Assembly (NCBI GenBank): GCA_977020255.1 | Contig: CDROCS010001491.1 | Coordinates: forward strand, 441,500 to 498,000 | Direction of reading: 5' to 3' | Source: Obrimoposthia wandeli | Lineage: Eukaryota | Length of the DNA: 56,501 nucleotides | Shown: positions 1 to 56,501 of the stretch, piece by piece | How positions within the stretch are numbered: the first letter of the stretch is position 1 | Layout: every line of letters starts with the position of its first letter | Made by a program: the position numbers and the translations under genes | The notes under the pieces: model-generated | Told to the model about the DNA's origin: nothing | What the model saw: the letters and a program-made list of their open reading frames with translations, nothing else | The model's database searches: none

Positions 1-1000
1 ACTAGGAAATTGATAAACTACAAGTATAAGTGAAGGAATGTTAAGTTAAAACCTAGCAATATGCAGCTACACACGTATTTTAATAATAAAATTGATTTCT
101 ATTATCATAAAGGATTGATTCAAAAGGAACAGTTATATCAGAAGATGGTTTAGAGAGACTGTCAGTTAAACAAGGAGATCATAAGAACTAAGTTAGCACT
201 AGCTATTTCAAATCCATACATGGCAGCACCACTATTACCTCTAGGCGAAGGAGTATTTGCTAAAACCATGGGATAAGTACTGTATAGTTATAAGTACAAA
301 AACGTAGTGGTACAGTTGAGAAAAACAGAGCGATGCACAAGCGAATTGCCAGTGACGTATAATTTAAAATCACTCTTTGTAGAACCTATCACGAGAATGA
401 TACTTCCTAAAGACACTCCAACAAAAGAAATCAGCTGCTCCAATTATGGCACCTGAATATCAGATGACGAGTGATCTATGGATAACTTTACCTGACCGTA
501 AGCGAACAGCGACTCCAGAGATAATAAAAATGAGGACACTTAAAGAAAAAATGAACTTAAAAGCGGTAAGGAAAATTGAAAATGCAGGTTTATACAATGA
601 GAAAGATCTAAAAACGGCCTGGAACGAAATAATGTTTCCAGTAATAAGGACCAGAGTACTTATGGAAATTGTACATCGTGCATTACCACCAGGAGCTAGA
701 TATGCGAATTTTGATATGATATTGTTGCCAAATCATTTCAAAGAAGCAGCACATCAGACACTTAGGAAAATGTGGGGAAAATTCCTTGTTTTAGGACAAT
801 TATTTTCAATTATCATATAGGTTTTTATATTATAATTAAATTAGTACAGGTAATTATAGCTCAGGTGTTGTCTACATATAGTTTGTACAGGATAACCGGA
901 ATCACTTGGCAACTTATAATTGGATGTTTTCCATTTTTAGCGAAATATCTAATGTATCATCATCACGAGAATGAGTTACGAGCCATCAAGAAGGAGCAAC
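1..1000 (+). pseudogene. Chuvirus/Monjiviricetes-like fusion glycoprotein (env-like), C-terminal half with TM region; disrupted
   Basis: Frame +1 reads DCQLNKEIIRTKLALAISNPYMAAPLL..GEGVFAKTMG*VLYSY...VQLRKTERCTSELPVTY..KSLFVEPITRMI, frameshifts into ORF 446 (MAPEYQM...GLYNEKDL...IMFP...WGKFLVLG) and ORF 772 (hydrophobic FYIIIKLVQVIIAQV...GITWQLIIGCF). Pattern recognised as chuvirus-type glycoprotein; stops at 31, 151, 274. Confidence 0.8.
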
Positions 1001-1304
1001 ATCAAGCTAGAACTATACTACGAGAACCAAAGAACCGCCATGACGACGACAACGACGATAACGATAGTCCAAGAGACTATACAAAAATACCAAATACAGG
1101 ACATCCAAAGATCCCACTAAAAAACAAGAAGGAGCCAACACCAAACCTATATCCAATGAAGGAATTGAAGGAAGAGAAAGAAATGTTCAAGAGAGGCATT
1201 TTAATGATAAGACGGCCTAGAGTGAACTATAATGAGATTCCACAGAAAAAGATTTTAAAAATAATTCCAGAAGAACTCTGAAGTCTAGGATATCTAACGA
1301 GAAT

Positions 1305-1592
1305 CCGAATGATCCACCACAAGTAGCAGTAACAATGAACGGAAAAGAATATCTTACCGATGTCGATACTGGATCTGCAGTATCAGTACTGAGTAAAGAA
1401 ATCTTGTCATCAAAAGAATTAGAGGAAATATGTCCTAGGAAACAAACATTTGTCTACGTAAAGGGAACAGATGTAGTATCAGAAGGAACACTGAAATGTA
1501 AATTAACTATTGATGGAAGAGCATTGCAGATAAATGCCAAAATATTCACAGATTGTGGTAGTCCAGTCATGATTGGAATGGACGTGATATGA
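1305..1592 (+). pseudogene. Retropepsin-like aspartic protease (copy 1)
   Basis: PPQVAVTMNGKEYLTDVDTGSAVSVLS ... SPVMIGMD: catalytic DTG and distal IIGxD-like motif. Confidence 0.85.
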
Positions 1593-1859
1593 ATGTTTGA
1601 AGGAATAATAATAGTACCAAACAACAAGAGTTCAAAGAACAACAGTTGAGTGAGAGAGCTAAAGATGTTGAGAAGATCTACAGATAATGGAAAGACTACA
1701 CTAGTTTATATATAGGAAACATGTACCGGAACAGGAGACAGGAAGTGTTAGTGAGGTCGTTAATTCATTAAGAAGGAGTAAATGACGAACTACAAGCAAT
1801 GCGTAAGAGGGAATTATAATATGACACATTGAGAAACAAGGATCCTTCTAGATTTGAAA

Positions 1860-2870
1860 AGCACAGACGAAGATCACTAGAACCAAATTTTTCAAAATAA
1901 ATATTATGCAAAATGGCGAGAACTGGTTTACAAATGTTAAACGGAGACACGACTGATGACTCTGGTTTTAAAAAAGTAGTACGTTATATAAATTGTAGAA
2001 TGAATTTTAGAAATTGGGAAGACGTATATAACCCAATGAAACTATATAAATTGAAAGCGCCAACATGGCCATTCCTCCTAAACCTGAGAACTGCAAATGA
2101 ACCAGAAATTCAAACTGGGAAAGCACCTGACTTTGACAATAGTGATCAGATTCCAGAAAGAGAAACAGCCCAAATAACAGGCATGTGATAAAAAATAGTC
2201 GAATTGAAGATATATTCGAAGTAATGCGAGAAATAAACGAATGTGACGAACAATATCGAAAAGTAACCTTTGAAGATTCAAGACTTAAAAAGCTGGCAAA
2301 TAAGGGACTATTTGCTATAAAAAAGGATGGTAAAGAAGTAATTAAATGTCATAAATGCAAAAGAAACGAATTATTGATAGATATACTCTTGAGTTACCTA
2401 AAAAAGGTTTACATCATTTACATACATTTAAAAAACAAAAAGAACCAAAAACAGAATGTATAGTTGAATACCAAATAACACGAAAAGATATTTTGGCTCA
2501 ACAAGACACACTAGTAGTGTCATTCGTGAGAAGATTATATCCAAAAGAATCAGACAGGATCAGAGAATTGGTAGAATTGAAAATAAAAATTACACGGAAT
2601 GGATACGGATCAATTTTTGAATTATTACGAGATAAAAATGACAGTACAATTGAACCAAAGGAGAAAGAGTACATAAATGAATTAGAATACATGCTGGAAG
2701 ATCCGGAATGTGCAGTTTGCATGATCAACAAAGTAGAAGTTGCCTTTTTACCGTGTGGACATGTGAGAACATGTCGGAGATGTGCAAACGAAATGTTAAC
2801 ATGTCCGATTTCTAGAAAGATAATAGATCGACAAGTGAGAAATATTAGATCTCACTATCCAAACAAAGGA
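1860..2870 (+). pseudogene. IAP-like module (BIR, divergent BIR, C-terminal RING) inside the retroelement
   Basis: BIR1: RRRSL..KMARTGL...VR[Y]INC-X16-[Y]-X6-[W]PFL, exact BIR spacing with three Zn ligands each one base change away; BIR2-like: YRKVTF..KLANKGLF..VIKCHKC; RING: CAVCMINKVEVAFLPCGHVRTCRRCANEMLTCPISRKII (IAP-type C3HC4). Confidence 0.82.
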
Positions 2871-2929
2871 AGTGGACCGACAAAATGTAATAATTCGATA
2901 AATACAATATACCATATGGGAAATATAAA

Positions 2930-3030
2930 TGGAGCACAGCGACCAGCAGCTATCATTAGAGTCAATAATTTGAAAATAAAAGCCTTAATTTACACGGGCG
3001 CAGTAACATCGATAGTGAGTGAAGAAGCAC
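2930..3030 (+). pseudogene. Second aspartic protease remnant fused by deletion to the RT-RNase H connection
   Basis: IRVNNLKIKALI[Y]TGAVTSIVSEE (D to Y in DTG) followed directly by AQQALEDLKVRLIKAP. Confidence 0.75.
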
Positions 3031-4680
3031 AACAAGCGTTGGAAGATCTAAAGGTAAGACTGATAAAAGCACCGATATTAGCGTTTCCGGATATAAATCG
3101 ACAATTCATACTAATGACAGATGCAAATAACTATGCTGTAGAAGCAGTATCAGGACAAGAGGATAAGTAAGGAAGAAAACACGTCATCGCATATGCAAGT
3201 ATATGGTTAAATAGAGTAGAAAGAGGATACTCTGTTATCGAAAAGGAATGTCTAGCCATAGTATATTCATGTAGACAGTACAGACACTACTTGCTAGGAC
3301 AAAAAGTATTCCTGTATACAGATCACAAACCACTACAGTTCTTGTATAAACATAGAGACGAGATGAGCCAATTAAACCGATGGTTTCTGAAATTAGCTGA
3401 ATTTAATCTAGAAATCTGATATAGAACCGGAAAGTCGAATGGCAACGCAGATTGTTTGTCGAGATTTGCCAATGTAGATGAAAAAGGAAACATTATTCAA
3501 TAAGAAGGTCAAGGTGAAGTCAATGACCAGGGAGGAGAAGCAAATATACAGACAAATTTGCTGAAAACAGTAAAATAGACAAATAAATCATCAAGGAACA
3601 GAAGGAAGATAAAGAATTGAGTCTAATCAAAGAACTGTTAGTGAAAGAAGATCTAAATGATGAAATGACGAGAAAATACTCGATAAAAGAAGGAATATTG
3701 TATATTGTCAACAAAGTCGGAAAGATAGTAGTAGTAATTCCGAAGTCATTGAGAACGGCAGTGATGATCCAGTATCACGATGGAACACTGGGAGGACATC
3801 TGTCAGGACGAAAGACAATATCGAGAATTAAAGAGAAATACCATTGGGATGGTATGGAAGACGAGATAAAACAACAATTCAAAACCAGAATGCTGAAACA
3901 ATAGCACAAATCCTGGTAGAAGAGATAATATTTCGATATGGAGTACCTAGAAAATTATTAATTGATCAAGGAAAGAATTTCACTGGAGAAGTAATAAAAG
4001 CAGTATCGAAGATATTCGGAATTATGAAGTTACAAACTTCACCATATCACCCACAAACTGACGGTCTAGTAGAAAGGTTTAATAAAACTATCTGTATGAT
4101 GATACAATCTTATTGCTCCGATAAGCAAGATGATTGGGATAAGTATTTACCTTCATATTTATATGCTTACAGGAATTCAGTTCGAGAGGTGACGGGCCAC
4201 ACACCATTATATCTGATGTATCTCAGACAGAACAATATGCCAATGGATCTGGAGTGGACCCAACCAATATCTCAGTACCTAGAAACTGAAGAATACATTG
4301 TCGTCATGAAAGAAAGACTACAAGATTCTTGGACTAATACAGGGTTGAAATTGAAATTCAATCAAGAAAATTACAAGGAACAATACGACAAGAAAGCAAA
4401 ACCACACGAATTTAGAGTCGGAGATCAAGTGATGCTATTCTATCTAGTAATCAAACCAATTATATCGTTTAAACTTCATAGACCATACAAAGGACCATAC
4501 AAGGTGATACAGACAACCTCAACAAATTTGAAAGTAATCAACGAGGAGATCAGGAACAAAGAACCGATGATAGTACATGCGAACCGATGTAAACTGGTAC
4601 CGAATAAAGATAATGCGTCACGATATGAGCTACAATCACAGAAATTGAAGCCGAATACCAATACAATTAAACTTACATGA
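3030..4680 (+). pseudogene. Pol remnant: RNase H, integrase Zn-binding region and truncated integrase core
   Basis: Motifs as above; RT core (YxDD) absent; integrase lacks the segment between EDEIKQ and IQNQNAETIAQ. Confidence 0.9.
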
Positions 4681-5204
4681 ATGGTAAGTGATCGAAACTA
4701 CATAAATACGATGACAAATGGTAACGATGAAAAACCAATGATAATTGGTATGCTCAGAATGAAGCACCAAGTGGAAAGAGAAGTAATCCGACACATCGCA
4801 CCACAAGAGATATTAGAAGAAGACGAAGAGATCATAGTCGTTTTCGAAAAACAAAACCGACAGATGTAGCGAAAGAAGTTATTTTGAAAGATGCATTAAC
4901 AAAGAAAATTCTGTGTGAACTTAGAGTGTCATATTTCGATGGAAATACACTAGTCGTGGAACTTCATCAAAACTCCAATGTGTTTATGTCTGAGAAAGTG
5001 ATCATAGAAATCTCACTGACACAATGGCAGAACTATGACAGTACAGAAATAGGACTAGTCGGTCAGGAAGAAAAAGAATCAGCTGGTGGTCATATACTTC
5101 ATGGTACACTGAAAAGACTCAGACAAGAATACCATGATCTGATAATGGTATTACGTAATCCTATGAATATTAAAATAAATTATATTAAATGTAAACATAC
5201 CTAA
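4681..5204 (+). pseudogene. Unassigned accessory ORF(s) downstream of integrase
   Basis: Two near-contiguous ORFs with the same A-rich composition as the element; no recognisable motif. Confidence 0.35.
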
Positions 5205-6079
5205 ATATTTCGAAATTAAATTACATATTTTACCTACAACAATTTCTGGAGTATCAATTTTTGAGAAGTTATTTTTTTTATAATCTTCCATTAAATCTGG
5301 AGATAATTTAATGTTTAATTTATTCCAATTTATTTTATTATCCATGTTATAAAAATTATTATATATAAAATTTTTATATTTAATATGCTGATGCAAAATA
5401 TTCAGACAATTATGTAACATATTTAGACAATTATGTAACACTATATATAAGCAATAAAGACAAAAGAAAAAATAATATTAAAAAAATTTTTTTTTGCCTC
5501 TTCCGGTTTATTCTGGAGGATTCTCTTTCTTGCAGCTCGCCGATTGTCCTCCATCTCCTCTCTTATTTTTTAATCCAGTTTTTTTTAACCAATTCAATTT
5601 TTTTGTTTCACTCCACGATCCGTTGTAGTTCTGCTAGCCACCTGTCCTGAATCTCCACTCTACTATTCCACTCAGTCGCGACATTTGTGTAGAGATTCTG
5701 ATTGAGGAACCTCTTTCTTAAATCCCCTTACTTCTAATTTCTCCTGATATTTTCTTCTATCTTTGTCACGAGACTTTTCATTTTAATAAATTCCATATTT
5801 TAATTATGAAAAGGTTAATAATATATATAAATTTAAGATATTTTTAATCCAATCACATTCAATTAAATTTTATATTTTTATTTATCATATGACAGTTTAA
5901 TAAATCTATAACTAATCATTGCATTTCTATATAAATTTTAAACTTTAAAAAAATTTAAAAACATGTAGAATTATTCCTAATTAATCCAATCACATTCAAA
6001 TAAGTTAACTATTTTTTTCATCTTGATATTTTAATAAACTTAAATATTGTATTTTAATATTACCCTGTATATATGTATT

Positions 6080-7350
6080 GCTCGTTAGGCCATGGCGGGC
6101 CTGAAAGGCACGCGTTGGCCCTTAGATGGCTTCTCAGGCACTTCCTCACTCTGAGGGAGCACTATGAGATTTTCAATTTTAAAGGGTGTTAAATGGGGTT
6201 AATTAGTTTTTCAGGGTGTTGGGCGGGGGTAGGGTGATAGAAAATTTCACTCCACACACATGTACTCCGCACACATACTCAAAATTTCACTCCACATACA
6301 TGCACGGTTTTAAAGGACAGTGGTAGCCCCCCCGGTGGAGGGAGGAGGAAGTGGATTAGATCGGACACATCCACCTACTAACTATATGTTGTATCTCCAA
6401 ATTGTACAAATTCGAATCGTTGCCTTTAAAACTTACAATCTTCAAATTCTATAAATTGTTGTATAATCTCCAAATTCTATATTCATTAAAAGATCCACGA
6501 TGGGGATATATCAAAAATCAAATTGTAACCACTAAATTGTTGTCAAATATATTTTGAGAATTACTTATTGATAAATTGTTTTAGATGAAATTGTGTCACA
6601 ATAATGTTAAGTTGCTTTAAGTCTGCAGTTTTATAAGGGATACATTAGTCCGATATGAAGAAATAATATAAGCAAAACAAAAATGTTTCAGTCTGCTACT
6701 GCTGCAGAAAGTGGGGGTAAATGTCGCCATAGGTAGGGAGACAGCGAAAGGGATAATTGCTACAAAATAGGGCAGATGGAAAAACTGCAATTCCCAAGCC
6801 AGCTTCGACTGCAGAAGGACCAATCCGATTCCGGATCACAGAAGAATATCAGTTCTAGGTCCGTATGCACAATATAAATCCCCACAGCATTTGGGCAGCC
6901 AGAGATTAAACTGCTTTGGAGATAGTGGCAGGGAGTTAGAGAGGGATGGAAGAGGAGTGGGCATTAGAGAGGCGGTCGATGCTGCTGTCCGAAATGTCAG
7001 ATGCAATGGTCCGTTTTGTAGTTTCCGTGCATGGATGATGGAGGAGGATGATAAATGTGATACCGTGAAGGTAGGCAGAGAACGCTACCAGTTGGATCCG
7101 GGTAGTTTCAGAGCGGTTAGGCAACCGATCAGGTCTAGGGCTGCCCGAGACAGAGAGGCCGCTGCTACTGGGTGGTTAATATTTTGAGGGTTAAAACCGC
7201 TTTACTTTTTTGTCAGATTTATCTCTGACATTTTGCCATCTCCCTGATGAGGCCAAGGTAGGCCGAAACGGGTTTATCCCGTCGGAGGTTGACTTAGAAA
7301 AATACCTCCCTGATTAAGGGCACCTCAGCAAAAATGTCAATTTTAATTGA
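6080..7350 (+). mobile_element. Non-autonomous hammerhead-bearing retroelement (Penelope-like pLTR or retrozyme-like), putative
   Basis: GC-richer island bounded by a degenerate hammerhead-like motif (6081-6123) and an intact one (7239-7289) with weakly similar downstream sequence; no RT or GIY-YIG recognised. Confidence 0.45.
7239..7289 (+). ncRNA. Type I hammerhead ribozyme
   Basis: CTGATGA (7244-7250), stem II GGCC/AAGGTA/GGCC, GAAA (7265-7268), stem III ACGGG/TTTAT/CCCGT, GTC cleavage triplet (cut after 7283), stem I ATCTCC (7238-7243) pairing with GGAGGT (7284-7289) with one G-U. Confidence 0.92.
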
Positions 7351-7439
7351 TCTAATTTAATTTATTTTAAAACCCAATTTTTATTGATATAATTTAATTT
7401 ATTTCGAAACCCAACATATATGAAAAATTACTTCTATAA

Positions 7440-7690
7440 ATAACTATAAATAACTCCAATAAGACCATCGTTTTGCTTCAGTAAACCCTTATGTTTATCA
7501 GTTGCCCTTTTCACATTAATAATATTACGCAAATCCTTGCGATTTTTTCGAAGTTTTGATTGTGTTTAACGATATTTTACAAAACTTCAACTGATCTATT
7601 AATTACAAAAGATTTCAAAGATTTCAAAATAGCAGGTCTAAATAGCAGGTGTGGCTTTAATAGAGTTTGAAAGTATAGAGTAACTCTGTT
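7440..7690 (-). pseudogene. Polinton small basic core-like protein (QKGGF-type), decayed
   Basis: NIVKHN..KLRKNRKDLRNIINVKRATDKHKGLLKQNDGLIGV; homologous to ORF 31067 (DIVKGKV...RQKGGFIGALL). Confidence 0.55.
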
Positions 7691-8039
7691 GGACTGCATT
7701 ATTAGAAGCGGTCGATGAGTTTACAGGTTAATTTTGTTAGTTGGATTATTATCATTCTGTTTAGGTGTGTTGTTCAACTTTTACCATTTCCGTAAAATTA
7801 TTTACGTTTTCTTGACTTTTTTGTCAAGCTGACTTTTTCTTAGGCTGAAATATTGATGTTACAACTTTACGTTGCTTAAGTACACAGCTTATAGTCGTTT
7901 TCACTTCATTATTTTTCTTAACAGCTGATTCTCGTTAATTTTAATATAATCATCAGATTTATATTTAGAAGCTGTAGAAAAGGCATCATTTCATTATTAA
8001 AAGACATAATTAATGGTTTTAAACGCGAGTCTTTTGATT

Positions 8040-8600
8040 ATAAACATAGGCATTTGTGAAAATATCTGTTATCACAAGTATATCATTGCGATATCCCGGT
8101 TAAAAATCCAGAAACAAATAACGGGGGATTTCTACGTTACATCTTTAAATGCATCAATTACATATAATCTGATATAGGGAAAAGATTGTCATGCAGCAAA
8201 ATCAAAGACAGTCTGATCTCTCAGATTATAAACTAACATCAAATAATGCAAGTTCAAATTTCTAGTACGATGTTGACTACCTTGATGAAAAATGTGTGTT
8301 GAAACATAGTAACTGTAACATGCATATGCTTGGAAATCGTTGTAAGTATGATTAACACTTGCGCCTTTATTAGCTTTTTCATACAAATCATCAAAAACAA
8401 CAACATTTTATATTATTTTAACATATCTGATCAATTTCCATCAAAACCATCAATGAATTTCACCTGGTTTACAAACACTACCATAATGCCAATAGATTTT
8501 GTCAAATTTATCATAAGCTTGTATTATCTTGTATTATTTGATTTCAAAATGGGTTTTACCACTACCAGATTGTTTTTACATACTTTTTATTAACAAATAC
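8040..8600 (-). pseudogene. Polinton genome-packaging ATPase (A32/FtsK-HerA type), decayed
   Basis: Walker A QSGSGKTHF, Walker B VVVFDDL, then THIFHQGSQHRTRNLNLHYLMLVYNLRDQ and YLFLDF motifs. Confidence 0.88.
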
Positions 8601-8871
8601 AAACATGTTTTATTGAATAATTTAATTTATGAAGATTTTGTTTAAGATAAATATTGAGTAGCTGTCCGGTAATGCAGGACATATTTTCTCGCACGAAGTC
8701 AAGACCACTTCAAATTATCTAGAAGCAATATCTAGGTCATAAAAATAAACTCCCCAACTTTTATTTTGCATTTAAATTTGAAATGTGTTTATCGGTATGA
8801 GTATGTGATTGCCTATCATTGATTAATGATTTTGGCATATCAAGTTTAAAATTTAAAAGGTGTGTTTTCAT

Positions 8872-9326
8872 ATTGAGATAGCTAATAATAATTATAATGG
8901 TTTTGTATATGGAGATGTTAGTCATTTGCTTTACAAACGAGGTAAATAGTGTGTATGTTTAAAAATTGCACAGATTATACGCTTGTTATTTTCAGATCAG
9001 ATGATTATTCAATTTGATTTCTTTAATTATTATTAGGGAATTGAAGTATAATTGATTGTATGGTGCCATTTGGTAGAGAACGTATATATTATCCAACTAA
9101 AATAAATGTTAACTGTATTCAGTCAGTCACAGAAACTGCAAACCTGAGTAAAATAATCAATCTCATCAAATTATCTTAGTTCATGAGTTCAACATGCATG
9201 TTTAAACCAGAAATATTTCCATCAGTTAGATGTCTCAAGTACAATCCTCCACATGTAAATATATTTAGAAGTAATACAGTCATTATTTTCCGATTAACTA
9301 GTTTAGACTATTACCTTAAGATTTAG
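8872..9326 (+). pseudogene. TBP-like protein, Polinton-borne, copy 1
   Basis: DYTLVIFRSG...CIQSVTETANLSKIINLIKL...CMFKPEIFPSVRCLKYNPPHVNIFRSNTVII, alignable by eye to both TBP repeats (TALIFSSGK; IQN...IRL...YEPELFPGL...LIFVSGKVV). Confidence 0.75.
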
Positions 9327-10135
9327 CAAAGGTATGATTTTTCAAGACGGTGTCGACTTTAGATAATGAGATAACTTGTATATTTTTTCGAACTACATTA
9401 GAAAATTGGTCACGCAACGATTAACCAATGAAACATCATAAGAAAATTTGTACTGTATGTTCATTCATTATAAAAATCTATGTATCTAATAAACACACGG
9501 TGGTTAAACAGGGCGAAGATATTATAAATTTTGATAAAACTCCATTGGATAAACCAGTTGTTCGTAATAATGATTAAGATCATATTGTAATTTCTATATG
9601 ATCGATTATTCCACATGTATATATTTGAATTAATTTATATCAGTATTGTGTTTGTCAGAAAGTAGTACGTCATCTTGATTGCATTGCAGCTATTCCGGGA
9701 GAAATTTCTTATATATCAGAGGGACCTAGTATAGGTATCAAGAATCCATTTATTGCCGAATAATATTTAATATGATTAAACTATTATTTAAATAGACACT
9801 CGCCAGATAAATCTGTTGAAACGTTATTACAGTCTAAATAGAATAAAGTCAGTTTAGTAAATATTTCTCTAACACGGGGTAAACATTAAGACTCAACATG
9901 TGAATTTCTAATCAATTTAACATTTTTACAATTAAAAACTGAAGACAGGGTTGTAAATTATCTTGAATATTTATTACCAGATCCAGAATGTGTTGTTTGC
10001 ATGTTAGACATGATTGAAGTAGCATTCTTACCATGTGGACACTTAAACACATGTAATAAATGTTCAGTCGCTTTATTACATGCCTATATTGTAAGAGATT
10101 TATTATACAGGAATGTATATCAGATTTCATGGTAA
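9315..10135 (+). pseudogene. IAP-like gene (BIR + RING), Polinton-borne
   Basis: DLAKV*FFKT..DNEITCIF[F]RTTLENWSRND*PMKHHKKICTVCSFI fits BIR C-X2-C-X16-H-X6-C with the second C mutated; RING DPECVVCMLDMIEVAFLPCGHLNTCNKCSVAL, then frameshifted CLYCKRFI. Confidence 0.85.
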
Positions 10136-10269
10136 AACAATTTAAGGTTTATAGACTGTTGAAAAAATAAATTACAATGATAAAGTTGAACATGCTGGTA
10201 ATGAAATAATGCGTGGAAGTGTTGTATCAAGGAGGTATTTTTCAGCATTACTGAAATGCAATCGATACC

Positions 10270-12285
10270 ATGTCAAGGCATTTGTCTGTACATCGAGAAT
10301 TTGTAAAAAAAGAAACATACACTATCAACTTTTCATTAAATTTTATGAGCAAAGTTGGTTGTATGATTCCTGAAGCAGAGACTGCAGCCAGTAAAGTATG
10401 CGAAAACGAAATATTGATGCAGAGCTGTCGGCGCTTGATGTATCCAAGGTCAAACCTAAAGCTTCATTACATCTACTCTTTCATTTTATTATGGTTTATA
10501 TTATCATAAAAGTCTCCTTATTAAAAAGTATAATGCCATAGCTACTGTTGCTACTCTTGGGAAATTTATTTTATACTCCAAACTTTAGAGAAATATTTAT
10601 CTTTAACTGCATATGCTGAATTCTCTGCAGTTTTTGAGCGGCTCTTTAAAATAATTAATGACATATTTAAATGGCCAATTACACAGTCAGTGTTCCCAGT
10701 TTCGATTAATGATAAGGAGATTTTTCAATATAATTTGTGAAAACTTTCACAGATTTACAAAATACAACATAAATCAACCCATAACTGCATTCGAGAGTGC
10801 ACGTCTTCAAGACTCTAATGAGGTACTTACATTTTGGGATTGTAATTGTCAAAATCTTGTTGAGTCTATGCTTTTTTATATGAAGTTAGACATTTATTTA
10901 TTGGCTGATTTGTTTGAGTTTTTTCCTGTAAAATCTTTAGCAGAAGATGGGCTAGATCCCATGCATTTTTTTAATTTACTTGGTCTTTCATGGGCAACGG
11001 CAATAAAAACTCCTTATATTAATGTTGAGTTATTGCAAGATCCTATGATGTATCAAATGTATGATTATGATATACGCGGTGGAATGACTTTTGTCAACAA
11101 ACATCATGTTGTCAAAAATCAATCCATGGAGATTCTGTACATCAACATAATTAATTTGTATAGGTGGGCGCTTACTCAACCTCTACCACATGCCAACTTT
11201 AAGTGGATGTGTGATGTGGAAGAGTTGAATAAGTTGATGACAGATTTGCCTACTGTTGATACAGTTTCGTCAAATGTCGGCTATTTGGTTGACGTCGATT
11301 TAACAATCCCTCCTAATGTGCATGATTAATTGTATGATCTTCCAGTGCACCTATTCATCAATGTCCACCTAATTTAAAGGTTAAAAAATTATTGTTAACA
11401 CATGAAGACAGGTTGAATTACGTGTTGCATTGGCGGCTTCTTCAATTCTATATAAAGTAAGGAACAAAATTTACTCGAATTAATCGTGCTATAAGCTTTA
11501 GTCAAAACCTTTTGTTTAAAGACTATATTTAGAAAAATTCTAGAAAACGTTATTTGGCCTGTAGCAATTCAATCGACATTTAAAAATCTTTGAAAAATCT
11601 GTAAAGGACTTGCGGAAACGTATTTGTTTACGATTTTGCTATAATGAGTGCAAACTAATAACATATATTACCAAGTACAACTTCAAGCATATTTACCATT
11701 GCAGATTACTTGGTAAATTTTTTTTATTAGGAAAACAGAGTATTGTCACGATCGATTGAGTTATGTAAATCAAACTGTATTAGGTATTTCAAACCCTATA
11801 TTGTATGGGCTCCAATATATTGAATTATATAAATATCGCAATGAATTCAACTGTGAATTCAAACACTGACTCTTTCTTTTTACAATCTAGAAATGTTAGT
11901 TTACAATATCTGTTATTTCTGAAAATGTTTAGGGATAACTTACTTGATACCCATAAATATCCTGTTAATCATCATTTACACTGTAGGGTCAGATTTTGTA
12001 TGATGACTGTATTTTCCTACGCCTTTAATGCTACAGTTTACATACATCTAATAATACATATTCAATGAGAGCAAAGGGTGTGGGAAGAAACAATCTCACC
12101 ATGAGGCCTACCGGAAAGTGTATGATACTGTATGTAATGAAAGCGTTGAGCAAACTAAATTTATTTTAAGACCCAATCAACAGTATTTCCATAAGTCAAC
12201 AAAAATTGTTGTGAGTAGTTATGACGACAAACGCTGTTGGGTAGAAAAGAACGCTGGTCTGGCTTATGGACATTTCCGAATTTAA
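10270..12285 (+). pseudogene. Protein-primed DNA polymerase B (pPolB), decayed
   Basis: YMKLDIYLLADLFE...GLSW...IRGGMTFVNKHH...INLYRWALTQPLP...GYLVDVDL; C-terminal RAKGV...SSYDDKRCWVEKN..LAYGHF. Confidence 0.92.
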
Positions 12286-12551
12286 ACGGTTTTCATTTTT
12301 TTGTTTAGTATTTTAAAATTTTAGATCTTTATGGCACCTTAACTCTAACTTCTTGTTATTTCTATACTTTTTTAGGTTAGGTCTCATCTTTTCTGACAGA
12401 TCTCCTTGTGATATTTAGCTGATTAAATGTATATAAATTTTTTGTCTCATGCCTTTTATTATTATTCATATTTTGACCTTATATTTTTATCTTGAATGTT
12501 TTTTTTAAAAATAAAACGGGTTTAAAAAAAATCATTTATTATTATAACACA

Positions 12552-12918
12552 TTAACCGTTTTGTAACGATAACCATAAAATACATAAATGTCCACAGTTT
12601 CTCGTTGCTGGATCCTGGTATTGTATCATGTTGTAAAATACTCTTCTTTGTCCTTTTTGAACAGTCGAAACAAGCTTATGGGGATAATACGTTGCAAGTA
12701 GATCAAATACATGTATTGTCCACTCTTTAACATAAATAGCTATACAATGTTCTATTGGTACATTCAAAGTGTGAGTATTGATAATGTAATCTCCATGTTG
12801 AAAAATGGAATCATATCCATTGAATTTATCACCCAGTACATTTTCTTTTGATTCTATTACTTGTACTGAACTAAATTAAAATGAATAAATATTAATTATA
12901 AAAAGGATCTTACTTCAT
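12552..12918 (-). CDS. Polinton adenain-like cysteine protease; open after splicing a 43-nt intron (exons 12918-12914 and 12870-12552)
   Basis: MN|SVQVIES...IINT...IEHCIAIY...FD...QYQDPATRNCGHLCILWL (H, D, Q, C catalytic set); intron GTAAG...TTTAG; starts just after the MCP stop. Confidence 0.78.
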
Positions 12919-12919
12919 T

Positions 12920-13330
12920 CTATAATATGACAGTTCTGTTTTCGTTGATTTGTATTTCCCAATCAAATACACCGTAAATAAGCACTGTAGTAGGATTTGA
13001 TAAAGCTGTATTGAATTGAATTTCTAAACGTAAGTTTACATCTTTAGGTTGTTGGCATTGGTTTATGTCAAAGTCTGGCGCTAAAACAAATGTGAAGAAC
13101 GGACAGCTGCTTTTAAACTCAAAGAAATAAATACCATTGTTTATATTTTTTATCTAGTTGACCAATATTTTGAATAATAAATTTCGTATAAGCCAAAGCA
13201 AAAATGTTACTTTCGTAATATGTTTTATAGCTTTTACGATAATTGCTATTTCTTAAAAGTGTTACTGAATCCACATTAAGATTATCAAATTGAGTTACAT
13301 ATGTCGTATAATTTCCTAGAAACTTTGCAG
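12920..13330 (-). pseudogene. Polinton major capsid protein, C-terminal part
   Basis: FLGNYTTYVTQFDNLNVDSVTL...FTFVLAPDFD...NLRLEIQFNTALSNPTTVLIYGVFDWEIQINENRTVIL*. Confidence 0.82.
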
Positions 13331-13397
13331 TTTTTTTAAAATGATGTTAGGATTAGGATTTTAAAAATTTTCAAAGAAATAATTAATTGTTATATAA

Positions 13398-14896
13398 TGT
13401 AATAAATTCTTGAAAGCAAGGTTGAAAATGAAATAAATTTTAAATGGAATTATAAATTAAATAATAAAATTAAGAATTATTTTGGGACCTTGAAAGTTCA
13501 TGTATAGTGTGAGATGTGTATAAAAGTTTAGGGCCCGGGAAATTACAGGCATAAAATGTCAGAAAATACATTTTCAAAGAAAAAGCCAAGAAGATAAATC
13601 AAGAAGAAATTATCCAGTGGTCAACAGAAGAAAATCAAAAGAAAAGAAAATAACAGCCTGGTGGGAAAGAAGCAGCTGTTGATCGAGAAGCACTTACCTG
13701 GAGAGACGATCGAGACAGACATCGATTAACTCTGAGAAGAAGCCAGCCGGCATCCATTTAGCACAGTAAGGGCACTTAGCCTAATTGAATTACTTGATTT
13801 ATAATTTAGGAACTTATATAAAACAGAATTCAAGAGTCATCACACACAAAATTTCTCGAAAAATAATTCTCGGAAAATTCTCTGGAAATTCAAAAATTGA
13901 GAAACTAGCAGACTCCGAAAATCAATTGAACGAGAATAAAAGAAAAATCACCAAGCAGAAACTACCAACGAACGCAAGAAGCCGGAGGTGATTAATTTTC
14001 AGAAACAGAAGGAGATTAATCGGTTAACAAAACCCAGGTAGGAAATCAATCTCCATCGATCAACAGAGCACGATGAACTCAACGGAACCAGCAGTCGAAC
14101 TCAGTGAACCGCCGGACTAGTCGTGTGATCTCGAAGAGAGGCTTCTCGAAAAGAGATCACGGTAAGTTCAGAGTGTGAGCGTGTTGTTGAAGGTTATCAA
14201 AAGATAACGAATTTGAAATAAGGTCATTGGAGAAACAATAATTTAATATAAATTGCAAGTGTCCATATTTGAATTAAAGTTGTCCATATTTTTGAATTGA
14301 AATAATTTGATAAAATCGTCTATATTTTGGAACTGAAATAATCTGATAAAATCGTTTATATTTTTGACTTGAAATAATTTTATAAAATAGTCTATATTTT
14401 ATTTGATAACGTTAAAAGAGTTAACGTTCAGTTAAATTGCCCACATTTTGTACGATAAATCATTAAAAGAATTTAAAGCTTAATTTGAATTTGATAAGAC
14501 AAATTAAAATCGATACGTAAGACATCCCCATTTGTGCGAAGTTGTGAAGAGAAATTAGGACTAGTTGTTGTCAATTTTTAGAAACGTAACTTAGTGTGTT
14601 TTAAAGAATACAGTTTCCTATAATTAGTCAGCGTTGTTTGAACAAAACCCCTAGAATCAAACAAGCACCAGATACTCCATACATTACACGACACTAAGGG
14701 AATTTTTCCAGTGCCGTTTACACAGCTCTTCACACATCTCCACAACAACAACAACAAAACCTTCAGAATAGACATTGAGACAGGTAAGCACAATCTAAGT
14801 AGGCCACAAACAACTGCAAGCACTACTTCTATAGAACTCACGTTGGGGGCCTCCATACGAGGATCTATTTAAGAGTTTCAAATAGAAACCCCAACA
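13398..14896 (+). mobile_element. Solo LTR-like element (family A, copy 1) inserted in the Polinton MCP gene
   Basis: TGTAA...CAACA ends; near-TSD ATAA/ATGA; MCP frame resumes on both sides; shares CTTGAAAGCAAGGTT, AAAATCGATACGT and terminal GAAACCCCAACA with the copy at 26327-29302. Strand is arbitrary (purine-rich strand). Confidence 0.75.
14298..14400 (+). repeat. Short tandem repeat (~36 bp x3) inside the LTR
   Basis: TGAAATAATTTGATAAAATCGTCTATATTTTG repeated with variation. Confidence 0.8.
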
Positions 14897-15600
14897 ATGA
14901 TATTAAAAGGAATTTCCGCAATTTTACGTCACCAAAATTTTGATCCTTATTAAGAGCTTACGTACCCGTACCCAAAGAGTATGTTTTTAAGTTTAGTTTT
15001 TCTAATAAGATACCAAGCATTGTTTTTTTCATTATTATATTATGTGCCATTAAAACAGATTCCTCGGTTTTAACTCTTTGGACATAGTTTCGCATCCAAA
15101 ATATCAAGTCTACGTTTTAGAACGTCTGTGCTTATCAAAAAAAATCATTTATTGCGTTTCAAACGAAGATATACATTGTACATTAACACCAGGAATTTAA
15201 TATTAAGGTTGTCCAAAGACGTTTAGTCTCATAGACCCACACATTTCGTACGCAATCCATTCTTTACGAGTTGCTACCGTTTTATCAAAACCAATGGTTA
15301 CCAAATTAATATTTCGAGTATCAGTACTATAATTCAATAGATTTTCAATCAAAGCTTTATGAGCATGGGAAGAATTACCATCTCGATTAGTTACTATTAT
15401 TTGAACATAAGGCTAAGTATCATTCAAATCTAAATAATTACTATTGGAACCAATTATATTAAATTCTAAATCGGTTAAAGTCGTTCCTGAAATATTAACT
15501 AAAAATATTTCTTCAAAGGAAGCATTATTTACAACTACTTGCGGAAGAGGTTTATCAAATATTGTTCATTCAACTTTCTTATATTTGTTTATATTAATTT
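14897..15600 (-). pseudogene. Polinton major capsid protein, N-terminal part
   Basis: IFDKPLPQVVVNNASFEEIF..LEFNIIGSNSNYLDLNDT...IENLLNYS...LDILDAKL..RVK. Confidence 0.82.
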
Positions 15601-15900
15601 TTTGCTTCTTTTTACGTTTAAATTCTCTATCTTCTTGGCTTTTACTTGATTTACCTTTTCTAATTAAATTAGCAACGCCAGGTAAGACATTATCAAGTTC
15701 ATTAAGTGCAAGCTTCTTAAAAGTTGGTATTAATTTATTATCCTTATATGAAAGGTAGACTTTTTTGAATTTTGATATAAATCGTCCGAGTTTCTTTAAA
15801 AGAGGAAAGACAAATCTACTTAATGTTCTAAGCTAGCCGGATCCATATTGTTTATCGACAAAATATGGTGATTCTCCACATTCTTGGCTTTGACTATAAG
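15600..15900 (-). pseudogene. Polinton core-like protein (QxGxG type), decayed
   Basis: PYFVDKQYGSG*LRTLSRFVFPLLKKLG, located between mCP and MCP. Confidence 0.6.
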
Positions 15901-15906
15901 CTTTAA

Positions 15907-16936
15907 TTATTGCCGGATTCGTAATTTTGTTTTTTTTAAATGTATTATTAAACTTGTCTTGGTTCCGTATGTGAAATCTATTAGTTGTCCGTAATCATCT
16001 CTATTATTTACCTCAAAATTGTTTATAGACAAGAGAGCAACTGGAAGATACGTCGGTTGATCTATACTAATACCGATAACTTCTTTAATGCTAGTTTGAC
16101 TTTGAGATATCCTTATTGTTCTCAAAAGTGGAACTCGTAGTCCTCCTACAAGCGTTGGTTCTATTAAACTAGTATAAATATATAACCGATTAATAGCATT
16201 TAAAAGTTTTGCCCGATTTTTAGCTTTTATGGTTTTTACTGTATGTGTTTCAAAGGTCTTTCCAGATAAACCTAGGTTTTTAGCAAGTTTATCATCAAAG
16301 GAAACCCGTTTTATCTTTACTGTAAAAGTCGTTTTATCATTTTTTTAATGTTACACATTTATTTCAATATTCACTGAATTCCTTCATTATAAATTTGCAT
16401 AAATTCACTTAACTATCTATTTTATAATATTTTTAAAACCTTTTCAGTTCCAGTACATATTTAGATATATTTTCAGGTAACAGCAGTTTGCTACTTTACT
16501 AGGAAAATATCTAACAATTTAGATGAGACAATATCTTGTTTAAAATTACCTATCGCATATTCATTAACAAAACCGAATTGAAGAGCTTCTTTTTATATTC
16601 AAAAGTCCAATGAATAAATTCTTATCGATTTTTAAGTATGACTTTGTTATTTTCCTATAATACTTTCACTTCTTTATCTATACAATTGAAATATAATTTT
16701 CCTTTGCTATAAAACCCAATCATAACATTATTTGCTTCATCATTTTGTAAACGAAATATGCGATTTTTTGGTGATAGTAATTGGAGAATAATAAAAAGAA
16801 AATTCTGTTAAAGCTGCTTCCTATTCTCCTTGTAGATTTATAGGATTTTCCCAATCGATAATAAAGCTACTAACATCATTCTCTGGCTGAGTCTTCAGCA
16901 TCCGTTACTAGGTAAAACCATATACGAAAATTTCAT
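15907..16936 (-). pseudogene. Polinton minor capsid protein (penton), decayed
   Basis: N-terminal YMVLPSN...ENDVSSFIIDWENPINLQGE*EAALTEFSF; C-terminal LYIYTSLIEPTLVGGLRVPLLRTI...PTYLPV...RDDYGQLIDF; ATG overlaps the integrase stop (ATGA). Confidence 0.82.
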
Positions 16937-17510
16937 ATTATATTAGATGCTGATATCCAAGTGGTATCTGAATAACCATTCCATTTAACAAAGTATTGTT
17001 TATGTTTACCATTACCTTAGATTTTAATATTTTTTGAATACGTTTATTTTATATGACTTGTAGTTCTTGCTCGTAAAATTTACCCTGAATGATATTAGTG
17101 TCATCATATTGAATAGTATACATTATTGGATTACTTTTTGGATCAATTTTATTTATACAAAATATTTCATCGCTCCAATTCTGATCAAAAATTTTGATAA
17201 ATGGAGTAGAGCTCATTTTAGAAATTCGAACATATTCGTTTTTCTTATATTTAGTTTTTTTTATATTTTCTTTTTTATTCCTGTCTATCCAAATATCCAT
17301 AGAGTTTCTATTAGTAACATCAACAGGTCTTATTCCCTTGAAACTTCTATGTTCAGAGTGATTATATGCATGTACTATTTTGGGCAAAACTTGGATCCTT
17401 TTTTATTTCCTTCTTTTGTGAAATACTTTTTGATTCAATTTCTTAAAGTACGATTAAATCTTTCTACTACTGCTGCTTTGTACTTTATGTTGTCAGTTTT
17501 ATATTAGGAA
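16933..17510 (-). pseudogene. Polinton integrase C-terminal half with chromodomain
   Basis: KAAVVEKFNRTLRN...LPKIVHAYNHSEHRS..IRPVDV...VRISK...NWSDEIF...IQGKFYEQELQ; chromodomain IQKILK...QYFVKWNGYSDTTWIS. Confidence 0.9.
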
Positions 17511-19459
17511 TTATATTAAAAATTACTCAATAGAGATAAATAAAAAACTTATAATTTGAAATAATAATATCATAGCCTACATTGAAATATACTTTTGTTA
17601 AATGAATAGTATTATAAATAAATGAGTTAGATGATTAGAAACTTAAATTTTGCGTTTCATTTTAACATTTTTTGTCATTTTGGAAAGTCAAATTAAGATT
17701 AAAATTTTAAAAATTAATGATAATTTTTTAAAAATTTTAAATTAATAGGTACAGTTTAACATTTTAACTTTAATATATTATTTAACTAAATCTTAACAAA
17801 ACATATATAATTCATAATTTTAAATGAATTTTTAAATTTATAACAAAGTTTTTTTTTAAATTAAGAACTTATCATTTTCACAAGAAACATGATTTGATGA
17901 ATGCCTATGATTTCTAAATGTATATTAATAGTTGAAGAAAAAAATTTAATTAATTTTTATTATTAGCATATTGTTTGGAAAGATTAATTTAAGCACTATT
18001 TTAAAATTAAAGAACTAAATACGTTAAAGTATTTTCGAAATATTCTTTTAAGATTTGTTTTTTAAAATCAGTCAATTTCTGATCTTTTTAAAAATTGAAT
18101 AAACAATATTTCAGTTATAAAGACAATATTAATAATTTATTTTTATTAAATCAATCTTCATAAATGCTAATATTTTTTATAGAATTTCTTTTTGAAAACT
18201 AATTTTATCCTTATTTTTATTTATAAAATTATCAACTATTTATTTTTTTAAATGTATTATGGTTATATTAGAATCAAAATGGGAATTCTAAAGAAATAAT
18301 TGTAAATTGATACAGATATATATTATAAATTCAATTTCATATAAATTGATTACTTTAAATTTTATAGTTTTTTCTTTATAATTCCTACTAAAAAAATGTT
18401 TTTTTTAATATAAATTTAATAAATTCATATTTATTTAAATTTTAGTAAAATTATAATAGAATAAAGATTTTTTTGAAACGGGAATTCAAAAAATAAAATA
18501 AATAATAAAGTGCCTTCAATTTAAATGACAAAGAAATGATACAAAACGTCAGGAAATATATTTTTAGTCATTTTAAAACCTAGTCAGTGATATATTGTTC
18601 AAAGTTACCGTTATGAAAGTAAAATATGTATTATTTAAAACAGAATCAGAAAATTAGAGTGATACGTAGGAATTTTTATGAAAAAAATGTAATTTTTTTG
18701 ATAAAGTTGATCAAAAGTGTCGGTACTTATTTAGAATTCTCCAACTTTTAATTAATATTATTATAATAAAAATATCATTTTAATCATATGAAATATTTTA
18801 AAATTTGTCTATATTATACTATTAAAATTTTTATTTATCTTTCAAAATTTAAATTTTCTTGAAGTTAGCACTTTTAAGCCAGTTGATGTATATAAGTTTA
18901 GGTTGGCTTTTTTATATATTCAGATAAATTCATTTAAATTGCATCTAAATAAAAAAATTCGTCATACAATTTTAAAATCATATGAATTTTAATTACTTAA
19001 TAAAATTGAGAATTGATTCTGAATAAAAACCAAAATGACCGATTACCGTTTAATCATTGCTTTTCAATTTCTTGTTCAACATGTATATTAAATAAATAAA
19101 ACGAATATGTTTTTTAAAATGGTAAAAATTTATTAAAAAATATCTGATTTTTTTAAAAATGTAAATAATTAACACAATATTACTTTGAGATTTATTTGAG
19201 GGCACTGTGAAATTATAGGATCACGTTTCTTTAAAGCATATAGAGTTGCCACTTTTTATAGAATATCAATAAATAAACATTCACAACGAGTCAAACAAAA
19301 ATAAAACTAACTTTAAAAAAATATTATGAAAATTTGAATTATTTAAAAACCCATATGAACATAATGTGTAATTTAAATCGTAAGGCTATTTTAAATATAT
19401 TCTTTAAAAAAGATTTTAAGATACCAACCTAATAAAAATCTAAGTCAGGCTAGAGTAAA

Positions 19460-20968
19460 ATGTCAAATGTAAACAATTCCATGCTATTTTCCTTATCGTC
19501 CGAAGTAAATGGCATTGACAAGTGTGCAAATGATATCGACAATGTATTTCCAATTAGAATAAAGTCAGAACTTAAAGCATATAAGAAATACCAAAATAAG
19601 TTGAAGTTTAAAAGTCATAGATGTTCATATAATTTGTCTAACATACCGATTGATAATTTGTGGTTAGAAGTCCAGACAGCTAAGTTTCAAAAAACCCAAA
19701 AAAATAATCAGGCTGGGTTTGTAAATGTATTCAACAATCTTAATAATTATACCTCGGAAGCTCAATTATTTTTATTACCACTGATATACTTTAAATTTTC
19801 GTATGAGACTTTAGAGTATAATGAAATCAGAACAGAGTTTTTCCCTATAATATCTGATTGTACCGAAAAATATTACGTGTTTACTGAGCATTCTTTCCTG
19901 TCCAGATTGGAATCTAATATCAAAAATGTTAATTCTAATCTGGTGTATGAAATTCAAACCAAAATAGCCCTTATCCAGATTCCGAGTTGTTTCCACACAT
20001 ACTCGTATCCCAAATATATCAGAGATACCATATTCAAAAAGAAAAGGTTGATTACTAACCGTAATTTTACTCCTCCGATGAATTCTAATGCCTGCCTCTC
20101 TTATGAATCTCCGGAAACTGACAAGTCTTCAAATAAGGTCTGCAGCCTTTTCAATGCCGGCTCTATATCTTCATCGATGGGCTCAGACATTGATAAGATC
20201 CAGTTTGGTGCCGTGTTTGCCAACCAAAACAATATCCAAAATCCGGAGCTGTTGAATTCATTGCCAAAGCTCTGGAACCAGAATCTTTTGATATCAATTG
20301 ACTACATTCTTCAAGCATCTGTTATTCCAAAATCGTGGATTATTCTCTTTCAGTTTTCGGACTATTATGTAGATGTCATCATACAATCATTGCTTCGCGT
20401 TTTCATTTTAGAGTCAAACTCGTTCTGTAAAGTCAACCGAAAAACCAAGAAACGGAATATTCGCAGTTCAAGCTATAACATAATTCTCCGGAATTCTCTA
20501 CGAAATCTCTTCAGACAGGTTCAATCAAGCATCATGGCGTCAACTTTAAAGGTGGCTATCGATGATTTCTTTGAAGAGAATTGTTTGAAAGGGCATATCT
20601 TCTCAAAACATGGTGTGTGCAGGAAGAAATTAACTGAGAAAACATTCGGAAGAAAGGAACTGTTGACTAAACATTCCACTGACTTAGACCGCAGATTGAA
20701 ATTAAAGAGGGACTTTCAGAACAGTGGTATTAAGAATCGACGATTGACGAAGTACAGCTCTGCGTTTCAGTATGCAAAAGAAAGAGGCAAGTGCAACTCT
20801 CAAACTGTTCTAAAAGGAATCGAAAGGGCGTCAGAGCAAGATCTGAATTCAAAGAATCGGAACACGTTAGCCTCGAAATTCAGAATGGAAGGTGATGTCA
20901 CCAATCATTTGACACAGAAGCTGCGCAAAAAAGCTGTTAGTTTGTGTACTTTCTTTTTGACTTTTTAG
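19460..20968 (+). CDS. Hypothetical protein (502 aa), no recognised domain
   Basis: Longest non-repetitive intact ORF, AAAATG start context; a possible terminal intron from GTTAGT (~20936) to TTTGTAG (~21014) would end it ...KKA|IFSM*. Confidence 0.6.
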   Translation: MSNVNNSMLFSLSSEVNGIDKCANDIDNVFPIRIKSELKAYKKYQNKLKFKSHRCSYNLSNIPIDNLWLEVQTAKFQKTQKNNQAGFVNVFNNLNNYTSEAQLFLLPLIYFKFSYETLEYNEIRTEFFPIISDCTEKYYVFTEHSFLSRLESNIKNVNSNLVYEIQTKIALIQIPSCFHTYSYPKYIRDTIFKKKRLITNRNFTPPMNSNACLSYESPETDKSSNKVCSLFNAGSISSSMGSDIDKIQFGAVFANQNNIQNPELLNSLPKLWNQNLLISIDYILQASVIPKSWIILFQFSDYYVDVIIQSLLRVFILESNSFCKVNRKTKKRNIRSSSYNIILRNSLRNLFRQVQSSIMASTLKVAIDDFFEENCLKGHIFSKHGVCRKKLTEKTFGRKELLTKHSTDLDRRLKLKRDFQNSGIKNRRLTKYSSAFQYAKERGKCNSQTVLKGIERASEQDLNSKNRNTLASKFRMEGDVTNHLTQKLRKKAVSLCTFFLTF

Positions 20969-21376
20969 TGTTCATTTGATGATATGTATAACCTCAATTT
21001 TGTCTCTTTTGTAGATATTTTCTATGTAAAAAATACATTTACTAAAATCCTCTAAACAACCGAAAATTTCAAATTGGTGTGAACAATTAGGTTCTGGGCA
21101 GACCAGATAATGGTGAATTTTGTTAATTTATTTTGGTAAGTACATTGTTTTATACGAAATATGGAACTTGGGACAATTTAAATCATTTAATCACTGACAA
21201 GGGTTTTATCGATAAACAGTGGTATAGTGTCGTTCCTTTCCTAAAGGAACATAGCTTCCCCGAGAGGGCTTGTTCCATTGTGGCAAGAACAACACTATGT
21301 GCATTAAATATGTCTATATATGGCAATTTTTTGGTCAAAATGGCCAAAAAGTACTCAAAATGACTTATAAAGTCTC

Positions 21377-21526
21377 AAAATCGTGCATAGTGCACCAAAT
21401 CTATTTTGGGGCAGTATGCACGATTTCGAAAATTGAACAAAATCGTGCATACTGTCCCAACAGTAAAAGGTCACCCCTGGGGTACTCTTTACTGAAAATC
21501 TATTCTAGGGCAGTATGCATGATTTC
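21377..21526. repeat. Four-arm alternating inverted repeat (23-nt arms), copy 1
   Basis: AAATCGTGCATA core and its reverse complement at 21377, 21405, 21439, 21504. Confidence 0.85.
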
Positions 21527-21954
21527 AAGACTTTTTCAAATATCGCTCCATTACAAATTTTTGCAGTTTAAAAGTTACAAGGTTTAAAATTGAGACTTTT
21601 TAAAATTTCACATAATTTAAAAAATATTATATGATTTTAAGTAACCAAAGTCTCCCTTCTAAGAGGGAAGCTATGCATGACCGGGAAGCATCTTTGTTAA
21701 TGAATATATTAAGTATACTTATGTTTATAGTAAATGACAATAAGACTACTATCAATATATATTAAACTTTCTTCTGTATATCTGTAATTTTTCATATAGG
21801 CTTCTGTCTCCCGAACTTATCAATTTTGAAACCTTGAATTTTTATAAATAAAATCCAATAATTGCTTTTCGGAAACTCTTCTTCAGAGAAATTATAAATT
21901 CTTGAGAATAAATTTTCATTGGCTTTAATGAAAGCACTGAAGTTTGAAAGGTTA

Positions 21955-22245
21955 AAAGATTATACTATAGTTATATTTCCATCAGGTATTATTATTACTA
22001 TTATTAATATACTACTATTTAAGCTATTGCATAATTATGAGTTGCAAACAAACATGTTAAAAATATAGAAATTGAATGATTTCAATCTCTAAGTATCCAA
22101 GTAAATATCAACAAAAAAGTTAATTTGTGTAAGGTATCTGTGAAATTGGGAAGAAATTGTATGTTTGAACCAGAATTGTTTCCAGCACTCGGAATTTTAA
22201 AAGGTTTACGACTCAATTGTACAAGACTAGTGGCCCTAATAATTT
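21955..22245 (+). pseudogene. TBP-like protein, copy 2 (partial)
   Basis: KDYTIVIFPSG..CIIMSCK...FQSLSIQVNINKKVNLCKV..GRNCMFEPELFPAL. Confidence 0.78.
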
Positions 22246-25200
22246 ATGTATTTCAAACAACTAATAATTTAGTATTGCCTCCAAAATGTGAATTTCCTCA
22301 TAGTGTTACATATTATAAATTTAATTCAGCTCACACAATGTGGGAAAAACTAAGTTGCACTAATATTAAAGACTATATATGATGTAATATATGCGTCTTG
22401 ATGTATACTCACTTTGTGATGTATATGAGGCTTTTAGACAAAAAGTTAAATCTGGTGATAATCATGAGGCTTTTAATTTCTATACTATTCCGGATCTTAG
22501 TTGATGTAGTGCAGTATAATCATTAACACACAAAGTAGAATTGATGCATGAACCCGAAATGTATAATCTCTTTGAAGCACATATTAGAAGAGGTATGACT
22601 TTTTTCAATAAACATTATTGTAAAACCGATGATAGTAGATCACTTCTCTATATAAATGTAAATAATTTTTACGATTGGGCTTTAAACCAACCTTTACCAC
22701 ATGTGTAATACCTTTCCGTTTACTACTATTCTATGTTTTTGATGGTGCTGAAATATTAAAAATTCCTTGGGCTATTCGGTTTTGACAAGCACCCGTTTTA
22801 AAACAATATATATATTTTAATTCAAACAAGTGGTAACTAGTGTCAATAAATTTGAATATGAATTTTATAAGTTGAAAAATAATTTTATTTACGGTAGAAC
22901 GGTTGAAAATCTTAAGAGGCGGCTTGATATTAGATTATGTAATAATTATAAACGGTTTTAAAAATTAGTTTTGAGTCCTTGGTTTAAATAATTATTTATT
23001 TAAATTTAGTTTTTATGTGGAAACAATAAATATATTTAGATGGGCCTTCCTATATCTGTCAAGATGTACTTGATCTATCTAAATTATGAATGTATAAATG
23101 ACAATATATTGAGCTTGAACGGAAAAGACAAAATTTTAATTGTAGTATTCGAATTGTAGCCATATACACAAATTCTTTTTTCCTTGAGTTTGTGTATATT
23201 AATAAGGATAAATTACTTAAAGAAATGATTAAGAATGGGTACAAGTAATTGTCCTAAAACACATCCCTTGTATTCAGAGAACTTTAAAGCTGTAATTGAA
23301 AATGTTAAAGATGAAAGTGAGGGTACTGATTATAATGAGATGGTTTTCTTAAAACGAAAATGTTTCTCACTTCAAAATAAATCAAAGGCTAAAGGTATTT
23401 CTTTAAAACAAACTAATTTAAGACATCAAGAGTAGCTCAATTGTTATGAAAATGAATAAATTATTAGTGTTAACCAGTCACATATAGCATCGGTTAACCA
23501 TCAGCTTCATACAACATTTACGTCTATAGTTGCTTTAAAATATTTTGATGATAAAATGAGATGGGTTAGTAAGAATAAAAGCCTAACTTATGGTCATTTC
23601 AGTTTAACTTAACAATTTGTAAATAAGATATATATAGATTTTGTTGTATGATTTTATATTTAATGTTGTTGTATATTATCATTTGTGTACATACACATAC
23701 GTTAGTAGTTCATGTAAGTTCAGTTGAAAATAAATAAACTTAATATAGTCACTTTGACATTAAAGGAATGTCCAGAGATATGTTCAAACCTTCAACAATT
23801 AGAGAGGGGGAAAGTCTTGTCAAGCAATACTTATTAAACAATTAGTAGCAATTGGTAAGATTATACGGCGATTTCCCTCACCATTTTTTCTATGTATGTG
23901 ATGAATAATTTGAATAAACGTATCACATATATACATGAATAAAGCGGTCAGTTTTGTAAATAAAAAGTTCAGAAATTTAAAATATATTTGGTCAAAAATG
24001 GTTTTAATTTAGCATATTCGGTTTTGCCATATAATTGGACCAATACAATAATAATTTCAATTTTAAAGTAACTGGTTTACATACTACAATTTTTACTTCA
24101 ACAAACAAATAAGTATAAAATAATAAATATGAAGATCAGATTTTTTTCCTGACCAACTACTTTAGGATAAAAGAGTAAATTTTAAAATATTATAAAACTC
24201 ATTGATTAAAAATTGTTGATTAAAAATCTTCGACAACTTCCACGTGAGATTTTTTATGATATAGAGTCATTTATTTAAATATAGATGAAGCATTTAAAAT
24301 ATCAAACAGTCCATGCTGTATGATTTTCTCTGGTGATAAATGATCTTTCTAGGCATAATTAATAGTTTCTCCCAATTTCAGTCTCTGGAGATCTTCTAAT
24401 CGAAGAACAAATTGAACTATCTCTGAACATTTTGTTTTATCAAAAGTTATTTGACAAAATGATGTGTAAGTAAAAATATTTCTCTGACAATCCAAGATCT
24501 CTTAAACTTTCAGATTATTTTCAATTTAAATACTTTCTAATATGAAGCTGCTACGTCAACTCATATACATAATCAGGTATATGTCTAATTTCAAATGATC
24601 GATTTGACGTAGCTTTGTCGCAATTATTTAACTTATTAACACTGATAATATTTGTTAAATAAAGAAATCTAAGAGATCAGTTTCAAAAAAAGATAATTTC
24701 TGATTACTACGAATATTTATTTCTCTGTATGAAATTCCTCGACTATCTTTTTGTGATTTACTCAAATAACTCTATGTTAATTAATCAAATATTCAGTCAA
24801 ATTCGGTAGAAAATGGAGATTTATTTGAGACCCAGTTTTAAATAATTTTATGATTGATCATTTGATTTATTGTCAAATCATAGTGTGACAATCGTGTCTG
24901 ACTCAATGTCCTCTTCAATATTCCCGAGTTTTGTTTGCTTTGCTGCCTTTCGGATGCATGCTGCTTTCATTTGTGTCTCTAATTTCTATATTATAAATAA
25001 AACACGCTCCAGAACATTTTAAATTATCATTTACATTAAATATATGTTATGTTCAATATTCAAAGTTTTAACACTTAACTGATTTTGGGGTCTTTGAAGA
25101 CTCCAATGGATTTTCAATTGACCATTACACTTGCATACATGTTTGATCAAACTGATTAGATTTTTTCGCGAGAATTAGTTTTTTTCAATGTATACGTAAG

Positions 25201-25827
25201 AGATATCTAAGTCATTTCTGTTAATATTCTAACTGGATAGTAAATTGTGTAGTCGTTTTTTTATTTTGGGGGTCTTAATACTCCACACAGTTATAATTAT
25301 ACGTTTTTAAAGTCATATACAAGTATATGCTCGATTATCACACTTAACTATTAACACATTCATTTTTTATAATTATATTATTCATTTCTTTCAATTTGTT
25401 AGTCTAAATATATTGATATATGTTTAAACGCCCTAATCCACAAACAACTAATAAATCTTTCGAGCAAACAAGGGTTAAATTATATATTTTAAAAAATATA
25501 TAAATTTACACTGCTGAATTAAATAAATCAGATTTAGTTATATAAACTAGCTGACTAGCAAGACAATTTTTTCATGAAAACTTTAATTTATTAAATGAGT
25601 AATAATTGAAGACTGGATTATAAGACATCTATTCAGTAATCACGCTTCTTATATCTCGTGTCACTGAAATTGTGACTATATAAACGAACTTTCTAAACAT
25701 AATTTGGCAGAGACATTCCTTTTAATCCCATTAGTCGATTTTAGTTCGTACCAACACTATAGTGCCTAAAAAGTCTACATATAGTCATTTTTAGACAGAA
25801 TGTCTTTAAAATGGCTCAAAATCACTC

Positions 25828-25997
25828 AAATTCGTGCATACTATCTCAAGGTGTAAAAATCTATTTGAGTTAGTATGTGTGATTTCGGGACATGACCTAC
25901 ATTTAGTCTTGAAATCGCGCATACTAACTCAAAGCAATAGGTCCCCCGGGGGGTACCCCTTACTGCAAAACCATTTTGGCGTTATATGCACGATTTC
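25828..25997. repeat. Four-arm alternating inverted repeat, copy 2
   Basis: Arms at 25828, 25864, 25911, 25974; arms 2 and 3 complementary at 21/23 with two G-T pairs. Confidence 0.85.
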
Positions 25998-26326
25998 AAG
26001 ACCATTTTCAAATATGGCGCTATATATCTTACCGTTTAAAACAAAAATAAGGTTACCAAAGTCTTCCTTGCGGAGTCTCATAAGAGGGGAGCCCTTCATC
26101 CGAAGACCTGGCAGCACCTTTTGCAAAGAACATATATATTTAGATTACTTTTTATAGTAAAAAGACAAACACACTAAAATCAATATATATTAAACTTTCT
26201 TATATCCTTTAGTAATTCTCTAAATAAGTTTCTGTCTCCCAAATCCTTGAATTTGAACAAATAAAATCTAATATTTGCTTTTAGGAAATTCTTCTTCAGA
26301 GTAATTATATATTCTTTTGAACATAT

Positions 26327-29302
26327 TGTTGGGGTTTCTATACGAAACTTGTACAGATCCTCTTATGTGCGGAGGGCCCCAACGTGAGTTCGAATAGAAG
26401 CAGGTCTTAAAGTTGGTCGTGGCCTACTTAGTGTTATGGTTGCCTATCTCTATTTCTTATCTGAAGGTGTTTGGTTTGACGTCTCTTAATCTGAAGAGTT
26501 TTAAAAACAACGTGTTCTAATGTAGGAAATTGTTTATTGGTAGCACACTAAACTGAACACAACAATACGTTTATGTACGTATTCTCTAAAAAGTATAATA
26601 AAAATTCCTAAGACTTCTGTAAGTCTCTACAACAAGTGGGGATGAACCACGTATCGATTTTACGGTTATGTTTGTTTTAGTCACTAGAGTCTTTACTCTA
26701 AAAATAGGGATTGATTTTAGAGAGCTGTTGCTCTAAAATTTGAGTAGCCTAAAGAGCTGAAGCTCTAAAACAGAGAATGAATTTAGGGAGCTTGTTGCTC
26801 TAAACTGTGCTGATTTGAATTTTAGCTTCAATATTGATGTTCACTTAAGTTTAGATTCCCTTACGAGACAATAGGTATACTTTATCAAAATTCCTGAAAT
26901 CCTTTTTTAAAACAATCGATTTACTATATCGAGATTAATTTCGTTTTCCAATATTTCCGTTTACTTTATTTAAATTTCGAAATTCAAAATATCCTACGAT
27001 TTCAAAATTCAATTATCTTATTATTTCTTTCACGACAACAGATTATTTTATTCGAAATATCTTATGATTTCAAAATTCAATTATCTTATTATTTCTTTCA
27101 CGACAACAGATTACTTTATTCAAAATATCTTACGATTTCAAAATTCAAATATCTTATTATTTCAATTTGTCTTCACGACAACATATTACTTTATTCAAAA
27201 TATCTTATCTTATTATTTCAATTTGTCTTCACGACAACAGATTACTTTATTCAAAATATCTTATGATCTCACAATTCAATTATCTTATTATTTCAATTTG
27301 TCTTCACGACAACAGATTACTTTATTCAAAATATCTTATGATCTCAAAATTCAATTATCTTATTATTTCGATTTGTCTTCACGACAACAGATTACTTATT
27401 TCAAAATATATTACGATTTCAAAATTCCAATATCTTATTATTTCAAAATGTCTTCACGACAACAGATTACTTTATTCAAAATATCTTATGATCTCAAAAT
27501 TCAAATATCTTATTATTTCAATTTGTCTTCACGACAACAGATTACTTTATTCAAAATATCTTATGATCTCAAAATTCAAATATCTTATTATTTCAATTTG
27601 TCTTCACGACAACAGATTACTTTATTCAAAATATCTTATGATCTCAAAATTCAAATCTTATTATTTCTTTCATTATTTCAAAATTTGTCTTCACGACAAC
27701 AGATTACTTTATTCAAAATATCTTATCTTATTATTTCAATTTGTCTTCATTACTCAAAATATCTTATGATTAAAATTCTTATTATTTCAATTTGTCTTCA
27801 CGACAACAGATTACTTTATTCAAAATATCTTATGATCTCAAAATTCAATTATCTTATTATTTCTTTCACGACAACAGATTACTTTATTCAAAATATCTTA
27901 CGATTTCAAAATTCAAATATCTTATTATTTCAATTTGTCTTCACGACAACAGATTACTTTATTCAAAATATCTTATCTTATTATTTCAATTTGTCTTCAC
28001 GACAACAGATTACTTTATTCAAAATATCTTATGATCTCAAAATTCAATTATCTTATTATTTCAATTTGTCTTCACGACAACAGATTACTTTATTCAAAAT
28101 ATCTTATGATCTCAAAATTCAATTATCTTATTATTTCTTTCACGACAACAGATTACTTTATTCAAAATATCTTACGATTTCAAAATTCCAATATCTTATT
28201 ATTTCAAAATGTCTTCACGACAACAGATTACTTTATTCAAAATATCTTATGATCTCAAAATTCAATTATCTTATTATTTCAATTTGTCTTCACGACAACA
28301 GATTACTTTATTCAAAATATCTTATGATCTCAAAATTCAATTATCTTATTATTTCAATTTGTCTTCACGACAACAGATTACTTTATTCAAAATATCTTAT
28401 GATCTCAAAATTCAATTATCTTATTATTTCGATTCTTCTGGCTCACCTCCCAATCTGCAGATAATTTCTGGCTCGTTCGGTGCCTGGTTCCGACGCTTTT
28501 TTGTCTCCTCTCGGTACTTGATCTCGGAACAGCGACTTTCTGTCCGCTGAATTGTGGTTTACGCCTTGGATAGTTGGCGTGCCTCGTTTCTGTTCTGTAC
28601 GTTTGTTTTAATGATTTCTTCTCTAACTATTTTCTTACCTCTGCTGATCGGCTTGGCGTCCGGTCTCGATCAGAAGTGAGCTTGTTTCTGGAACTATTGA
28701 ATTCCACGAGAATTTTCTTGTTACTGAATTCCAATCGGTTGGGATAGGCTGAGAATTCTGCTTTCTCTCGATCTGGAATTAGTCTCTTTGAAATATTGAT
28801 TTTTTGGGCTAATTTCCGTAGACTATATAGTCTATTTCTCTGACTCTCTTCGGTGACTTCCAATCAACGACTTATATAGTCGATATAAATCAGCTGCCTA
28901 CTGAGTTCTGGCTTTTCTAATGATTTCCCGGTGACGTGATCTGTCACTCAGTCTTCTGGTTTGCTGCGATAAGTATTTATTTCAAATAAATTAATTAAAT
29001 TTTCTCACTTCAGGAACAGCTGTCGGGACGTGGCTGCTGACGTCGACTGAATTCCGGTTTGCACTTCTTCTTTTCCTTTTTTCCAATTTTCCAATTAGTC
29101 TTCTTTTCTTGCAATAACTTGCAGAGCTATATCTTTTTTGGGGCCCTTTTGTTAGATATAAATTTCTATACATACCTACACATTTCACACGACCTTCGTG
29201 GTTCTCTAACATTTAATCTTATTTAACCCAATAATTTTAATTTTGATTTTTAAAATTTATTAAATTAAATTCTAACCTTGCTTTCAAGGATTTTCATTTT
29301 CA
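26327..29302 (-). mobile_element. Solo LTR-like element (family A, copy 2) with expanded tandem array, inserted in ORF-Y
   Basis: TG...CA ends, near-TSD ATAT/CTAT; homologous blocks with 13398-14896; the interrupted frame resumes (NFSAFIKAD...|FKRIYNYSEEEFPKS) and matches the uninterrupted copy at ~21700-21950. Confidence 0.8.
26990..28432. repeat. Tandem array of ~20 units, 75-bp consensus with 68- and 56-bp deletion variants
   Basis: ATTCAATTATCTTATTATTTCAATTTGTCTTCACGACAACAGATTACTTTATTCAAAATATCTTATGATCTCAAA. Confidence 0.97.
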
Positions 29303-29715
29303 CTATAAATTATTTAATTTTTTAATAATTTCTCCATTCCTAAATCTAACAATATGTTCATCAGCTTTAATAAAAGCACTAAAGTTTTCAACTTTGATAT
29401 CCGATTTCATTCCTTTGTAAATAGCATTAATATTATTAATGTCCGTTTGATGGATCCTCAAGATGACATAATCAAACTTGGACTTTCTTGGCATAACATA
29501 GTATTTAAATCCAAAGGCATCTTGAGGAAATTCATTGTATAACTGAAATAAGGTACAGATTCTTTAAATAGGTCTTCTTTTTCTTCTCCATTGAAAATAT
29601 CTTCTAATTCTGTATCATCAGAATCTATCGGAATTGGGTTAACTTTGGTTGTATTTAAATTTTCATTCTTCCTCTTCTTCGTGCTCTTCAAAATCGGGTT
29701 TTGTAAATTGAACAT
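29303..29715 (-). pseudogene. ORF-Y, unknown Polinton-associated protein (5' part; 3' part at ~26130-26326)
   Basis: Two overlapping minus-strand ORFs, continuation beyond the LTR, and a homologue at ~21700-21950. Confidence 0.6.
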
Positions 29716-29838
29716 GATGAATGAGAGTACACTGAAATGTTTCGATAGTTATAGTTGACTACTTGCATCTGATTGGTTGATTCTCATTGAATAACATGAA
29801 ACTATATATGTTTGTGCATCATCAATTATTATCATACA

Positions 29839-30175
29839 ATGAAAATAGTCAATATAAATTATAAAATTAACTTTAAGGGAAGTGTTAGTCACTTACCTTT
29901 TCGATCAAAGAAACATATACAATATGTTGAAAAGCCAAAGGATCATACTATAGTTATATTTCATCTAGGTATTATTATTATTACTACTATTTAGGCTCAT
30001 GCAGAATTATGGGTTGCAAACAACCAATCAAACATGTTCAAAATATAAAAATTGGATGTATTCAATCTATAAGTATCCTAGTGAATATCAACAAGAAGGT
30101 TTATTTGTATAAGATATCTATGAAAATGGGTAGAAATTGTATGTTTTAACCAGAATTGTTTCCAGCACTTGATAT
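29839..30175 (+). pseudogene. TBP-like protein, copy 3
   Basis: MKIVNINYKINF...KDHTIVIF..G|SCRIMGCK...CIQSISILVNINKKVYLYKI..GRNCMF*PELFPAL; 26-nt GT-AG intron at 29969-29994. Confidence 0.8.
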
Positions 30176-30713
30176 TTTTCATATAATGATATTTTTCTTC
30201 AAATTTTTATCGAAATATATTAATTTGAAAAATAACATACAATAGATAAATTGGAGATTAAATTCAAAAAATTAATAAGACATACTATTTATTGAGACAA
30301 ATCTACCAGTTACAAGCTCGATTTACTACTTTTGTATCATTTAATTTAAACTCGTAACTTCCATTGTATGCCTTTATAAACTTCAATGTAACAAATTCAT
30401 AGTCTGGTCTAACTAAATATCAACTGTTTATCTAAATCGAATGTTCAATAAATATCAATAATTCTATGTATACCCTATAATATTTCAATAATTTACTTAA
30501 TAACTAACGGGTGTATAATTGACATCCGCACATGGAGTTAAAACTCTGACAGTTTGATAGATCATCTTGAAATTTGAAACACGTTAAAAATTATAGATAT
30601 TAAAAAAATGCTTTAACCAATCATTTTCATCAACTTATATATTTATCACATAAAATGGAGAATTTAAATGTACAACAAAGATATGTTATAATAAAATACT
30701 TGATGAATCATTA

Positions 30714-31060
30714 TGTTGGGGTTTCTTTATGAAACTAAATCCTCGTATGGAGGCCCCCAAGAAATAGGGCTTGCAGATGGTCGTGGCCTTTTTAGGTTTT
30801 GTCCTACTTAATTCCACCTCAAGTCTGAAGGTTTTTTGGTGCTACTGTGGTGCGGTTTGTGTGCACGAGGTACTAAAAAAGTTCCCTTATTGTGGTGTGG
30901 TGTATAGAGGGGTTAGTATTAACCTGATTGTCGATGGTGATTTAAAACAACACCGCTTGATTGTAGAAAAACATTATTTTTTAGCTCACTCTAAACTATG
31001 TTTCTAAAAATTACAACAACTAATCTTATGTCACTTTACTAGCTTCACATAAAAGGGGAT
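30714..31060 (-). mobile_element. Truncated solo LTR (family A, copy 3; one terminus only)
   Basis: TGTTGGGGTTTC...ATCCTCGTATGGAGGCCCCCAA...GGGGATG, homologous to the ends of the other two copies. Confidence 0.75.
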
Positions 31061-31066
31061 GCCCTT

Positions 31067-31320
31067 ATGTTTGATATAGTTAAAGGAAAAGTCAATCTCA
31101 GTAAACATAAGTCGAAAGTTACAAAACGCAAGAAAGTATTACTTGATATTGTTAATACAAAATGTGGTTCTGGTCGAAGGAAAATAGTATTACGTCAAAA
31201 AGGAGGATTTATTGGTGCACTTTTACCGATAGTTGCAACTTTAATCGGTCCCTACTTGCTAAAGCTATTGGTTAAAGTGTATGGGAAACAACATTACCTA
31301 ATTTTGATTTTAAAATATAA
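31067..31320 (+). pseudogene. Polinton basic core-like protein with putative adenain cleavage site (5'-truncated)
   Basis: KRKKVLL...RRKIVLRQKGGFIGALLPIVATLIG. Confidence 0.7.
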
Positions 31321-31328
31321 TGTTGTAA

Positions 31329-31520
31329 TGGAAACGAGATGATACGATCCCGAAGACCGAGTTGGGTACAGCGGAGCTCTATCATCAAACACAAAGTTGA
31401 GTCAAAAGAAAACTCAATCATGACTGAGCAATCAATTGGCGTACAGTCTCAACAGACCGATGCGAAAAAGGTTCCTGACACGATCATACAAGACTAGTGG
31501 TCGTAATAATTTATAAAACA
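31329..31520 (+). pseudogene. Polinton integrase N-terminal fragment
   Basis: YDPEDRVGYSG...KTQS*LSNQLAYSLNRPMRKRF (YYDP...WL.....YTLH.P.RK.F pattern). Confidence 0.78.
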
Positions 31521-32420
31521 AAATGGAAAGACTTTTAATTTCTGTGACAAGGTTAGCGATGTCTTATATGACGGAGCACTTGTCACCGTTTTTCCTAAAA
31601 TGTTTGGTGTTAATTGTAGTCTTAATGATCGTTTTATGAATATCAATACAAATTTACTTAATTGTTTTAAAGTTATTAAACTTTTTCAAGATGCCCAAAT
31701 ATAAAACTTAGTTGAGAAAATTAACTCAATATATGGAACCCGAAAATTATATTTTAATCGTTTAGGTACATAATTTAACCTTGATGATAGGTTAGGTGAT
31801 GTCCTGTTTGATAGCGCCTTAATTAGTGGTTCTCTACCACCACCATCATGTAAACTTTATAACTATTGTACTAATAATTGTCATGATTTAAATTGTCATG
31901 ATGTAATGAAAAAAAATTATAAGTTTAAAATCGGGTACATATGTCCCTCATGTGATATATTGTTCACAAACATAAAATATTTAGATTTTTATTCAAATCA
32001 TAAAAATCACTTAACTTACTTTAATACCAAGAAATCTAATTATAAACGTAAATCATCATCATCATCATCACTTCCAAGTAATAAAGTTATAAAACTAGAA
32101 ACAATTATTAATATAATACTAGTTGATAATCTGGATAATAGTTTTAATTTCAAAATAGTTGATAGTTGGTAACGTCCTAATAGTCTAACATTTCCTCCTA
32201 ATTTTGATTTCACTACATTTTTAAATGATGATGATGAATTAGATAAGTATTAAAATGAATCTCTATATTTTAATGATTTACTTTATACACATGAAAAGCC
32301 ATTTGTTGATGAATTATATAATGATTTTGTAGCAACTGTAGACTTTGAAGCAATATCGAAAACTCAAATATGTAGTGTACTTCAAGATAATCTTATTTTG
32401 ATACTACATCTAACCAGAAT

Positions 32421-34135
32421 ATGCTAAAACTGGTTATTAATAATGATATGAAAAATGATTTATTAAATAAAATTAATGCATTTGGGCCTTGTAAAATCCA
32501 ATTTGGTATTAAAGCTCAATTTGTAAACATAGAAAACCAATTTAAAACATGGCATATTAGTTGTAAGGCTGCAGTTTTCGATGATGAGTTTATTGTTATT
32601 AGAACAGACAAGTTAAATAATTGTATTGAAAAATACTCGGAATTGAGTAGTGGTTGGTCAATCTATAAAATATTACAAATTTCTTTTAAATTAACTAAAT
32701 TATCCAGTGTTTCGGGTTCTTCATATATACCATCACCACATAAATTAATAAATAAAATGACATTAATTAATGTAAAAAAACAGCGATAATAAATGTTTAC
32801 TCTATGCTATGCTATCCTTTAAAATATAATGAAGTTCAAAATAGAGATCGAACATGTTCTTATGATCAATATTGAAATGATTTTAAATGTCAGCCAAGTC
32901 CTATGCCCTTAGCCTCAATACCTCAATTTGAATGTGATAACAAAATAGCAGTTACAGTTGTTAAGTATTCTGAAATTAAAAGTAAATACCTGATTAAAGA
33001 TGTGGTGAAAAATCCTGATGTTAGTATAATTTACCGAACAAAACTACGGGAATGTAATCAAATTGTTAATTTACCTTTGTTAGAAAACCGTAACACTTAT
33101 CATTATTGTGGTGTTCCTAATTTAAATAGATTATTTAAATGTCATAGTTATGGTTTATGCCTTTACTGGTGTCCGAAATGTCTTTTTGGTTTTCAAACTG
33201 TGGCTGCTTATGATAAACATAGAATCCATTGTAATTTTAATACTAAATCTTTATTCACTATGCTGGATAATAAATATTGTGAATTCACAGATTGGTTAAA
33301 GTCAGTTCAACCTCCTTTTGTAGTTTACGCTGATTTTGAAAGTATTTTAGAACCTGATGTGACTGTTAAACATATACATACTCCCATTTCAGTTGGAATG
33401 TTGTTGAAAAATAATGTTACTGACACAATATAATACTTTTCGTATTTCGGTTTAGATTGTGCTACCAACTTTATTGATAAATTAACGGAAATTCTTAATG
33501 AAATTGTTGCACATTTTTGGAGAAATAATGTGAATGCACGTCTTAAAATGACAAATGAAAATCAAGTAGCTTTTCAAGCGAGTCGCACATGTTACCTTTG
33601 TTATAAAATCCCTAGAAATTTAGTACGTGATCATGATCATATTTCAGGTGCATTCTTGGGTGCAGCATGTAATAAATGTAATTTATCTCGTAGATTCGGT
33701 AAGAGACCTATGTTACCAGTACTTTTTCACAACTTAATGGGTTATGATATTCATCATATTTTAAAATTTGCAAAATTAAAAGAAAAAAGTTATTCAATCA
33801 TACTCAAATCTAGTGAAAGATTCATGGCTCTCAAAATAGAATTATCAACTGGAACATTGAAATTTTTAGATTCATATCTTTTTACAACAACTAGTCTTGA
33901 AATATTGGTTAGTTATCTTTCAAGTTCACCGTATACAACAAGATATTTTAGTACTGATTTGATATCTAGTAAAGGTGTTTTTCCCTACGAATATATTTCC
34001 AGTGAATCTAAGTTGTATGAAGATAGATTACCTCCAAAATGTGAATTTCTTGATAGTGTTACAGATGATAAATATAATTCAGCTCACACAATGTGGAAAT
34101 AACTAAGTTGCACTAATATTAAAGACTATATGATG
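32421..34135 (+). pseudogene. pPolB N-terminal/exonuclease region with endonuclease-VII-like insert
   Basis: SGW..., CPKCLFGF, PFVVYADFESIL, CYLCY...VRDHDHISGAFLGAACNKCNL, VLFHNLMGYDIH, KFLDSYLF, KGVFPYEYI. Confidence 0.93.
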
Positions 34136-34199
34136 GAATATAAACTGAATATATACAAAATACATTTTGTTTACAAGTCAATTTATTGTAAACGATAGT

Positions 34200-35040
34200 A
34201 AACTATCAATTACTTTTTATGTAATGAAATATTACAATAATAACTTATCTTATTGCAGTTCAAATGCAGAAACTGGCTCAAGGCATGCTTCATGATATGA
34301 TGCATATCGTAGCCCCGCAAGCTGTGAAAAATAATCGGGAGACTACGACTCAACCGCCTACTGAGGTTACACTTGAAATGAGCCACACCGAGAAACTCCC
34401 CTTTCATATGATCATGATTGCGCTTCTTGTTCGCAACTCGCTTCTTTCCCAAATAGCAGATTGGAGTTGAGTTGAAACTAACAATCTGTACTGGCGTAAG
34501 TGGGCACATAGCTTCGGCGGCATGGCTTCCATACCTAGGGCACACAATCTCCTTCACTAGCTGCTTTAGATTCTTCAAAAACTCAACAACACAAGACTCA
34601 CCAGTAAAAGCAGAGTACTCGTGCTGGAAAGTAGTGGAATCCACTGAAACAGGAGAGAACACCATACCCGCCGCAATTGGAAGGCGGATTTGATGGTGAA
34701 TCCCATGCGGTGGTAGTACTGCTTCGAAGTCGAAGTAGAGGGAAAACGGAGGAGAAATTGTCTAGCTCAAGTCTGAATTCACAGTACTTGTTTATAAGCA
34801 TCTGGTACAGAGTTGTATACTCTGTATTCGAAGTGCAGAGGGACACATGCTTATTGAACGCCTACACTCCGTGGATACATTTGTGATACCACGTACATTG
34901 AATACGAGTTGCAGTCCGTCTGTTCCTATAGTTAAATAACATATTCAACTAAAGTACTACTACGTAGTGGTAAGTGCTATCATTTTCAAGTAAAAGCAAG
35001 TTGACGGGCTTTCCTGCTAGATTAGTGGTTCGGTAGATCA
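34200..35040 (-). pseudogene. pPolB fragment from a different, GC-richer Polinton lineage
   Basis: FTGESCVVEFL...CYLG...RNHDHMKGEFLGVAHFKCNLSRR...IIFHSLRGYDMHHI; markedly higher GC than its flanks. Confidence 0.88.
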
Positions 35041-35631
35041 CGCCAATGAAAGAATTTTTGAAAATATCCATATCACTGGGGATATTACTGAACGAATTAT
35101 AGGTGAAAACATTAATTGAAAGTCTATTGAAACCTTTTGTTTCTTCAGTGACTTATTTAGTCACATTCTTCAATGATGTCTCAACTTTTTCTAAATTTGT
35201 TTCAGTCAGCGCAGATCACCTGATGTTAATTAACTTTATTTTAAAGCTAATTAAGCTTTCATTCTTAGTAATATCTGATAATTTTTGGCCAAGACAACAA
35301 GACTACAAATTGTTAATTTTATTTAATTTTTTGTTCAACTCGTCATTTTTTGGAATCAATACAATTTTTATACTAAAACTATTAAATTATAAAGGAAAAG
35401 AGATATTAATTATTATATTATCATATTTTTGATAAGGAAGTATCTTTAAGAAATAAATATTTTTTTCTAATTTTAATTTTCCATTAGACATCTTTAATTT
35501 ATAACATAAATAAATGAAGAAAAATGTAAAACCAATATAGCAATAATCATCTTATTAGTTCTTTGATATCAACTAGGAAACCAATAATAATCAAAGTGTA
35601 GTCAAAATCAGACGTAAAATTCGACAGAGGT

Positions 35632-35673
35632 CTATTTGACAGCCTTGGGATTGAGAATACCTTCCAGTTGGGC
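35632..35673 (-). CDS. DNALI1: Axonemal dynein light intermediate chain p28, last coding exon
   Basis: TGTAG|GCC CAA CTG GAA GGT ATT CTC AAT CCC AAG GCT GTC AAA TAG = AQLEGILNPKAVK*, matching the conserved AQLEGII C-terminus; phase 0. Confidence 0.88.
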   Translation of the reverse strand, partial: AQLEGILNPKAVK

Positions 35674-36429
35674 CTACATAGGTGAAATTCATAAAATTAA
35701 TTCGACTTTTTCTTAAAATAAAACGCATCATTAGTTTGGATAACTTTATTTTTGAACGGAATTACCCCAAAAATGTAGAATTTATGAAATCTTTTAAAAT
35801 AATAAAAAGTTTTCCATTGAAGAATATAACTTCTCATAAATCACTCTTGTTATTTTACTTCTGAGGACAGCATGTGCAAACATATATATTATATTTTTAT
35901 GTATTACTTCTTATTTTTGAGTTAATAAAATAAGTCAATCATCCTTATCAAAAATATAAAGATTTATAAAGATATTATTAAATAGGAATATTTCTAAACT
36001 TTTTTAAAATGGCTTTTATTTAATCAAATAATTATTTTGAAATATCTTGAGAAAATGTTGTAAAGAACGAATATGTAAAAGTAATTACAGTAAGTTCACG
36101 ATTATTTGAATATTATCTTCAATATAAATTTCGGTGTTTGGATATAAAATTGAACATTTCTTTTAAAATTGAAAGCGTTTATTACAAATGAGCAAATAAA
36201 ACTACGGATTAGTAGCTAATTAAATGAAATATAAACTTTAACAAACACTTATAATCACAACAACAAAATTGTATGAAGCACAATGATCGAGTTTAAGTAG
36301 TTTTAGTTTACAAGGTGTTATTTCTACAATGAGGTCTATCAAACCTTTAATGTAGACATTTCGTACATTGCAAGATTGTTTCTAATGCGTAGACTTTCTT
36401 CAATGGAGTTAGACTGCCACTTTATTTCA

Positions 36430-37040
36430 ATTTTTCTCTTCAGTGGAACTCGTTGCATTTTCTTTGTATCAAAGGATGTCAAGCCAACCCTCCAATCCCT
36501 TAATCCCATTCTCTGAAAAGCGTGTCATAGTGAAATGCACTCTGAAAATTCTTAAGCAAAACCTACAGAAAGAACAACATCAGCGGACTGCTTTTCACTG
36601 TGTAGAGAAACAGATTTAATAAAAATATGAAACTTACATTTAACTCGTCTTCGTTTTTTATAGGATATTTTTTAACAATGAGGTCTATCAAACCTTTAAT
36701 GTAGACATTTCGTACATTGCAAGATTGTTTCTAATTTTTTTTATGTATTCCTTTATTTGTGGGCATATTATTCTCCTTACTTGACACAAACAAATGTATA
36801 ATGCGACATCAAGATTTTAATAAATACACGTCTTTATAACTTTGAAACTCGAAGAACCTTGTCTCTTTTTCTGTTGATCACATTTTTAAGTCTGCAGCTT
36901 TTCAAAAGAAGCTTTTATATTAAAAATTGTACTGTGCTCAACTCAAACGTTTCAGTAATTTGTCCATAGCTGCAACCTTTTCTGTTGTTCTCGCATATGC
37001 TAAGTTCATCATTGATTGATAGAACAACTCATTGTCTTTT
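36430..37040 (-). mobile_element. Tigger/pogo (CENP-B/Jerky-type) transposase remnant
   Basis: KRQ*VVLSINDELSI...KG.SYGQITETFELS.STIFNIK (psq HTH), LDVALY..LCQVR, SLHSEKQSAD. Confidence 0.6.
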
Positions 37041-37649
37041 GTAGGCTGACATATTTATTTTTAAACATAGTGCATTTCTCAAAACACAGAAAAAAATTGT
37101 ATTTATTTGTTGATTTAACATAAATTCATCTTTATTTCTTATAAATTCATAAAATTCATCATTTAACTTAGTGACTTCAATTCTATCTGGCTGTTATATA
37201 GACAGACACTCGTACATACTAACATAATTTTGCATAATTACAAAGCACTTAAATTGCATACTATAGATGTTGGCCTCCTATTGTCCATTAAAATTAATTA
37301 AAATTCATTGCTGCTTTAAAAAACGTTCTTAATCAAGAATCAATTATGAAAATATCCCCCCATGATCAGATCTAATCTTCAACCAAAATCGTAGAAAACA
37401 AGACCAACGTCAACAAATTCACAAAGCTCTCAACTAAGCAACAACAAAAACAACTGACATAAGTGACTAATCTGTTACAATTTGAAACCAAAATAAAACA
37501 GTTCAATTAGCATGTCAACCGATACAAACGACCTATTGATATTATTGTTCTTCGCGAAAACATAACGTGATAATTCTTCTTAATGTCCTTTTAAGTGATG
37601 TTTTAACTAAGAATTCAGTCTCTTAGTCGATCATTGTCATTGTCATTCT

Positions 37650-39060
37650 CTTTCATTGATATTAAGATATCTTAAAGGTATTTTAGTCAAATAACTTTGT
37701 AATTTTAGCTCACAATGAATCATGTCATTCGAACATTTTCCATGGCTCGTCAAACACAATTCGAACCTTGGTTGTTTCGTTGTCTCGACGTATTACATGA
37801 AAATTTGGTAAACAGATACGAATATTCTGTTATTCTTCCTTGTTCAATAACCGAATATACCATTTTTTAAACTTATTCTGACATCTCTTTTACATATTTC
37901 TTTTTAAGATGTTTATCTTAAGTCAGCAATTTTAATTAACTTTGTAATATTTTTATCTTCATTTCTTCATTTAATTTTAATTTCCCTTAGCCATTTTCTC
38001 ACGGAAATTTAACGGCAAATCATGTATCATGTAATCTTATTTACTTTAAATTTCGGTTTAGAATATTCTATTCCGTTTATTCAATTCTTAATCATTGTTG
38101 GGCATTTGTACGATTTTCCAAAATTATTTAACAATGACTCAATTCAGTATTGGTTAAATATGTTTAAAAAAACTTTGTTTGATATACACATGGCTTTTCT
38201 GTCCTAACTTTCCCAATATATGCCAATACTAGTGGAGTCTTCCTAGTAATCGGTTCGTCGTGTGTATTACCTCTCTTTCTATATACAAGTGTGTATCTCT
38301 ATCATATTTGTTTCTAGGAACATCTTCATAAACTTTACGCTATTTGCGGACGAGAAATTCTTTATGATTACCGAAATATTTGGCAAAGTCACCATCATTT
38401 TCTATTGAACCAGCAAATGCGTTTGGTCCAACAGAGCAGTCTGACTTTTATACTGCCTTGCTATTTCGTTTGTATTTTAATGTGTAAAACCCAAAGAGGT
38501 TTTTGACTACACCGATTTATATTACATGAGTCCGCGCATACAATCTTTTGCTCAATGGTCTTTTTCATCTTTACATCTTTCAACATCATCCAAAATATTT
38601 CAATTAGGTCTTTCAAATATCCTTTACAGTATATTACCTCTTTCGAAAATCTAATATTTTCAATCAACTTGAGATGCTTATGTCCCAAATACTGATGCAG
38701 ATGAAGAAGCTAACTTGTCTTGTCGGTCAACCAACACCAATCAATGCGATGAATGTTGCTTTCCAAGTTGAGTATCTTAGGATTGTCGAAAATATTATTG
38801 TAATGTTAACCTTCTTTATTTAGTTAAGTTATTCCTTATTTTTATTATATTTGAACACATAGACGCTCTCCGGTTTTTGATTTCTGTCTCTGTATGTTGT
38901 TCATTTTAGCGATCAATCCCTATCATAAATTTTTGCTCGGATGCTCTCAACATAATTATTTGATTTGACCTCTTCTGTGATTTTCTTGCCGGCAAGGATT
39001 CTATAAAAATCGAATCGAATTTGCCTAGAAAACCTTTGTACGTTGTCTCCATTTATAACT
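37650..39060 (-). mobile_element. BEL/Pao LTR retrotransposon remnant (protease-RT region), in the last DNALI1 intron
   Basis: YLPNFHVIRRDNETTKVRIVFD; colinear with 43850-46260. Confidence 0.82.
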
Positions 39061-40159
39061 AATTTCGCTGACTCCAATAGATTAAACACCAAAGTTTTAT
39101 TTTTAAAACTACAATATTAACTTTAAGTAAGATTGTATTTTTATCAATAACAACAACAGCAGCAGTAAATCTTATGTAACGGTAATATCTAATAAATCTA
39201 TGATTTTTACTTCTGTTTGCAACTAATTTCAACTAATATTTTGTGAATAGTAAAATTTTCAACTATTTCTTGAAATTTTCAACCATTTAAAGTTTCTTAT
39301 ATCCATCAGTAAATAGTTGTAAAGATACGACATAAATTTCAAAGATTTCATGAATTGTTTATTTAAAAATTTATTAACAAATCTACTGTCAATATCGTTT
39401 CTCCCAAGATGCATATATATGCTCAATGTAAAAGGCTTGAGAAGATCATATAAATATGAAGGCTTTCGTGGGAGAAAATATTTTTTCTGATAATAAGAAT
39501 CTTGAATTCAATTCTGACATTGATCGATAGATAATGGAGCTTCATGAAATTGACACTTGTACTAAAATGTGGATTCGGTGGAACATCCGGATTTTTCATT
39601 GGTCCTGTGGACTATGTCATTTATCTGAGACATCCGAGATAATCCCCAGTTGGAGAAACACTAAAAATAAGATTTTTCCCGATAAGCCCAAGATAATTTT
39701 TGAAAGTAAATACAATAAGAAATTATTGTCGCCTGTATCTAAAATTAATTTTAAAAAAGTATTCAGGTTAATCGCCACCTGCAGCCTGCTATCAATTGAC
39801 TTATGTTTCAGTTTAATTAAATGACTTAAGAATTCATCTGGGTGGAAAATCAAACCATATTTCTTAATTCGTCTGTGCTGAAGCGTCACAAATGACACCA
39901 CGTAATGAAAGTCCCCAGTAGAGCTTGTCCATATTATGTTCCAAATCCATGCTAGATACAATCTTTACCCATACAATCCAGGACAAACGGAAAGGGTCCC
40001 GTCATCCACAACGTTTTGTTTATCAGAAGAACTTTCCTTTAATTTGAATATAATTCTGATAGCTTGATTTTTTTGCAAACGATTTATTTTATAAACTGGA
40101 ATATATTAAGCCGAAAATCTCATCTTTATGTAATAATCTATTGCATAAATACCGATTAC

Positions 40160-40324
40160 CTTTAACTGCTGATTGGTTTTCTTTAAAAATTGTATTTCTT
40201 CATGATGCTTCTTTTCCTCGTTTTGTCTTTGTTCCTGAGCGCGTAGTTCAATCTGTTCTGCCTTCATGATGAGGTCATTTACTTGGCGCTCAAGGTCTCG
40301 TTTTTCAACCTCCAAAACTATAAT
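40160..40324 (-). CDS. DNALI1: DNALI1/p28 penultimate coding exon
   Basis: TTTAG|IIVLEVEKRDLERQVNDLIMKAEQIELRAQEQRQNEEKKHHEEIQFLKKTNQQLK|GTAATC. Confidence 0.95.
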
Positions 40325-43300
40325 CTAAACCATATAATTCGTCTGTAAAACATAATGATGCCTAAAATGAATTAAAATGCATAAAACGACATACTTAACG
40401 TCATATATTCCAGCCCAGATTGACATAAAGTGACACATTCAAAATTAAAATGTATTTTACCGCGATTAAATACACCAGAAAAATATACAACACTAAATTC
40501 TTGTATGGTAATACTACTTTAAATAAGATAAAAATAATTGAAATCAAAACACAATAATGTCTCAGCGTACTGCACCAAGAAATTTACAAATAATCACAAA
40601 TCACATTTATTATGGAAATATATATTTAAATAATATGAATAACATTTTATAATATCATACATACATTTATTTATATCTAAAGTGCAGCTACAAGATGACG
40701 TATCAATATCCAATCTCACACTTTACCATTTAAAGATAGTCGTCCAAAACCAATGTATAAATATATATGAATGCTGTTAGAAGTTCTGGATTATATTATA
40801 ATGAATCTTATTTGTGATTTTTCAGAATTAATTGATGGAGTACGCTTTGAGATATTATTATGCTTCTATGTAAAATAACTTTCAATGATAGCCCTGCTTT
40901 TCTATTTTTATTTGAAGTGTTTAATCACGAGAAAATAATATTCTAAGTTTGAAGGTGTCACAGAATACCAATATGAGCTGGAAAATACGATGGCATACTT
41001 AACTCAAAACTTTATAAATGAAATATAAATATAAACCCAATTTCTGTGTTGGTGATAAATATTTCAAGCTTTTCAAATAAAATTCACTGTTTCTAAAAAA
41101 TTAAAAGTTCGATGTTAAAACAGAATTCACCATCGACTTAAACACTTGAACTTTCACAACTATTGTTGACTAAAATCTATTTTTTACTACTGACACTTGA
41201 AATGGATTTTTTGACAAACTTCTAGACGACAAATTCAGATAGTTTCAGAAACTTTGATCTAGATTAAGGTGGCACTACACCCTAGATTTCGGAATAGTCC
41301 CGAATTAGAAAGTGTCCGGTTTAACAGTGTCTCTAAAATTATTACGTTGTAAAGTCATATTACTTAATTTTAAAAGTAGGAAAACATATCAACTATTTAA
41401 CCATTTTTCTGGTCGTGTAATATTTTAAAATATTTGTTTAGTGATAAGGTTACAATTAAATTTACAATTAATTGGCACCTTCAAAATGTATGTTTGTCAA
41501 TATTCCAATAATATTTTTTAGTTTATCTGTCTAAGTCGAAGGTTTTAACATCTAACTATTTGACAAAATAATTATTTGATGTGTATTATTAAAACGTATA
41601 CGAGAAAAATGTTTATTTCATATTTAATGTTAACAATCAATATATTATATTTCATCAACTCCATCACACTGACAGACTTTATACTGCGTTATTTTAATAC
41701 AACTACATGTGTACACTGTTTAAATTAAAAATACTGAAAGGAGTATTTAGTCGATTATAGATAAAATACGAGATTGGCAATAGCTTGTATAAGTTGAAGA
41801 TGTCTGGGTAAAGAATACTCATGCTATTTTCTAAAAGGTGGAGGTAAAAATCGTGAATATTTGTATTAACGATATTTATATCACATATCGAGACATATTG
41901 GAAAGATGTATTCTGATACCTCATCTTTTAAAAGATAACAGGTGTCTTCAATGTTGAAGTTGTTTGAGCGGGTGGATTTGAAAGAGAATAAATATATTTT
42001 ACCAAAGGTATCAGATCATCATTGAAATGACGTTTTATCACAATAATCATTAAGTAAAGAGTTTCAATAAAAAAACAGTTTTACAATTTTCCTGAACTGT
42101 AATTTATTTGTTTCTAAATCAATTCGTTAGTTTCTTTTTTTCTGAGCTTTTCTTATACAAATACTTCACTTTCTGTAGCTTACCAATATTTTCAAACATT
42201 CGAAGTTGTTCTAATTTTTAAAGCAACTTTTTGACTTGAATATCTGTTCAAACAATCTCTATAACAAAATCGTTCTACATATAGATTATATAAATCATAT
42301 TTGTTTGGTTATTGAATATACATTTCCAAATAATTTACATGTTTTATCCTACTATTTAATATTCAAAAAAATTACACATCCTTGAAAAGGAAACATGTTT
42401 ATTTTAAAAAGTTACTGACTTCTACTTAAAAGGATTGGAATTATATTTCATTTGTATATATTTTTTAAAATATACATACATACCTAGTGTTAATAAATAT
42501 TTATAATATTAAGTCATTGTCTTAACTTTCTTGTAATGATATCACCTTATATTTTAAGGCAACCTCAGTTATAACAAACAAATTTGTTGAATAATTTTAA
42601 GATAAATATTTTTATAATTTCAAAGTTTGGGAAAGGTAAAATCAAAGTTACAATATTATAATTTTTCGTAAATAAGGTTTCAAAGTTGAAAATATTAAAA
42701 AGTTTATAAATTCGAGATCTTATGATTTGATGAGTATTACAACTCTCCCGTCATTTCAGATGAACTTAATATGCTTCACGTTTTGAGTTAATTTAGATAA
42801 TTTATTACAATAGAAAAGGAATAATATACAGAAATGAAGTGAGTAAATAACTTATGTATATAATAAGTTTTAAAAATTTTCAACAAACTCTTTGACATTT
42901 ACTATTGTAGTAAAAGTAGACCTTCTATTTTTGGCTTTTAATCATAATACTTTAAAGCTAGTACAACAAAAATTAATTAAACAAAACATTATGAAATATA
43001 TGAGAATTAAACATAATATTTGAAGTATTTATATTATTTAATACTGAATACAATAGAGAGTAGTGTACAATTTATTATATTTTATTGTTTTTAAATGTGT
43101 TGTTCCTTCTTTACGAATTCATCACGTCTAACATAAAATACCGCTAACATACTGTAATATTTTTTTAAATCTTTGACAGTATGCATAAATTCATTTGTGG
43201 TAACGATATTCAATGTTTGTTTTTTTTTAATTTCTTATAATTTCATATTATATACTTATTAAGCCAAAATATTAACTTTATGATAGTACTTATCTATTTA

Positions 43301-43333
43301 TAAAGTAAAATTTTTACATTAGAATAACTGAAG

Positions 43334-43648
43334 TTATAATTTTTTTAATAAGAGAACATAAAACATTAAATTATGCATAATTAGTAACGAGGCGCTGCAA
43401 ATAAACATGTTTAATGTTTCTAGATGAGTGGATAATATCATGAAGGTACGTGTCCCAACGAAATCACCAAGTCTTTGAGTAGACGTGAGCTTTTTTACTC
43501 GATTAATTTCATTGATATTAGTAGGCAGAGGTGGTGCCTTTGTACCACTCCCATATGACCGCCAACATATCTTATTGTTCATAATAAACGAAGAGTTTGC
43601 GTATGGCGATGTGGTATATTTTTCTACCAAAATAAAAACTAGGCTCAT
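43334..43648 (-). mobile_element. Possible MULE-type transposase fragment
   Basis: PPLPTNINEI...RLGDF..TRTFMILST resembles the segment upstream of MULE DDE domains; weak. Confidence 0.25.
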
Positions 43649-43849
43649 GAAGAAATCATTTCGTCATTTTACACATTTCATATGTACAAAGCTATTATTT
43701 ACACAAACATCAATAATGTCGAAGAAGCTGAGAAAGAGCAAGCAAACAGTTTTACGAACACTAAAAACTCGCATAAATTTTCTTATATCTCCTTTACGCT
43801 CTTTCTGCCTTTGTTATAGTCTATAATCATACAAGGTTTCAGGGTATTG

Positions 43850-46260
43850 TTGTCTGGGTCAATGTCAGAAACTCTTTAGCCACCCAGTGAAACTGTCTCT
43901 GACTAAACATAACTTGGTTATTCTTCATAATAGCCATTTATTAATGTTTTAACTAAGAGTTCAAGCTCTTTCCACCATTGTTTATTCTCAACGAGTTCTA
44001 CTGCCTCAATCTCCGTGAGAACACATCCGCTGGATTTTCATTTGTTGGAACATATCTACACCGATTTGTTTCTTTCACTTCGTGAATGATCCCCAATGGA
44101 TTTTCTTCAAATGGTTTATAATATCTCCTGGGTAGTTTGATTCACAAATACCACCTTATGTACCATAATTTGACAAACATTTATGTAAAATAAAACATTT
44201 CGGACTAATAAGCAATGGAACTGTTATTTTTTATAACCCACAAAAATCTCAACATGGTCGCTCTTTCATCAAGTTTTACTTGGCGATACACATATGATAC
44301 GTCACATACCTCCACAAATCTAATTTATCTGAATCTTGAAGGTATTTTAGTTAAGTAACTTTATAATTTTGTCCCACAATGAATGATGTCATTCAAACAT
44401 TTTCCATGACTCGTCGCCTTTGTGTCAAACACAATTCGAACCTTTGTCTTGAAGTACAACAGAAAATGTGGTAGATACATATGAGAATTTCGCTGTTCTT
44501 CCTTGTTCAATAGCCGAATATACCCTTTTTTAAACATGTTCTGATATCACTTTTCATATTCCTTTATAAATTGCTTATTTTTAGTCAGCATTTTTAGTTA
44601 ACTTTATAATCTTTTCATTTTCATGTCCTCATTAACTTTTATTTTTCCTTGTCCATTTTCCCACGGAAATTTAACGGTAAATCGTTAATCCCGTATTTTT
44701 AATCATTTTAAACTTTCGGTATGTAGTTCCTTATCTTGTTTATTTAATTTCTAATCACTGTTATGTTTTTTGTTCGATTTCACATAATTATCTTGTCAAT
44801 TGACTCAATTTAATATTTGTTTGATTTTCATATCACTTTTATGTCTTAACTTTCCCAAAACATGTACATCCTAGTGGATTTGTTCTAGCCATCGGTTCGA
44901 TACGTTTACCTCTCCCATCATCTATACAAGTGTACATATCCATCATATTCGTCCCTATGAGCATCTTCACAAACTTCTCGCTACTTACTGGCGATAAATA
45001 AATATTGCTCAAATCTGGCCAACTGTGTTTAACTTCAGACCAATATATGATCCCAAGATTTCAAATCACTACTTTAATAGCTAACGCACTAACATTTTTT
45101 TCAAAAGACATTTTAACATTTTTAATCTTAAAGTATACTTTTAGTCATTTCATTTCTTTCACTATTTCGTCAATTACTCCGATTGGCATGTTACTTTTGA
45201 TTTCGTCTGATCTCAAATAATCTCAAACAAACTGACTGCCCATAGTATTACTTTTCAATCAATAAAACATAAAATTTCAATTCCCACACTCCATTCTTTA
45301 TGATCACCGAAATTGTTGGCAAAGTCACCATACTTTTCTGTTAAACCGGCAAAATCGTCTGATTCTATACTTCGTTGATCTTTCGATTTGATTTGAATAT
45401 GTAAAATCTAATGATGCCTTCGACTGCATACATTTATATGACATAGCTGTTTTCTGTTACAATTTTTTCTCAATGGTCATTTGTTAAACATTTATTACAC
45501 AACCCTTTATTTATTATCATTTTTCAACTGTATTTTACGGACAATATTCTTAACACATTGCACTGATCGGTGTAATGTTATCCTGTACAAGTTTGACAAT
45601 ACCTTTTACAAATTTGATGTTTACTGTCACTTACATAGACTGTTTTTTATCATCTACATTGACTCAGCTTATGTAAGCATAAACCTTAATTGGTTTATCC
45701 ATCTTCCTATCTATCGGCTGTAGTATGTCATCTACGTATCTTAAACCTTCTCTACTTTCCTGATCCCATTTCAATAGAATATTCCTGTCTTTCTCGTCGT
45801 TTCCACCTCAAAAACTGTAGAATTAATATTCGTGGTAACGTGTTTAGCAACATCTAGTATAAATAACTGCTCCCTAGATCCTGTCTTCTTCCAAGTCGTG
45901 TTAATGTTATTAAGATCCTTTGTACAAACTCAGTAAATCCCTACAAGTCTTTACTTTCTCTATATCGTATTATTTACATATTTGAACACACCTCAATACT
46001 GTCTTTTCTCTTTACAATATCTCCTTTCCTGTTTAAAGATTGCCACGTCATACGCCTCTCCCAGAAATTCTATATTTTCGATCTTGATTGTCATTATCAG
46101 TTTGTTATCTTCGTAGTTGCTGATCATCGTTTATTTCTTCATTGTGACCATCGTTGCTTTCGAACTGAGTTACTTCATTTGATTGTATAATGTCCTACTC
46201 ATTCTGAATTGATTCATCGTCAAGTACTGCAACAGCTTGAATAAAGGTCTTCTTGGAATA
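43850..46260 (-). mobile_element. BEL/Pao LTR retrotransposon remnant (gag, protease, RT, RNase H; internally deleted)
   Basis: SWPDL..MLIG...GRG..EPMART.PLG; KKGYIR...YLPHF...KVRIVFD...GKCLNDIIHCG; RYVPTNENPADVFSR...WW. Confidence 0.88.
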
Positions 46261-48389
46261 TCAGACATAGCGCAATTTATCAAATAAAAACTCAGATATG
46301 AATAAAAGGCTTAAAATTATATGATAAGTAAATTGCTGTATTTTGACGTTGTTACAAAATGTAGCATGCCATACCAAAAATGCTGTAAGTGACAAAACTT
46401 TTTAAATTTATTAGAATTTTATGAATTTTTAACCTTTATTTACCAGTGCATTTTATAATCCAGCATAAAATTGTGAAATTTTAAAAACTTTGCATTTTCA
46501 AGATATTTATCAAGAATTGTTTATTGTTACGAAATGTAATAACGCGTCCTGGTGAGGGGCAATGTAAAAGTGAAAGTCTATTTGATCTAAGATTGAAAGC
46601 GTACGAAATTAACTATAGAAAGTGACATTTTTGTATTATGGTACTTGAGTAATTAAAAAAGCAAATAGAGAAAAAGAAGGTCATCTGAAATGAAAGTGAG
46701 ATGAAACGGCGATGATTATAATTATAACAAAAATGTGAGCCACTGATTTGCCGAGAAATCATTAAACCGCAAAAGTCAGCTTTGATGTGGTGTGTGAATG
46801 GAGATTATGATTGCTGGAAAAATGAAAGCACTCTCTGCTTACTTCGAATATACCTTTGTCTGTTACCTGGACAGATGGAGGGATTTTATAGGCGTCATAT
46901 TCAACAAATCTCGCATTGAAAGTTGCCATTTCGGTAGTGCGTGTGGGATAATTTATCGACATCAAAGCACAGTAGCTGATAGAGATATTTTGTATTTATA
47001 ATTTAACATCACTGAATTCGTTAATAAGGCTTGGTGAATAAAATTTTGAGCTGGAAGTCTTTTACACAATGATTGTGCACTTGACATTTCAGACAGCTTC
47101 TGTGACGAGACACTTAAACTTATAGATAAAGATTAATGTACATTTAAACTTGTTTCGGAAAGTGTTATTAGAAATAAATCAACTTGTCAACACTATTAGA
47201 ATTAAGCAACGAGACTTTTCTGAGAACAATATCAAATTGCAAAGCTAGAAAATGATAATGGGGAAACGGAAATTACATCTGAAATGGAAGAATATTTGAA
47301 AAATTCGATTGACAAAACCCGTGAAAACCGAAGGAGGGATTCTCGAAAATTTAGTCAACGAGAAGCATCCAAATTGGCGAAGAATCATAACCCAATGGTT
47401 AGCTTCAAACATTTAATTGCGGTAATATATATTTTTGTGTTATAAGTGAAGGCGCTAATGTATATACGTTATTCAATAAAAGAACATCTCTAAACTACAA
47501 CAAAAAAGCCCAATCTCTATCGGTTAAACTAAGAATTCTGAGGTATTATAGGCTTCAATGAAGTTTGAGTTGTCCATGTAATTAGAGGTTCAAAGCTAAC
47601 TGATAATTAATTTAGAAATATTGAAGAATTTTAAAAACAAAAAATAATGAAAATTCTATCAAAGTTCAGATTAATTCAAACATAAAACGATTTTATCAAT
47701 CGCATTTAAAAGTCTTAGGATCGCACCTGAAGTAATGTGAAAAGCAAATACCATTATGCGTCTATAATACACCTTTCGACAAAGGCCTTTGAAGCTGCTT
47801 TGTCAGGAGCTGTGTGAGATACACTGTTCACTAACTCAATGAGCACCTGTATCATTTCTCAACCACTGTTCTAGTCTCATTATAAATTTGCAGATCTATA
47901 CTCAAAACTGCAGTTTCTCTTCATTTCTCTGGTTGAATTTCATTTCTCTTGCCTTCGAGTAATTTTGTTCTCAACATTGCAACAAAATTATCTATCTTAC
48001 ATTTACCTCGAACAAATCTACACAGTACTTCTAGCAGTTAAATGTCTGTTTAGAGTGTAATGCAGTAGATTCTAATAAATATTTTTCATAATTACATATT
48101 TTGTGGTTAGCATCTTTTTACTTATTGCTCTTAAAAACAACCATGTTTCAACTACATTAAAATATATTATTTTATCATAATTTGGCATTCTTTCATTAAA
48201 AAGTGGATGAGATTCTCCATTTATCTCTTTTGATTTTAATTCTACATGGTGATTCATAATCACCTTTCCAATTTCAATTTCAGTAATTCACGAAGTGCAG
48301 TTTGTTTTGCTTCTTTCCATTTCACTTTAAAAAGATGTAGATAACTAGTTATAATTGAAATTTAATATTTATTATTAGTAAAATTAAAG

Positions 48390-50560
48390 ATCCTTAGATT
48401 GTAATTGAAGAACACTGACATCTAGCTAAGTGATGCAGCCAGGGTTTCGTTTCGGAGTATAAATATTTTCTTCAATGCTGAAAAGTATTTCGGCCTCTAC
48501 TAAATATAGTTGTCAGCTAAGACAATTCATTTTCAGCTCTGCTAATAAGGGCATTTGACCTTTGTGACTTGCAACTCGATCAAAGTATTCTTATTCTTAT
48601 TAAAAAAGGTAATAGATACAATACCGATCAATTTAATTTGTAATGAAAATTTAAGTACTAGAAGACGAAGTTTCCACTTTCATTTTTCAGTTGAGCGAGA
48701 ACTTGAAAATGGTAGCTGAGTTTCAACTTGCTGTGGTTGTATCAATTGATTATAACAGTTGCAAAAATTTCTATGTAGAGCATCTTGACTATCCTCATCG
48801 ATTTGATCAATAACATCTTGTTCGAACTCGACCGACAACATTTCTATATTCTTCACGTTTTTATTAATACTTTGTTATTTTGTGAATACTTTTTTTTTCT
48901 CCACATTTACCGGATAAAACTGGATCAAGATATCTGTGATTGAATTATAATCATGAGTGAACCTTTTCAATCAAGCATCCATTGACTCTTTTAGTACATA
49001 ATATGCTAAACAGTGCATAAACCTTTGATCATTGGAAGTCGTATTTTTAAAATGTTTCAAAAATGTATCTGGTAAAATATTTGAAACAATAATCTGCTTT
49101 TCGCACCAATCAAATTGCTGTTGTGTGCAAAACTTTCATAATCAAGGTTATCCAATTAAGTTCCATTTGTTAGCTTTGACCGATAGGAGTTGTAACTTAT
49201 GAAGAACATAAGTAATTTTAAAGTTTAATTATTATTAACTGAATTTTAGAAAGCAAACATTGACTATTTTGAGATTGATACTTTGAAAAAATAGTTTCAG
49301 ATTATTTTGTAAGCTCTTCCAAACTCTGAGGTACTGGTTGTTGATACACACTATTATGTGCCATGACTTCTAGTTCACATTGTAATGTCTGTAGTTTTTT
49401 ATAGAAGTTTCCAGACACTGCACTATTTTTCTACTGATTAATAAATCTGCAAAATTCCCTAATTTACATTCAATAAACTTATTATACCTCATTATTTTGA
49501 ACAGCCTTAAAATTACTGAACTGCAGTTTGTATAAACAAAACCACATAGCTTTAAATGCAGGCCTGCAAAAAATTGCCACTTCTTGTTAGCTCATTACCC
49601 AATACTATTGGGCCAATAGTGTAATAACCTAGATAATACGGATATTTGAAAGAGAAGAAAAACAATCTCAGACTTATCGCAAACGGAATATTCAAAATTA
49701 ACTGATACTCTCGAAGAAATGATCAGTGATTCTATTTCTCGTGAGATTTCATGATCAACTGATTTATGAACAGATGATTCAATGAACAATTATTATCTTG
49801 ATTTCTCAGTATTTCTGATAAAACTGTTTACAAAAGACAGAAAAACTGCGTATAATATGAAGAATTTACAGTACGAAAATATTTTCAAGAGTAATATGAA
49901 AATATTAAGTAACGTTTTCGTAAATTTTTCGACCTGCTTCAATACCGAGACGATTAATTAAATGCCATTAAGCACCTACATAATTGTAAGACGCAATACG
50001 ATAATACAATTATGAAACCAAGTGGATTTTCTGAATACTTAATATTCATCAACCAGAAATTATATATGAACTAAAATTTCTATTTTTTCCCTACACACTG
50101 TGACATTTATGTTCTCTACAATTAACAGCTCCGATCTCTGCAGACGCCTTCTATCACAGACTCATAATTCATAATTGCATCCTGAAAATGGCTGTTTTAT
50201 TTGTCCCAACACTCTCTTCAGTAAAATAGAATTATAATATTGTTTTATTAGTCGCACCCGATAAAACGCAGATATTAAGGCAATAAATCATTCTTTAAAC
50301 CAAATGTCTCTTTAATTATATCGAGCTTTGTGGACTAATAGTGCTATTATTTGACATGTCGATAAATAACTCAGGCCATTTGTCCAATAAAAATTTGACG
50401 AGAAATTCTTTTCTAAATGTTTGACTGATTTTAAATTATATTTCAAAATCCGTTAAAAGCCTATTGGTTGAATTGGGTTCAATCTATCGGTTTCTGATTC
50501 TTTAAATCGATTTAAATCGATTTATATTTTGGAAAAACCATTTAAAACTCAAACGAGAGT
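48390..50560 (-). mobile_element. hAT DNA transposon remnant
   Basis: Dimerisation domain ASHKGQMPLLAEL.MNCLS*...VEAEILFSI.ENIYTPKRN; YLDP motif; AAATCGATTT subterminal repeats near 50510. Confidence 0.68.
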
Positions 50561-52539
50561 TTCATTGGGAGCCATTAGCTAAAAACTGAAAAATGCTTTG
50601 TTATGAACATATCAGTATATCCGTTCTTTAAATGAAGATTGAATATTTTATTTATTTTGATTATTTTTGAGTTATAATAAAAAATACTATTTATTTTAAA
50701 AGTTTCAGGAAAATCTAAAATACACATAACACTTTCTTAAATTGCATTTATTGAACATGACCAAATAGCATTTTAATCATATGTACTTATTTCTCCTTAA
50801 TATCAGATACATCATGTTAAACCAATTACAATTGAAACACCATTAAAAAAAACGTATTCAATAAAAATTGTTTTCAATAAAAATTGTTTGCTTTTATTGA
50901 TGTTAACAATTTGAATAATAAAAATATTTATGTGGGAATTTCGAGTCTTGGCTTGTATATTTTGAATTTTGTAAAAATCTTTCGTATTCTATGATTTTTT
51001 AAATTTAAATCAAGTCATTTTGCATGAATGCTTTCTTTTAAAGTATTGGAAAATAGTGAGGAAATTTATCTTTATATTATGTTTTATTTCAAAAAAATTA
51101 TTTTACCCAAAGTAGTTTGTATTGTAAGTTTTACAGACAAACTAAATAATATGTTTTCTTTTAATTTATGAAAATATTAAGAACAATCTTTGAATTCCTT
51201 CACAAAAAAATAATCCCAAGTTAAATTCCAATATTTTTTCTTTTAGTTTTAGAGTTTAATAATATTAAATTGATCGCGAATCTATGCTTAATATTTGCTA
51301 AAAATGACCATTTAAAAATTTAATAAAATTTTATTAAAGATTTAGTTTAGATTTTGTAATATTTTAAATTATATGCTTAGGTTATTTAAAAAAATGAGTT
51401 TAAATAGATTAAATATAATGTTTGCATATAAATTAAATAATTTTAAGTTATAATATTTCTTAAATAAAATATATATTAAAAAAGTAATTCGATTTTCAAA
51501 ATAATTCAAAATAAATAATAATACTACATTTAGTTTTATTTATATGACAGCATTAATATAAATGAGCTATTAATATAATCTATGTGCATAATTATAGAAA
51601 ACAATTCTTTGAAATTGTAAATAATTTGATCTTATATTTCAAAATGTCTTATCAATATTTAGCTATATTTAAAAGTGTTGTTTTTTTATATTCAGAAGTA
51701 CCCAGTTGGGATTATTTCCTTGTTATCTGTAAAATCATTTTAAATAGTAAACACCAAACTTCTAACATCTGATTAAAAACAAAGCATTTGTCTTTAGTTT
51801 AACAATTAAAGGAATAGTACACATTATACACATTCGAATTTCCAATACTTTCAGCCAGCTAAAACTGCATGATAATTTTATTAACAAATTTAATAGAAGT
51901 ACACTGTAGTCATGAAAATTATTAGCTAACAAAAAAGTAAACCGTTGAAAATTAATTAAATGCTGAGTAACAATAATAAAAAAATTGAATTGGTCAATAA
52001 GGGTCGAAATATTTTAAATACATTTTAGTGCTTTATCCTTTGTGTATATCGACTATAAATAGTTGTATTGCTGTTGATGGTGACATATTCAATTGTTTTT
52101 TTTACCGTAAGTATAAGAATTTATGAAATAAAGTTGGTATGATAATGAATTATGATGAATTATCTGATTGCAATAATAAGTGTAATAATTGTAAAGAACA
52201 ATGTAATAATTCTAATGAAGAAAAACAGTAAAATAACATTTGTGAAAGAGATGAAGAATCTGTATTGCAAAGTTAACAAATAAGTTGTGTTATGTTTATT
52301 TTATTTTTAAATGAACATTAGTATATTGATTTGATCGTTTAAAACATGTATTTTTCTCATTACTCTGGAATTTATGCTTTACTATGAAAAATCGCTCATA
52401 TCATAGTTTGGTTTATTTGCTGTTTTTTGTCACAAATTCGACACAAATTGCCAGCATGTAGCCCAATCCCTATAGTATTGGCTTAACTACATAATCCATT
52501 AATATTGAGGTGGCTCAGAAGTTGTGCTGGTGCACATAC

Positions 52540-52725
52540 CCGTCTGTCCATTTCGGCGTTGCCTTGTTCAGCCTGAAGTGCCTTGCGCATTCCAAATGCG
52601 ACACTGGACTCGTAGAGAGATTGGTAAGCAGCTATAGTCATACGAATCTCGTCCCTCACGCGCAACAACAATAGACCACGTTCCGCACAGTTAATTGTCA
52701 CCTGTCGGATCAGCTCATCGAATAC
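52540..52725 (-). CDS. DNALI1: DNALI1/p28 internal coding exon (upstream exons not found in window)
   Basis: VFDELIRQVTINCAERGLLLLRVRDEIRMTIAAYQSLYESSVAFGMRKALQAEQGNAEMDRR|GTATGT; donor certain, acceptor (ATCAG| at 52726) inferred. Confidence 0.95.
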
Positions 52726-55700
52726 CTGATATAATAGGAACACTGATTGATACTCTACCCAAGGATTATAGAATTCAGGAAAACACTGCATAGGACCATA
52801 AACGAATATCTTAACCCTGTGCTGATGGAGTGGGTTCAAAAACGAAAAAGTAGCACTATGCATTATTGAAGTTTCTGTAAATTACGTACCAATGCAGTTT
52901 CTGATTATGCATATTACTGTATTCCAAATTTTCCTGACTTTGTGATTGAACTCTACCCTAGAATTCAAGTAGTTATTCATCAATAGACAAATATTCTGAA
53001 GCATTGACAAATATGGTAATGCATTTCATTAAAAAAAAGTTCTTAATAGTGCTAAAGTGCTATATCGTTTCTCAAATGATCGTCAAAATTGTAGGACTGC
53101 TTTTACTAATGTACTATACATATAAGCCACGAATAGTGCTTGTCCTTCTCTAAGTGACCATAAATCTCCCATAACCGGTAGTGAGACAGAAACAATTCTT
53201 CCGTGATAAACCGAAAAAGCTTCCATTTCGACTCGATAGGCGACAATCCATTTCTCTTTGAAATTATGGTTTCTGTTTAATAAAATTACTGTATACCAAG
53301 CATAGTTTTCTTTTACTTAAACACAATCATAAAAGATGAATTCACAAAAAAAATAAGAATTGCTTCGATTTACTTATCTAGAATCAGCCCGAGTTTTTTT
53401 ATCTTTAAAGGATTGCTTTTGCAAATTTTGGGGCAATCTCGGTGCCCTGATTGCTTGGAGACACATTAAAAGGTAAGGCACTCTATGAAATATAGCTCAC
53501 AGATAATTTGCAGATTGATAAAATTTATTTAAATATTTTTATTAACTCTTCAAAATGATCAATTATTATTTGAAATAAATTGCATTCATTTTGTATATCG
53601 TATAATAATAAAATAAATCACCACTAAAGATAATTTGATAAAAATGCATTAAAACCATTATATAATTGAAAGTCATTCATAATTTAACCATTTTCAGGTT
53701 TTATTTATATTTTGTTTTATTTAAATTCATGGTTTATAATTTCAATCAAATTTAGACAGACTTTTAATTGTCAGTTACATAATAGAATATTTTGGTTCGC
53801 TGAAGCCTTTCCGTAAATCAATTAAAAACGATGTCTGCAAATTATAGCGAAGATTAAAATGAATTGTGTTAAAATGAGAAGATAGAAACCGTTTCTTATA
53901 TTTTAGTTTTCACAAGATTTAACCTTGATTGAACTTTCTGATTATTAAACAAAAAGTTATAATTAAATTTCATTATTAAAAAAATCAAAAAATCAAATAT
54001 TTAAAGTTTAACTGACTAGAATTTTAATTTTTTTAGGTTTTTCTTATAATACGTTATAAAACTCTTTTCTTTAAAGTTTCTTAAAATTTGTAGAACAAAG
54101 TGATAAACCTCAACATATTTAATTATACTATGCCACCTCATGTGATCACTTTTTCTAACATTTTTCTAAAGAATCTTTCACATTGTTTAACGTATTTTCA
54201 CTTTCTGTAATTGTATAATAATGTGATACTAGGTCGTGTTAAATGTTTGAAATAGAAAGTGTTAACCAATTTCGAGGAAGTGTTTGCCGATAAAGTATAT
54301 TTCTAATTTATTAAGTGCATGTTGCTAATTCTTTTTTTAAAGATTAAATAGCTGCATAAAATATAAGTTAATAATTTATAATAATTTGGACTTACCTAAC
54401 CGAAAACATGTTTAATTTTGATAAAATAATTTGGTTTGTATTTTATGTCTCAGTTTGATAAAGTTATTTCAAAAATACCCACAGTAAAATTCACGTACTC
54501 AAAAGCATTTTAAAATTATTACGAAAAACATACATTCCATATTTTATAATACGAATATTTTTAATAAGCATTAAATTTCAGATAATTGTAAAACAATTTT
54601 TTTATTATTATTAAAATGTTATATTGATTATAAGCATAATTAATACTAAAATATCTCAAGTTATTGTAAAATTAGAAATATTATTAATTGATCTGATGAA
54701 AACGTTGGTTGAATATGACCGAGTTTAATATACTCAAACACTTGTCGTTGCATTGGTATTAAAAATTCATGAAACTTGGTTCTATCGAAACTTCCAATTT
54801 ACATTTTCTTGTAACAAAACGATCCATATAAAATACATTTAAAACTGCCTAAACTAACCACAATAATTAAATATCAGTAAAATAACTAAAGATTTTTAAA
54901 AGTAAGTTTAAAGAATTTATTATCTGCATTACATATAATTTCTTTGCTATATCTTTATTAGTGTTTTACATGTAAATTATATAAATGATCAAATACAGTG
55001 TTATTTTTATCGAGCTTATCTAATCTCGATATTATTTTTGCAATTTTTCTCGATTCTAGGTGAGGGTACATGCATCCGTGCACTCTAAATGGAGTAATGG
55101 TCTAATAAAGCCCGCTTGAAAGTATTTATATGTGGCCAAATTATTCTTCTTTCAAAGCCTGGGAATAGAAAAGTCAATTCAATATATTCCATATCTAGAC
55201 TAGCAGTGAATGGTTAAAGCGGTTTAAGAAAAACAGAATCTGAGATTATTAAAGATATATTGAGCGTGAATCTTTGTATATTTAAACATTATGTCAACTA
55301 CATTTTATTTCAAGAATTTCAATATTTGCATAGAAAATATTAATTGTCTAAAATGAAGACTTACTCTATATATTACTTATTAAGTATTTGTACTAAGTTT
55401 GCTTAGTTCCTGCAGATGAAACATATATATGCACAGGGAAATGAGCAAAGAGGAGAGTATATGTGTAACTAAACATGAGAATACTTCTTTGGCGATAATA
55501 TTTCAAACGAATTCAGCTCGATTCTTCTCATACGTCTACTCAAATAAAACTACTACTGACTTGTAGCCAAATATTAAATCGACTCAATAATTAATTTGCT
55601 CTTCATTCAAGGTCATTCATTCATGCACAAGACAAACCATTACAATTATAAAACTCTTAAATCGCAAACGACCATATAAAATAAGAAATCGTAATAAAAT

Positions 55701-55796
55701 TAGAAACATAAACAATACTATATTTTAAATAATTTACAGCAACTTACTTTTAATAACATTTTTTGCAATGAGGTACGGATAACCCTGGCGATTCAG

Positions 55797-56480
55797 TTGT
55801 TTAATAAAAATCAAATGGACCAATGTTTGTTTTCAGTCGTAAATTATGAAGGGGAATTAGTTTATCTTGATTTTATGAATTATATAGGCCAGGCAGTATT
55901 AGATTTAAGCAAACTTCGTATGTATGATCTACAATATGAGCAGTTGGAGAAATATCGAGCTCAATTTAACTGTGACTTTAGAATTATAGCAGGTGACACT
56001 GATAGTTTTTTCTTGAAGTGCAATAATGTAAATGTTCAAGAAACATTGTTACCTGCTATGATTGCTGATGGACTGTTGGATACCTCGAAATTTCCAAAAA
56101 CCCATCCGCTTTATACGACGCTTAATACAGCGATTGGCAAATTTAAAGATTTGAGCAAGGGATTATTTAGCTATAGGCAAGGGATTTTTCTACGTCCAAA
56201 ATCATATAGCTTAGAGACTACAGAAGGTGAATCTCAGATGAAAGCTAAAGGTATTAGTTTCCAGCAGATAAGTATTAGACATTCTAATTACTTGGCCGTC
56301 TATGAGAGTGGTGTTAGCAAGCATTAACACCAATAACGTTTAATTTCGCTAAATCATCAACTTTTTACTAAAAGGTTTAGTAAAATTGCCTTAAGCAGTA
56401 GCGATGATAAACGCAAGTGGGTAGATAAAAATCGATCAGTTGCCTATGGCCACTTTTTATACCCGGACGAAATTGTATAA
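55797..56480 (+). pseudogene. pPolB C-terminal fragment (Polinton)
   Basis: YIGQAVLDLSKLRMY...GDTDSFF...LDTSKFPKTHPLY...IGKFKD...LRPKSYS...KAKGI; after a stop, ALSSSDDKRKWV..VAYGH. Confidence 0.93.
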
Positions 56481-56501
56481 TCTTTTTATATGTCTATGTA
56501 T

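Follow-up and report, generated by a model that had tools for sequence, protein, structure and literature searches.

The window (the whole stretch of DNA analyzed, 56,501 nucleotides) began inside a decayed retroelement on the + strand, the first recognizable part of which was the broken C-terminal half of a gB/chuvirus-type envelope glycoprotein (Env) at 43–981. The Pfam family PF24664 (Monjiviricetes_fusion) matched successive pieces of this region in profile order from 337 to 650, with four of five pieces assigned and three above the cut-off: 154–273 (profile 337–375, E 0.08, below the cut-off), 277–453 (profile 381–428, E 3.5e-9), 401–817 (profile 428–555, E 1e-14), and 766–1278 (profile 554–650, E 2.4e-7). 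The piece at 34–150 had no Pfam match. Translation of positions 1–1300 gave a frame-1 stretch interrupted by two stops upstream of position 277, a frame-2 stretch at 401–817, and a second frame-1 stretch at 766–1278; the reading frame changed near 440 and near 800–820, where a sequence-only reading of the same DNA had placed frameshifts (near 440 and 820). A hydrophobic stretch at ca. 799–855 marked the predicted transmembrane anchor region (799–894), which was split by the second frame change. That reading had described a decayed chuvirus-type ectodomain and transmembrane segment running into a protease with no LTR or gag between them, and the PF24664 matches followed by a PF13650 protease confirmed this description.

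Downstream of Env, a predicted cytoplasmic tail and linker (982–1322, collinear with other copies) led to a retroviral aspartic protease with a DTGS motif (protease 1, ca. 1323–1586; PF13650, E 6e-6). A decayed BIR (inhibitor-of-apoptosis) domain lay at 1838–2100; Pfam did not match it in the window copy, and related copies matched PF00653 with E values between 2e-10 and 1e-9. It was followed by a C3HC4 RING finger (2700–2828; PF13920, E 4e-11) and the start of a second protease (2940–3025), after which a deletion of ca. 1.5 kb had removed the rest of protease 2 and the whole reverse transcriptase (RT). RNase H (RH; 3021–3416; PF17917, E 6.5e-26), an integrase (IN) with H2C2, core, and GPY motif (3587–4677, with an internal deletion of ca. 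200 nt near 3875), and the start of a post-integrase extension (4678–5159) completed the copy, all on the + strand; homology to other copies stopped at 5159, and the phosphatase domains, RING open reading frames, and 3′ LTR carried by other copies were missing. Upstream of the window, locus L031 held a 5′ LTR starting at ca. −4323, a gag with a CCHC knuckle (E 2e-6), and ubiquitin-like and Bcl-2-like regions. The N-terminal half of the glycoprotein was absent, and a (GAT)333 run (L031 8981–9979) stood in its place directly upstream of the window. Window bases 1–42 differed from other copies, in which matches began at 42–61 and in one case at 116. The window copy is dead, truncated, and inert: because its RT is deleted and its Env broken, it cannot be autonomous, and the suggestion of a potentially infectious element did not hold for this copy.

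The GAT run corresponds to the run of Met codons that opens the Env signal, which behaved as a microsatellite across the family, with 333 units in the window copy, 58 in another copy (L015), and at most 17 in the other 28 copies; the 333-unit run may be an assembly artefact. A second fragment of the element’s 5′ part (L032) lay on the same contig (C1491) at ca. 422000–424300, ca. 17–19 kb upstream of the window, and was 73–82% identical. An LTR at window positions 13345–14896 (1,552 bp, TG...CA ends) is a solo LTR of a related family with its own 4-bp ATGA target duplication and is not the 3′ LTR of the decayed copy. Elsewhere in the window were decayed Polinton-like pieces (10655–11329, 32391–34761, and 55704–56327), the second of which contained DNA_pol_B_2 and endonuclease VII matches at 33434–34099; a 504-aa open frame with no Pfam match (19454–20968, + strand); a tandem array of ca. 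75-bp units (26938–28439); and a host-gene exon for an axonemal dynein light chain (52486–52881, − strand; PF10211, E 7e-34).

The element was found to be abundant in the host. A DNA search of the 1.35-Gb genome with window positions 1–1000 returned 4,532 candidates, and all 40 that were scored matched, the 39 others being 89–92% identical. Searching the genome with PF24664 yielded 20,253 candidates, 68 of which were scored; the full profile was present in one piece in 47 of the 68, and 34 of these 47 loci had no stop, with open frames of 747–5,301 aa. Thirteen of the full-profile loci formed a younger sister subfamily, 94–98% alike and 81–83% identical to the window over the Env region.

The junction between Env and pol was examined in 30 copies. 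Of these, 27 had both the transmembrane and the protease 1 anchor; the two anchors shared a frame in 14 and were joined without a stop in seven, and the spacing between them agreed to within 11 nt in 23 of the 27. At the other border, 23 of the 30 copies had both the Bcl-2-like and the Env-start anchor; the frame was kept in 16 of them, and no stop intervened in 12. Several deletions and the microsatellite-filled gap in the window copy might suggest that a separate endogenous viral element had been joined to pol by deletion, as the sequence-only reading had allowed. Because the junction is common to the copies and single open frames run from Gag to RT, this origin is refuted, and we give it practically no chance. 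The junction of Env and protease is native and in frame, and the glycoprotein is part of a Gypsy element in which it lies 5′ of pol, as had been proposed. No gag lies between Env and protease; gag is instead located upstream of Env, at a distance of 2–4 kb.

A copy measured from LTR to LTR on contig C2227 spanned ca. 21.6 kb, the only copy measured in this way. Its LTRs (1.55 kb, TG...CA ends) were flanked by 4-bp AAAT repeats and were 3.6% apart (K2P, over 952 nt). A primer site lay 8 nt after the 5′ LTR in six copies, and that of one copy matched host tRNA-Met over 19 nt including the CCA. The tRNA-Met genes themselves occurred in tandem arrays with a period of ca. 285 bp on contigs C2252 and C2837 (L092). 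The order PR-RT-RH-IN (RT being deleted in the window copy) and the GPY/F integrase motif, along with the TG...CA LTRs, tRNA primer site, and 4-bp target duplication, are those of Ty3/Gypsy elements (Metaviridae). A Ginger/Polinton identity was rejected on the TG...CA LTRs, and a Troyka identity was rejected as Troyka elements encode no env according to the available text of PMC12440569.

Natural copies carried, in one open frame, Gag (CCHC), a ubiquitin-like region, a Bcl-2-like region, a signal-like stretch, the Env ectodomain, the transmembrane segment, protease 1, BIR, RING, protease 2, RT, and RH. A natural frame of 3,145 aa had a CCHC knuckle at 524–538, a ubiquitin match at 833–889 (weak, E 0.04), and PF24664 at 1299–1936 (E 2.5e-97), and continued after Env through protease, BIR, RING, and protease into RT. 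Three further natural frames (2,390, 1,739, and 1,796 aa) contained RH, IN, and two dual-specificity phosphatase (DSPc) matches at E ca. 1e-39, followed by hydrophobic segments. Taken together, the reading frames indicated that the element encodes a single polyprotein, with the order Gag, ubiquitin-like, Bcl-2-like, Env, protease, BIR, RING, protease, RT, RH, IN, and two phosphatase domains, for which a length of ca. 5,500 aa is obtained by arithmetic from two stretches in different copies. Separate RING-H2 frames lay near the 3′ end of the element. The transmembrane segments downstream of IN raised the question of another envelope gene there, but none is claimed, as Pfam matched no fusion protein in this part.

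The accessory domains were assigned with differing strength. The ubiquitin-like region gave weak matches only (E 0.015–0.04). The Bcl-2-like domain, which precedes the Env signal, matched Bcl-xL by profile at E 0.003, and Foldseek returned only Bcl-2 family rows, none below E 0.001; in structural comparison its fold reached Z 12.7 with an rmsd of 2.9 over 132 residues, the top 36 rows all being of the Bcl-2 fold and unrelated rows having Z of 5 or less. The first phosphatase domain, with a complete HCxxGxSR motif, is apparently active, and the second appears degenerate. Among 238 candidates in a search, itself insensitive, for other long polyproteins with the phosphatase region, only two unrelated plant proteins were found. 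Phosphatase cargo in LTR elements was not found in the text of the literature searched, and this cargo may be the new part of the element.

The sequence-only reading had expected a class III fusion fold, and this was borne out in a model of a natural ectodomain from the sister subfamily (533 aa, 101-row alignment, pLDDT 91.6, pTM 0.73), taken from a copy ca. 85% identical to the window copy over the C-terminal part. All rows shown in a comparison with the PDB were herpesvirus gB (best E 5e-12, TM ca. 0.4), and the best rows from a viral structure library were chu-like virus glycoproteins (E 3e-37, TM up to 0.77, ca. 17–21% identity). By sequence, the Env piece had no match in the PDB, and for an Env profile the match to gB was no better than E 0.6. 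The signal region began with several Met codons, the ectodomain cysteines were conserved, the transmembrane segment was moderately hydrophobic (KD 1.98), and no furin-type site was found. The predicted structure identifies Env as a chuvirus/gB-type class III fusion glycoprotein, with the signal, class III ectodomain, and transmembrane segment by which gB-type errantiviruses are recognized.

Homologs of the Env piece were missed by a word-indexed search, and a HMMER search returned 913 matches at E 0.001 or better. The ten best were 35–44% identical; in nine, Env shared its protein with gag, protease, or RT domains, and in one of the ten a weak Bcl-2 match preceded Env. An unrooted FastTree phylogeny was built from 135 of 150 listed matches and the window’s family, 15 being excluded as too short. 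A branch with support of 95 separated all 14 polyprotein rows, together with five fragments that carried no label and one other row, from the one named chuvirus (from a shrew), a wasp locus, and the BEL-linked P0040 (DUF5641). In eight polyproteins for which both Env and RT trees were made, the two well-supported splits were common to both. Two proteins encountered in the search had features of their own: P0151 (4,844 aa) combined Env with up to seven protease-like stretches and ankyrin, and P0008, a retroelement polyprotein, was labelled as a protein from a Flavobacteriaceae MAG and is probably mis-binned.

These results bear on the proposal that a Gypsy lineage independently captured a chuvirus glycoprotein. 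A recent capture of this kind would fit the chu-like structural matches and the Pfam family, Monjiviricetes_fusion; however, viral proteins are far less similar to Env than its ten best relatives are, the polyprotein-embedded Envs group together, the Env tree agrees with the RT tree, and the GAG-ENV-POL layout has already been published. We consider a recent capture very improbable. The agreement of the two trees instead favours Env as an old passenger of the lineage that would have descended together with RT.

The novelty assigned to the position of Env did not stand either, as Burro elements of planarians, with an in-frame env between gag and pol, were described in 2019 (PMC6431247), and gB-type GAG-ENV-POL errantiviruses of the Ty3/gypsy group are described from Platyhelminthes, Nematoda, and Bryozoa in the available text of PMC13524379, the supplement of which has nine rows for Platyhelminthes and ten for Bryozoa. 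Burro/GYPSM1 of dugesiid planarians, as described in the available text of PMC6431247, resembles the window family as a giant LTR element with thousands of copies, one polyprotein of ca. 5,000 aa with Env in frame, a CCHC Gag, a ubiquitin/SUMO-like region, a BCL2-like region directly before Env, a BIR, and an Env matching mononegavirus-type fusion proteins. Burro is larger (>30 kb, as opposed to ca. 21.6 kb) and has two or three CCHC knuckles where the window family has one. Burro1 also carries MATH and ankyrin domains, neither of which was detected by Pfam in the frames scanned here; MATH is likewise absent from ORF1 of the D. tigrina Burro (PMC6431247). A dUTPase-like region lies between protease and RT in Burro (PMC6431247), and the candidate place for it in the window family, a protease–RT linker of ca. 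130 aa, had no PDB sequence match. Two proteases flanking BIR-RING, two phosphatase domains after IN, and 3′ RING-H2 open reading frames were seen in the window family and are unnamed in the available Burro text (PMC6431247). The element is Burro-like, sharing most of the described Burro features in a comparison by description.

The gB-type errantiviruses share with the window family a Ty3/gypsy pol, a class III Env, the GAG-ENV-POL order, high copy number, and probably flatworm hosts, a likeness again by description; accessory domains or a single polyprotein are not described in the available text (PMC13524379). Anakin has the same glycoprotein family as the window Env but is a BEL/Pao element of mosquitoes (available text of PMC7642597), whereas the present family is Gypsy, with RH, IN, and GPY motif of Gypsy type and no BEL-type Pfam matches, and the BEL-linked P0040 stood elsewhere in the Env tree. 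The same source text that describes the errantiviruses reports 114 gypsy elements with an Anakin-type glycoprotein in arthropods (PMC13524379). Chuvirus (Jingchuvirales) glycoproteins and herpesvirus gB have the class III fold and conserved cysteines in common with Env, but are only 17–21% and 9–14% identical to it, respectively, and are free-standing genes rather than parts of a retroelement polyprotein. The literature compared also included PMC10084718, PMC8532177, and PMC13238120.

The host’s multi-copy mitochondrial COX1 had AAA at four positions where all four bacterial COX1 proteins have Asn, AAG at invariant Lys positions, and ATA never opposite Met. Reading AAA as Asn is the flatworm/echinoderm mitochondrial code, which fits rhabditophoran flatworms and also echinoderms. 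The code alone is thus shared with echinoderms, and it is the appearance of the COX1, which we take to be flatworm-like, and the Burro-like element type that make a flatworm host likely. Besides the many host copies, the assembly contained many bacterial COX1 genes, and a 27-kb contig, from prey or a contaminant, carried a single COX1 that follows the ordinary invertebrate code.

When natural copies were compared codon by codon in pairs, the net dN/dS between subfamilies was 0.12 and 0.23 for the two Env halves, 0.15 for protease 1, 0.06 for the ubiquitin-like and 0.07 for the Bcl-2-like region, and, from only three or four old copies, ca. 0 for integrase and 0.16 and 0.11 for the phosphatase domains. 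The dN/dS values are biased, since the sister copies were picked on profile score and their dN is lowered as a result. BIR was less constrained (0.58). The window copy compared with its own subfamily gave ca. 0.5, as expected for decay over an older structure. These values are evidence that the Env, Bcl-2-like, ubiquitin-like, and phosphatase domains were under purifying selection during the spread of the family. In one copy (L028, 778–1590), the N-terminal half of Env was far more diverged, with a dS of 0.98 as against ca. 0.3 for 24 others, and the rest was ca. 90% identical, which suggests that lineages have exchanged the tip of Env.

The window very probably contains the dead remains of one copy of a giant, Burro-like Ty3/Gypsy element that is present in high copy number and has an in-frame gag-env-pol polyprotein, the Env of which likely carried particles between cells. 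Our confidence in the identity of the element is high; real cell-to-cell infection by the family is only somewhat favoured, and the processing and topology given here are inferred. The polyprotein would be threaded through the membrane like those of flaviviruses or alphaviruses. Its internal signal would direct the Env ectodomain co-translationally into the ER lumen, where signal peptidase would detach it from Gag. The transmembrane segment would bring the remaining polyprotein back to the cytosol, and there RT, RH, IN, and the accessory domains would be excised by the two proteases. Capsids could then bud through Env-bearing membrane and use class III fusion to enter a new cell, and the Bcl-2-like, BIR-RING, and phosphatase domains may blunt apoptosis and stress signaling in the producing cell.

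Two other accounts of Env were weighed against this mechanism. Env might be kept for an intracellular role, as polyprotein anchor or in ER budding, without extracellular infection; an in-frame fusion would bind Gag and Pol to the membrane, and the available text of PMC13524379 gives the transmission mechanism of such elements as unknown outside Drosophila. Purifying selection acts on the ectodomain throughout, conserved cysteines and fusion fold included, whereas a mere anchor would need less, and we regard a purely intracellular role as possible but doubtful. The second account has most Env translated from a separate spliced or subgenomic RNA, with the Met run of the signal as its start, and not released by polyprotein processing; we think this rather improbable. 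Several Met codons do open the signal region, but the frame is open across both Env borders (Bcl-2 to Env in 12 of 23 copies and transmembrane segment to protease 1 in seven of 27, without a stop), and distant relatives have the same fusion.

A bolder possibility can be put forward tentatively. The family may be a complex enveloped invertebrate retrovirus whose single 5,500-aa polyprotein unites a capsid with a class III fusogen, a pair of proteases, the replication enzymes, and domains for controlling the host (Bcl-2, IAP-like BIR-RING, dual-specificity phosphatases, and extra RINGs). Its young subfamily, in which long open frames persist, may spread between cells or animals, and its phosphatase cargo would be undescribed in LTR elements; we think this unlikely as a whole. 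The Env-in-polyprotein layout is real but already published, and the window element is a further Burro-like family, for which the confident structure model supports the Burro-type Env as a gB/chuvirus-like class III protein. The tandem phosphatase cargo is the part that deserves specialist attention. If the envelope is functional, the family would be a tractable example of how retroelements move from cell to cell in animals rich in stem cells.

Follow-up and report, generated by a model that had tools for sequence, protein, structure and literature searches.

Capture of IAP genes by baculoviruses is a known case comparable to the one described here. Among mobile elements, two kinds of IAP carrier are already published, as far as the available parts of the sources go. 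These are the Burro/GYPSM1 giant Gypsy elements, whose BIR and in-frame env are in print (PMC6431247), and Polinton-type viruses generally, in which IAP capture recurs in other animals (PMC8502044; leafhopper preprint bioRxiv 10.64898/2026.07.28.741253). For Burro1 of another planarian, the accessible part of PMC13465017 relates second-hand that its IAP has anti-apoptotic ubiquitin-ligase activity and reports that it protects planarian stem cells, citing a functional study of B-IAP (Lee et al. 2026, Dev Cell). Thus, the word 'undescribed', which the first-pass annotation had applied to the whole system, does not hold for its Gypsy half. In the literature searched, a scope outside which Lee et al. 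2026 lies, we found no account of a single host IAP carried by both element classes of the same genome. We regard the core of such a case as firmly established: an intron-bearing host gene is homologous over its full length to, and forms one clade with, intron-less and selected copies in two element settings. As to its history, the chances appear evenly balanced that Burro-type Gypsy elements and two Polinton families carry a host IAP that was reverse-transcribed once, passed early between the lineages and aids host-cell survival.

The window, a stretch of 56,501 nucleotides from Obrimoposthia wandeli, holds remnants of both elements. The Burro-type copy lies on the + strand. It includes a broken part of an env-like (Monjiviricetes fusion) polyprotein at 40..1245 (tblastn to an unbroken copy; Pfam PF24664) and a first aspartic protease at 1236..1592 (PR1; Pfam Asp_protease_2). 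Its IAP comprises a decayed N-terminal extension with BIR1 (1697..2182; Pfam BIR in unbroken copies), a degenerate, frameshifted BIR2 (2185..2454) and a UBA-like region with the RING (2463..2860). Only the start of a second aspartic protease follows (PR2, 2940..3025), after which ~1.5 kb including most of the RT is gone; RNase H, integrase and the start of the post-integrase region, where the copy ends, occupy 3026..5159. In an unbroken copy, a 4985-codon open frame has the Pfam order PR-RT-RNase H-integrase and contains BIR and RING, the env-like fusion protein lying in frame in the gag-pol gap after the zf-CCHC (PF24664, E 2.6e-94). In unbroken copies the IAP is in frame, with one aspartic protease on either side, and two DSP domains lie 3' of the integrase. 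The LTRs (TG...CA) are 1.5 kb long and 94% alike, with a 4-bp target duplication (C197 copy). According to the available part of PMC6431247, Burro/GYPSM1 likewise has a ~5000-aa polyprotein that contains gag, BIR and RING and has env placed in frame ahead of pol, as well as LTRs and very many copies, the likeness being one of description, not of sequence; a ubiquitin-like domain is also described for it. That part mentions neither a protease pair around the IAP nor two DSPs after the integrase, and gives a length over 30 kb as compared to ~22 kb in both copies measured here, for which reason we use the name 'Burro-type' and not Burro1. In the present elements, a candidate ubiquitin-like domain before env was matched at E 0.002; no BCL2-like domain was matched before env, and neither ankyrin nor MATH in the scanned part of the copy. 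Among the loci compared, in searches saturated by young copies, we saw no divergent Burro family that has an IAP of its own.

Polinton remnants occupy the neighbouring part of the window: a packaging ATPase (8022..8569, − strand), a TBP-like gene (9033..9311, +; Pfam TBP, E 0.006, and 8e-13 in an unbroken copy) adjoining the 5' side of the IAP, and the IAP itself (9320..10132, +), which retains BIR1, a BIR2 remnant, the UBA-like region and the RING, is interrupted by several stops and represents an old subfamily closest to family A. A protein-primed DNA polymerase B remnant follows (10607..12282, +), probably from a younger Polinton family than the IAP fragment. The ORF at 12552..12875 (−), which is 44-46% identical to its counterpart in 4/4 Polinton stretches tested, presumably encodes a cysteine protease-like protein, judged by a motif. 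A gene at 12923..15577 (−), without a Pfam match, we take from its position to be major-capsid-like. It is split by a solo LTR (13345..14896, +; TG...CA, 4-bp target duplication ATGA), whose ends are 72-76% identical to the LTRs of an unbroken Burro-type copy. Penton-like gene and integrase remnants lie at 15931..17485 (−). Among unbroken copies, one of family A measures 16.4 kb, with ~690-bp terminal inverted repeats and a 6-bp target duplication; one of family B has ~600-bp repeats. The C1887 copy carries pPolB, integrase, packaging ATPase, protease and major and minor capsid genes between its terminal repeats. The ATPase was identified by Pfam Pox_A32; the capsid, protease and polymerase labels we assume from motifs and position, these genes having no Pfam matches. 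Judged by sequence only, these elements resemble the Polintons/Mavericks/adintoviruses of PMC8502044 and bioRxiv 10.64898/2026.07.28.741253 in gene content (pPolB, integrase, ATPase, protease, capsid-like gene), in their terminal inverted repeats and in the presence of an accessory IAP. Unlike the cases in the available parts of those sources, however, the IAP here stems from a specific host gene of the same genome, is common to a retroelement and stands beside TBP-like and catalytically dead DSP genes. A word-based homologue search with a Polinton IAP matched 0/421 candidates, whereas HMMER recovered relatives. No related locus was confirmed in viral contigs (68 stretches) or, for relative P0032, in metagenome contigs (156 stretches).

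The paired RINGs from which the first-pass annotation had started are indeed present: ELEYMLEDPECAVCMINKVEVAFLPCGHVRTC begins at 2679 on the Burro side and YLEYLLPDPECVVCMLDMIEVAFLPCGHLNTC at 9959 on the Polinton side. Both match Pfam zf-C3HC4_3 (E 4e-11 and 3.5e-8), and the Polinton-side copy also matches Pfam BIR (E 4.9e-7). The pair shares 22/32 amino acids, above all 123 other animal IAP RINGs (12.9 +/- 1.7, maximum 17, and 12.5 +/- 1.4, maximum 15, of 32), so that the similarity exceeds that between unrelated RINGs. The proposed nucleotide-level alignment is borne out by 66/96 identical positions and by blastn, in which an unbroken Burro copy matches the window Polinton RING at 74% over 101 nt, and the similarity said to continue upstream of the RING proved to be full-length homology between Burro and Polinton IAPs in unbroken copies. 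The 'NW....PMK' thought to be shared by the BIRs fared less well: W-x5-PM[KR] is indeed common, as a general part of the motif that also occurs in the host IAP, but the NW belongs to one Burro subfamily, the aligned unbroken Polinton copies having EW or GW. The host RING shares 22/32 residues with the window Polinton RING and 18/32 with the window Burro RING; being about equally close, it shows that the RING match by itself is no proof of exchange. Nor is the nearness of the two window copies evidence of a link, as they inserted separately, with 6.5 kb between them, and belong to families that have very many copies.

A host source gene was found, and intron content, which the first-pass annotation had proposed to compare, differs between it and the element copies. 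In the host IAP gene (G000:C369), six exons separated by five GT-AG introns make up a single open frame of 443 aa, whereas Burro and Polinton IAPs have no introns. Its third exon as query gave one match in the genome; the gene is single-copy, and no free retrocopy was found as an intermediate, although old ones would have decayed. Of four sequencing runs compared with the gene, one covered it in full; this run spanned the introns and showed no splice joints; the exon model thus stands on splice sites and frame alone. The encoded architecture, BIR-BIR*-UBA-RING, has the same degenerate second BIR as the IAPs of both elements. Flanking and UTR sequences showed no homology between host and elements, the one 3' score being equalled by 3/200 shuffles in AT-rich, non-colinear sequence. 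A five-residue match 5' of the Polinton IAP start codon was dropped, as it had no DNA match and was missing from a neighbouring subfamily. In PMC13159474, whose supplement does not include Schmidtea, Dugesia or Macrostomum, RING-type IAPs are stated to be lost in Platyhelminthes; the present gene is a RING-type IAP in a likely free-living flatworm.

Phylogenetic analysis placed these genes in a planarian-type IAP clade (100/100 in the first tree), with host, Burro and Polinton sequences united at 98/95 in the second. Thus, the two elements do not draw on different host IAPs but on one source gene, and the proposal of exchange or parallel capture stands insofar as one IAP lineage occurs in Gypsy and Polintons; monophyly of the element copies without the host is favoured in some trees but not in others. 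Whether the gene passed from element to element or was captured separately is about an even bet. Separate captures, to which we assign a likelihood somewhat below that, would mean that a reverse-transcribed copy of the same host IAP was acquired once by Burro (probably first) and again, at a different time, by a Polinton ancestor, and, at the same likelihood, that both kept it since blocked cell death helps any element replicating in the same cells. In line with this, Polinton IAPs joined the host in both trees (70/82 and 83/78), identity to the host (123 and 112 identical columns) is at least as high as that between the elements (110/321), and IAP capture is recurrent in Polinton-type viruses, as mentioned above. 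Moreover, Polinton IAPs retain the host stop position and C-terminal residues, Burro IAPs the host N-terminal extension and fuller BIR2; with opposite host ends retained, neither present form is the parent of the other. However, support for the elements together, counted in three trees, was 14% in the second but 67% and 51% with added subfamilies and another alignment, where this grouping was the best tree, and the 31 informative sites comprise 15 for Burro+Polinton, 10 for host+Polinton and 6 for host+Burro. The latter two trees and the site counts, like the lack of a host retrocopy, speak against separate captures. The AU test rejected neither the elements-together tree (p 0.28; 0.28-0.42 across tests) nor host+Polinton (p 0.48). 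The Burro-related LTR inside the window Polinton was counted for exchange.

A second shared cargo, a dual-specificity phosphatase (DSP), also weighs against separate captures. A DSP domain occurs in 9/10 family-A Polinton stretches. Of 122 sequences compared with it, Burro DSP1 scores highest (74 bits, the runner-up 52), and the two group at 56% bootstrap in a weak tree with long branches. Judged from these sequences, the DSP leans weakly towards exchange. Family and protein searches for a host source gave Burro copies only (30/30 and 12/12 loci read). A motif search yielded nine host loci, of which the five placed in the tree did not join the elements; a rhodanese list was mostly bacterial in appearance.

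Very improbably, the gene halves differ in history, an early shared capture having been followed by replacement of the Polinton BIR1 by host cDNA. The N-terminal/BIR1 partition does favour host+Polinton and UBA-RING the elements together (by 5.5 log units, not significant), and one host exon is 29/41 identical to family B Polinton. However, the tree favoured by each partition is not rejected by the other one (AU p 0.13-0.40), and the contrary BIR1 signal is weakened by fast evolution of the Burro BIR1 (pN 0.21, pS 0.25, versus 0.045 and 0.24 downstream), which accounts for the pattern without recombination. That the Polinton-side copy is a Burro piece fallen into a Polinton, or reflects generic RING conservation, might be suggested by the closeness of the copies in a nest of broken elements but is refuted by the RING comparison and by the Polinton IAP being a stand-alone ORF with its own start and stop, under selection, at a fixed place in two families and accompanied by core Polinton genes in 17/18 stretches examined.

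Under single capture with early transfer, a host IAP mRNA would likely have been reverse-transcribed once to give an intron-less copy; an RNA step is suggested by the missing introns together with the lack of an RT in Polintons. Transfer between the Burro and Polinton lineages would have preceded fusion of the IAP into the Burro polyprotein and trimming of the IAP by Polintons. The flanking proteases may cut the Burro IAP free, and the Polinton IAP is predicted to have anti-apoptotic ubiquitin-ligase activity, as related above for Burro1. The IAP would likely help each element to keep its host cell alive. With DSP included, a retrovirus-like RNA element and a Polinton might have traded a two-gene survival kit (IAP plus MAP-kinase-type phosphatase) within one genome, a proposal we make tentatively. 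If so, selected anti-death copies from two unrelated parasite classes number in the hundreds to thousands, as against one host gene, and Polintons, too, may be a source of the stem-cell benefit attributed to Burro1. Since a second, unrelated element class has this host gene as a free-standing ORF under selection, and since the intron-bearing source is identified, it can be tested directly whether mutualism between host and transposon is special to Burro or a niche that several elements can occupy. The system is also a rare test case, within a single genome, for genes moving between retroelements and DNA virus-like elements.

The proteins are RING-type IAPs, having a BIR with CxxC-x16-H-x6-C and a C-terminal RING (Pfam, invariant ligands and predicted fold). 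Like XIAP/cIAP-type animal IAPs, they combine intact BIR zinc ligands with UBA-like helices and a C-terminal RING, and the predicted BIR1 fits XIAP/cIAP BIR structures at ~2 A; unlike these, they have a single intact BIR, the second being degenerate. To judge from substitution patterns, the IAPs of both elements are under purifying selection: Burro copies compared with one another give a dN/dS of 0.11-0.19, and comparisons across Polinton subfamilies and families give 0.27-0.35. Within Polinton families it is not always low (0.63 in one family-A pair; 2.65, with very few changes, in a family-B pair). Comparisons of host with elements show saturation at synonymous sites. The glutamate preceding the BIR histidine, present in 377/470 other BIRs, is absent from host and elements. 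Counting against transfer between the elements, an acidic BIR residue is kept in Burro (51/51) and lost in host and Polinton (0/43).

The first-pass annotation had proposed that one IAP family is shared by a Gypsy and a Polinton element in the window, through gene exchange or parallel capture. The RING similarity behind this proposal is real: the RING domains starting at 2679 (Burro-type copy) and 9959 (Polinton copy) both match the IAP-type RING family and have 22 of 32 residues in common. The 123 other animal IAP RINGs compared share on average fewer than 13 and at most 17 of these residues with either window RING, which makes the match specific. The IAP copies in the window are both broken.

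The left copy lies in a decayed Burro-type giant Gypsy (40-5159), whose DNA is 82-89% identical to that of an unbroken element on contig C197 of the genome searched (G000). The latter is bounded by 1.5-kb LTRs and a 4-bp target duplication; within its open frame of 4985 codons, Pfam places, in order, a zinc knuckle, a Monjiviricetes-type fusion protein, an aspartic protease, BIR, RING, a second aspartic protease, RT, RNase H, integrase and a dual-specificity phosphatase (DSP); a ubiquitin-like match before env is weak, and a BCL2 match was sought in the Burro-type element without success. Published planarian Burro elements have the same layout, including BIR and in-frame env (PMC6431247). Judged by this architecture, the host is probably a triclad planarian. 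The IAP lies between the two aspartic proteases, both of which contain a DTG motif (L033, L032; C197). A genome search gave 16,527 first-look candidates; 150 of them were scored, and all of these are at least 88% identical. Between two subfamilies (L141 versus L026) identity is 64% in BIR1, with pN near pS, and 90% downstream; in the Burro IAP, BIR1 has changed far more quickly than the remainder, a pattern suggestive of relaxed or diversifying selection. Elsewhere in the window, a Burro-related solo LTR with a 4-bp duplication (13345-14896) splits a Polinton capsid gene, and further Burro-related LTR ends lie near 26324-26663, 29166-29355 and 30689-30760.

The right copy has a TBP-like remnant on one side and polymerase B on the other, and the remnant of an ATPase gene lies upstream. 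Elsewhere, its relatives stand alone as ORFs of 333 aa in Polinton family A and of 299 aa in family B, and at least two Polinton core genes accompany them in 17 of the 18 IAP-centred 20-kb stretches examined. The exception, on C3084 (L101-L102), is a 7.15-kb unit in tandem that contains a BIR fragment resembling family B and, by eye, a DnaJ-like ORF, but no Polinton core genes. In family A the gene order is IAP, TBP-like, DSP-like, ATPase, integrase, penton, major capsid and polymerase; in family B it is TBP-like, IAP and ATPase, followed by the same core. The capsid, protease and polymerase labels are presumptive, resting on motifs and position without Pfam matches. One family-A copy spans 16.4 kb, has inverted repeats of ~690 bp and is flanked by a 6-bp target duplication. 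The TBP-like gene (window 9033-9311, 22062-22235 and 29991-30170; L042:666-1106 in an unbroken copy, Pfam TBP E 8e-13) adjoins the IAP as regular cargo of both families. The 30 best BIR loci read comprise 28 of Polinton type and, labelled by eye, one survivin-like and one BRUCE-like locus. From polymerase to integrase, the window sequence has 81-84% identity to a third Polinton family, and the window therefore probably contains nested fragments from at least two Polintons. On C3225 (L048:5253-10000), at least five Polinton IAP copies stand in tandem at ~0.95-kb spacing. Several Polinton cargo genes have in front of them a short AAAAATAGA motif and, after it, a TATA-like run, a possible element promoter; it precedes the IAP and the DSP-like ORF on C1887 and lies downstream of the IAP in L069.

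A profile of six element proteins was searched against 1.84 billion representatives, and the best 150 matches considered include three proteins (P0002, P0032, P0064) that each align as a single full-length stretch. The N-terminal part of P0002 has one match in this genome, on C369, among 33 candidates. The gene predicted there has six exons separated by five GT-AG introns (0.9-4.5 kb) and would encode 443 aa in a single open frame; its first coding exon may be absent from the model, and its third exon has a single match in the genome. Host, P0002, Burro and Polinton A proteins have a common architecture: an N-terminal extension is followed by an intact BIR1, a BIR2 that is degenerate, a UBA-like region and a RING, whose C-terminal extension is the same in all four. 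In family B, BIR2 has been lost. As to intron content, which the first-pass annotation suggested comparing, the element IAPs read straight through all five predicted host intron positions, from which we infer an RNA step in their origin. P0032 and P0064 are single-ORF calls of the same lineage on 16-kb and 1.9-kb contigs, possibly further element-borne copies. Around the third host exon (L126:2182-4544), contigs of three runs join across at low depth, either a repeat artefact or an allele.

In a tree of 11 planarian-type IAP rows and 24 outgroups chosen from the 123, the planarian-type clade has 100/100 support. Within this clade, further analyses group the host, Burro and Polinton IAPs without P0002 at 98-99%, and the Polinton IAPs are monophyletic. 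The analyses disagree on the order among host, Burro and Polinton. Two analyses favour host with Polinton (70/82; 83%, with 14% in the latter for Burro with Polinton), as parallel capture of the host gene by the two elements would predict; two others, with added subfamilies and another alignment, favour Burro with Polinton (67% versus 30%, ignoring P0032 and P0064; 51% versus 48%). AU tests reject neither the element grouping (p 0.28) nor host with Polinton (p 0.48), and among five fixed trees on the full alignment only host plus P0002 versus the elements is rejected (p 0.011-0.017). BIR1 leans towards host with Polinton and the UBA-RING part towards the elements together, neither significantly. 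Identical columns, out of 321, number 123 for host and Polinton A, 112 for host and Burro, and 110 for Burro and Polinton A. Where both Polinton families agree, 15 sites unite Burro and Polinton, 10 host and Polinton, and 6 host and Burro, but P0032 or P0064 also has several of the 15, which may be ancestral. The Polintons keep the host stop position and last residues, lost in Burro, and Burro keeps residues that lie before the Polinton start codon, as well as a fuller BIR2, lost in the Polintons; any transfer between them would therefore have been early. A single capture with such an early transfer has, in our view, an even chance of being correct, and parallel capture is a serious contender at somewhat below even.

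The DSP is a possible second cargo common to both elements. It occurs in nine of ten family-A and none of eight family-B stretches; the family-A domain (e.g. L060:1621-2034) lacks the catalytic cysteine motif and is classed as dead, while of the two Burro domains (L032:3937-4398, minus strand) one has the motif (active) and the other lacks it (dead). In a comparison with 120 library phosphatases and both Burro domains, the Polinton DSP best matches Burro DSP1 (74 bits, next 52). A tree that adds five host phosphatases places it beside DSP1 at 56% bootstrap; inclusion of the long DSP2 branch shifts it to DSP2 at 86%. None of these five host genes joins the element domains. As the host phosphatase set is incomplete, the DSP tree only leans towards exchange.

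The dN/dS ratio is 0.11-0.19 in four Burro pairs, 0.27-0.35 between Polinton subfamilies and families, and 0.31, 0.63 and 2.65 within Polinton families, the last from very few changes. In the structure predicted for the Polinton A protein, BIR1 is confident (pLDDT 82-92), the UBA-like region forms three helices, and a RING is present; the model matches XIAP/cIAP BIR structures at ~2 A, and the UBA-like region aligns weakly with the cIAP1 counterpart. Of 470 other BIRs, 441 have an acidic residue two positions ahead of the BIR proline; this residue is retained in 51/51 Burro copies and absent in 43/43 Polinton copies and the host. We take this residue to bind antagonist peptides, as in the XIAP structure, and the Polinton IAP is therefore predicted to be less sensitive to them. 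Each element likely expresses a host-derived putative ubiquitin ligase that would damp cell death during its replication, the Polinton form likely as a free gene and the Burro form likely as a polyprotein fragment released by the proteases on either side. PMC8532177 describes both element classes as piRNA targets, de-silenced during planarian differentiation, and PMC4993586 has a planarian xiap, possibly the C369 gene, among RNAi hits.

The first-pass annotation spoke of an undescribed system, a label that does not fit the Gypsy half; each half is of a known kind. According to PMC13465017, which cites Lee et al. 2026, Burro1 acquired a BIR-RING region that guards stem cells from caspase-mediated death, and IAP cargo in the Polinton virus class is mentioned in PMC8502044 and in a leafhopper preprint. 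What is new is that both elements carry the same host gene, which can be traced: the literature searched, with most subscription papers outside its scope, yielded neither a planarian Polinton IAP nor its sharing with Burro, which Lee et al. 2026 or the PMC8502044 supplements may cover.

The window also contains a 504-codon ORF without Pfam match (19454-20968, plus strand), a tandem array of ~75-bp units (26938-28439) and an exon of the host axonemal dynein light chain gene (52483-52881, minus strand). Many single-ORF rhodanese matches on contigs such as C253, C506, C665 and C372 suggest bacterial contigs in the assembly.

What the first reader, a model, noticed from the sequence alone, without database searches (positions are those of the whole stretch)
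1860..2870. Retrotransposon-encoded inhibitor of apoptosis (2 BIR + RING), hidden from the ORF track
Seen: BIR1 keeps exact C-X2-C-X16-H-X6-C spacing with three ligands changed by single substitutions (TAT, TAT, TGG), a second more divergent BIR-like unit, and an IAP-type RING. Known: two BIRs plus RING is the architecture of baculovirus IAPs and DIAP1. Inference: the element could block apoptosis in cells where it is active.
Basis: partly seen in the sequence, partly recalled or inferred. Interest (0 to 1): 0.8.

Follow-up and report, generated by a model that had tools for sequence, protein, structure and literature searches.

The report
Dead Burro-like retrotransposon carrying apoptosis inhibitor
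This is a broken copy of an envelope-bearing jumping gene that carries its own cell-death-blocking gene, a real but already described arrangement (the planarian Burro elements), and this particular copy can no longer work.

Summary
Bases 1860-2850 hold a decayed, intronless IAP (BIR, a second BIR-fold unit, helical spacer, cIAP-type RING) inside a Ty3/gypsy remnant ordered env - protease - IAP - protease - (RT deleted) - RNase H - integrase. Pfam misses both BIRs, but a profile from the two nearest relatives with a first BIR finds BIR1 (E 3.5e-7). The IAP shares the element's codon bias, and its RING runs in frame into the second protease, so it was probably resident polyprotein cargo. This copy is dead: stops, frameshifts, lost zinc ligands, RT deleted. 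The idea is not new: planarian Burro/GYPSM1 elements have env between gag and pol and a BIR, and Burro1's BIR+RING 'B-IAP' is reported to protect stem cells from caspase-mediated death (seen second-hand only). Burro membership and the host were not tested by sequence, and no intact polyprotein relative was found. Extras: the IAP sits between two proteases, and a second decayed IAP of the same family lies at 9290-10135 between TBP-like and polB remnants of a Polinton-like element.

The parts
1..1113 (+). C-terminal half of a gB/chuvirus-type envelope glycoprotein gene, in three frames with stops; runs off the window's 5' end
   Evidence: Pfam Monjiviricetes_fusion PF24664, E 5e-25, 1e-14, 2.4e-7, profile positions 296-650 of 653
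1323..1589 (+). Aspartic protease 1 (PR1), whole domain, catalytic motif intact at 1365, stop near its end
   Evidence: Pfam Asp_protease_2 E 9.1e-6, positions 1-90 of 90
1667..1859 (+). N-terminal extension of the IAP, shared with its closest relatives; contains stops
   Evidence: tblastn P0001 residues 76-217 to 1667-2101, E 4e-6
1860..2077 (+). BIR1 remnant: exact ligand spacing, 1 of 4 ligands left, internal stop at 1898
   Evidence: family BIR1 profile E 3.5e-7, 0 of 2000 shuffles; positions; no Pfam BIR hit
2239..2400 (+). Second BIR-fold unit (His-X3-Cys type in relatives); first two Cys kept, frameshift near 2385, last two ligands not assignable
   Evidence: hhalign E 8e-6; relative's unit aligns to BIRs at Z 6.1-7.2
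2454..2690 (+). Helical spacer at the place of the UBA domain of cellular IAPs (UBA identity not established)
   Evidence: 33-35% identity to relatives over spacer+RING; only a non-significant match to the cIAP1 UBA, i-E 650; helical in the model
2700..2852 (+). IAP-type C3HC4 RING, 7 of 8 ligands left
   Evidence: Pfam zf-C3HC4_3 E 4e-11; cIAP1 RING E 3.8e-11
2853..2936 (+). 28-codon open linker joining the RING in frame to protease 2
   Evidence: no stop; open in 9% of 20000 shuffles; both other frames have stops
2937..3029 (+). N-terminal remnant of a second aspartic protease (PR2), catalytic residue lost; joined in frame, across a deletion that removed RT, to the RT connection/RNase H
   Evidence: Pfam RVP E 0.013, weak; no RT domain in the ORF
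3030..3479 (+). RT connection and RNase H, two stops
   Evidence: Pfam RT_RNaseH E 1.3e-34
3737..4596 (+). Gypsy-type integrase: zinc-binding part, internal deletion and frameshift, then core and C-terminal domain
   Evidence: Pfam Integrase_H2C2 E 1.1e-12; 218 homologues of 512 candidates, best 60% identity; profile positions 80-133 unmatched
4731..5204 (+). Unexplained open frame after the integrase, probably part of the element
   Evidence: no Pfam family; Atlas best score 0.82, below the lead threshold
9287..10135 (+). Second decayed IAP of the same family (BIR + RING), 5'-truncated, stop right after the RING, in a non-retroviral context
   Evidence: Pfam BIR 30.5 bits (cut-off 22.9), RING 33.5 bits; 50% aa identity to the first RING over 62 residues

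Best explanation
This is a dead, internally deleted copy of an env-bearing Ty3/gypsy element of the Burro kind whose long polyprotein carried a captured cellular-type IAP between two retroviral proteases. SHOWN: the domain order env-PR1-IAP-PR2-RH-IN on one strand; the IAP is intronless, shares the element's codon bias and runs in frame into PR2; its RING region diverged under purifying selection; this copy is broken. INFERRED: in an active ancestor the IAP was translated as part of the polyprotein and cut out by the element's protease(s). That would free the RING's C-terminus, which IAP RINGs need in order to dimerise (recalled knowledge). BIR1 would then bind caspases or their antagonists and the RING would ubiquitylate them, keeping alive the cell in which the element is expressed. 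REPORTED for the closest known case, Burro1: its B-IAP protects planarian stem cells from caspase-mediated apoptosis (second-hand).
For: Pfam domains in order on the + strand. Four-fold-site A3/(A3+T3): element core 193:60 (0.76), IAP 51:20 (0.72; Fisher p 0.44), polB remnants 79:128 (0.38; p 1e-6 against the IAP). BIR1-to-RING distance 241 codons against 251 and 244 residues in two intact relatives, so no introns. RING-PR2 linker open and in frame: about 0.09 x 1/3 by chance (the one-third is my arithmetic). dN 0.50, dS 1.31 between the window's two RING regions, 62 codons, Fisher p 0.007. PMC6431247 section 7: Burro/GYPSM1 has BIR among its motifs and mononegavirus-like env in frame between gag and the protease. 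PMC13524379 passages: GAG-ENV-POL gypsy elements with gB-type env occur in Nematoda, Bryozoa and Platyhelminthes. PMC13465017 passage: Burro1 B-IAP = BIR + RING, anti-apoptotic. First kilobases 33-36% GC and most of the window under 33% GC, in line with over 70% A/T in Schmidtea.
Against: No intact polyprotein holding IAP plus protease or RT was found (the tools call the negatives of 11 and 44 weak). All 7 closest relatives end within about 10-27 residues of the RING as stand-alone ORFs, and their genomic context is unknown. No Burro sequence was available; 0 of 3 BURRO1 primers match (uninformative for a partial, diverged copy). The host is unidentified. Two proteases are not mentioned in the Burro text I read (figure not seen). 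PR2 has only weak support (E 0.013) and no detectable similarity to PR1. The PR1-IAP junction is frameshifted, so its frame cannot be read. BIR1 has lost more ligands than the estimated decay of about 3.5% per site predicts (P 0.002-0.003, post hoc), so BIR1 may already have been degenerate in the active parent.
Confidence: 0.72

Rival explanations
1. Independent capture: an env-bearing gypsy lineage of another animal (for example a bryozoan or nematode) acquired an IAP separately from Burro and works the same way.
For: GAG-ENV-POL elements are polyphyletic and occur in three phyla. The integrase has no named close relative. The one host exon (DNALI1) does not identify the taxon. The two-protease layout is not in the Burro text read.
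Against: The only BIR-bearing, env-before-protease gypsy elements in the 10 literature searches run are Burro. Base composition fits a planarian.
Confidence: 0.12
2. Chimera: the stretch joins two elements (env-PR1 from one, PR2-RH-IN from another) or an IAP picked up by this one copy; the IAP was a stand-alone accessory ORF and not a polyprotein domain.
For: Two unlike proteases. The copy has at least two internal deletions, so it has been rearranged. Relatives and the second window copy stop right after the RING. PMC6431247 notes that Burro accessory ORFs can be separate or fused.
Against: Uniform strand skew and codon bias from base 1 to about 4700. The open, A-biased linker is in frame with PR2.
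Confidence: 0.12
3. The IAP is a processed pseudogene of a host gene inserted into a dead element, with no role for the retrotransposon.
For: Intronless; cellular-type RING; a second copy lies 7 kb away in another context.
Against: Codon bias like the element's and unlike other coding remnants of the window. In-frame fusion to PR2 with no 3' UTR or poly(A) tract after the RING. The two copies are only 50% identical in the RING region.
Confidence: 0.04

Closest known systems
Burro1/GYPSM1 and Burro-2 to -4, giant gypsy elements of planarians (PMC6431247 section 7; Lee et al. 2026 Dev Cell, seen only through PMC13465017)
   Same: Gypsy pol order; mononegavirus-like env upstream of the protease; BIR + RING IAP carried by the element; AT-rich host; decayed copies known (Dugesia japonica).
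   Different: This copy is dead and lacks RT. It has a protease on each side of the IAP and a second BIR-fold unit, neither mentioned in the texts read (figures and the Dev Cell paper not seen). Gag, MATH, BCL2, ankyrin, dUTPase and LTRs are not visible in the window. No sequence comparison was possible.
GAG-ENV-POL errantiviruses with HSV/gB-type env (PMC13524379)
   Same: gB-type env placed before pol in a Ty3/gypsy element.
   Different: The main text has 0 occurrences of 'apoptosis', 'BIR' or 'RING'; no IAP cargo is described there.
Cellular IAPs cIAP1/cIAP2/XIAP and DIAP1
   Same: RING most like cIAP1/2 and XIAP; BIR folds; helical spacer at the UBA position.
   Different: The RING is not at the end of the ORF; no CARD; the second unit has His-X3-Cys spacing in relatives; intronless and mobile.
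Baculovirus IAP-3 and other viral IAPs
   Same: Two BIR-fold units plus RING, intronless; top BFVD hits for the intact relative (E 9e-10).
   Different: Only 13-20% identity among the top 30 rows; longer spacer before the RING; carried by a retroelement, not a large DNA virus.
Unnamed IAP family P0001-P0004, P0018, P0048 (UniParc/ENA records)
   Same: Same layout along the whole IAP, 33-37% identity over spacer+RING; four of them are the top 4 of 1458 hits.
   Different: Stand-alone ORFs ending just after the RING, with intact ligands; organism and genomic context unknown.

Membership tests
IAP (BIR + RING) | At least one BIR domain (Pfam PF00653 above cut-off) | tested here: inconclusive
   Not reached by the copy as it stands; homology to relatives that pass the cut-off is significant
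IAP (BIR + RING) | Intact Cys-Cys-His-Cys zinc ligands in BIR1 | tested here: not met
   1 of 4 left, plus an internal stop: a pseudogene of the family
IAP (BIR + RING) | IAP-type C3HC4 RING | tested here: met
   PF13920 43 bits, cut-off 27; best PDB hits are IAP RINGs; eighth ligand lost
IAP (BIR + RING) | Second BIR | tested here: inconclusive
   Homologous unit folds as a BIR in relative P0003 (Z 6.1-7.2, rmsd 2.5-6.3, 67-80 aligned; below the tool's Z 8 caution); broken in the window
IAP (BIR + RING) | Caspase inhibition / E3 ligase activity | not testable with these tools
   needs bench work on a naturally intact copy
Ty3/gypsy LTR retrotransposon | Order PR-RT-RH-IN with gypsy-type RNase H and integrase | tested here: met
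   PR, RH, IN in order; RT deleted; named integrase hits include gypsy integrase-like and K02A2.6-like proteins
Ty3/gypsy LTR retrotransposon | Paired LTRs, gag, primer-binding site | not testable with these tools
   the 5' part lies outside the window; no LTR pair found
Burro/GYPSM1 | Mononegavirus-like env upstream of the protease | tested here: met
   PF24664 at 1-1113, PR1 at 1323; feature from PMC6431247
Burro/GYPSM1 | BIR + RING IAP carried by the element | tested here: met
   feature
Burro/GYPSM1 | One giant polyprotein (about 4,900 aa) with MATH, ubiquitin-like, BCL2-like, ankyrin and dUTPase motifs; over 25 kb | tested here: inconclusive
   upstream part outside the window; the PR-RT interval is deleted; no such Pfam hit in 1-5200
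Burro/GYPSM1 | Sequence or phylogenetic grouping with Burro1-4 | not testable with these tools
   no Burro sequence in the collections; 0 of 3 published primers match, uninformative
Burro/GYPSM1 | Triclad (Dugesiidae/Geoplanidae) host | tested here: inconclusive
   AT-rich genome with a DNALI1 exon; no taxon-specific marker

The most novel reading that the evidence does not exclude
One divergent IAP family (canonical BIR + His-X3-Cys BIR + spacer + RING) is shared anti-apoptotic cargo of two unrelated kinds of mobile element in the same genome: an env-bearing gypsy provirus, where it is a module cut out between two proteases, and a TBP/polB-bearing Polinton-like DNA element, where it is a stand-alone gene. 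The retroelement's IAP would then have reached it through, or been passed on to, a DNA virus rather than moving only from host to retroelement.
Probability: 0.25. Interest if true: 0.6.

Novelty: new member of a known kind. Interest (0 to 1): 0.32.

Why it matters
A transposon that carries a working cell-death inhibitor blurs the line between parasite and mutualist, and Burro1 is reported to aid planarian regeneration this way. That point is already published, so a dead copy adds little by itself. It would matter more if (a) the host is not a triclad, giving an independent capture; (b) the protease-IAP-protease layout is new, since it suggests how a RING that must end the protein can live inside a polyprotein; or (c) the same IAP family is real cargo of a Polinton-like DNA element, which would change the story of where B-IAP came from.

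Tried and rejected
Pfam and PDB sequence searches on BIR1 and BIR2 as they stand: no BIR hit; the 'ocr' and gp120 hits at E 0.13-0.5 are chance. Searches for longer proteins holding the IAP: 0 of 306 and 0 of 4806 candidates (weak negatives, upper limits 2000 and 2415 aa, below Burro's 4,873 aa). phmmer over 1.84 billion representatives: none of the best 150 of 1458 hits matched beyond query residue 192, so no RING-protease fusion was seen. GTDB scan for context: 14 pattern matches, 0 confirmed. Rfam: 0 matches. Atlas on the ORF at 4731 and on the N-terminus of P0001: no usable lead. Tree of 119 rows (117 of 151 hit proteins kept, 34 dropped for lacking the RING pattern or enough upstream sequence, plus the 2 window pieces), quick method only: the two window IAPs are sisters at SH-aLRT 84, inside a 9-row group with six family rows at 80; no starred support, so no conclusion on donor or direction. 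UBA identity of the spacer: not established by sequence or fold. BURRO1 primers: 0 of 3. Lee et al. 2026 and Grohme et al. 2018 are not held; PMC6431247 has no readable supplement and figures are not held, so the position of the BIR in Burro1 relative to its protease(s) is unchecked. No complex prediction was run.

Full report
OBSERVATION. The six-frame translation shows a BIR-shaped stretch in frame +2. Its four ligand positions are at 1985, 1994, 2045 and 2066 (spacing X2, X16, X6) and hold Tyr, Cys, Tyr and Trp; a stop lies at 1898. Pfam does not see it, the PDB search gives only chance hits, and a generic profile from 36 canonical BIRs gives E 0.25-0.5. I therefore searched 1.84 billion representatives with the downstream part only (2355-3020). 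Of 1458 hits, the best four (P0001-P0004) matched along spacer and RING, and P0001 and P0003 carry Pfam BIRs. P0001 aligns to 1667-2101 at E 4e-6. A profile of the first BIR of P0001 and P0003 hits it at E 3.5e-7, hits only the two IAP loci among 1128 six-frame chunks, and was not matched by any of 2000 shuffles. The second unit (frame +1, about 2239-2400) matches the relatives' second unit (E 8e-6). In a model of intact P0003 (mean pLDDT 51, about 63-75 in this unit) that unit aligns to BIRC6, NAIP, cIAP, XIAP and DIAP1 BIRs at Z 6.1-7.2. In relatives its last ligands are His-X3-Cys, not X6. In the window only the first two cysteines can be assigned. The RING is clear: Pfam E 4e-11, best PDB hits cIAP1, cIAP2 and XIAP, 7 of 8 ligands.

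CONTEXT. On the same strand Pfam finds the C-terminal half of a Monjiviricetes-type fusion glycoprotein (1-1113), a whole aspartic protease (1323-1589), then the IAP, then RNase H (E 1.3e-34) and integrase. Between RING and RNase H, in one open frame, lie a 28-codon linker and the start of a second protease (Pfam RVP E 0.013), joined directly to the RT connection: RT has been deleted. The integrase also has an internal gap. No LTR pair is present and the 5' half of the element is outside the window. I count 10 stops in 1588 assigned codons, roughly 3.5% decay per site. This copy cannot transpose or make a working IAP.

IS THE IAP PART OF THE ELEMENT? Three results say yes. At four-fold sites the A:T ratio of the IAP (51:20) matches the element core (193:60, p 0.44) and not the window's polB remnants (79:128, p 1e-6). 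Domain spacing matches intact relatives, so there are no introns. The linker is open and in frame with the second protease, about a 3% chance event (9% open in shuffles, times one frame in three). The RING regions of the window's two IAPs diverged with dN 0.50 and dS 1.31 (p 0.007, 62 codons), which indicates past constraint, though the region was chosen because it aligns. Against: no intact polyprotein with IAP plus protease was found; all seven close relatives end just after the RING and have no known context; the upstream junction is frameshifted. BIR1 has lost 3 of 4 ligands where the decay estimate predicts this at P 0.002-0.003 (post hoc; 4 of 14 assignable ligands overall, P 0.02-0.03; BIR1 against RING, p 0.07). 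BIR1 may therefore have been degenerate already in the active parent, or the decay estimate is low.

MECHANISM. Most likely (0.72) the active ancestor made one long polyprotein in which the IAP sat between two proteases and was cut out. Cutting would give the RING a free C-terminus, which IAP RINGs need for dimerisation and E3 activity (recalled, not tested). BIR1 would bind caspases or IAP antagonists and the RING would ubiquitylate them, so that cells expressing the element survive. The layout and past constraint are shown; cleavage and caspase inhibition are inferred. Rivals: independent capture in a non-planarian lineage (0.12), a chimera or stand-alone accessory ORF (0.12), a host processed pseudogene (0.04).

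WHAT IS KNOWN. PMC6431247 (section 7 read whole) describes planarian Burro/GYPSM1: gypsy elements over 30 kb with a 4,873-aa ORF1, BIR and BCL2-like motifs, and mononegavirus-like env in frame between gag and the protease; decayed fragments occur in Dugesia japonica. [quoted passage not shown] PMC13524379 (passages and supplement rows) places GAG-ENV-POL gB-type elements in Nematoda, Bryozoa and Platyhelminthes, lists six from Schmidtea, and does not mention BIR or apoptosis in its main text. PMC11410931 and PMC8532177 were seen as passages, the latter with one supplement row. The element works like Burro and meets its two diagnostic features that can be tested here. Membership by sequence, size, LTRs and host could not be tested. 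Ten literature searches showed no other IAP-bearing gypsy lineage and no description of a protease-IAP-protease layout or of this IAP in Polinton-like elements. The two most relevant papers and all figures were unseen, so that absence is weak.

SECOND COPY. A related IAP lies at 9287-10135: Pfam BIR above cut-off and RING, 50% identical to the first over 62 residues, ending at a stop right after the RING. No retroelement domain was found near it. It directly abuts a TBP-like remnant (Pfam TBP E 0.0036, below cut-off) and is followed by a polB remnant resembling other Polinton-like pieces in the window. Only 1 of 3 TBP-like copies has the IAP, its 5' part is missing at the junction, and its codon bias (42:30) is intermediate and was measured in a frame with 11 stops. 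It may be native cargo or an insertion. The tree makes the two window IAPs sisters with weak support.

VERDICT. A real feature, correctly read, but a dead member of a kind already described and already tested in Burro1. Interest 0.32; new member of a known kind. The open points are the host, the two-protease layout, and the possible sharing of this IAP family with a DNA element (probability 0.25, interest 0.6 if true).

Noticed in passing
window 9287-10135 (+): Second decayed IAP of the same family (BIR above Pfam cut-off, RING), 5'-truncated, between a TBP-like remnant and a polB remnant
   Followed up: partly
window 9087-9290, 22029-22235, 29988-30200 (+): Three related TBP-like remnants (Pfam TBP E 0.0016-0.0036, below cut-off); the first two precede polB remnants, suggesting a DNA virus-like element with its own TBP
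   Followed up: partly
window 10650-12300, 22270-23600, 32876-34100 (+), 34280-35130 (-), 55704-56460 (+): Several Polinton/Maverick-like protein-primed polB remnants (DNA_pol_B_2 E 1.2e-7 and Endonuclease_7 at 32876)
   Followed up: partly
window 37300-39000 and 44000-46300 (-): Two related decayed retroelement remnants, 73% identical over about 700 nt; the translations look BEL/Pao-like by recalled motifs, not tested
   Followed up: no
window 26870-28440: Tandem array with a 75-nt unit and 56/68-nt variants, about 21 copies
   Followed up: no
window 52530-52740 (-): Exon of a host axonemal dynein light chain (DNALI1/p28), Pfam E 7e-34; the only host gene recognised; does not identify the taxon
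   Followed up: partly
window 19454-20968 (+): 504-codon open frame with no Pfam family and no A-bias; unexplained
   Followed up: no
window 4731-5204 (+): 157-codon open frame after the integrase, no Pfam or Atlas lead
   Followed up: partly
P0001, P0002, P0003, P0048: The family's second BIR-fold unit has His-X3-Cys spacing, recalling the BIR-like zf-C3HC fingers (recalled); yeast Pml39 appears among the fold hits at Z 5.8
   Followed up: partly

What the first reader, a model, noticed from the sequence alone, without database searches (positions are those of the whole stretch)
7239..7289. Canonical, apparently intact type I hammerhead ribozyme
Seen: all core nucleotides are present (CUGAUGA, GAAA, GUC), with 4-bp stem II, 5-bp stem III and 6-bp stem I. 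Known: type I hammerheads mark Penelope-like elements and metazoan retrozymes, which yield self-cleaved and circular RNAs. It appears unmutated although surrounding elements are heavily decayed.
Basis: partly seen in the sequence, partly recalled or inferred. Interest (0 to 1): 0.8.

Follow-up and report, generated by a model that had tools for sequence, protein, structure and literature searches.

The report
Solitary intact type I hammerhead ribozyme
A complete self-cleaving hammerhead ribozyme motif really is present at 7238-7289, but it stands alone with no second copy and no retrotransposon genes beside it, so it is most likely an ordinary leftover of a ribozyme-carrying mobile element of a kind already known in animal genomes.

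Summary
Positions 7238-7289 (+) carry every conserved hammerhead core nucleotide. Helix I has 6 bp (one G-U), helix II has 4 bp with a 6-nt loop, and helix III has 5 bp with a 5-nt loop. The cleavage site follows C7283. Helix I is the open one, so this is a type I motif.

It is the only credible Rfam match in the window: Hammerhead_1, 29.5 bits, window-wide E = 0.0031. That is below the family's gathering score of 34; the visible departure from the model is a 9-nt insert in helix III where the consensus has 2. A strict descriptor found no hit in 170 million bases of shuffled window, and none in 80 million bases of random sequence with the local composition.

The window has no second hammerhead, no tandem repeat unit, and no reverse transcriptase or GIY-YIG endonuclease nearby. 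The motif lies 41 nt inside the 3' edge of a 640-nt GC-rich non-coding island. That island has no relatives in any collection searched.

My best reading is a solitary remnant of a retrozyme or Penelope-type element. It should be able to cut a + strand transcript, but it cannot release circles from this locus. A downstream ACCUCC can compete with helix I. This is a new member of a known kind, of low interest.

The parts
7238..7243 (+). Helix I, 5' strand (AUCUCC)
   Evidence: Pairs with 7284-7289; 6 bp including one G-U
7244..7250 (+). Catalytic core box CUGAUGA (C3-A9)
   Evidence: Read directly; aligned to the Rfam core
7251..7264 (+). Helix II: GGCC / GGCC with the 6-nt loop AAGGUA; G10.1-C11.1 pair present
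   Evidence: The validated coral retrozyme hammerhead has the same GGCC stem (supplement of PMC7229834)
7265..7268 (+). Catalytic core box GAAA (G12, A13, A14, A15.1)
7268..7282 (+). Helix III: ACGGG / CCCGU, 5 bp, with the non-palindromic loop UUUAU
   Evidence: It appears as a 9-nt insert relative to the Rfam model
7283..7283 (+). C17: predicted self-cleavage between 7283 and 7284 (GUC triplet)
   Evidence: Position in the motif. The chemistry comes from established knowledge of hammerheads; it was not tested here
7284..7289 (+). Helix I, 3' strand (GGAGGU)
7304..7321 (+). ACCUCCCUGAUUAAGGGC. It repeats the first 11 nt of the hammerhead with one change, 66 nt downstream, and has a dead core (CUGAUUA). 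Its ACCUCC pairs perfectly with GGAGGU 7284-7289 and so competes with helix I
   Evidence: 9-mer match; p about 0.013 for such a recurrence within 100 nt; alternative fold favoured by 4.5 kcal/mol in the 124-nt context
7226..7236 (+). 5' arm of an outer helix (UGACAUUUUGC) that pairs with 7329-7340
   Evidence: Fold of 7222-7345, z = -2.86, 0 of 200 shuffles as stable. A prediction only
7329..7340 (+). 3' arm of the outer helix (GCAAAAAUGUCA)
6690..7330 (+). GC-rich (46-54% GC) non-coding island with the hammerhead 41 nt inside its 3' edge; flanks are 13-29% GC. Probably the body of the element the ribozyme came with
   Evidence: Composition. Its 138-aa open frame has no Pfam match and no homologue. 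No other Rfam family matches

Best explanation
This is a genuine, structurally complete type I hammerhead ribozyme that survives as a single copy. It most likely arrived as the 3'-terminal module of a hammerhead-bearing retroelement. That element would be either a monomeric copy of a non-LTR retrozyme or a strongly 5'-truncated or non-autonomous Penelope-type insertion (pseudo-LTR plus hammerhead plus short tail). The body of that element would be the GC-rich non-coding island 6690-7330.

Mechanism, inferred from the anatomy. If the + strand is transcribed, for example by read-through, helices I to III form a three-way junction around the CUGAUGA and GAAA core. The RNA then cuts itself between C7283 and G7284. 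This leaves a 2',3'-cyclic phosphate on the upstream piece and a 5'-OH on the downstream piece. The 5-bp, non-palindromic helix III should let the motif act as a monomer, without a partner copy.

There is only one cleavage site in the window. The locus therefore cannot release a unit-length RNA to be ligated into a circle. At most it truncates a passing transcript. Once the downstream ACCUCC (7304-7309) has been transcribed it can capture the 3' strand of helix I, so cleavage would have to happen co-transcriptionally.

Shown: the motif, its completeness, its statistical support, its solitary state, and the absence of coding partners. Inferred: the catalytic competence, the retroelement origin, and the folding competition.
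For: The motif and all core positions are present. Hammerhead_1 is the only credible Rfam match in the window, at E = 0.0031. The strict descriptor gave 0 hits in about 170 million strand-bases of shuffled window and 0 in 80 million of island-like sequence.

The architecture (6-bp helix I, 4-bp helix II with a 6-nt loop) is the one described as canonical for metazoan type I hammerheads (PMC4209133). The helix II stem GGCC is identical to that of the experimentally active coral retrozyme hammerhead. Invertebrate type I hammerheads with a stable helix III are reported to cleave as monomers (PMC7761336).

Dispersed monomeric retrozyme copies are reported as common (bioRxiv 10.64898/2026.07.22.740005). 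Penelope-type insertions carry the hammerhead near the 3' end, followed by a 30-40-bp tail, and favour AT-rich targets (PMC8557442; PMC11167929). Here the GC-rich island ends 41 nt after the motif and abuts 15-23% GC DNA.

The island is non-coding. It has no Pfam match and no homologue among 5.8 billion word-indexed proteins or 1.84 billion representatives. The window is a transposon-rich animal-type locus, with axonemal dynein exons separated by a 12-kb intron plus Gypsy-like and B-family DNA polymerase remnants.
Against: No other copy of the motif or of the island could be found: not in the window, not in metagenome, viral or prokaryote collections, and not in phage or plasmid records. Multi-copy status, the hallmark of a mobile element, is therefore untested. 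The source genome itself was not available.

No target-site duplication could be shown; an ATTTTAAT on both sides is not significant in such AT-rich DNA (by eye). No tandem unit, pseudo-LTR or reverse transcriptase/endonuclease gene is present.

Helix III is longer and less palindromic than in the coral, mussel and axolotl retrozyme hammerheads. The score is below Rfam's gathering threshold.

The isolated fold is not unusually stable (z = -1.07). In a longer context the predicted minimum-energy fold is an inactive alternative.
Confidence: 0.55

Rival explanations
1. The hammerhead is a host-adopted element. It would act as a monomer-competent cis-cleaving module defining the 3' end, or controlling the stability, of a GC-rich non-coding transcript from 6060/6690-7330. 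This would be analogous to the amniote intronic hammerheads or the Clec2 3'-UTR hammerhead.
For: It is a single copy with a stable, non-palindromic helix III suited to acting alone. It sits near the 3' end of a GC-rich island in a very AT-rich genome; in my experience, not tested here, such islands often mark transcribed sequence. A good splice-acceptor-like site (tttcag) lies at 6690 (by eye). The enclosing outer helix and the competitor hairpin could form a switch (z = -2.86). Retrozyme copies that overlap exons tend to lie in 3' UTRs.
Against: There are no expression or conservation data. No Rfam family, promoter or polyadenylation signal was identified. The open frame upstream has no homologues and only a TTG start. 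Adoption by the host is rare compared with the thousands of junk copies reported.
Confidence: 0.15
2. It is part of a currently active retrozyme or Penelope-like element that produces self-cleaved and circular RNAs from this locus. This is the stronger reading implied by the first reader.
For: The ribozyme is intact. A degenerate repeat of its 5' start lies 66 nt downstream. Retrozyme families with units as short as 51-98 bp have been reported.
Against: The second copy has a dead core (CUGAUUA) and lacks helix II and GAAA. Tandem Repeats Finder and the repeat search find no unit around the motif. A putative decayed second copy at 7650-7830 scores no better than chance. No RT or GIY-YIG domain lies nearby; the only YVDD motif in the window is 38 kb away on the other strand.
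Confidence: 0.05
3. It is a chance match: a hammerhead-like string with no ribozyme ancestry.
For: The score is below Rfam's gathering cut-off (29.5 against 34). The isolated fold has z = -1.07. There is no second copy and no covariation evidence. The scan as a whole examines many windows.
Against: The strict descriptor gave 0 hits in about 250 million strand-bases of control sequence. The relaxed descriptor gave only 19 hits in 1500 shuffled windows. The window-wide E = 0.0031 is already corrected for 4227 families. By my own arithmetic, for the single family this scales to roughly 0.01 expected hits per gigabase genome. All 11 invariant core bases and the preferred G10.1-C11.1, C15.2-G16.2 and GUC are present at once.
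Confidence: 0.05
4. The island and its ribozyme are foreign DNA, either a bacterial, phage or viral insertion or assembly contamination. Type I hammerheads with long helix III resemble bacterial and phage motifs.
For: The island has about 48% GC against about 30% for the window. Thirty IMG/VR contigs carry the same core with a GGCC helix II, and some are type I with a long helix III. Fungal and protist Penelope-like elements carry 'bacterial-like' type I hammerheads.
Against: The island has no match in phages or plasmids. The exact core is absent from 185,579 prokaryote genomes and from metagenome contigs. No protein-level relative was found. The IMG/VR hits differ in helices I and III and lie in gene-dense phage-like contigs. 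The island is continuous with AT-rich host-like sequence on both sides, with no assembly gap.
Confidence: 0.05

Closest known systems
Canonical metazoan type I hammerhead ribozymes of non-LTR retrozymes (for example Acropora millepora Amil224 and Mytilus galloprovincialis Mg353; PMC7229834)
   Same: Type I topology. Identical core boxes. 6-bp helix I. 4-bp helix II, with the same GGCC stem as the coral ribozyme. GUC cleavage triplet. Non-coding host sequence below 50% GC in an animal genome.
   Different: No tandem array of 150-400-bp units and no second copy. Helix III is 5 bp with a 5-nt non-palindromic loop, where the validated examples have short palindromic helices. The upstream island of about 640 nt is longer than most reported units. 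Circular RNA cannot arise from a single site.
[quoted passage not shown]
   Same: A type I hammerhead close to the 3' end of a retroelement-like insertion. It is followed by a tail of about 40 nt and AT-rich target DNA.
   Different: Metazoan Penelope hammerheads are mostly minimal variants, with almost no helix III and a long helix II, that work as dimers. This one is canonical and monomer-type. No RT/GIY-YIG ORF or pseudo-LTR repeat is present, and no ORF starts at or after the motif.
Schistosoma mansoni Sm-alpha hammerhead and Rfam Hammerhead_1 (RF00163)
   Same: Aligns over the full model. Same helix I and helix II lengths and a 6-nt loop 2 ending in UA.
   Different: Scores 29.5 bits, below the gathering score of 34. 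Helix III is 9 nt where the consensus has 2. The loop 2 sequence differs (AAGGUA against CAAAUA). Loop 1 partners for the tertiary contact could not be identified.
Adopted single-copy hammerheads of amniotes (intronic HH9/HH10; Clec2 3'-UTR hammerhead; reviewed in PMC6155905)
   Same: A solitary motif, outside any repeat array, predicted to work as a monomer in cis on a host transcript.
   Different: Those are defined by conservation across species and location within known genes. Neither could be examined here, and this motif lies about 33 kb from the only recognisable host gene, on the opposite strand.

Membership tests
Hammerhead ribozyme, type I (Rfam RF00163) | Conserved core: C3 U4 G5 A6 N7 G8 A9, G12 A13 A14, A15.1-U16.1 pair, H17 not G | tested here: met
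   CUGAUGA 7244-7250, GAAA 7265-7268, A7268-U7282 pair, C7283
Hammerhead ribozyme, type I (Rfam RF00163) | Three helices around the core, with helix I open and helices II and III closed by loops | tested here: met
   6/4/5 bp. The minimum-energy fold of 57 nt is the three-way junction. The descriptor hit is unique in the window
Hammerhead ribozyme, type I (Rfam RF00163) | Score at or above Rfam's curated gathering threshold (34 bits) | tested here: not met
   29.5 bits. The visible departure from the model is the 9-nt helix III insert. E = 0.0031 window-wide remains significant
Hammerhead ribozyme, type I (Rfam RF00163) | Loop 1 / loop 2 tertiary contacts typical of fast natural type I hammerheads | tested here: inconclusive
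   Loop 2 has the canonical 6 nt and ends in UA like the Rfam consensus. A possible internal loop above helix I exists (7235-7237 against 7290-7298, by eye), but no tool here scores tertiary pairs
Hammerhead ribozyme, type I (Rfam RF00163) | Mg-dependent site-specific self-cleavage | not testable with these tools
   Needs in vitro transcription. The thermodynamic model gives helix I a probability of only 0.27-0.36 before the competitor is transcribed and about 0 after
Metazoan non-LTR retrozyme | Head-to-tail tandem repeats of about 150-400 bp (reported range 51-972 bp), each with one type I hammerhead | tested here: not met
   No array around the motif. One hammerhead in 56.5 kb. The candidate decayed second unit is at chance level. 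Only a 15-nt degenerate echo lies 66 nt downstream
Metazoan non-LTR retrozyme | Non-coding, below 50% GC, no LTR, primer-binding site or polypurine tract | tested here: met
   Island at about 47% GC. No homologues or domains. No flanking direct repeats
Metazoan non-LTR retrozyme | [quoted passage not shown] | not testable with these tools
   The source genome and transcriptome were not available. There were no hits in any collection searched
Penelope-like element | ORF with a telomerase-like reverse transcriptase and a GIY-YIG endonuclease | tested here: not met
   No such Pfam domain in open frames from 5.2 to 20 kb. Motif scan: no GIY...YIG anywhere, and the only YVDD is at about 45.7 kb on the minus strand
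Penelope-like element | Pseudo-LTRs (partial tandem) flanking the ORF, often with an adjacent inverted truncated copy | tested here: not met
   No direct or inverted repeat involving 6050-7340
Penelope-like element | Hammerhead near the 3' end, followed by a 30-40-bp tail, inserted in AT-rich DNA | tested here: inconclusive
   The island ends 41 nt after the motif, next to 15-23% GC DNA and a 37-nt AT-rich duplication. This is compatible, but it is not specific without other copies
Adopted host hammerhead (HH9/HH10/Clec2-like) | Conservation at an orthologous position within a host gene across species | not testable with these tools
   No orthologous sequence was retrievable. The organism was not identified; the best integrase relatives are only 60% identical

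The most novel reading that the evidence does not exclude
The motif is not junk. It would be a monomer-competent hammerhead retained by the host as a co-transcriptional 3'-end or stability switch for a GC-rich non-coding RNA. The downstream ACCUCC competitor and the enclosing outer helix would decide whether the transcript is cut. This would be an invertebrate counterpart of the adopted amniote hammerheads, with a built-in kinetic timer.
Probability: 0.08. Interest if true: 0.55.

Novelty: new member of a known kind. Interest (0 to 1): 0.2.

Why it matters
Type I hammerheads are already known in thousands of copies in animal genomes, tied to retrozymes and Penelope-like elements. One more copy changes little.

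Three modest points of value remain:
- The motif is missed by Rfam's default threshold only because helix III is long. Routine annotation will therefore undercount monomer-type animal hammerheads.
- It is a clean candidate for a monomer-active animal hammerhead with a natural competing hairpin. That makes it a convenient substrate for studying co-transcriptional folding against cleavage.
- If the source genome shows that the 640-nt island is a repeat family, this copy would define the 3' module of a hammerhead-bearing element that matched nothing in the collections searched here.

Tried and rejected
- Default Rfam scan: no hit, because the score is below the gathering threshold. Only the E-value mode shows the match.
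- Loose regular expression for hammerhead cores: 29 matches against 15 expected. It was uninformative and was replaced by a structural descriptor.
- The 138-aa open frame upstream (6771-7184) as a possible element protein: no Pfam match, no homologue by word-indexed search or exhaustive HMMER search, and no related loci in metagenome or viral contigs. Rejected as coding.
- Minus-strand frame 6839-7084: no Pfam match.
- A second, decayed copy of the island at 7650-7830, suggested by short repeats: local alignment score 27, within shuffles (maximum 31) and within other window chunks (up to 33). Rejected.
- Similarity between the two GC islands (6050-6400 and 6650-7340): not above shuffles.
- Rod-like folding of 6690-7335, as expected for a retrozyme circle: z = -1.35, unremarkable.
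- tRNA-derived SINE origin: no tRNA-like sequence.
- Bacterial-type promoter and terminator scan: nothing meaningful.
- Exact 26-mer of the ribozyme in metagenome and prokaryote collections: none.
- Looser pattern in IMG/VR: 30 contigs with unrelated hammerheads; the two inspected are gene-dense and phage-like.
- Literature full-text search for the sequence: none.
- Identifying the organism: the 502-aa ORF is not on record. The integrase's best relatives are 60% identical, on short unnamed metagenome contigs. Abandoned.
- Contamination check against phages and plasmids: negative.

Full report
**The observation**

The stretch reads AUCUCC-CUGAUGA-GGCC-AAGGUA-GGCC-GAAA-CGGG-UUUAU-CCCG-U-C-GGAGGU, from 7238 to 7289 on the + strand. 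In standard hammerhead numbering:
- C3 to A9 lie at 7244-7250, and G12 to A15.1 at 7265-7268.
- The G10.1-C11.1 pair is G7251-C7264.
- The A15.1-U16.1 pair is A7268-U7282, and C15.2-G16.2 is C7269-G7281.
- The cleavage-site nucleotide C17 is C7283.

Helix I has six pairs (7238-7243 with 7284-7289), one of them the wobble U7239-G7288. Helix II has four pairs and a 6-nt loop. Helix III has five pairs and a 5-nt loop. Helices II and III are closed and helix I is open, so this is a type I motif. Only the start is off by one base, because the sixth helix I pair needs A7238.

**Is it more than chance?**

The default Rfam scan of the window reports nothing. The E-value mode shows why. Hammerhead_1 (RF00163) aligns end to end (model positions 1-45 of 45) at 29.5 bits, under the curated 34-bit threshold. 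E is 1.4e-5 for the local scan and 0.0031 for the whole window against all 4227 families. It is the only credible match in the window.

In the alignment the core and stems agree with the model. The visible departure is nine inserted bases in helix III where the consensus has two. By my own arithmetic, the single-family expectation scales to about 0.01 chance hits per gigabase genome.

A structural descriptor of my own finds this site and nothing else on either strand. It requires helix I of at least 5 bp, helices II and III of at least 4 bp, CUGANGA, GAAA and UH. It gave 0 hits in 1500 dinucleotide shuffles of the window. It also gave 0 hits in 80 million strand-bases generated with the composition of the surrounding GC-rich island. 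A relaxed version gave 19 hits in the 1500 shuffles, about 0.013 per window.

The thermodynamic fold of the isolated 57 nt is exactly the hammerhead junction, but it is not unusually stable (z = -1.07). The support therefore rests on the motif, not on folding energy.

**Surroundings**

The window is about 30% GC and has no assembly gaps. It looks like a transposon-rich animal locus:
- Two exons of an axonemal dynein light chain gene lie on the minus strand at 52486-52881 and 40109-40324, separated by a 12-kb intron.
- A Gypsy-like remnant spans about 1.2-4.7 kb.
- Several decayed B-family DNA polymerase fragments are present.
- A 75-nt satellite array lies at about 26.9-28.4 kb.

The hammerhead sits 41 nt inside the 3' edge of a 640-nt island (6690-7330) of 46-54% GC. 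A second island lies at 6050-6400. The flanks drop to 13-29% GC.

The island has a 138-aa open frame (6771-7184) and open frames on the other strand too, as expected for GC-rich sequence. That frame has only a TTG start and no Pfam domain. It has no homologue in the word-indexed search or in an exhaustive HMMER search of 1.84 billion representatives. I treat the island as non-coding.

No other part of the window resembles it. The two islands are not significantly alike.

The literature supports the general statement. Canonical type I hammerheads in animals lie in tandem non-LTR retrozyme repeats of about 170-400 nt that give linear and circular RNAs (PMC7229834). [quoted passage not shown] A recent preprint derives retrozymes from Penelope pseudo-LTRs and notes dispersed monomer copies.

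The defining features are absent at this locus:
- There is no second hammerhead and no tandem unit.
- A hint of a decayed second copy at 7650-7830 scores no better than shuffles.
- There are no flanking direct or inverted repeats.
- No reverse transcriptase or GIY-YIG endonuclease appears in any open frame from 5 to 20 kb. The only YVDD motif is 38 kb away on the other strand.
- No ORF starts at or after the ribozyme, unlike the Anolis Penelope element, where the ORF begins in helix II. Here the ATG inside CUGAUGA is followed by a stop after four codons.

One geometric feature does fit a Penelope-type or retrozyme-type insertion. The hammerhead is close to the 3' end, followed by about 40 nt and then very AT-rich DNA. 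That matches the reported 30-40-bp tail and the preference for AT-rich targets. It is compatible with that origin but not specific to it.

**Architecture compared with validated ribozymes**

Helix I (6 bp) and helix II (4 bp, 6-nt loop) are the canonical metazoan dimensions. The GGCC helix II stem is identical to that of the active coral retrozyme ribozyme.

Helix III differs. The coral, mussel and axolotl ribozymes have short palindromic helices III, which favour dimer formation. This one is a 5-bp stem with a real, non-palindromic pentaloop. Reviews state that invertebrate type I hammerheads with a stable helix III cleave efficiently as monomers. I therefore predict monomeric activity, but that is inference.

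Tertiary loop-loop contacts could not be assessed. Loop 2 ends in UA like the Rfam consensus, and a plausible internal loop exists above helix I.

**A competing fold**

Sixty-six nucleotides downstream, ACCUCCCUGAU (7304-7314) repeats the ribozyme's first eleven bases with one change. It then diverges into a dead core, CUGAUUA. A 9-mer recurrence within 100 nt has p of about 0.013 in shuffles of the flanks, a post hoc figure.

Its ACCUCC is perfectly complementary to the 3' strand of helix I. In a 124-nt context the predicted minimum-energy structure keeps helices II and III but replaces helix I with the GGAGGU/ACCUCC hairpin. An outer helix, 7226-7236 with 7329-7340, encloses it (z = -2.86). 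Forcing helix I costs 4.5 kcal/mol. The modelled probability of helix I is 0.27-0.36 before the competitor is transcribed and essentially zero afterwards.

This may be the relic of a second tandem copy, or it may be a built-in kinetic competitor. I cannot tell which. These models ignore tertiary stabilisation.

**Search for relatives**

- The exact 26-nt core with helix II is absent from JGI metagenome contigs and from one genome each of 185,579 prokaryote species.
- The island has no match in phage or plasmid records.
- Translated searches of the island in metagenome and viral contigs found nothing.
- A looser pattern hits 30 IMG/VR contigs. Most carry type II hammerheads. A few carry type I with a long helix III, but with different helices I and III, and the two inspected sit in gene-dense phage-like contigs. 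They are unrelated.
- The sequence does not occur in the searchable literature.
- The organism could not be identified. The largest ORF is not on record, and the Gypsy integrase's best relatives are only 60% identical, on short unnamed contigs.

Copy number, covariation and orthology, which are the decisive tests, therefore remain open.

**Verdict**

The motif is real and complete. It very probably descends from a functional hammerhead.

The most economical reading, with confidence about 0.55, is a solitary remnant of a hammerhead-bearing retroelement. That would be a retrozyme monomer or a truncated or non-autonomous Penelope-type insertion. It could still cut a read-through transcript after C7283, but it cannot produce circles here.

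The alternatives are:
- adoption by the host as an RNA-processing element (0.15);
- an active element (0.05);
- chance (0.05);
- foreign DNA (0.05);
- the remainder is unassigned.

It is a new member of a known kind. The only slightly unusual traits are the long, non-palindromic helix III, which also hides it from Rfam's default threshold, and the neighbouring competitor hairpin.

Noticed in passing
window 401-4680 (+): A Ty3/Gypsy-like remnant with aspartyl protease (1335-1592), RNase H (3171-3416) and integrase (3844-4680). A RING finger (zf-C3HC4_3, E = 4e-11) is embedded in the ORF at 2355-3170, where the reverse transcriptase would be expected. Just upstream, an ORF at 446-820 matches the Pfam Monjiviricetes_fusion viral glycoprotein (E = 3.4e-14). 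This suggests an envelope gene of RNA-virus type associated with a retroelement.
   Followed up: partly
window 9890-10132 (+): A second RING-finger fragment (zf-C3HC4_3, E = 2e-9). By eye it closely resembles the one inside the Gypsy-like ORF at 2355-3170 (PEC.VCM...VAFLPCGH).
   Followed up: no
window 33434-34099 (+), 55704-56324 (+); by eye also 10655-11326 (+), 22520-22705 (+), 34213-34761 (-): Several decayed fragments of B-family DNA polymerase (DNA_pol_B_2, DNA_pol_B). One is fused to an Endonuclease VII-like domain. This points to repeated insertions of a polymerase-bearing DNA element, possibly Polinton/Maverick-like.
   Followed up: partly
window 52486-52881 (-) and 40109-40324 (-): Two exons of an axonemal dynein light chain gene (Pfam Ax_dynein_light, E = 7e-34 and 2e-11), separated by a transposon-filled intron of about 12 kb. 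This is the only recognisable host gene in the window.
   Followed up: partly
window 26938-28439 (+): A satellite-like array of a 75-nt unit (about 16-21 copies, with higher-order periods of 225 and 274 nt) that creates long spurious open frames.
   Followed up: no
window 19460-20968 (+): The longest ORF in the window (502 aa). It has no Pfam domain, and no gene with exactly this product is on record in the contig collection.
   Followed up: partly
window 7338-7414 (+): A 37-nt AT-rich unit duplicated 2.1 times, directly after the 3' edge of the GC-rich island that carries the hammerhead.
   Followed up: no
window 8192-8600 (-): By eye only: a P-loop-like QSGSGKT near 8560 and a VVFDD Walker-B-like motif in the frame 8192-8407. 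This suggests a decayed packaging-type ATPase. Pfam gave no hit for 8192-8407.
   Followed up: partly
L006 3739-3764, L009 11986-12011, L011 509-534, L021 338-363, L026 13887-13912: Among 30 IMG/VR contigs sharing the CUGAUGAGGCC-N6-GGCCGAAAC core, these carry type I hammerheads with a long helix III. Most of the others are type II. L006 and L011 are gene-dense, phage-like contigs.
   Followed up: partly

Follow-up and report, generated by a model that had tools for sequence, protein, structure and literature searches.

Decayed copies of a compact TBP-like gene of Polintons, and a variant TATA box that its product may read

Polintons have no RNA polymerase of their own, and the locus described here raises the question of whether some of them carry their own TATA-binding protein (TBP), and for what; the answer bears on the timing of Polinton capsid genes and on whether Polintons run a real virus life cycle. 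The locus is a stretch of 56,501 nucleotides (hereafter the window) in a 1.35-Gb eukaryote assembly (G000:C1491:441500-498000). It is AT-rich and crowded with dead mobile elements, including several Polinton remnants within 8-35 kb and another at 55.7 kb. An earlier note on this DNA had described three stretches for a two-repeat TBP-like protein of ~150 aa. Three such stretches, mutually related and all on the plus strand, are present at those places according to Pfam and a family profile, with the motifs named in the note at 8976-9002, 9114-9128 and 9201-9224 (copy 1), 21961-21987 and 22164-22190 (copy 2), and 29839-29865, 29944-29970 and 30144-30170 (copy 3):

8872..9326, plus strand: TBP-like copy 1, whole gene spanned, broken
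8872..9000, plus strand: exon 1 of copy 1 (N-lobe), with a frameshift and a stop
9001..9036, plus strand: short intron remnant of copy 1 at a conserved site, acceptor kept, canonical donor absent
9037..9326, plus strand: exon 2 of copy 1 (end of the N-lobe and whole C-lobe), one in-frame stop; Pfam TBP E 0.004, family profile 75.7 bits
21944..22198, plus strand: TBP-like copy 2, both ends missing; the intron keeps its donor, and its acceptor is degenerate
29839..30178, plus strand: TBP-like copy 3; exon 1 from the ATG at 29839-29968, GT-AG intron 29969-29994, exon 2 with a stop

All three copies are decayed, and none (0/3) is an open gene. Pfam TBP matches each at E 0.003-0.008 (16.5-17.8 bits, under the cut-off of 22.9), and the family profile scores 75.7 bits for copy 1, 38.7 for copy 2 and 61.4+20.7 for copy 3, the other window domains that it printed all lying below 0 bits; both TBP half-domains are genuine. 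In copies 2 and 3, which are 80% identical, the match ends directly past the stirrup motif, with the last ~45 codons missing, and in copy 2 the beginning of exon 1 is gone as well. A candidate fourth copy near 18060-18090 was rejected, being a 30-nt blastn match with no family-profile match. As a joint statement, it is probable that a conserved Polinton gene, coding for a small TBP homologue of two lobes, left these stretches as dead copies and that the homologue serves the element in promoter recognition.

Better-preserved copies are many in the same genome, where the search gave at least 150 scored matches from 24,289 first-look candidates, which does not give the number of copies. The unbroken exon-2 frames (five of five) exceed the Pfam PF00352 cut-off (25.5-48.9 bits vs 22.9), as do three of three further unbroken natural frames (56.5-65.2 bits). 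The homologue search with the broken copy 1 as query returned no candidate; with an unbroken exon-2 frame, 58 of 59 candidates were relatives, mostly of 144-159 aa and all with PF00352. A profile from 47 exon-2 relatives gave 64 cluster representatives at E<=1e-30, and its best 150 matches were mostly family members, at least six being, by eye, ordinary TBPs. For the natural database homologue P0005, AlphaFold2 predicts a structure with pLDDT 94.7; at E<=0.001 Foldseek counts 44 PDB matches to this model, and each of the 38 listed is a TBP entry. By VIA, 148-149/151 residues of the model lie over yeast TBP 66-240 (Z 13.5, rmsd 2.5; next unrelated fold, Z 6.8), at an identity to solved TBPs of 24-29%, and the predicted model has the two pseudo-symmetric lobes and ten-stranded saddle of the TBP family. 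The TBP assignment of the earlier note is thereby borne out: natural copies pass Pfam, and the homologue model covers the whole TBP core. In 14 of 19 natural copies examined, one and the same glycine codon is split by a 35-40-nt GT-AG intron, whose length differs among near-identical copies while the exons remain open; the five intronless copies (5/19) all belong to one family. The host has several TBP-family loci (L013-L018; G000:C238, C968, C60 and C1092), among them a head-to-head pair and intronless divergent paralogues. Its TFIIB-family matches are exon-sized pieces.

Complete elements elsewhere in the same genome, bounded by TIRs and target duplications, establish the gene as a Polinton gene. 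Around ten young copies the gene order is TBP-(IAP)-ATPase-small basic gene-integrase-minor capsid-pX-major capsid-protease-pPolB, in elements of about 15-16 kb that share 95-99% identity inside each of two families. Six of the ten young copies fetched have both termini and an identical 6-bp target duplication (one left end among the six does not begin with AG, as Polinton termini otherwise do), three have one end only, and one has none. The TIR-bounded setting considered in the earlier note thus holds for these six young copies but not for the window copies, around which no TIR pair was found. There are at least four TBP-bearing Polinton families in the genome, and across families pPolB is convergent with, head-to-head with or co-oriented with TBP, lying 7.7-8.3 kb away in complete co-oriented elements. 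Among metagenomes, 133 stretches encode a TBP relative, and 80 were kept; a Polinton core gene is found in 40 of the 80 (27/35 of those >=3 kb), among them the ATPase at 27 loci and pPolB at eight. At locus L089, pPolB (PF03175) and an RVE integrase (PF00665) exceed their Pfam cut-offs, and the same genes lie beside TBP in genome copies. The ATPase passes the Pox_A32 cut-off (A32-like). The ORFs called capsid, pX and protease keep a conserved order but have no Pfam match, and their names, given after Polinton motifs and gene order, are provisional. The TBP gene often adjoins an IAP host-control gene. Cargo of TBP-bearing Polintons is varied, including a ubiquitin-conjugating enzyme, KilA-N and a PLA2-like domain, and is encoded at:

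L089, 222-719: cargo gene
L089, 9591-10055: cargo gene
L147, 7142-8002: cargo gene
L147, 9086-9487: cargo gene

The cargo also includes a conserved gene, u3 (~150 aa), which has no Pfam match and has an acidic N-terminal motif that presumably resembles that of DEDD exonucleases.

In the window, the TBP-like copies had been described as lying upstream of, and co-oriented with, pPolB. The neighbouring remnants are:

8093..8569, minus strand: packaging ATPase remnant, head-to-head with copy 1 (tblastn E 3e-29)
9320..10135, plus strand: decayed IAP gene (BIR + RING), native downstream neighbour of copy 1 (tblastn)
10832..12282, plus strand: remnant of the C-terminal part of pPolB, from another Polinton family (C706 type)
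12555..17485, minus strand: what is left of five genes of the C706-type element (integrase, minor capsid, pX-like, major capsid, protease-like)
22199..23609, plus strand: 49-nt integrase remnant, then middle and end of pPolB; deletion junctions; repeat family D16
31064..34180, plus strand: small basic gene, integrase start and pPolB remnants after copy 3

The window IAP has 67-70% DNA identity to the IAP regions of C526, C46, C1465 and C2669, and BIR/RING Pfam matches are found on genome copies of this gene. Past the IAP, the pPolB piece runs colinear with the C706-type family at 79% identity (79-84% over 11190-17484), a family whose major capsid remnant in the window is interrupted at ~13340-14895. 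This family has TBP and pPolB on opposite strands, and its TBP gene shares only 59% identity with copy 1. Copies 2 and 3 were joined to pPolB by internal deletions, since integrase remnants lie between. The reported arrangement is therefore physically present in the window but does not represent a conserved neighbourhood: the pPolB link is incidental, arising from nesting for copy 1 and from deletion for copies 2 and 3, and a conserved TBP-pPolB adjacency is ruled out by gene order in genome copies and metagenome loci. The commonest core neighbour of the TBP gene is the packaging ATPase.

Two other features of these elements are recorded here. The pPolBs at 33434-34102 of the window and in L089 and L147 contain an Endonuclease_7 (HNH-like) insert; the available text of a nematode Polinton preprint (10.1101/2023.08.22.554363) describes an HNH domain as found only in the pPolB2 of oomycetes and nematodes, and the inserts may widen this range. 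A conserved uncharacterised gene, UP, often duplicated, is found on the minus strand of the window at 21795-21929 and 29345-29515 and at 1253-1822 of L089, and flanks TBP in 22 of the 80 metagenome loci. In an Atlas search UP gave leads only (all <0.9), to NCLDV clusters, one with 12% Pox_I3, and on these leads it is perhaps a single-stranded DNA-binding protein.

What the protein has kept and what it has changed was assessed in 106 full-length homologues of 199 examined, with Arabidopsis residue numbers, partly from the accessible text of PMC10005294. Three of the canonical four intercalating Phe are kept (equivalents of F74, 105/106; F148, 105/106; F165, 106/106); the column equivalent to F57, a position set by internal symmetry, has no Phe among its five commonest residues. 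Both stirrup glutamates that contact TFIIB are kept (E144, 100/106; E146, 104/106), as are P149 (94/106) and the first Asn (N27), all within 94-106/106. Of the residues that the earlier note had singled out for checking, both glutamates and three Phe thus survive, and the fourth Phe is lost. In the saddle, V29 is replaced by N (98/106), V80 by R (105/106), T82 by M (106/106), N117 by S/T (106/106) and L163 by N (106/106), N-lobe residues being mapped by motifs, aligned range and internal symmetry rather than by residue-level superposition. The N-lobe spacers have 38 and 30 (median) residues vs 47 and 42 in host TBP (~9+12 shorter), and the P0005 model is without H2 and most of H1, showing no helix from residue 51 to residue 64; the N-lobe regulatory helix H2, with its basic patch, is thus predicted to be missing from the protein. 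In cellular TBP the C-lobe glutamates bind TFIIB and the H2 basic cluster of the N-lobe binds TFIIA/TAF1/Mot1/Brf, and in known viral TBPs the TFIIB site is diverged, mostly with an accompanying viral TFIIB (Ravarani et al., PMC7221094, in the text available). Among the L089 and L147 element proteins scanned there is no TFIIB or RNA polymerase gene.

A candidate target for such a protein was first noticed on reading upstream of metagenome genes, as the hexamer ATAAAC. Within -90..-9 of the ATG (near-duplicates removed; expectation by dinucleotide shuffles), it stands ahead of 22/23 ATPase, 10/10 major capsid, 9/15 integrase and 6/9 minor capsid genes, and of 5/8 small, 5/8 u3, 3/5 protease and 1/6 pX genes. 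Taking packaging, virion and integrase genes together, ATAAAC is present in 61 of 84 cases vs 5.8 in shuffles, and its reverse complement in none, counts that are not independent because the elements are related. The hexamer is preceded by T/C in 58/61 (by A in 1/61) and followed by A/G in 61/61, which gives YATAAACR. The same windows contain ATAAAC in 66/92 cases vs ATAAAA in 11/92 and ATAAAT in 18/92, and 17 of 22 ATPase sites lie 31-49 nt before the ATG. For the TBP genes themselves, ATAAAC is not enriched (6/57; shuffle mean 2.9, max 8), and the canonical TATAWAWR is found in 22/57 vs 4.4 in shuffles; among genome TBP copies of four families, 18/19 have a canonical TATA and 0/19 the box (130 nt scanned). 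Each of seven cassettes has 6-11 sense boxes and no antisense box, and there are none inside three pPolB genes. Where boxes overlap coding sequence, Ile-Asn is coded ATA-AAC in 27/39 upstream-gene tails vs 19/208 bodies (related sequences, so that the P value overstates the significance); a YKQ/H codon test (21/22 vs 1/2) was uninformative. The window's own C706-type remnant has four boxes:

16997..17004, minus strand: YATAAACR box that precedes the minor capsid gene and lies within the integrase tail
16020..16027, minus strand: YATAAACR box that precedes the pX-like gene and lies within the minor capsid tail
15586..15593, minus strand: YATAAACR box just ahead of the major capsid gene
13138..13145, minus strand: YATAAACR box late in the major capsid gene, upstream of the protease-like gene

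The gene split by the box is not purely early/late: ATAAAC is also found ahead of 3/20 UP genes and 1/6 pPolB calls, the box precedes an IAP in C98, and five of six pX genes have no box within 90 nt. Two distant, partial elements with no detectable TBP show no enrichment (2 sense/4 antisense vs 3.1 expected; 1/0 vs 1.7), a weak control in which TBP absence covers the available part only. No close TBP-less animal Polinton was obtained as a control from IMG/VR scans, in which single MCP and ATPase queries and an MCP alignment gave no locus, a TBP alignment gave one locus with a giant-virus-like TBP, an ATPase alignment gave one distant match, and a pPolB alignment gave two distant elements.

From sequence, the predicted model and analogy, the protein is probably the element's own promoter-recognition factor, such that host TBP would turn on viral TBP and viral TBP would read the box. 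Host TBP/TFIID would transcribe the viral TBP gene first, from its canonical TATA promoter. Viral TBP would then bind YATAAACR through its more polar saddle, with the altered N-lobe turned towards the C in position 7 of the box; the two kept stirrup glutamates would recruit host TFIIB and RNA polymerase II, and loss of the basic N-lobe helix might allow escape from Mot1/TAF1/Brf1-type control. The outcome would be a one-protein early-to-late switch and a second gene wave. The box differs from TATAWAWR at position 7, and the changes in the protein are mostly in the N-lobe, which in TBP co-crystal structures faces the position-7 end. The variant box and the pattern of kept and changed residues thus argue for the proposal in the earlier note that the element carries its own basal factor. 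The fuller reading is finely balanced between holding and failing: a one-protein cascade in a widespread Polinton lineage, in which a trimmed 150-residue TBP, its saddle re-tuned to YATAAACR, would redirect host TFIIB and Pol II to packaging and capsid genes, as a convergent, minimal counterpart of the herpesvirus late complex. To our knowledge, no two-lobed TBP design is smaller than these 150 residues.

The main rival is that host TBP or a paralogue reads the box, and that viral TBP acts otherwise, e.g., by binding the termini or repressing early promoters. We consider this unlikely, although a host factor could read the box because YATAAACR remains close to TATA and crystals of host TBP with a C(-25) variant, having C at position 7, are on record (PDB 1qn3, by its title); the several TBP-family loci of the host and the want of a proper TBP-less control also favor it. 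It fits poorly with the constancy of C at position 7 (61/61 sites, by definition of the top hexamer; ATAAAA and ATAAAT are far rarer), with the canonical box of the TBP gene itself, and with saddle residues that are changed and fixed across the family. Improbable, and more so than host reading, is that viral TBP serves as a decoy or in host shutoff, sequestering TFIIB or occluding the host's TATA boxes, and does not activate viral genes: the kept TFIIB glutamates, the lost N-lobe regulatory surface and the IAP gene often alongside would suit such a role, but it has no need for a fixed polar saddle, three Phe and the position-1 Pro, and leaves unexplained a box before almost every other gene except TBP's own. 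We give very little credence to the motif being a Forkhead site or a polyadenylation signal unrelated to viral TBP. ATAAACA fits the Forkhead consensus RYAAAYA and occurs in 54/92 windows, but GTAAACA occurs in 2/92, the reverse orientation in 0/92 and ATAAACG in 14/92; the base before the hexamer, nearly always T/C, is not that of AATAAA; and the position of most ATPase sites shortly before the ATG argues against both. Negligible in probability is passive cargo, i.e., a recently captured host TBP fragment or pseudogene, for although the window copies are broken and five of six close pairs within young families have dN/dS of 0.67-1.46, dN/dS between families is 0.25-0.36 for most unsaturated pairs, metagenome pairs have a median of 0.34 (n=173; lowest six 0.10-0.13), 63 of 80 metagenome loci have an unbroken single ORF, and the proteins are conserved across distant elements and occupy one side of the tree described below.

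Judged by these ratios, the TBP gene is under purifying selection between element families, and values around 1 within young families are as expected of inserted copies drifting. The phylogeny against host and NCLDV TBPs proposed in the earlier note was built from 87 columns of the C-lobe only, with 46 of the 54 rows intended for it (eight had no anchoring motif, and one row is duplicated). It places Polinton-type proteins on one side of a branch, with host, other cellular and NCLDV-like TBPs on the other (support 100/99); the ingroup was picked by similarity, there were eight outgroups, and a donor is not nameable from this tree. On this sequence comparison, the gene is not a recent capture from the present host. 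The divergent members L140, L147, P0183, P0199 and P0145 have longer N-lobes, by eye with H1/H2-like segments, which suggests that viral TBP shrank stepwise.

Compared with cellular TBP (PF00352), the Polinton protein is alike in its two-lobed saddle over the whole core, three of four Phe, Glu pair, position-1 Pro and first Asn; it differs in length (~150 vs 180 residues), in an N-lobe that in the model lacks H2 and most of H1, in the lost Phe, and in the five changed and fixed saddle positions. Among viral systems, the beta/gamma-herpesvirus late TBP mimics KSHV ORF24 and EBV BcRF1 have a TBP fold with a polar, Asn-rich saddle and a variant TATA box before structural genes, TATTWAA for ORF24 (PMC12529657, in the text available). 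ORF24 itself is a large multidomain protein in a six-protein complex, with direct Pol II binding, four Phe and no TFIIB glutamates, whereas the Polinton protein is a bare ~150-aa core in which the glutamates are retained; in the elements examined, nothing recognisable as a partner factor for it was found. By analogy, it would work like the herpesvirus late TBP mimics, yet is not a member of that group. Nucleocytoviricota likewise encode two-lobed TBPs (BFVD matches to E 1.5e-8), most with their own co-evolving TFIIB and diverged adapter residues according to the accessible text of PMC7221094, whereas Polinton TBP keeps host-type glutamates and forms a separate C-lobe branch. The elements themselves resemble Polintons/Mavericks/adintoviruses in pPolB, RVE integrase, A32-like ATPase, capsid-type genes, TIRs and a 6-bp TSD.

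In the literature, Starrett et al. (2021; PMC8502044) have a 'TBP' gene label in the legend to Figure 5, on MELD viruses whose PolB is adintovirus-like. The accessible text of that paper (preprint 10.1101/697771) contains neither a TBP analysis nor a promoter box, and the text of its supplement and the text extracted from the adintovirus maps have no TBP label. By term search, the available texts of PMC11161782, PMC11131425, PMC7221094, 10.64898/2026.10.13.758929, 10.64898/2026.06.19.733378 and 10.1101/2023.08.22.554363 mention no Polinton TBP. The legend label is the only printed trace found in the openly available papers and preprint texts searched, so that the earlier note, which knew of no TBP-like gene among described Polinton genes, needs a caveat on this point. 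The Polinton TBP gene is genuine and conserved, has scarcely been described, and comes with a strong promoter signal that matches it; its function is inferred.

A self-encoded TBP with a matching box would be a concrete switch, consisting of one small protein and an 8-bp site. If this is true, the protein would be a TBP of naturally altered specificity that lacks the Mot1/TAF1/Brf surface, could serve to dissect how the pre-initiation complex assembles, and would offer an orthogonal promoter system; the cascade, if true, would be direct evidence of a regulated viral gene programme in these 'transposons'.

The rest of the window holds other elements. At 401-4680 (plus strand) is an LTR retroelement remnant in which a Monjiviricetes-type fusion glycoprotein gene precedes the aspartyl protease; a BIR/RING (IAP) piece within its pol resembles the Polinton IAP, and an exchange of cargo between the two classes is possible. 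The repeat inserted in the major capsid remnant (13340-14895) has inverted partial copies at 26311-26471, 29236-29351 and 30707-31061, and a tandem array of ~21 units of 56-87 nt, mostly 75, occupies 26938-28439. A 504-codon open frame with no Pfam match lies between Polinton remnants at 19454-20968 (plus strand), and a host axonemal dynein light chain exon (Pfam E 7e-34) is found at 52483-52881 on the minus strand.

What the first reader, a model, noticed from the sequence alone, without database searches (positions are those of the whole stretch)
9315..10135. Polinton-borne IAP (BIR + RING) between the TBP-like gene and pPolB
Seen: BIR with correct spacing and an IAP-type RING in a co-oriented TBP-IAP-pPolB block. 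Known: IAPs are standard anti-apoptotic cargo of baculoviruses and other large DNA viruses. Inference: a host-manipulation module supporting a true viral life cycle for this Polinton lineage.
Basis: partly seen in the sequence, partly recalled or inferred. Interest (0 to 1): 0.75.

Follow-up and report, generated by a model that had tools for sequence, protein, structure and literature searches.

The report
Decayed Polinton-borne copy of host IAP
This is a broken copy of a cell-death-inhibitor (IAP) gene carried by virus-like Polinton transposons, an intron-free version of one of the animal's own genes; a giant retrotransposon in the same genome carries the same gene, so two unrelated kinds of jumping gene likely use one captured gene to keep their host cells alive.

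Summary
The BIR and RING are real (both above Pfam cut-off), but this copy is dead: 9 stops, 5' end deleted, a BIR cysteine lost, a frame break in the RING. The IAP is regular cargo of an old Polinton family, not a one-off insertion. 'TBP-IAP-pPolB' is not the family order. In 14 of 32 sister copies the next gene is the ATPase; here TBP-IAP is inverted and abuts a truncated pPolB of another, IAP-less family. The likely donor is a single-copy host IAP with at least six exons on another contig. Its intron-free descendants occur in four Polinton families, two with open frames and dN/dS about 0.25 between lineages, and inside the polyprotein of a Burro-like Gypsy element. Polinton IAPs form one clade, were swapped between two families, and sit in both inverted repeats of a polymerase-less family. 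A Burro-to-Polinton hand-over is favoured but not shown (support 83-85, alternatives not rejected). IAPs in Polintons and in Burro are each published; one shared donor was not found in print. The gene is no evidence of a viral life cycle.

The parts
9320..10135 (+). IAP pseudogene of Polinton family C: BIR - degenerate second zinc site - UBA-like - RING; 5' end deleted, 9 stops, frame break in RING
9320..9470 (+). BIR domain; ligand codons at 9377 (C), 9386 (Phe in this copy), 9437 (H), 9458 (C)
   Evidence: Pfam PF00653 30.6 bits
9644..9725 (+). relic of C-x2-C-x18-H-x3-C site (likely a degenerate second BIR); 1 of 4 ligands left
   Evidence: alignments; Pfam finds 2 BIR stretches in the Burro homologue
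9760..9920 (+). UBA-like helical region (weak assignment)
   Evidence: intact sister aligns to cIAP1 3t6p 116-167 at only 2.2 bits; helices in low-confidence model
9989..10110 (+). C3HC4 RING; six ligands in frame, last pair in another frame
   Evidence: Pfam PF13920 33.6 bits
10155..10291 (+). 5' part of an 88-aa ORF that precedes the ATPase in families A-E; cut by the inversion break
   Evidence: no Pfam or Atlas assignment
9027..9323 (+). TBP-like gene, family C, broken (DNA homology from about 8790)
8031..8655 (-). packaging ATPase of family C with its upstream sequence, inverted relative to TBP-IAP
7598..7702 (-). pX-like core gene fragment after the ATPase
10460..10548 (-). fragment of family D just upstream of and into its ATPase start
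   Evidence: 82-87% to family D copies
10554..12106 (+). 3' part of pPolB of family D; 5' part (over 1.2 kb in sisters) missing
12570..17485 (-). family D protease, major capsid (interrupted 13342-14895), PZ, minor capsid, integrase
1742..2855 (+). homologous IAP (B-IAP-like) between two aspartic proteases of a decayed Burro-like Gypsy element (about 400-5200)

Best explanation
The stretch is a dead, rearranged copy of an IAP gene carried by Polintons, an intron-free descendant of a single-copy host IAP that likely entered mobile DNA through a reverse-transcribed mRNA and that, in active elements, likely blocked death of the cell in which the element was expressed. Shown: domains, decay of this copy, family gene order TBP-IAP-small ORF-ATPase, the local inversion and chimeric junction, the spliced host homologue, intron loss, one clade of Polinton IAPs, purifying selection between lineages, a swap between families A and E, absence from family D. 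Inferred: the RNA step (from loss of five introns); one early capture by a Polinton; the route, most likely from the Burro-like retrotransposon (about 55%) rather than from a separate retrocopy; the function, a BIR-recruiting RING ubiquitin ligase that dampens caspase-dependent death after integration or replication stress, by homology to Burro1 B-IAP as described second-hand.
For: Pfam. Neighbour counts: ATPase next in 14 of 32, further same-order genes in 5, pPolB in 2 with different start points, opposite ATPase upstream in 0 of 39. Host gene G000:C369 about 346150-359200, six exons found, GT/AG seen at the exon ends inspected, 72% identical to family A over the BIR exon, and ending FHGIN like family A; single copy among 150 scored hits. 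Trees: Polinton+Burro+P0001 apart from 36 cellular IAPs 100/99; Polinton IAPs one clade 98/95-100/98. dN/dS 0.25 (0.18-0.37) B vs B2 and 0.26 A vs B; window vs 11 sisters 0.55-0.89 with changes even across codon positions. Synonymous difference A vs E 0.15-0.20 in IAP against 0.56-0.96 in core genes, 6 of 6 E copies. Burro-like 4,722-aa ORF: CCHC, chuvirus-like env, PR, BIR, RING, PR, RT, RNase H, IN, DSPc. Burro keeps stretches that all Polinton IAPs lack, so the sampled Polinton alleles cannot be its donor.
Against: Burro+Polinton support fell from 98/94 without the host gene to 66/48 with it, and rose to 83/76 and 85/83 with one more host exon. The alternatives are not rejected (AU p 0.07-0.08 for Polinton+host, 0.19-0.21 for Burro+host). 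Site patterns favour it for B and C (9-11 vs 1-4 vs 2-5) but not for A (8 vs 4 vs 7-8). The root rests on one unnamed protein (P0001). No expression or activity data. Families A, B and the host lack the acidic residue found at one BIR groove position in 7 of 8 cellular BIR2 domains printed, whose role in caspase/IBM binding is recalled, so direct caspase binding is doubtful. Family D spread without IAP. dN/dS is from a simple counting script on AT-rich DNA with an identity filter.
Confidence: 0.78

Rival explanations
1. Two independent captures: Polintons and the Burro-like element each picked up a separate retrocopy of the same host IAP, with no exchange between them.
For: Burro+Polinton clade never starred once the host gene is included; AU p 0.07-0.32 for the alternatives; family A is as close to the host (41%) as or closer than to Burro (35%).
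Against: Shared states of Burro and Polintons against host and P0001: (S/P)NVP after the BIR, INxL before the RING, VRN/VRT vs VRG/VCG at the end. The best tree joins them in every analysis. Family B also carries a DSP domain like Burro's (32% identity; not resolved).
Confidence: 0.4
2. One reading: a TBP-IAP-pPolB early-gene module that marks this lineage as a replicating virus, like baculovirus IAP.
For: Families A and E combine IAP with capsid, ATPase, protease and integrase genes, and A also has pPolB; IAP was selected; IAP homologues are reported in adintoviruses.
Against: The block is a chimera; IAP is absent from capsid-bearing D and present in pPolB-less B and in a retrotransposon; no related locus in viral contigs (close relatives only); this copy is dead.
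Confidence: 0.1
3. The Polinton IAP works mainly as a ubiquitin ligase or decoy in immune or silencing pathways rather than as a caspase inhibitor.
For: RING and UBA-like region are kept in all families, while the second zinc site is lost in A and the BIR groove acid varies.
Against: The homologous Burro1 B-IAP is reported to protect stem cells from caspase-mediated apoptosis (PMC13465017 passages citing Lee et al. 2026; primary paper not read).
Confidence: 0.2
4. The IAP is a passenger duplicated with the element, without benefit.
For: Family D is abundant without it (6,292 first-look candidates); young copies within family A show dN/dS above 1 with wide intervals.
Against: dN/dS 0.25-0.57 in most comparisons between lineages; open frames kept across A and B; lateral swap into or out of E.
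Confidence: 0.06

Closest known systems
Accessory IAP homologues of adintoviruses/Polintons (PMC8502044; passages, supplement term search; preprint 10.1101/697771 passages)
   Same: IAP as cargo of a capsid-encoding Polinton.
   Different: The passages seen give one sentence and a figure label, no donor, phylogeny or flatworm case (0 hits for Schmidtea, planarian, Dugesia, Girardia in a supplement that was cut when stored). Here the host donor, intron loss, family swaps and loss are traced.
Burro/Burro1 giant Gypsy elements of planarians and their B-IAP (PMC6431247 passages; PMC13465017 passages; Lee et al. 2026 Dev Cell not held)
   Same: About 5,000-aa single ORF with Gag knuckle, in-frame mononegavirus-like env, PR, BIR and RING; the BIR-RING region is homologous to the Polinton IAP over its whole length.
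   Different: Class I element, IAP embedded between two proteases; the Polinton IAP is a stand-alone ORF. The ORF scanned here gave no MATH, BCL2 or ankyrin hit at E<=0.001 and has DSPc, so it is Burro-like, not shown to be Burro1.
Cellular RING-type IAPs (cIAP1/BIRC2, XIAP, DIAP1/2) and baculovirus IAP3
   Same: BIR plus C-terminal C3HC4 RING; best PDB matches are cIAP1, NAIP, DIAP1, XIAP domains.
   Different: One canonical BIR plus a C-x2-C-x18-H-x3-C relic; only domain-level similarity to all database hits except P0001. Baculovirus IAP architecture is recalled, not tested.
Non-autonomous Polintons/Mavericks
   Same: Family B has AG..CT ends, long inverted repeats and 6-bp target duplications and lacks pPolB.
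   Different: It keeps the capsid, ATPase, protease and integrase genes and carries IAP, TBP and a DSP-like gene twice, in 4.0-4.8 kb repeats. The class definition is recalled.

Membership tests
RING-type IAP | BIR domain above Pfam cut-off | tested here: met
   30.6 bits in the window copy; 51-54 bits in intact A and B
RING-type IAP | complete C-x2-C-x16-H-x6-C zinc ligands | tested here: not met
   second ligand is Phe in this copy; complete in intact A, B, Burro
RING-type IAP | C-terminal C3HC4 RING | tested here: met
   33.6 bits; last Cys pair out of frame in this copy
RING-type IAP | open reading frame | tested here: not met
   9 stops, 5' deletion; open 301- and 341-aa frames in families A and B
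RING-type IAP | IBM-binding (type II) BIR | tested here: inconclusive
   all element BIRs score best as BIR2, but so does the survivin-like control; groove acid variable
RING-type IAP | blocks apoptosis / E3 activity | not testable with these tools
   needs bench assay
Polinton/Maverick cargo | linked to Polinton core genes in independent copies | tested here: met
   22 of 32 non-B copies have a Polinton gene next downstream, 14 have TBP upstream; 28 of the top 30 BIR loci have Polinton neighbours
Polinton/Maverick cargo | this copy lies in one intact element with pPolB, integrase, TIRs and TSD | tested here: not met
   chimera of families C and D; no long flanking inverted repeat among those listed
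Polinton/Maverick (family B) | TIRs with AG..CT ends and 6-bp TSD | tested here: met
   2 of 2 elements tested: 15,542 and 15,650 bp; the third is nested and was not tested
Polinton/Maverick (family B) | pPolB between the TIRs | tested here: not met
   none by tblastn in 3 of 3 elements
Polintovirus (true virus) | virions or free genomes | not testable with these tools
   capsid genes present; no particle data
Burro-type retrotransposon (Gypsy at 400-5200 and sisters) | giant single ORF with Gag knuckle, in-frame env, PR, BIR, RING, RT, RNase H, IN | tested here: met
   4,722-aa ORF on C1883; frames to 4,985 aa
Burro-type retrotransposon (Gypsy at 400-5200 and sisters) | MATH, BCL2-like, ankyrin domains; LTRs and about 30 kb length | tested here: inconclusive
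   no Pfam hit for these at E<=0.001; HHpred-level search and LTRs not tested

The most novel reading that the evidence does not exclude
A giant LTR retrotransposon captured a host IAP and handed it to Polintons, a class I to class II transfer of an anti-death gene. It then became a swappable cassette among Polinton families and was doubled in the inverted repeats of a polymerase-less family, so that many intact Polinton copies add to the anti-apoptotic dose that Burro B-IAP is reported to give planarian stem cells.
Probability: 0.35. Interest if true: 0.8.

Novelty: new variant of a known kind. Interest (0 to 1): 0.55.

Why it matters
How Polintons, which have no reverse transcriptase, acquire host genes is open. 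Here the spliced donor, the intron-free copies in two element classes and a later swap between families can all be read in one genome. If the host is a planarian (inferred from the Burro-like element, not verified), the reported benefit of Burro B-IAP to stem cells may have a second, unrecognised source in Polintons, which RNAi can test. It also shows that an IAP is no marker of a viral life cycle.

Tried and rejected
TBP-IAP-pPolB as family order: rejected. IAP inside the repeats of family D: rejected; no IAP in 4-5 kb upstream of pPolB in the family D loci fetched. Assembly error at the junctions: not supported. AlphaFold model of the family B ORF: mean pLDDT 49, only the BIR matched in Foldseek; it says nothing on the middle site. 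BIR typing: inconclusive. One tree run timed out. Viral contigs: no related locus, close relatives only; metagenome contigs were not scanned. Protein database: one full-length relative only, P0001, unnamed; its top score is by construction. The profile search of cluster representatives never returned (ticket still queued), so distant relatives stay unsearched; the Atlas did not answer for the linker. No RNA holder listed. Small 88-aa ORF as Bcl-2-like: no support. Polinton DSP derived from Burro DSP: 32% identity and one short linker match (1 of 1,000 shuffles, one of five tests), unresolved; host DSPs were swamped by element copies. Ten literature searches found no report of a planarian Polinton IAP or of an IAP shared by Burro and Polintons; PMC10748475 has no IAP or TBP mention; Lee et al. 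2026 could not be read and may cover this.

Full report
Observation. Read with stops as X, window 9200-10135 (+) passes Pfam cut-offs for BIR (30.6 bits) and the IAP-type RING (33.6 bits). The copy is dead: the frame 9320-10069 has 9 stops, the second BIR ligand codon is Phe, the last RING Cys pair is in another frame, and about 210-230 bp holding the start are missing compared with sisters. The 'CVC' segment is the relic of a C-x2-C-x18-H-x3-C site, intact in family B, the host gene, Burro and P0001. Pfam sees two BIR stretches in the Burro homologue, so the site is likely a degenerate second BIR.

Gene order. A DNA search of the own genome (1.35 Gb) gave 1,788 candidates, 40 scored. I fetched 10 kb around the 39 other places. 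Seven belong to a younger family (B); 32 are old copies, 69-80% identical to the window, here called family C (one, L057, may be a B variant). Of the 32, 14 have TBP upstream. The next gene downstream is the ATPase in 14, integrase, pX or capsid in 5, pPolB in 2, another Polinton ORF in 1, nothing recognisable in 10. None of the 39 has an opposite ATPase upstream as the window does. The four IAP-to-pPolB cases seen (two in this set, two fetched later) start at different points in pPolB, so they are separate deletions. In the window the TBP-IAP block is inverted against the ATPase, and the break cuts a small ORF that normally lies between IAP and ATPase.

The pPolB belongs to another family. 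All 39 other hits to this region start at window 10553-10555, and sisters carry over 1.2 kb more pPolB upstream. With the protease, capsid and integrase genes to 17485 it is 80-89% identical to family D, and the window integrase groups with D while the window TBP and ATPase group with C. Family D runs TBP - small ORF - ATPase with no IAP in 11 of 11 informative loci (12 fetched, one truncated; one has a nested family B copy 4 kb away). The junctions are spanned by short-read contigs of run X1 (possibly the source sample). 'TBP-IAP-pPolB' is therefore a local chimera.

Spread. The BIR search gave 12,110 candidates, 150 scored; 28 of the top 30 loci have Polinton neighbours. Family A has an open 301-aa frame in the order TBP-IAP-ATPase, with all core genes and pPolB. 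Family B has an open 341-aa frame in both 4.0-4.8 kb inverted repeats, no pPolB in 3 of 3 elements, and 6-bp target duplications in 2 of 2 tested. Family E has an A-type IAP in a distant backbone: synonymous difference to A is 0.15-0.20 in IAP against 0.56-0.96 in the core genes, in 6 of 6 copies, which shows a swap. IAP-less D is sister to B in the backbone tree (100/100), so loss in D is the simplest reading. dN/dS is 0.25 (0.18-0.37) between B and its variant, 0.26 between A and B, 0.38-0.68 between A and seven variants, and above 1 with wide intervals for two young A copies. Window against 11 sisters gives 0.55-0.89 with changes spread evenly over codon positions, as expected for decay after insertion (simple counting method).

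A second carrier. The Gypsy element at window 400-5200 holds the same BIR-linker-RING between two aspartic proteases. Younger sisters have open frames up to 4,985 aa; one 4,722-aa ORF reads CCHC, chuvirus-like env, PR, BIR, RING, PR, RT, RNase H, IN, DSPc. This matches the description of planarian Burro elements (PMC6431247, passages), apart from MATH, BCL2 and ankyrin, which Pfam did not find. The host is thus likely a triclad flatworm; I did not verify this. Burro1 B-IAP is reported to protect stem cells from caspase-mediated death (PMC13465017, passages citing Lee et al. 2026; the primary paper is not held).

Donor. The only full-length database relative was unnamed P0001. Its N-terminus led to a spliced gene on G000:C369: six exons over 13 kb, GT/AG at the ends inspected, single copy among 150 scored hits, 72% identical to family A over the BIR exon and ending in the same FHGIN. 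All element copies run straight across its five introns, which points to an RNA step that a Polinton cannot perform itself (established: Polintons encode no reverse transcriptase). On BIR+RING columns, elements plus P0001 separate from 36 cellular IAPs at 100/99 (columns chosen with a profile built from the element proteins; 8 of 22 C rows, four near-duplicate intact rows and two gappy cellular rows left out). With the host gene, Polinton IAPs are one clade, (A,(B,C)). Burro joins them at 66/48, or at 83/76 and 85/83 with one more host exon; the alternatives are not rejected (AU p 0.07-0.32). Site patterns favour Burro+Polinton for B and C but not for A. Burro keeps linker and N-terminal residues that all Polinton IAPs lack, so if there was a hand-over it ran from Burro or a common retrocopy to the Polintons. 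I put the hand-over at about 55%.

Mechanism. Shown: domains, descent, selection, swap, loss. Inferred: expressed from active elements, the BIR recruits death-pathway proteins and the RING ubiquitinates them, keeping alive cells stressed by integration or replication. Direct caspase binding is uncertain: BIR typing was inconclusive, and A, B and the host lack an acidic groove residue found in 7 of 8 cellular BIR2 segments printed (its role is recalled). The structure model was too poor to help, and the UBA assignment is weak. In S. mediterranea, Polintons are piRNA targets and are de-silenced during differentiation (PMC8532177, passages), so expression is plausible; no RNA holder was listed here.

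Known and new. IAP homologues in adintoviruses are published (PMC8502044, passages and a cut supplement), as is BIR/RING in Burro. Ten searches found no report of one host IAP feeding both classes; Lee et al. 2026 and its supplements may bear on this. Two unchecked notes of this scan describe IAPs in the arms of palindromic Polintons in other genomes; they are leads only. Family names A-E are my own labels.

Verdict. The lineage it belongs to is interesting: a traceable host IAP shared by a retrotransposon and four Polinton families. Interest 0.55; new variant of a known kind.

Noticed in passing
G000:C873 (L115-L116), C777 (L113-L114), C609 (L111-L112): Young Polinton family B, about 15.6 kb, with 4.0-4.8 kb inverted repeats 99.1-99.9% identical that each hold IAP, TBP-like and DSP-like genes. 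The core has ATPase, pX, integrase, capsids and protease but no pPolB; 6-bp TSDs in 2 of 2 tested. About 49 of 150 scored BIR hits have its 341-aa open frame (hand count).
   Followed up: partly
L231, L243, L245, L246, L225, L250 vs family A: IAP (with the small ORF in some copies) is far closer between families A and E than any flanking gene: a cassette swap.
   Followed up: yes
window 400-5200; G000:C1883 (L261-L262): Burro-like Gypsy with chuvirus-like env, two aspartic proteases flanking the IAP, and two DSP domains after the integrase; open frames up to 4,985 aa in the genome.
   Followed up: partly
L111:6888-7622: The family B DSP domain lacks the usual HCxxGxSR motif (recalled), so it is likely a pseudophosphatase; 32% identical to the first Burro DSP.
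   Followed up: partly
G000:C369 346150-359200 (-): Single-copy spliced host IAP with one canonical BIR, a C-x2-C-x18-H-x3-C site and a RING; likely orthologue of P0001 (45%).
   Followed up: yes
L061 (C694), L129 (C6834): The only two non-element hits among the top 30 BIR loci: a survivin-like ORF and a BIRC6-like exon (names from recalled motifs).
   Followed up: no
window 10155-10291; L117:8726-8989; L186:7006-7275: Conserved 88-90-aa ORF with a hydrophobic C-terminal tail, directly before the ATPase in all five families; no assignment.
   Followed up: partly
window 21765-23555, 29345-35137, 55704-56414; 5150-6400: Further decayed Polinton fragments (TBP-like, pX, integrase, pPolB; family D accessory region). 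Polintons are often nested or adjacent in this genome.
   Followed up: partly
window 52483-52881 (-): Exon of a host axonemal dynein light chain gene (Pfam PF10211, 118 bits).
   Followed up: no
window 19454-20968 (+); 26940-28440: A 504-aa open frame with no Pfam hit, and a 68-75-bp tandem array.
   Followed up: no
window 13342-14895: A 1.55-kb insertion that splits the family D major capsid gene; absent from sisters, with ends that recur near other Polinton copies.
   Followed up: no
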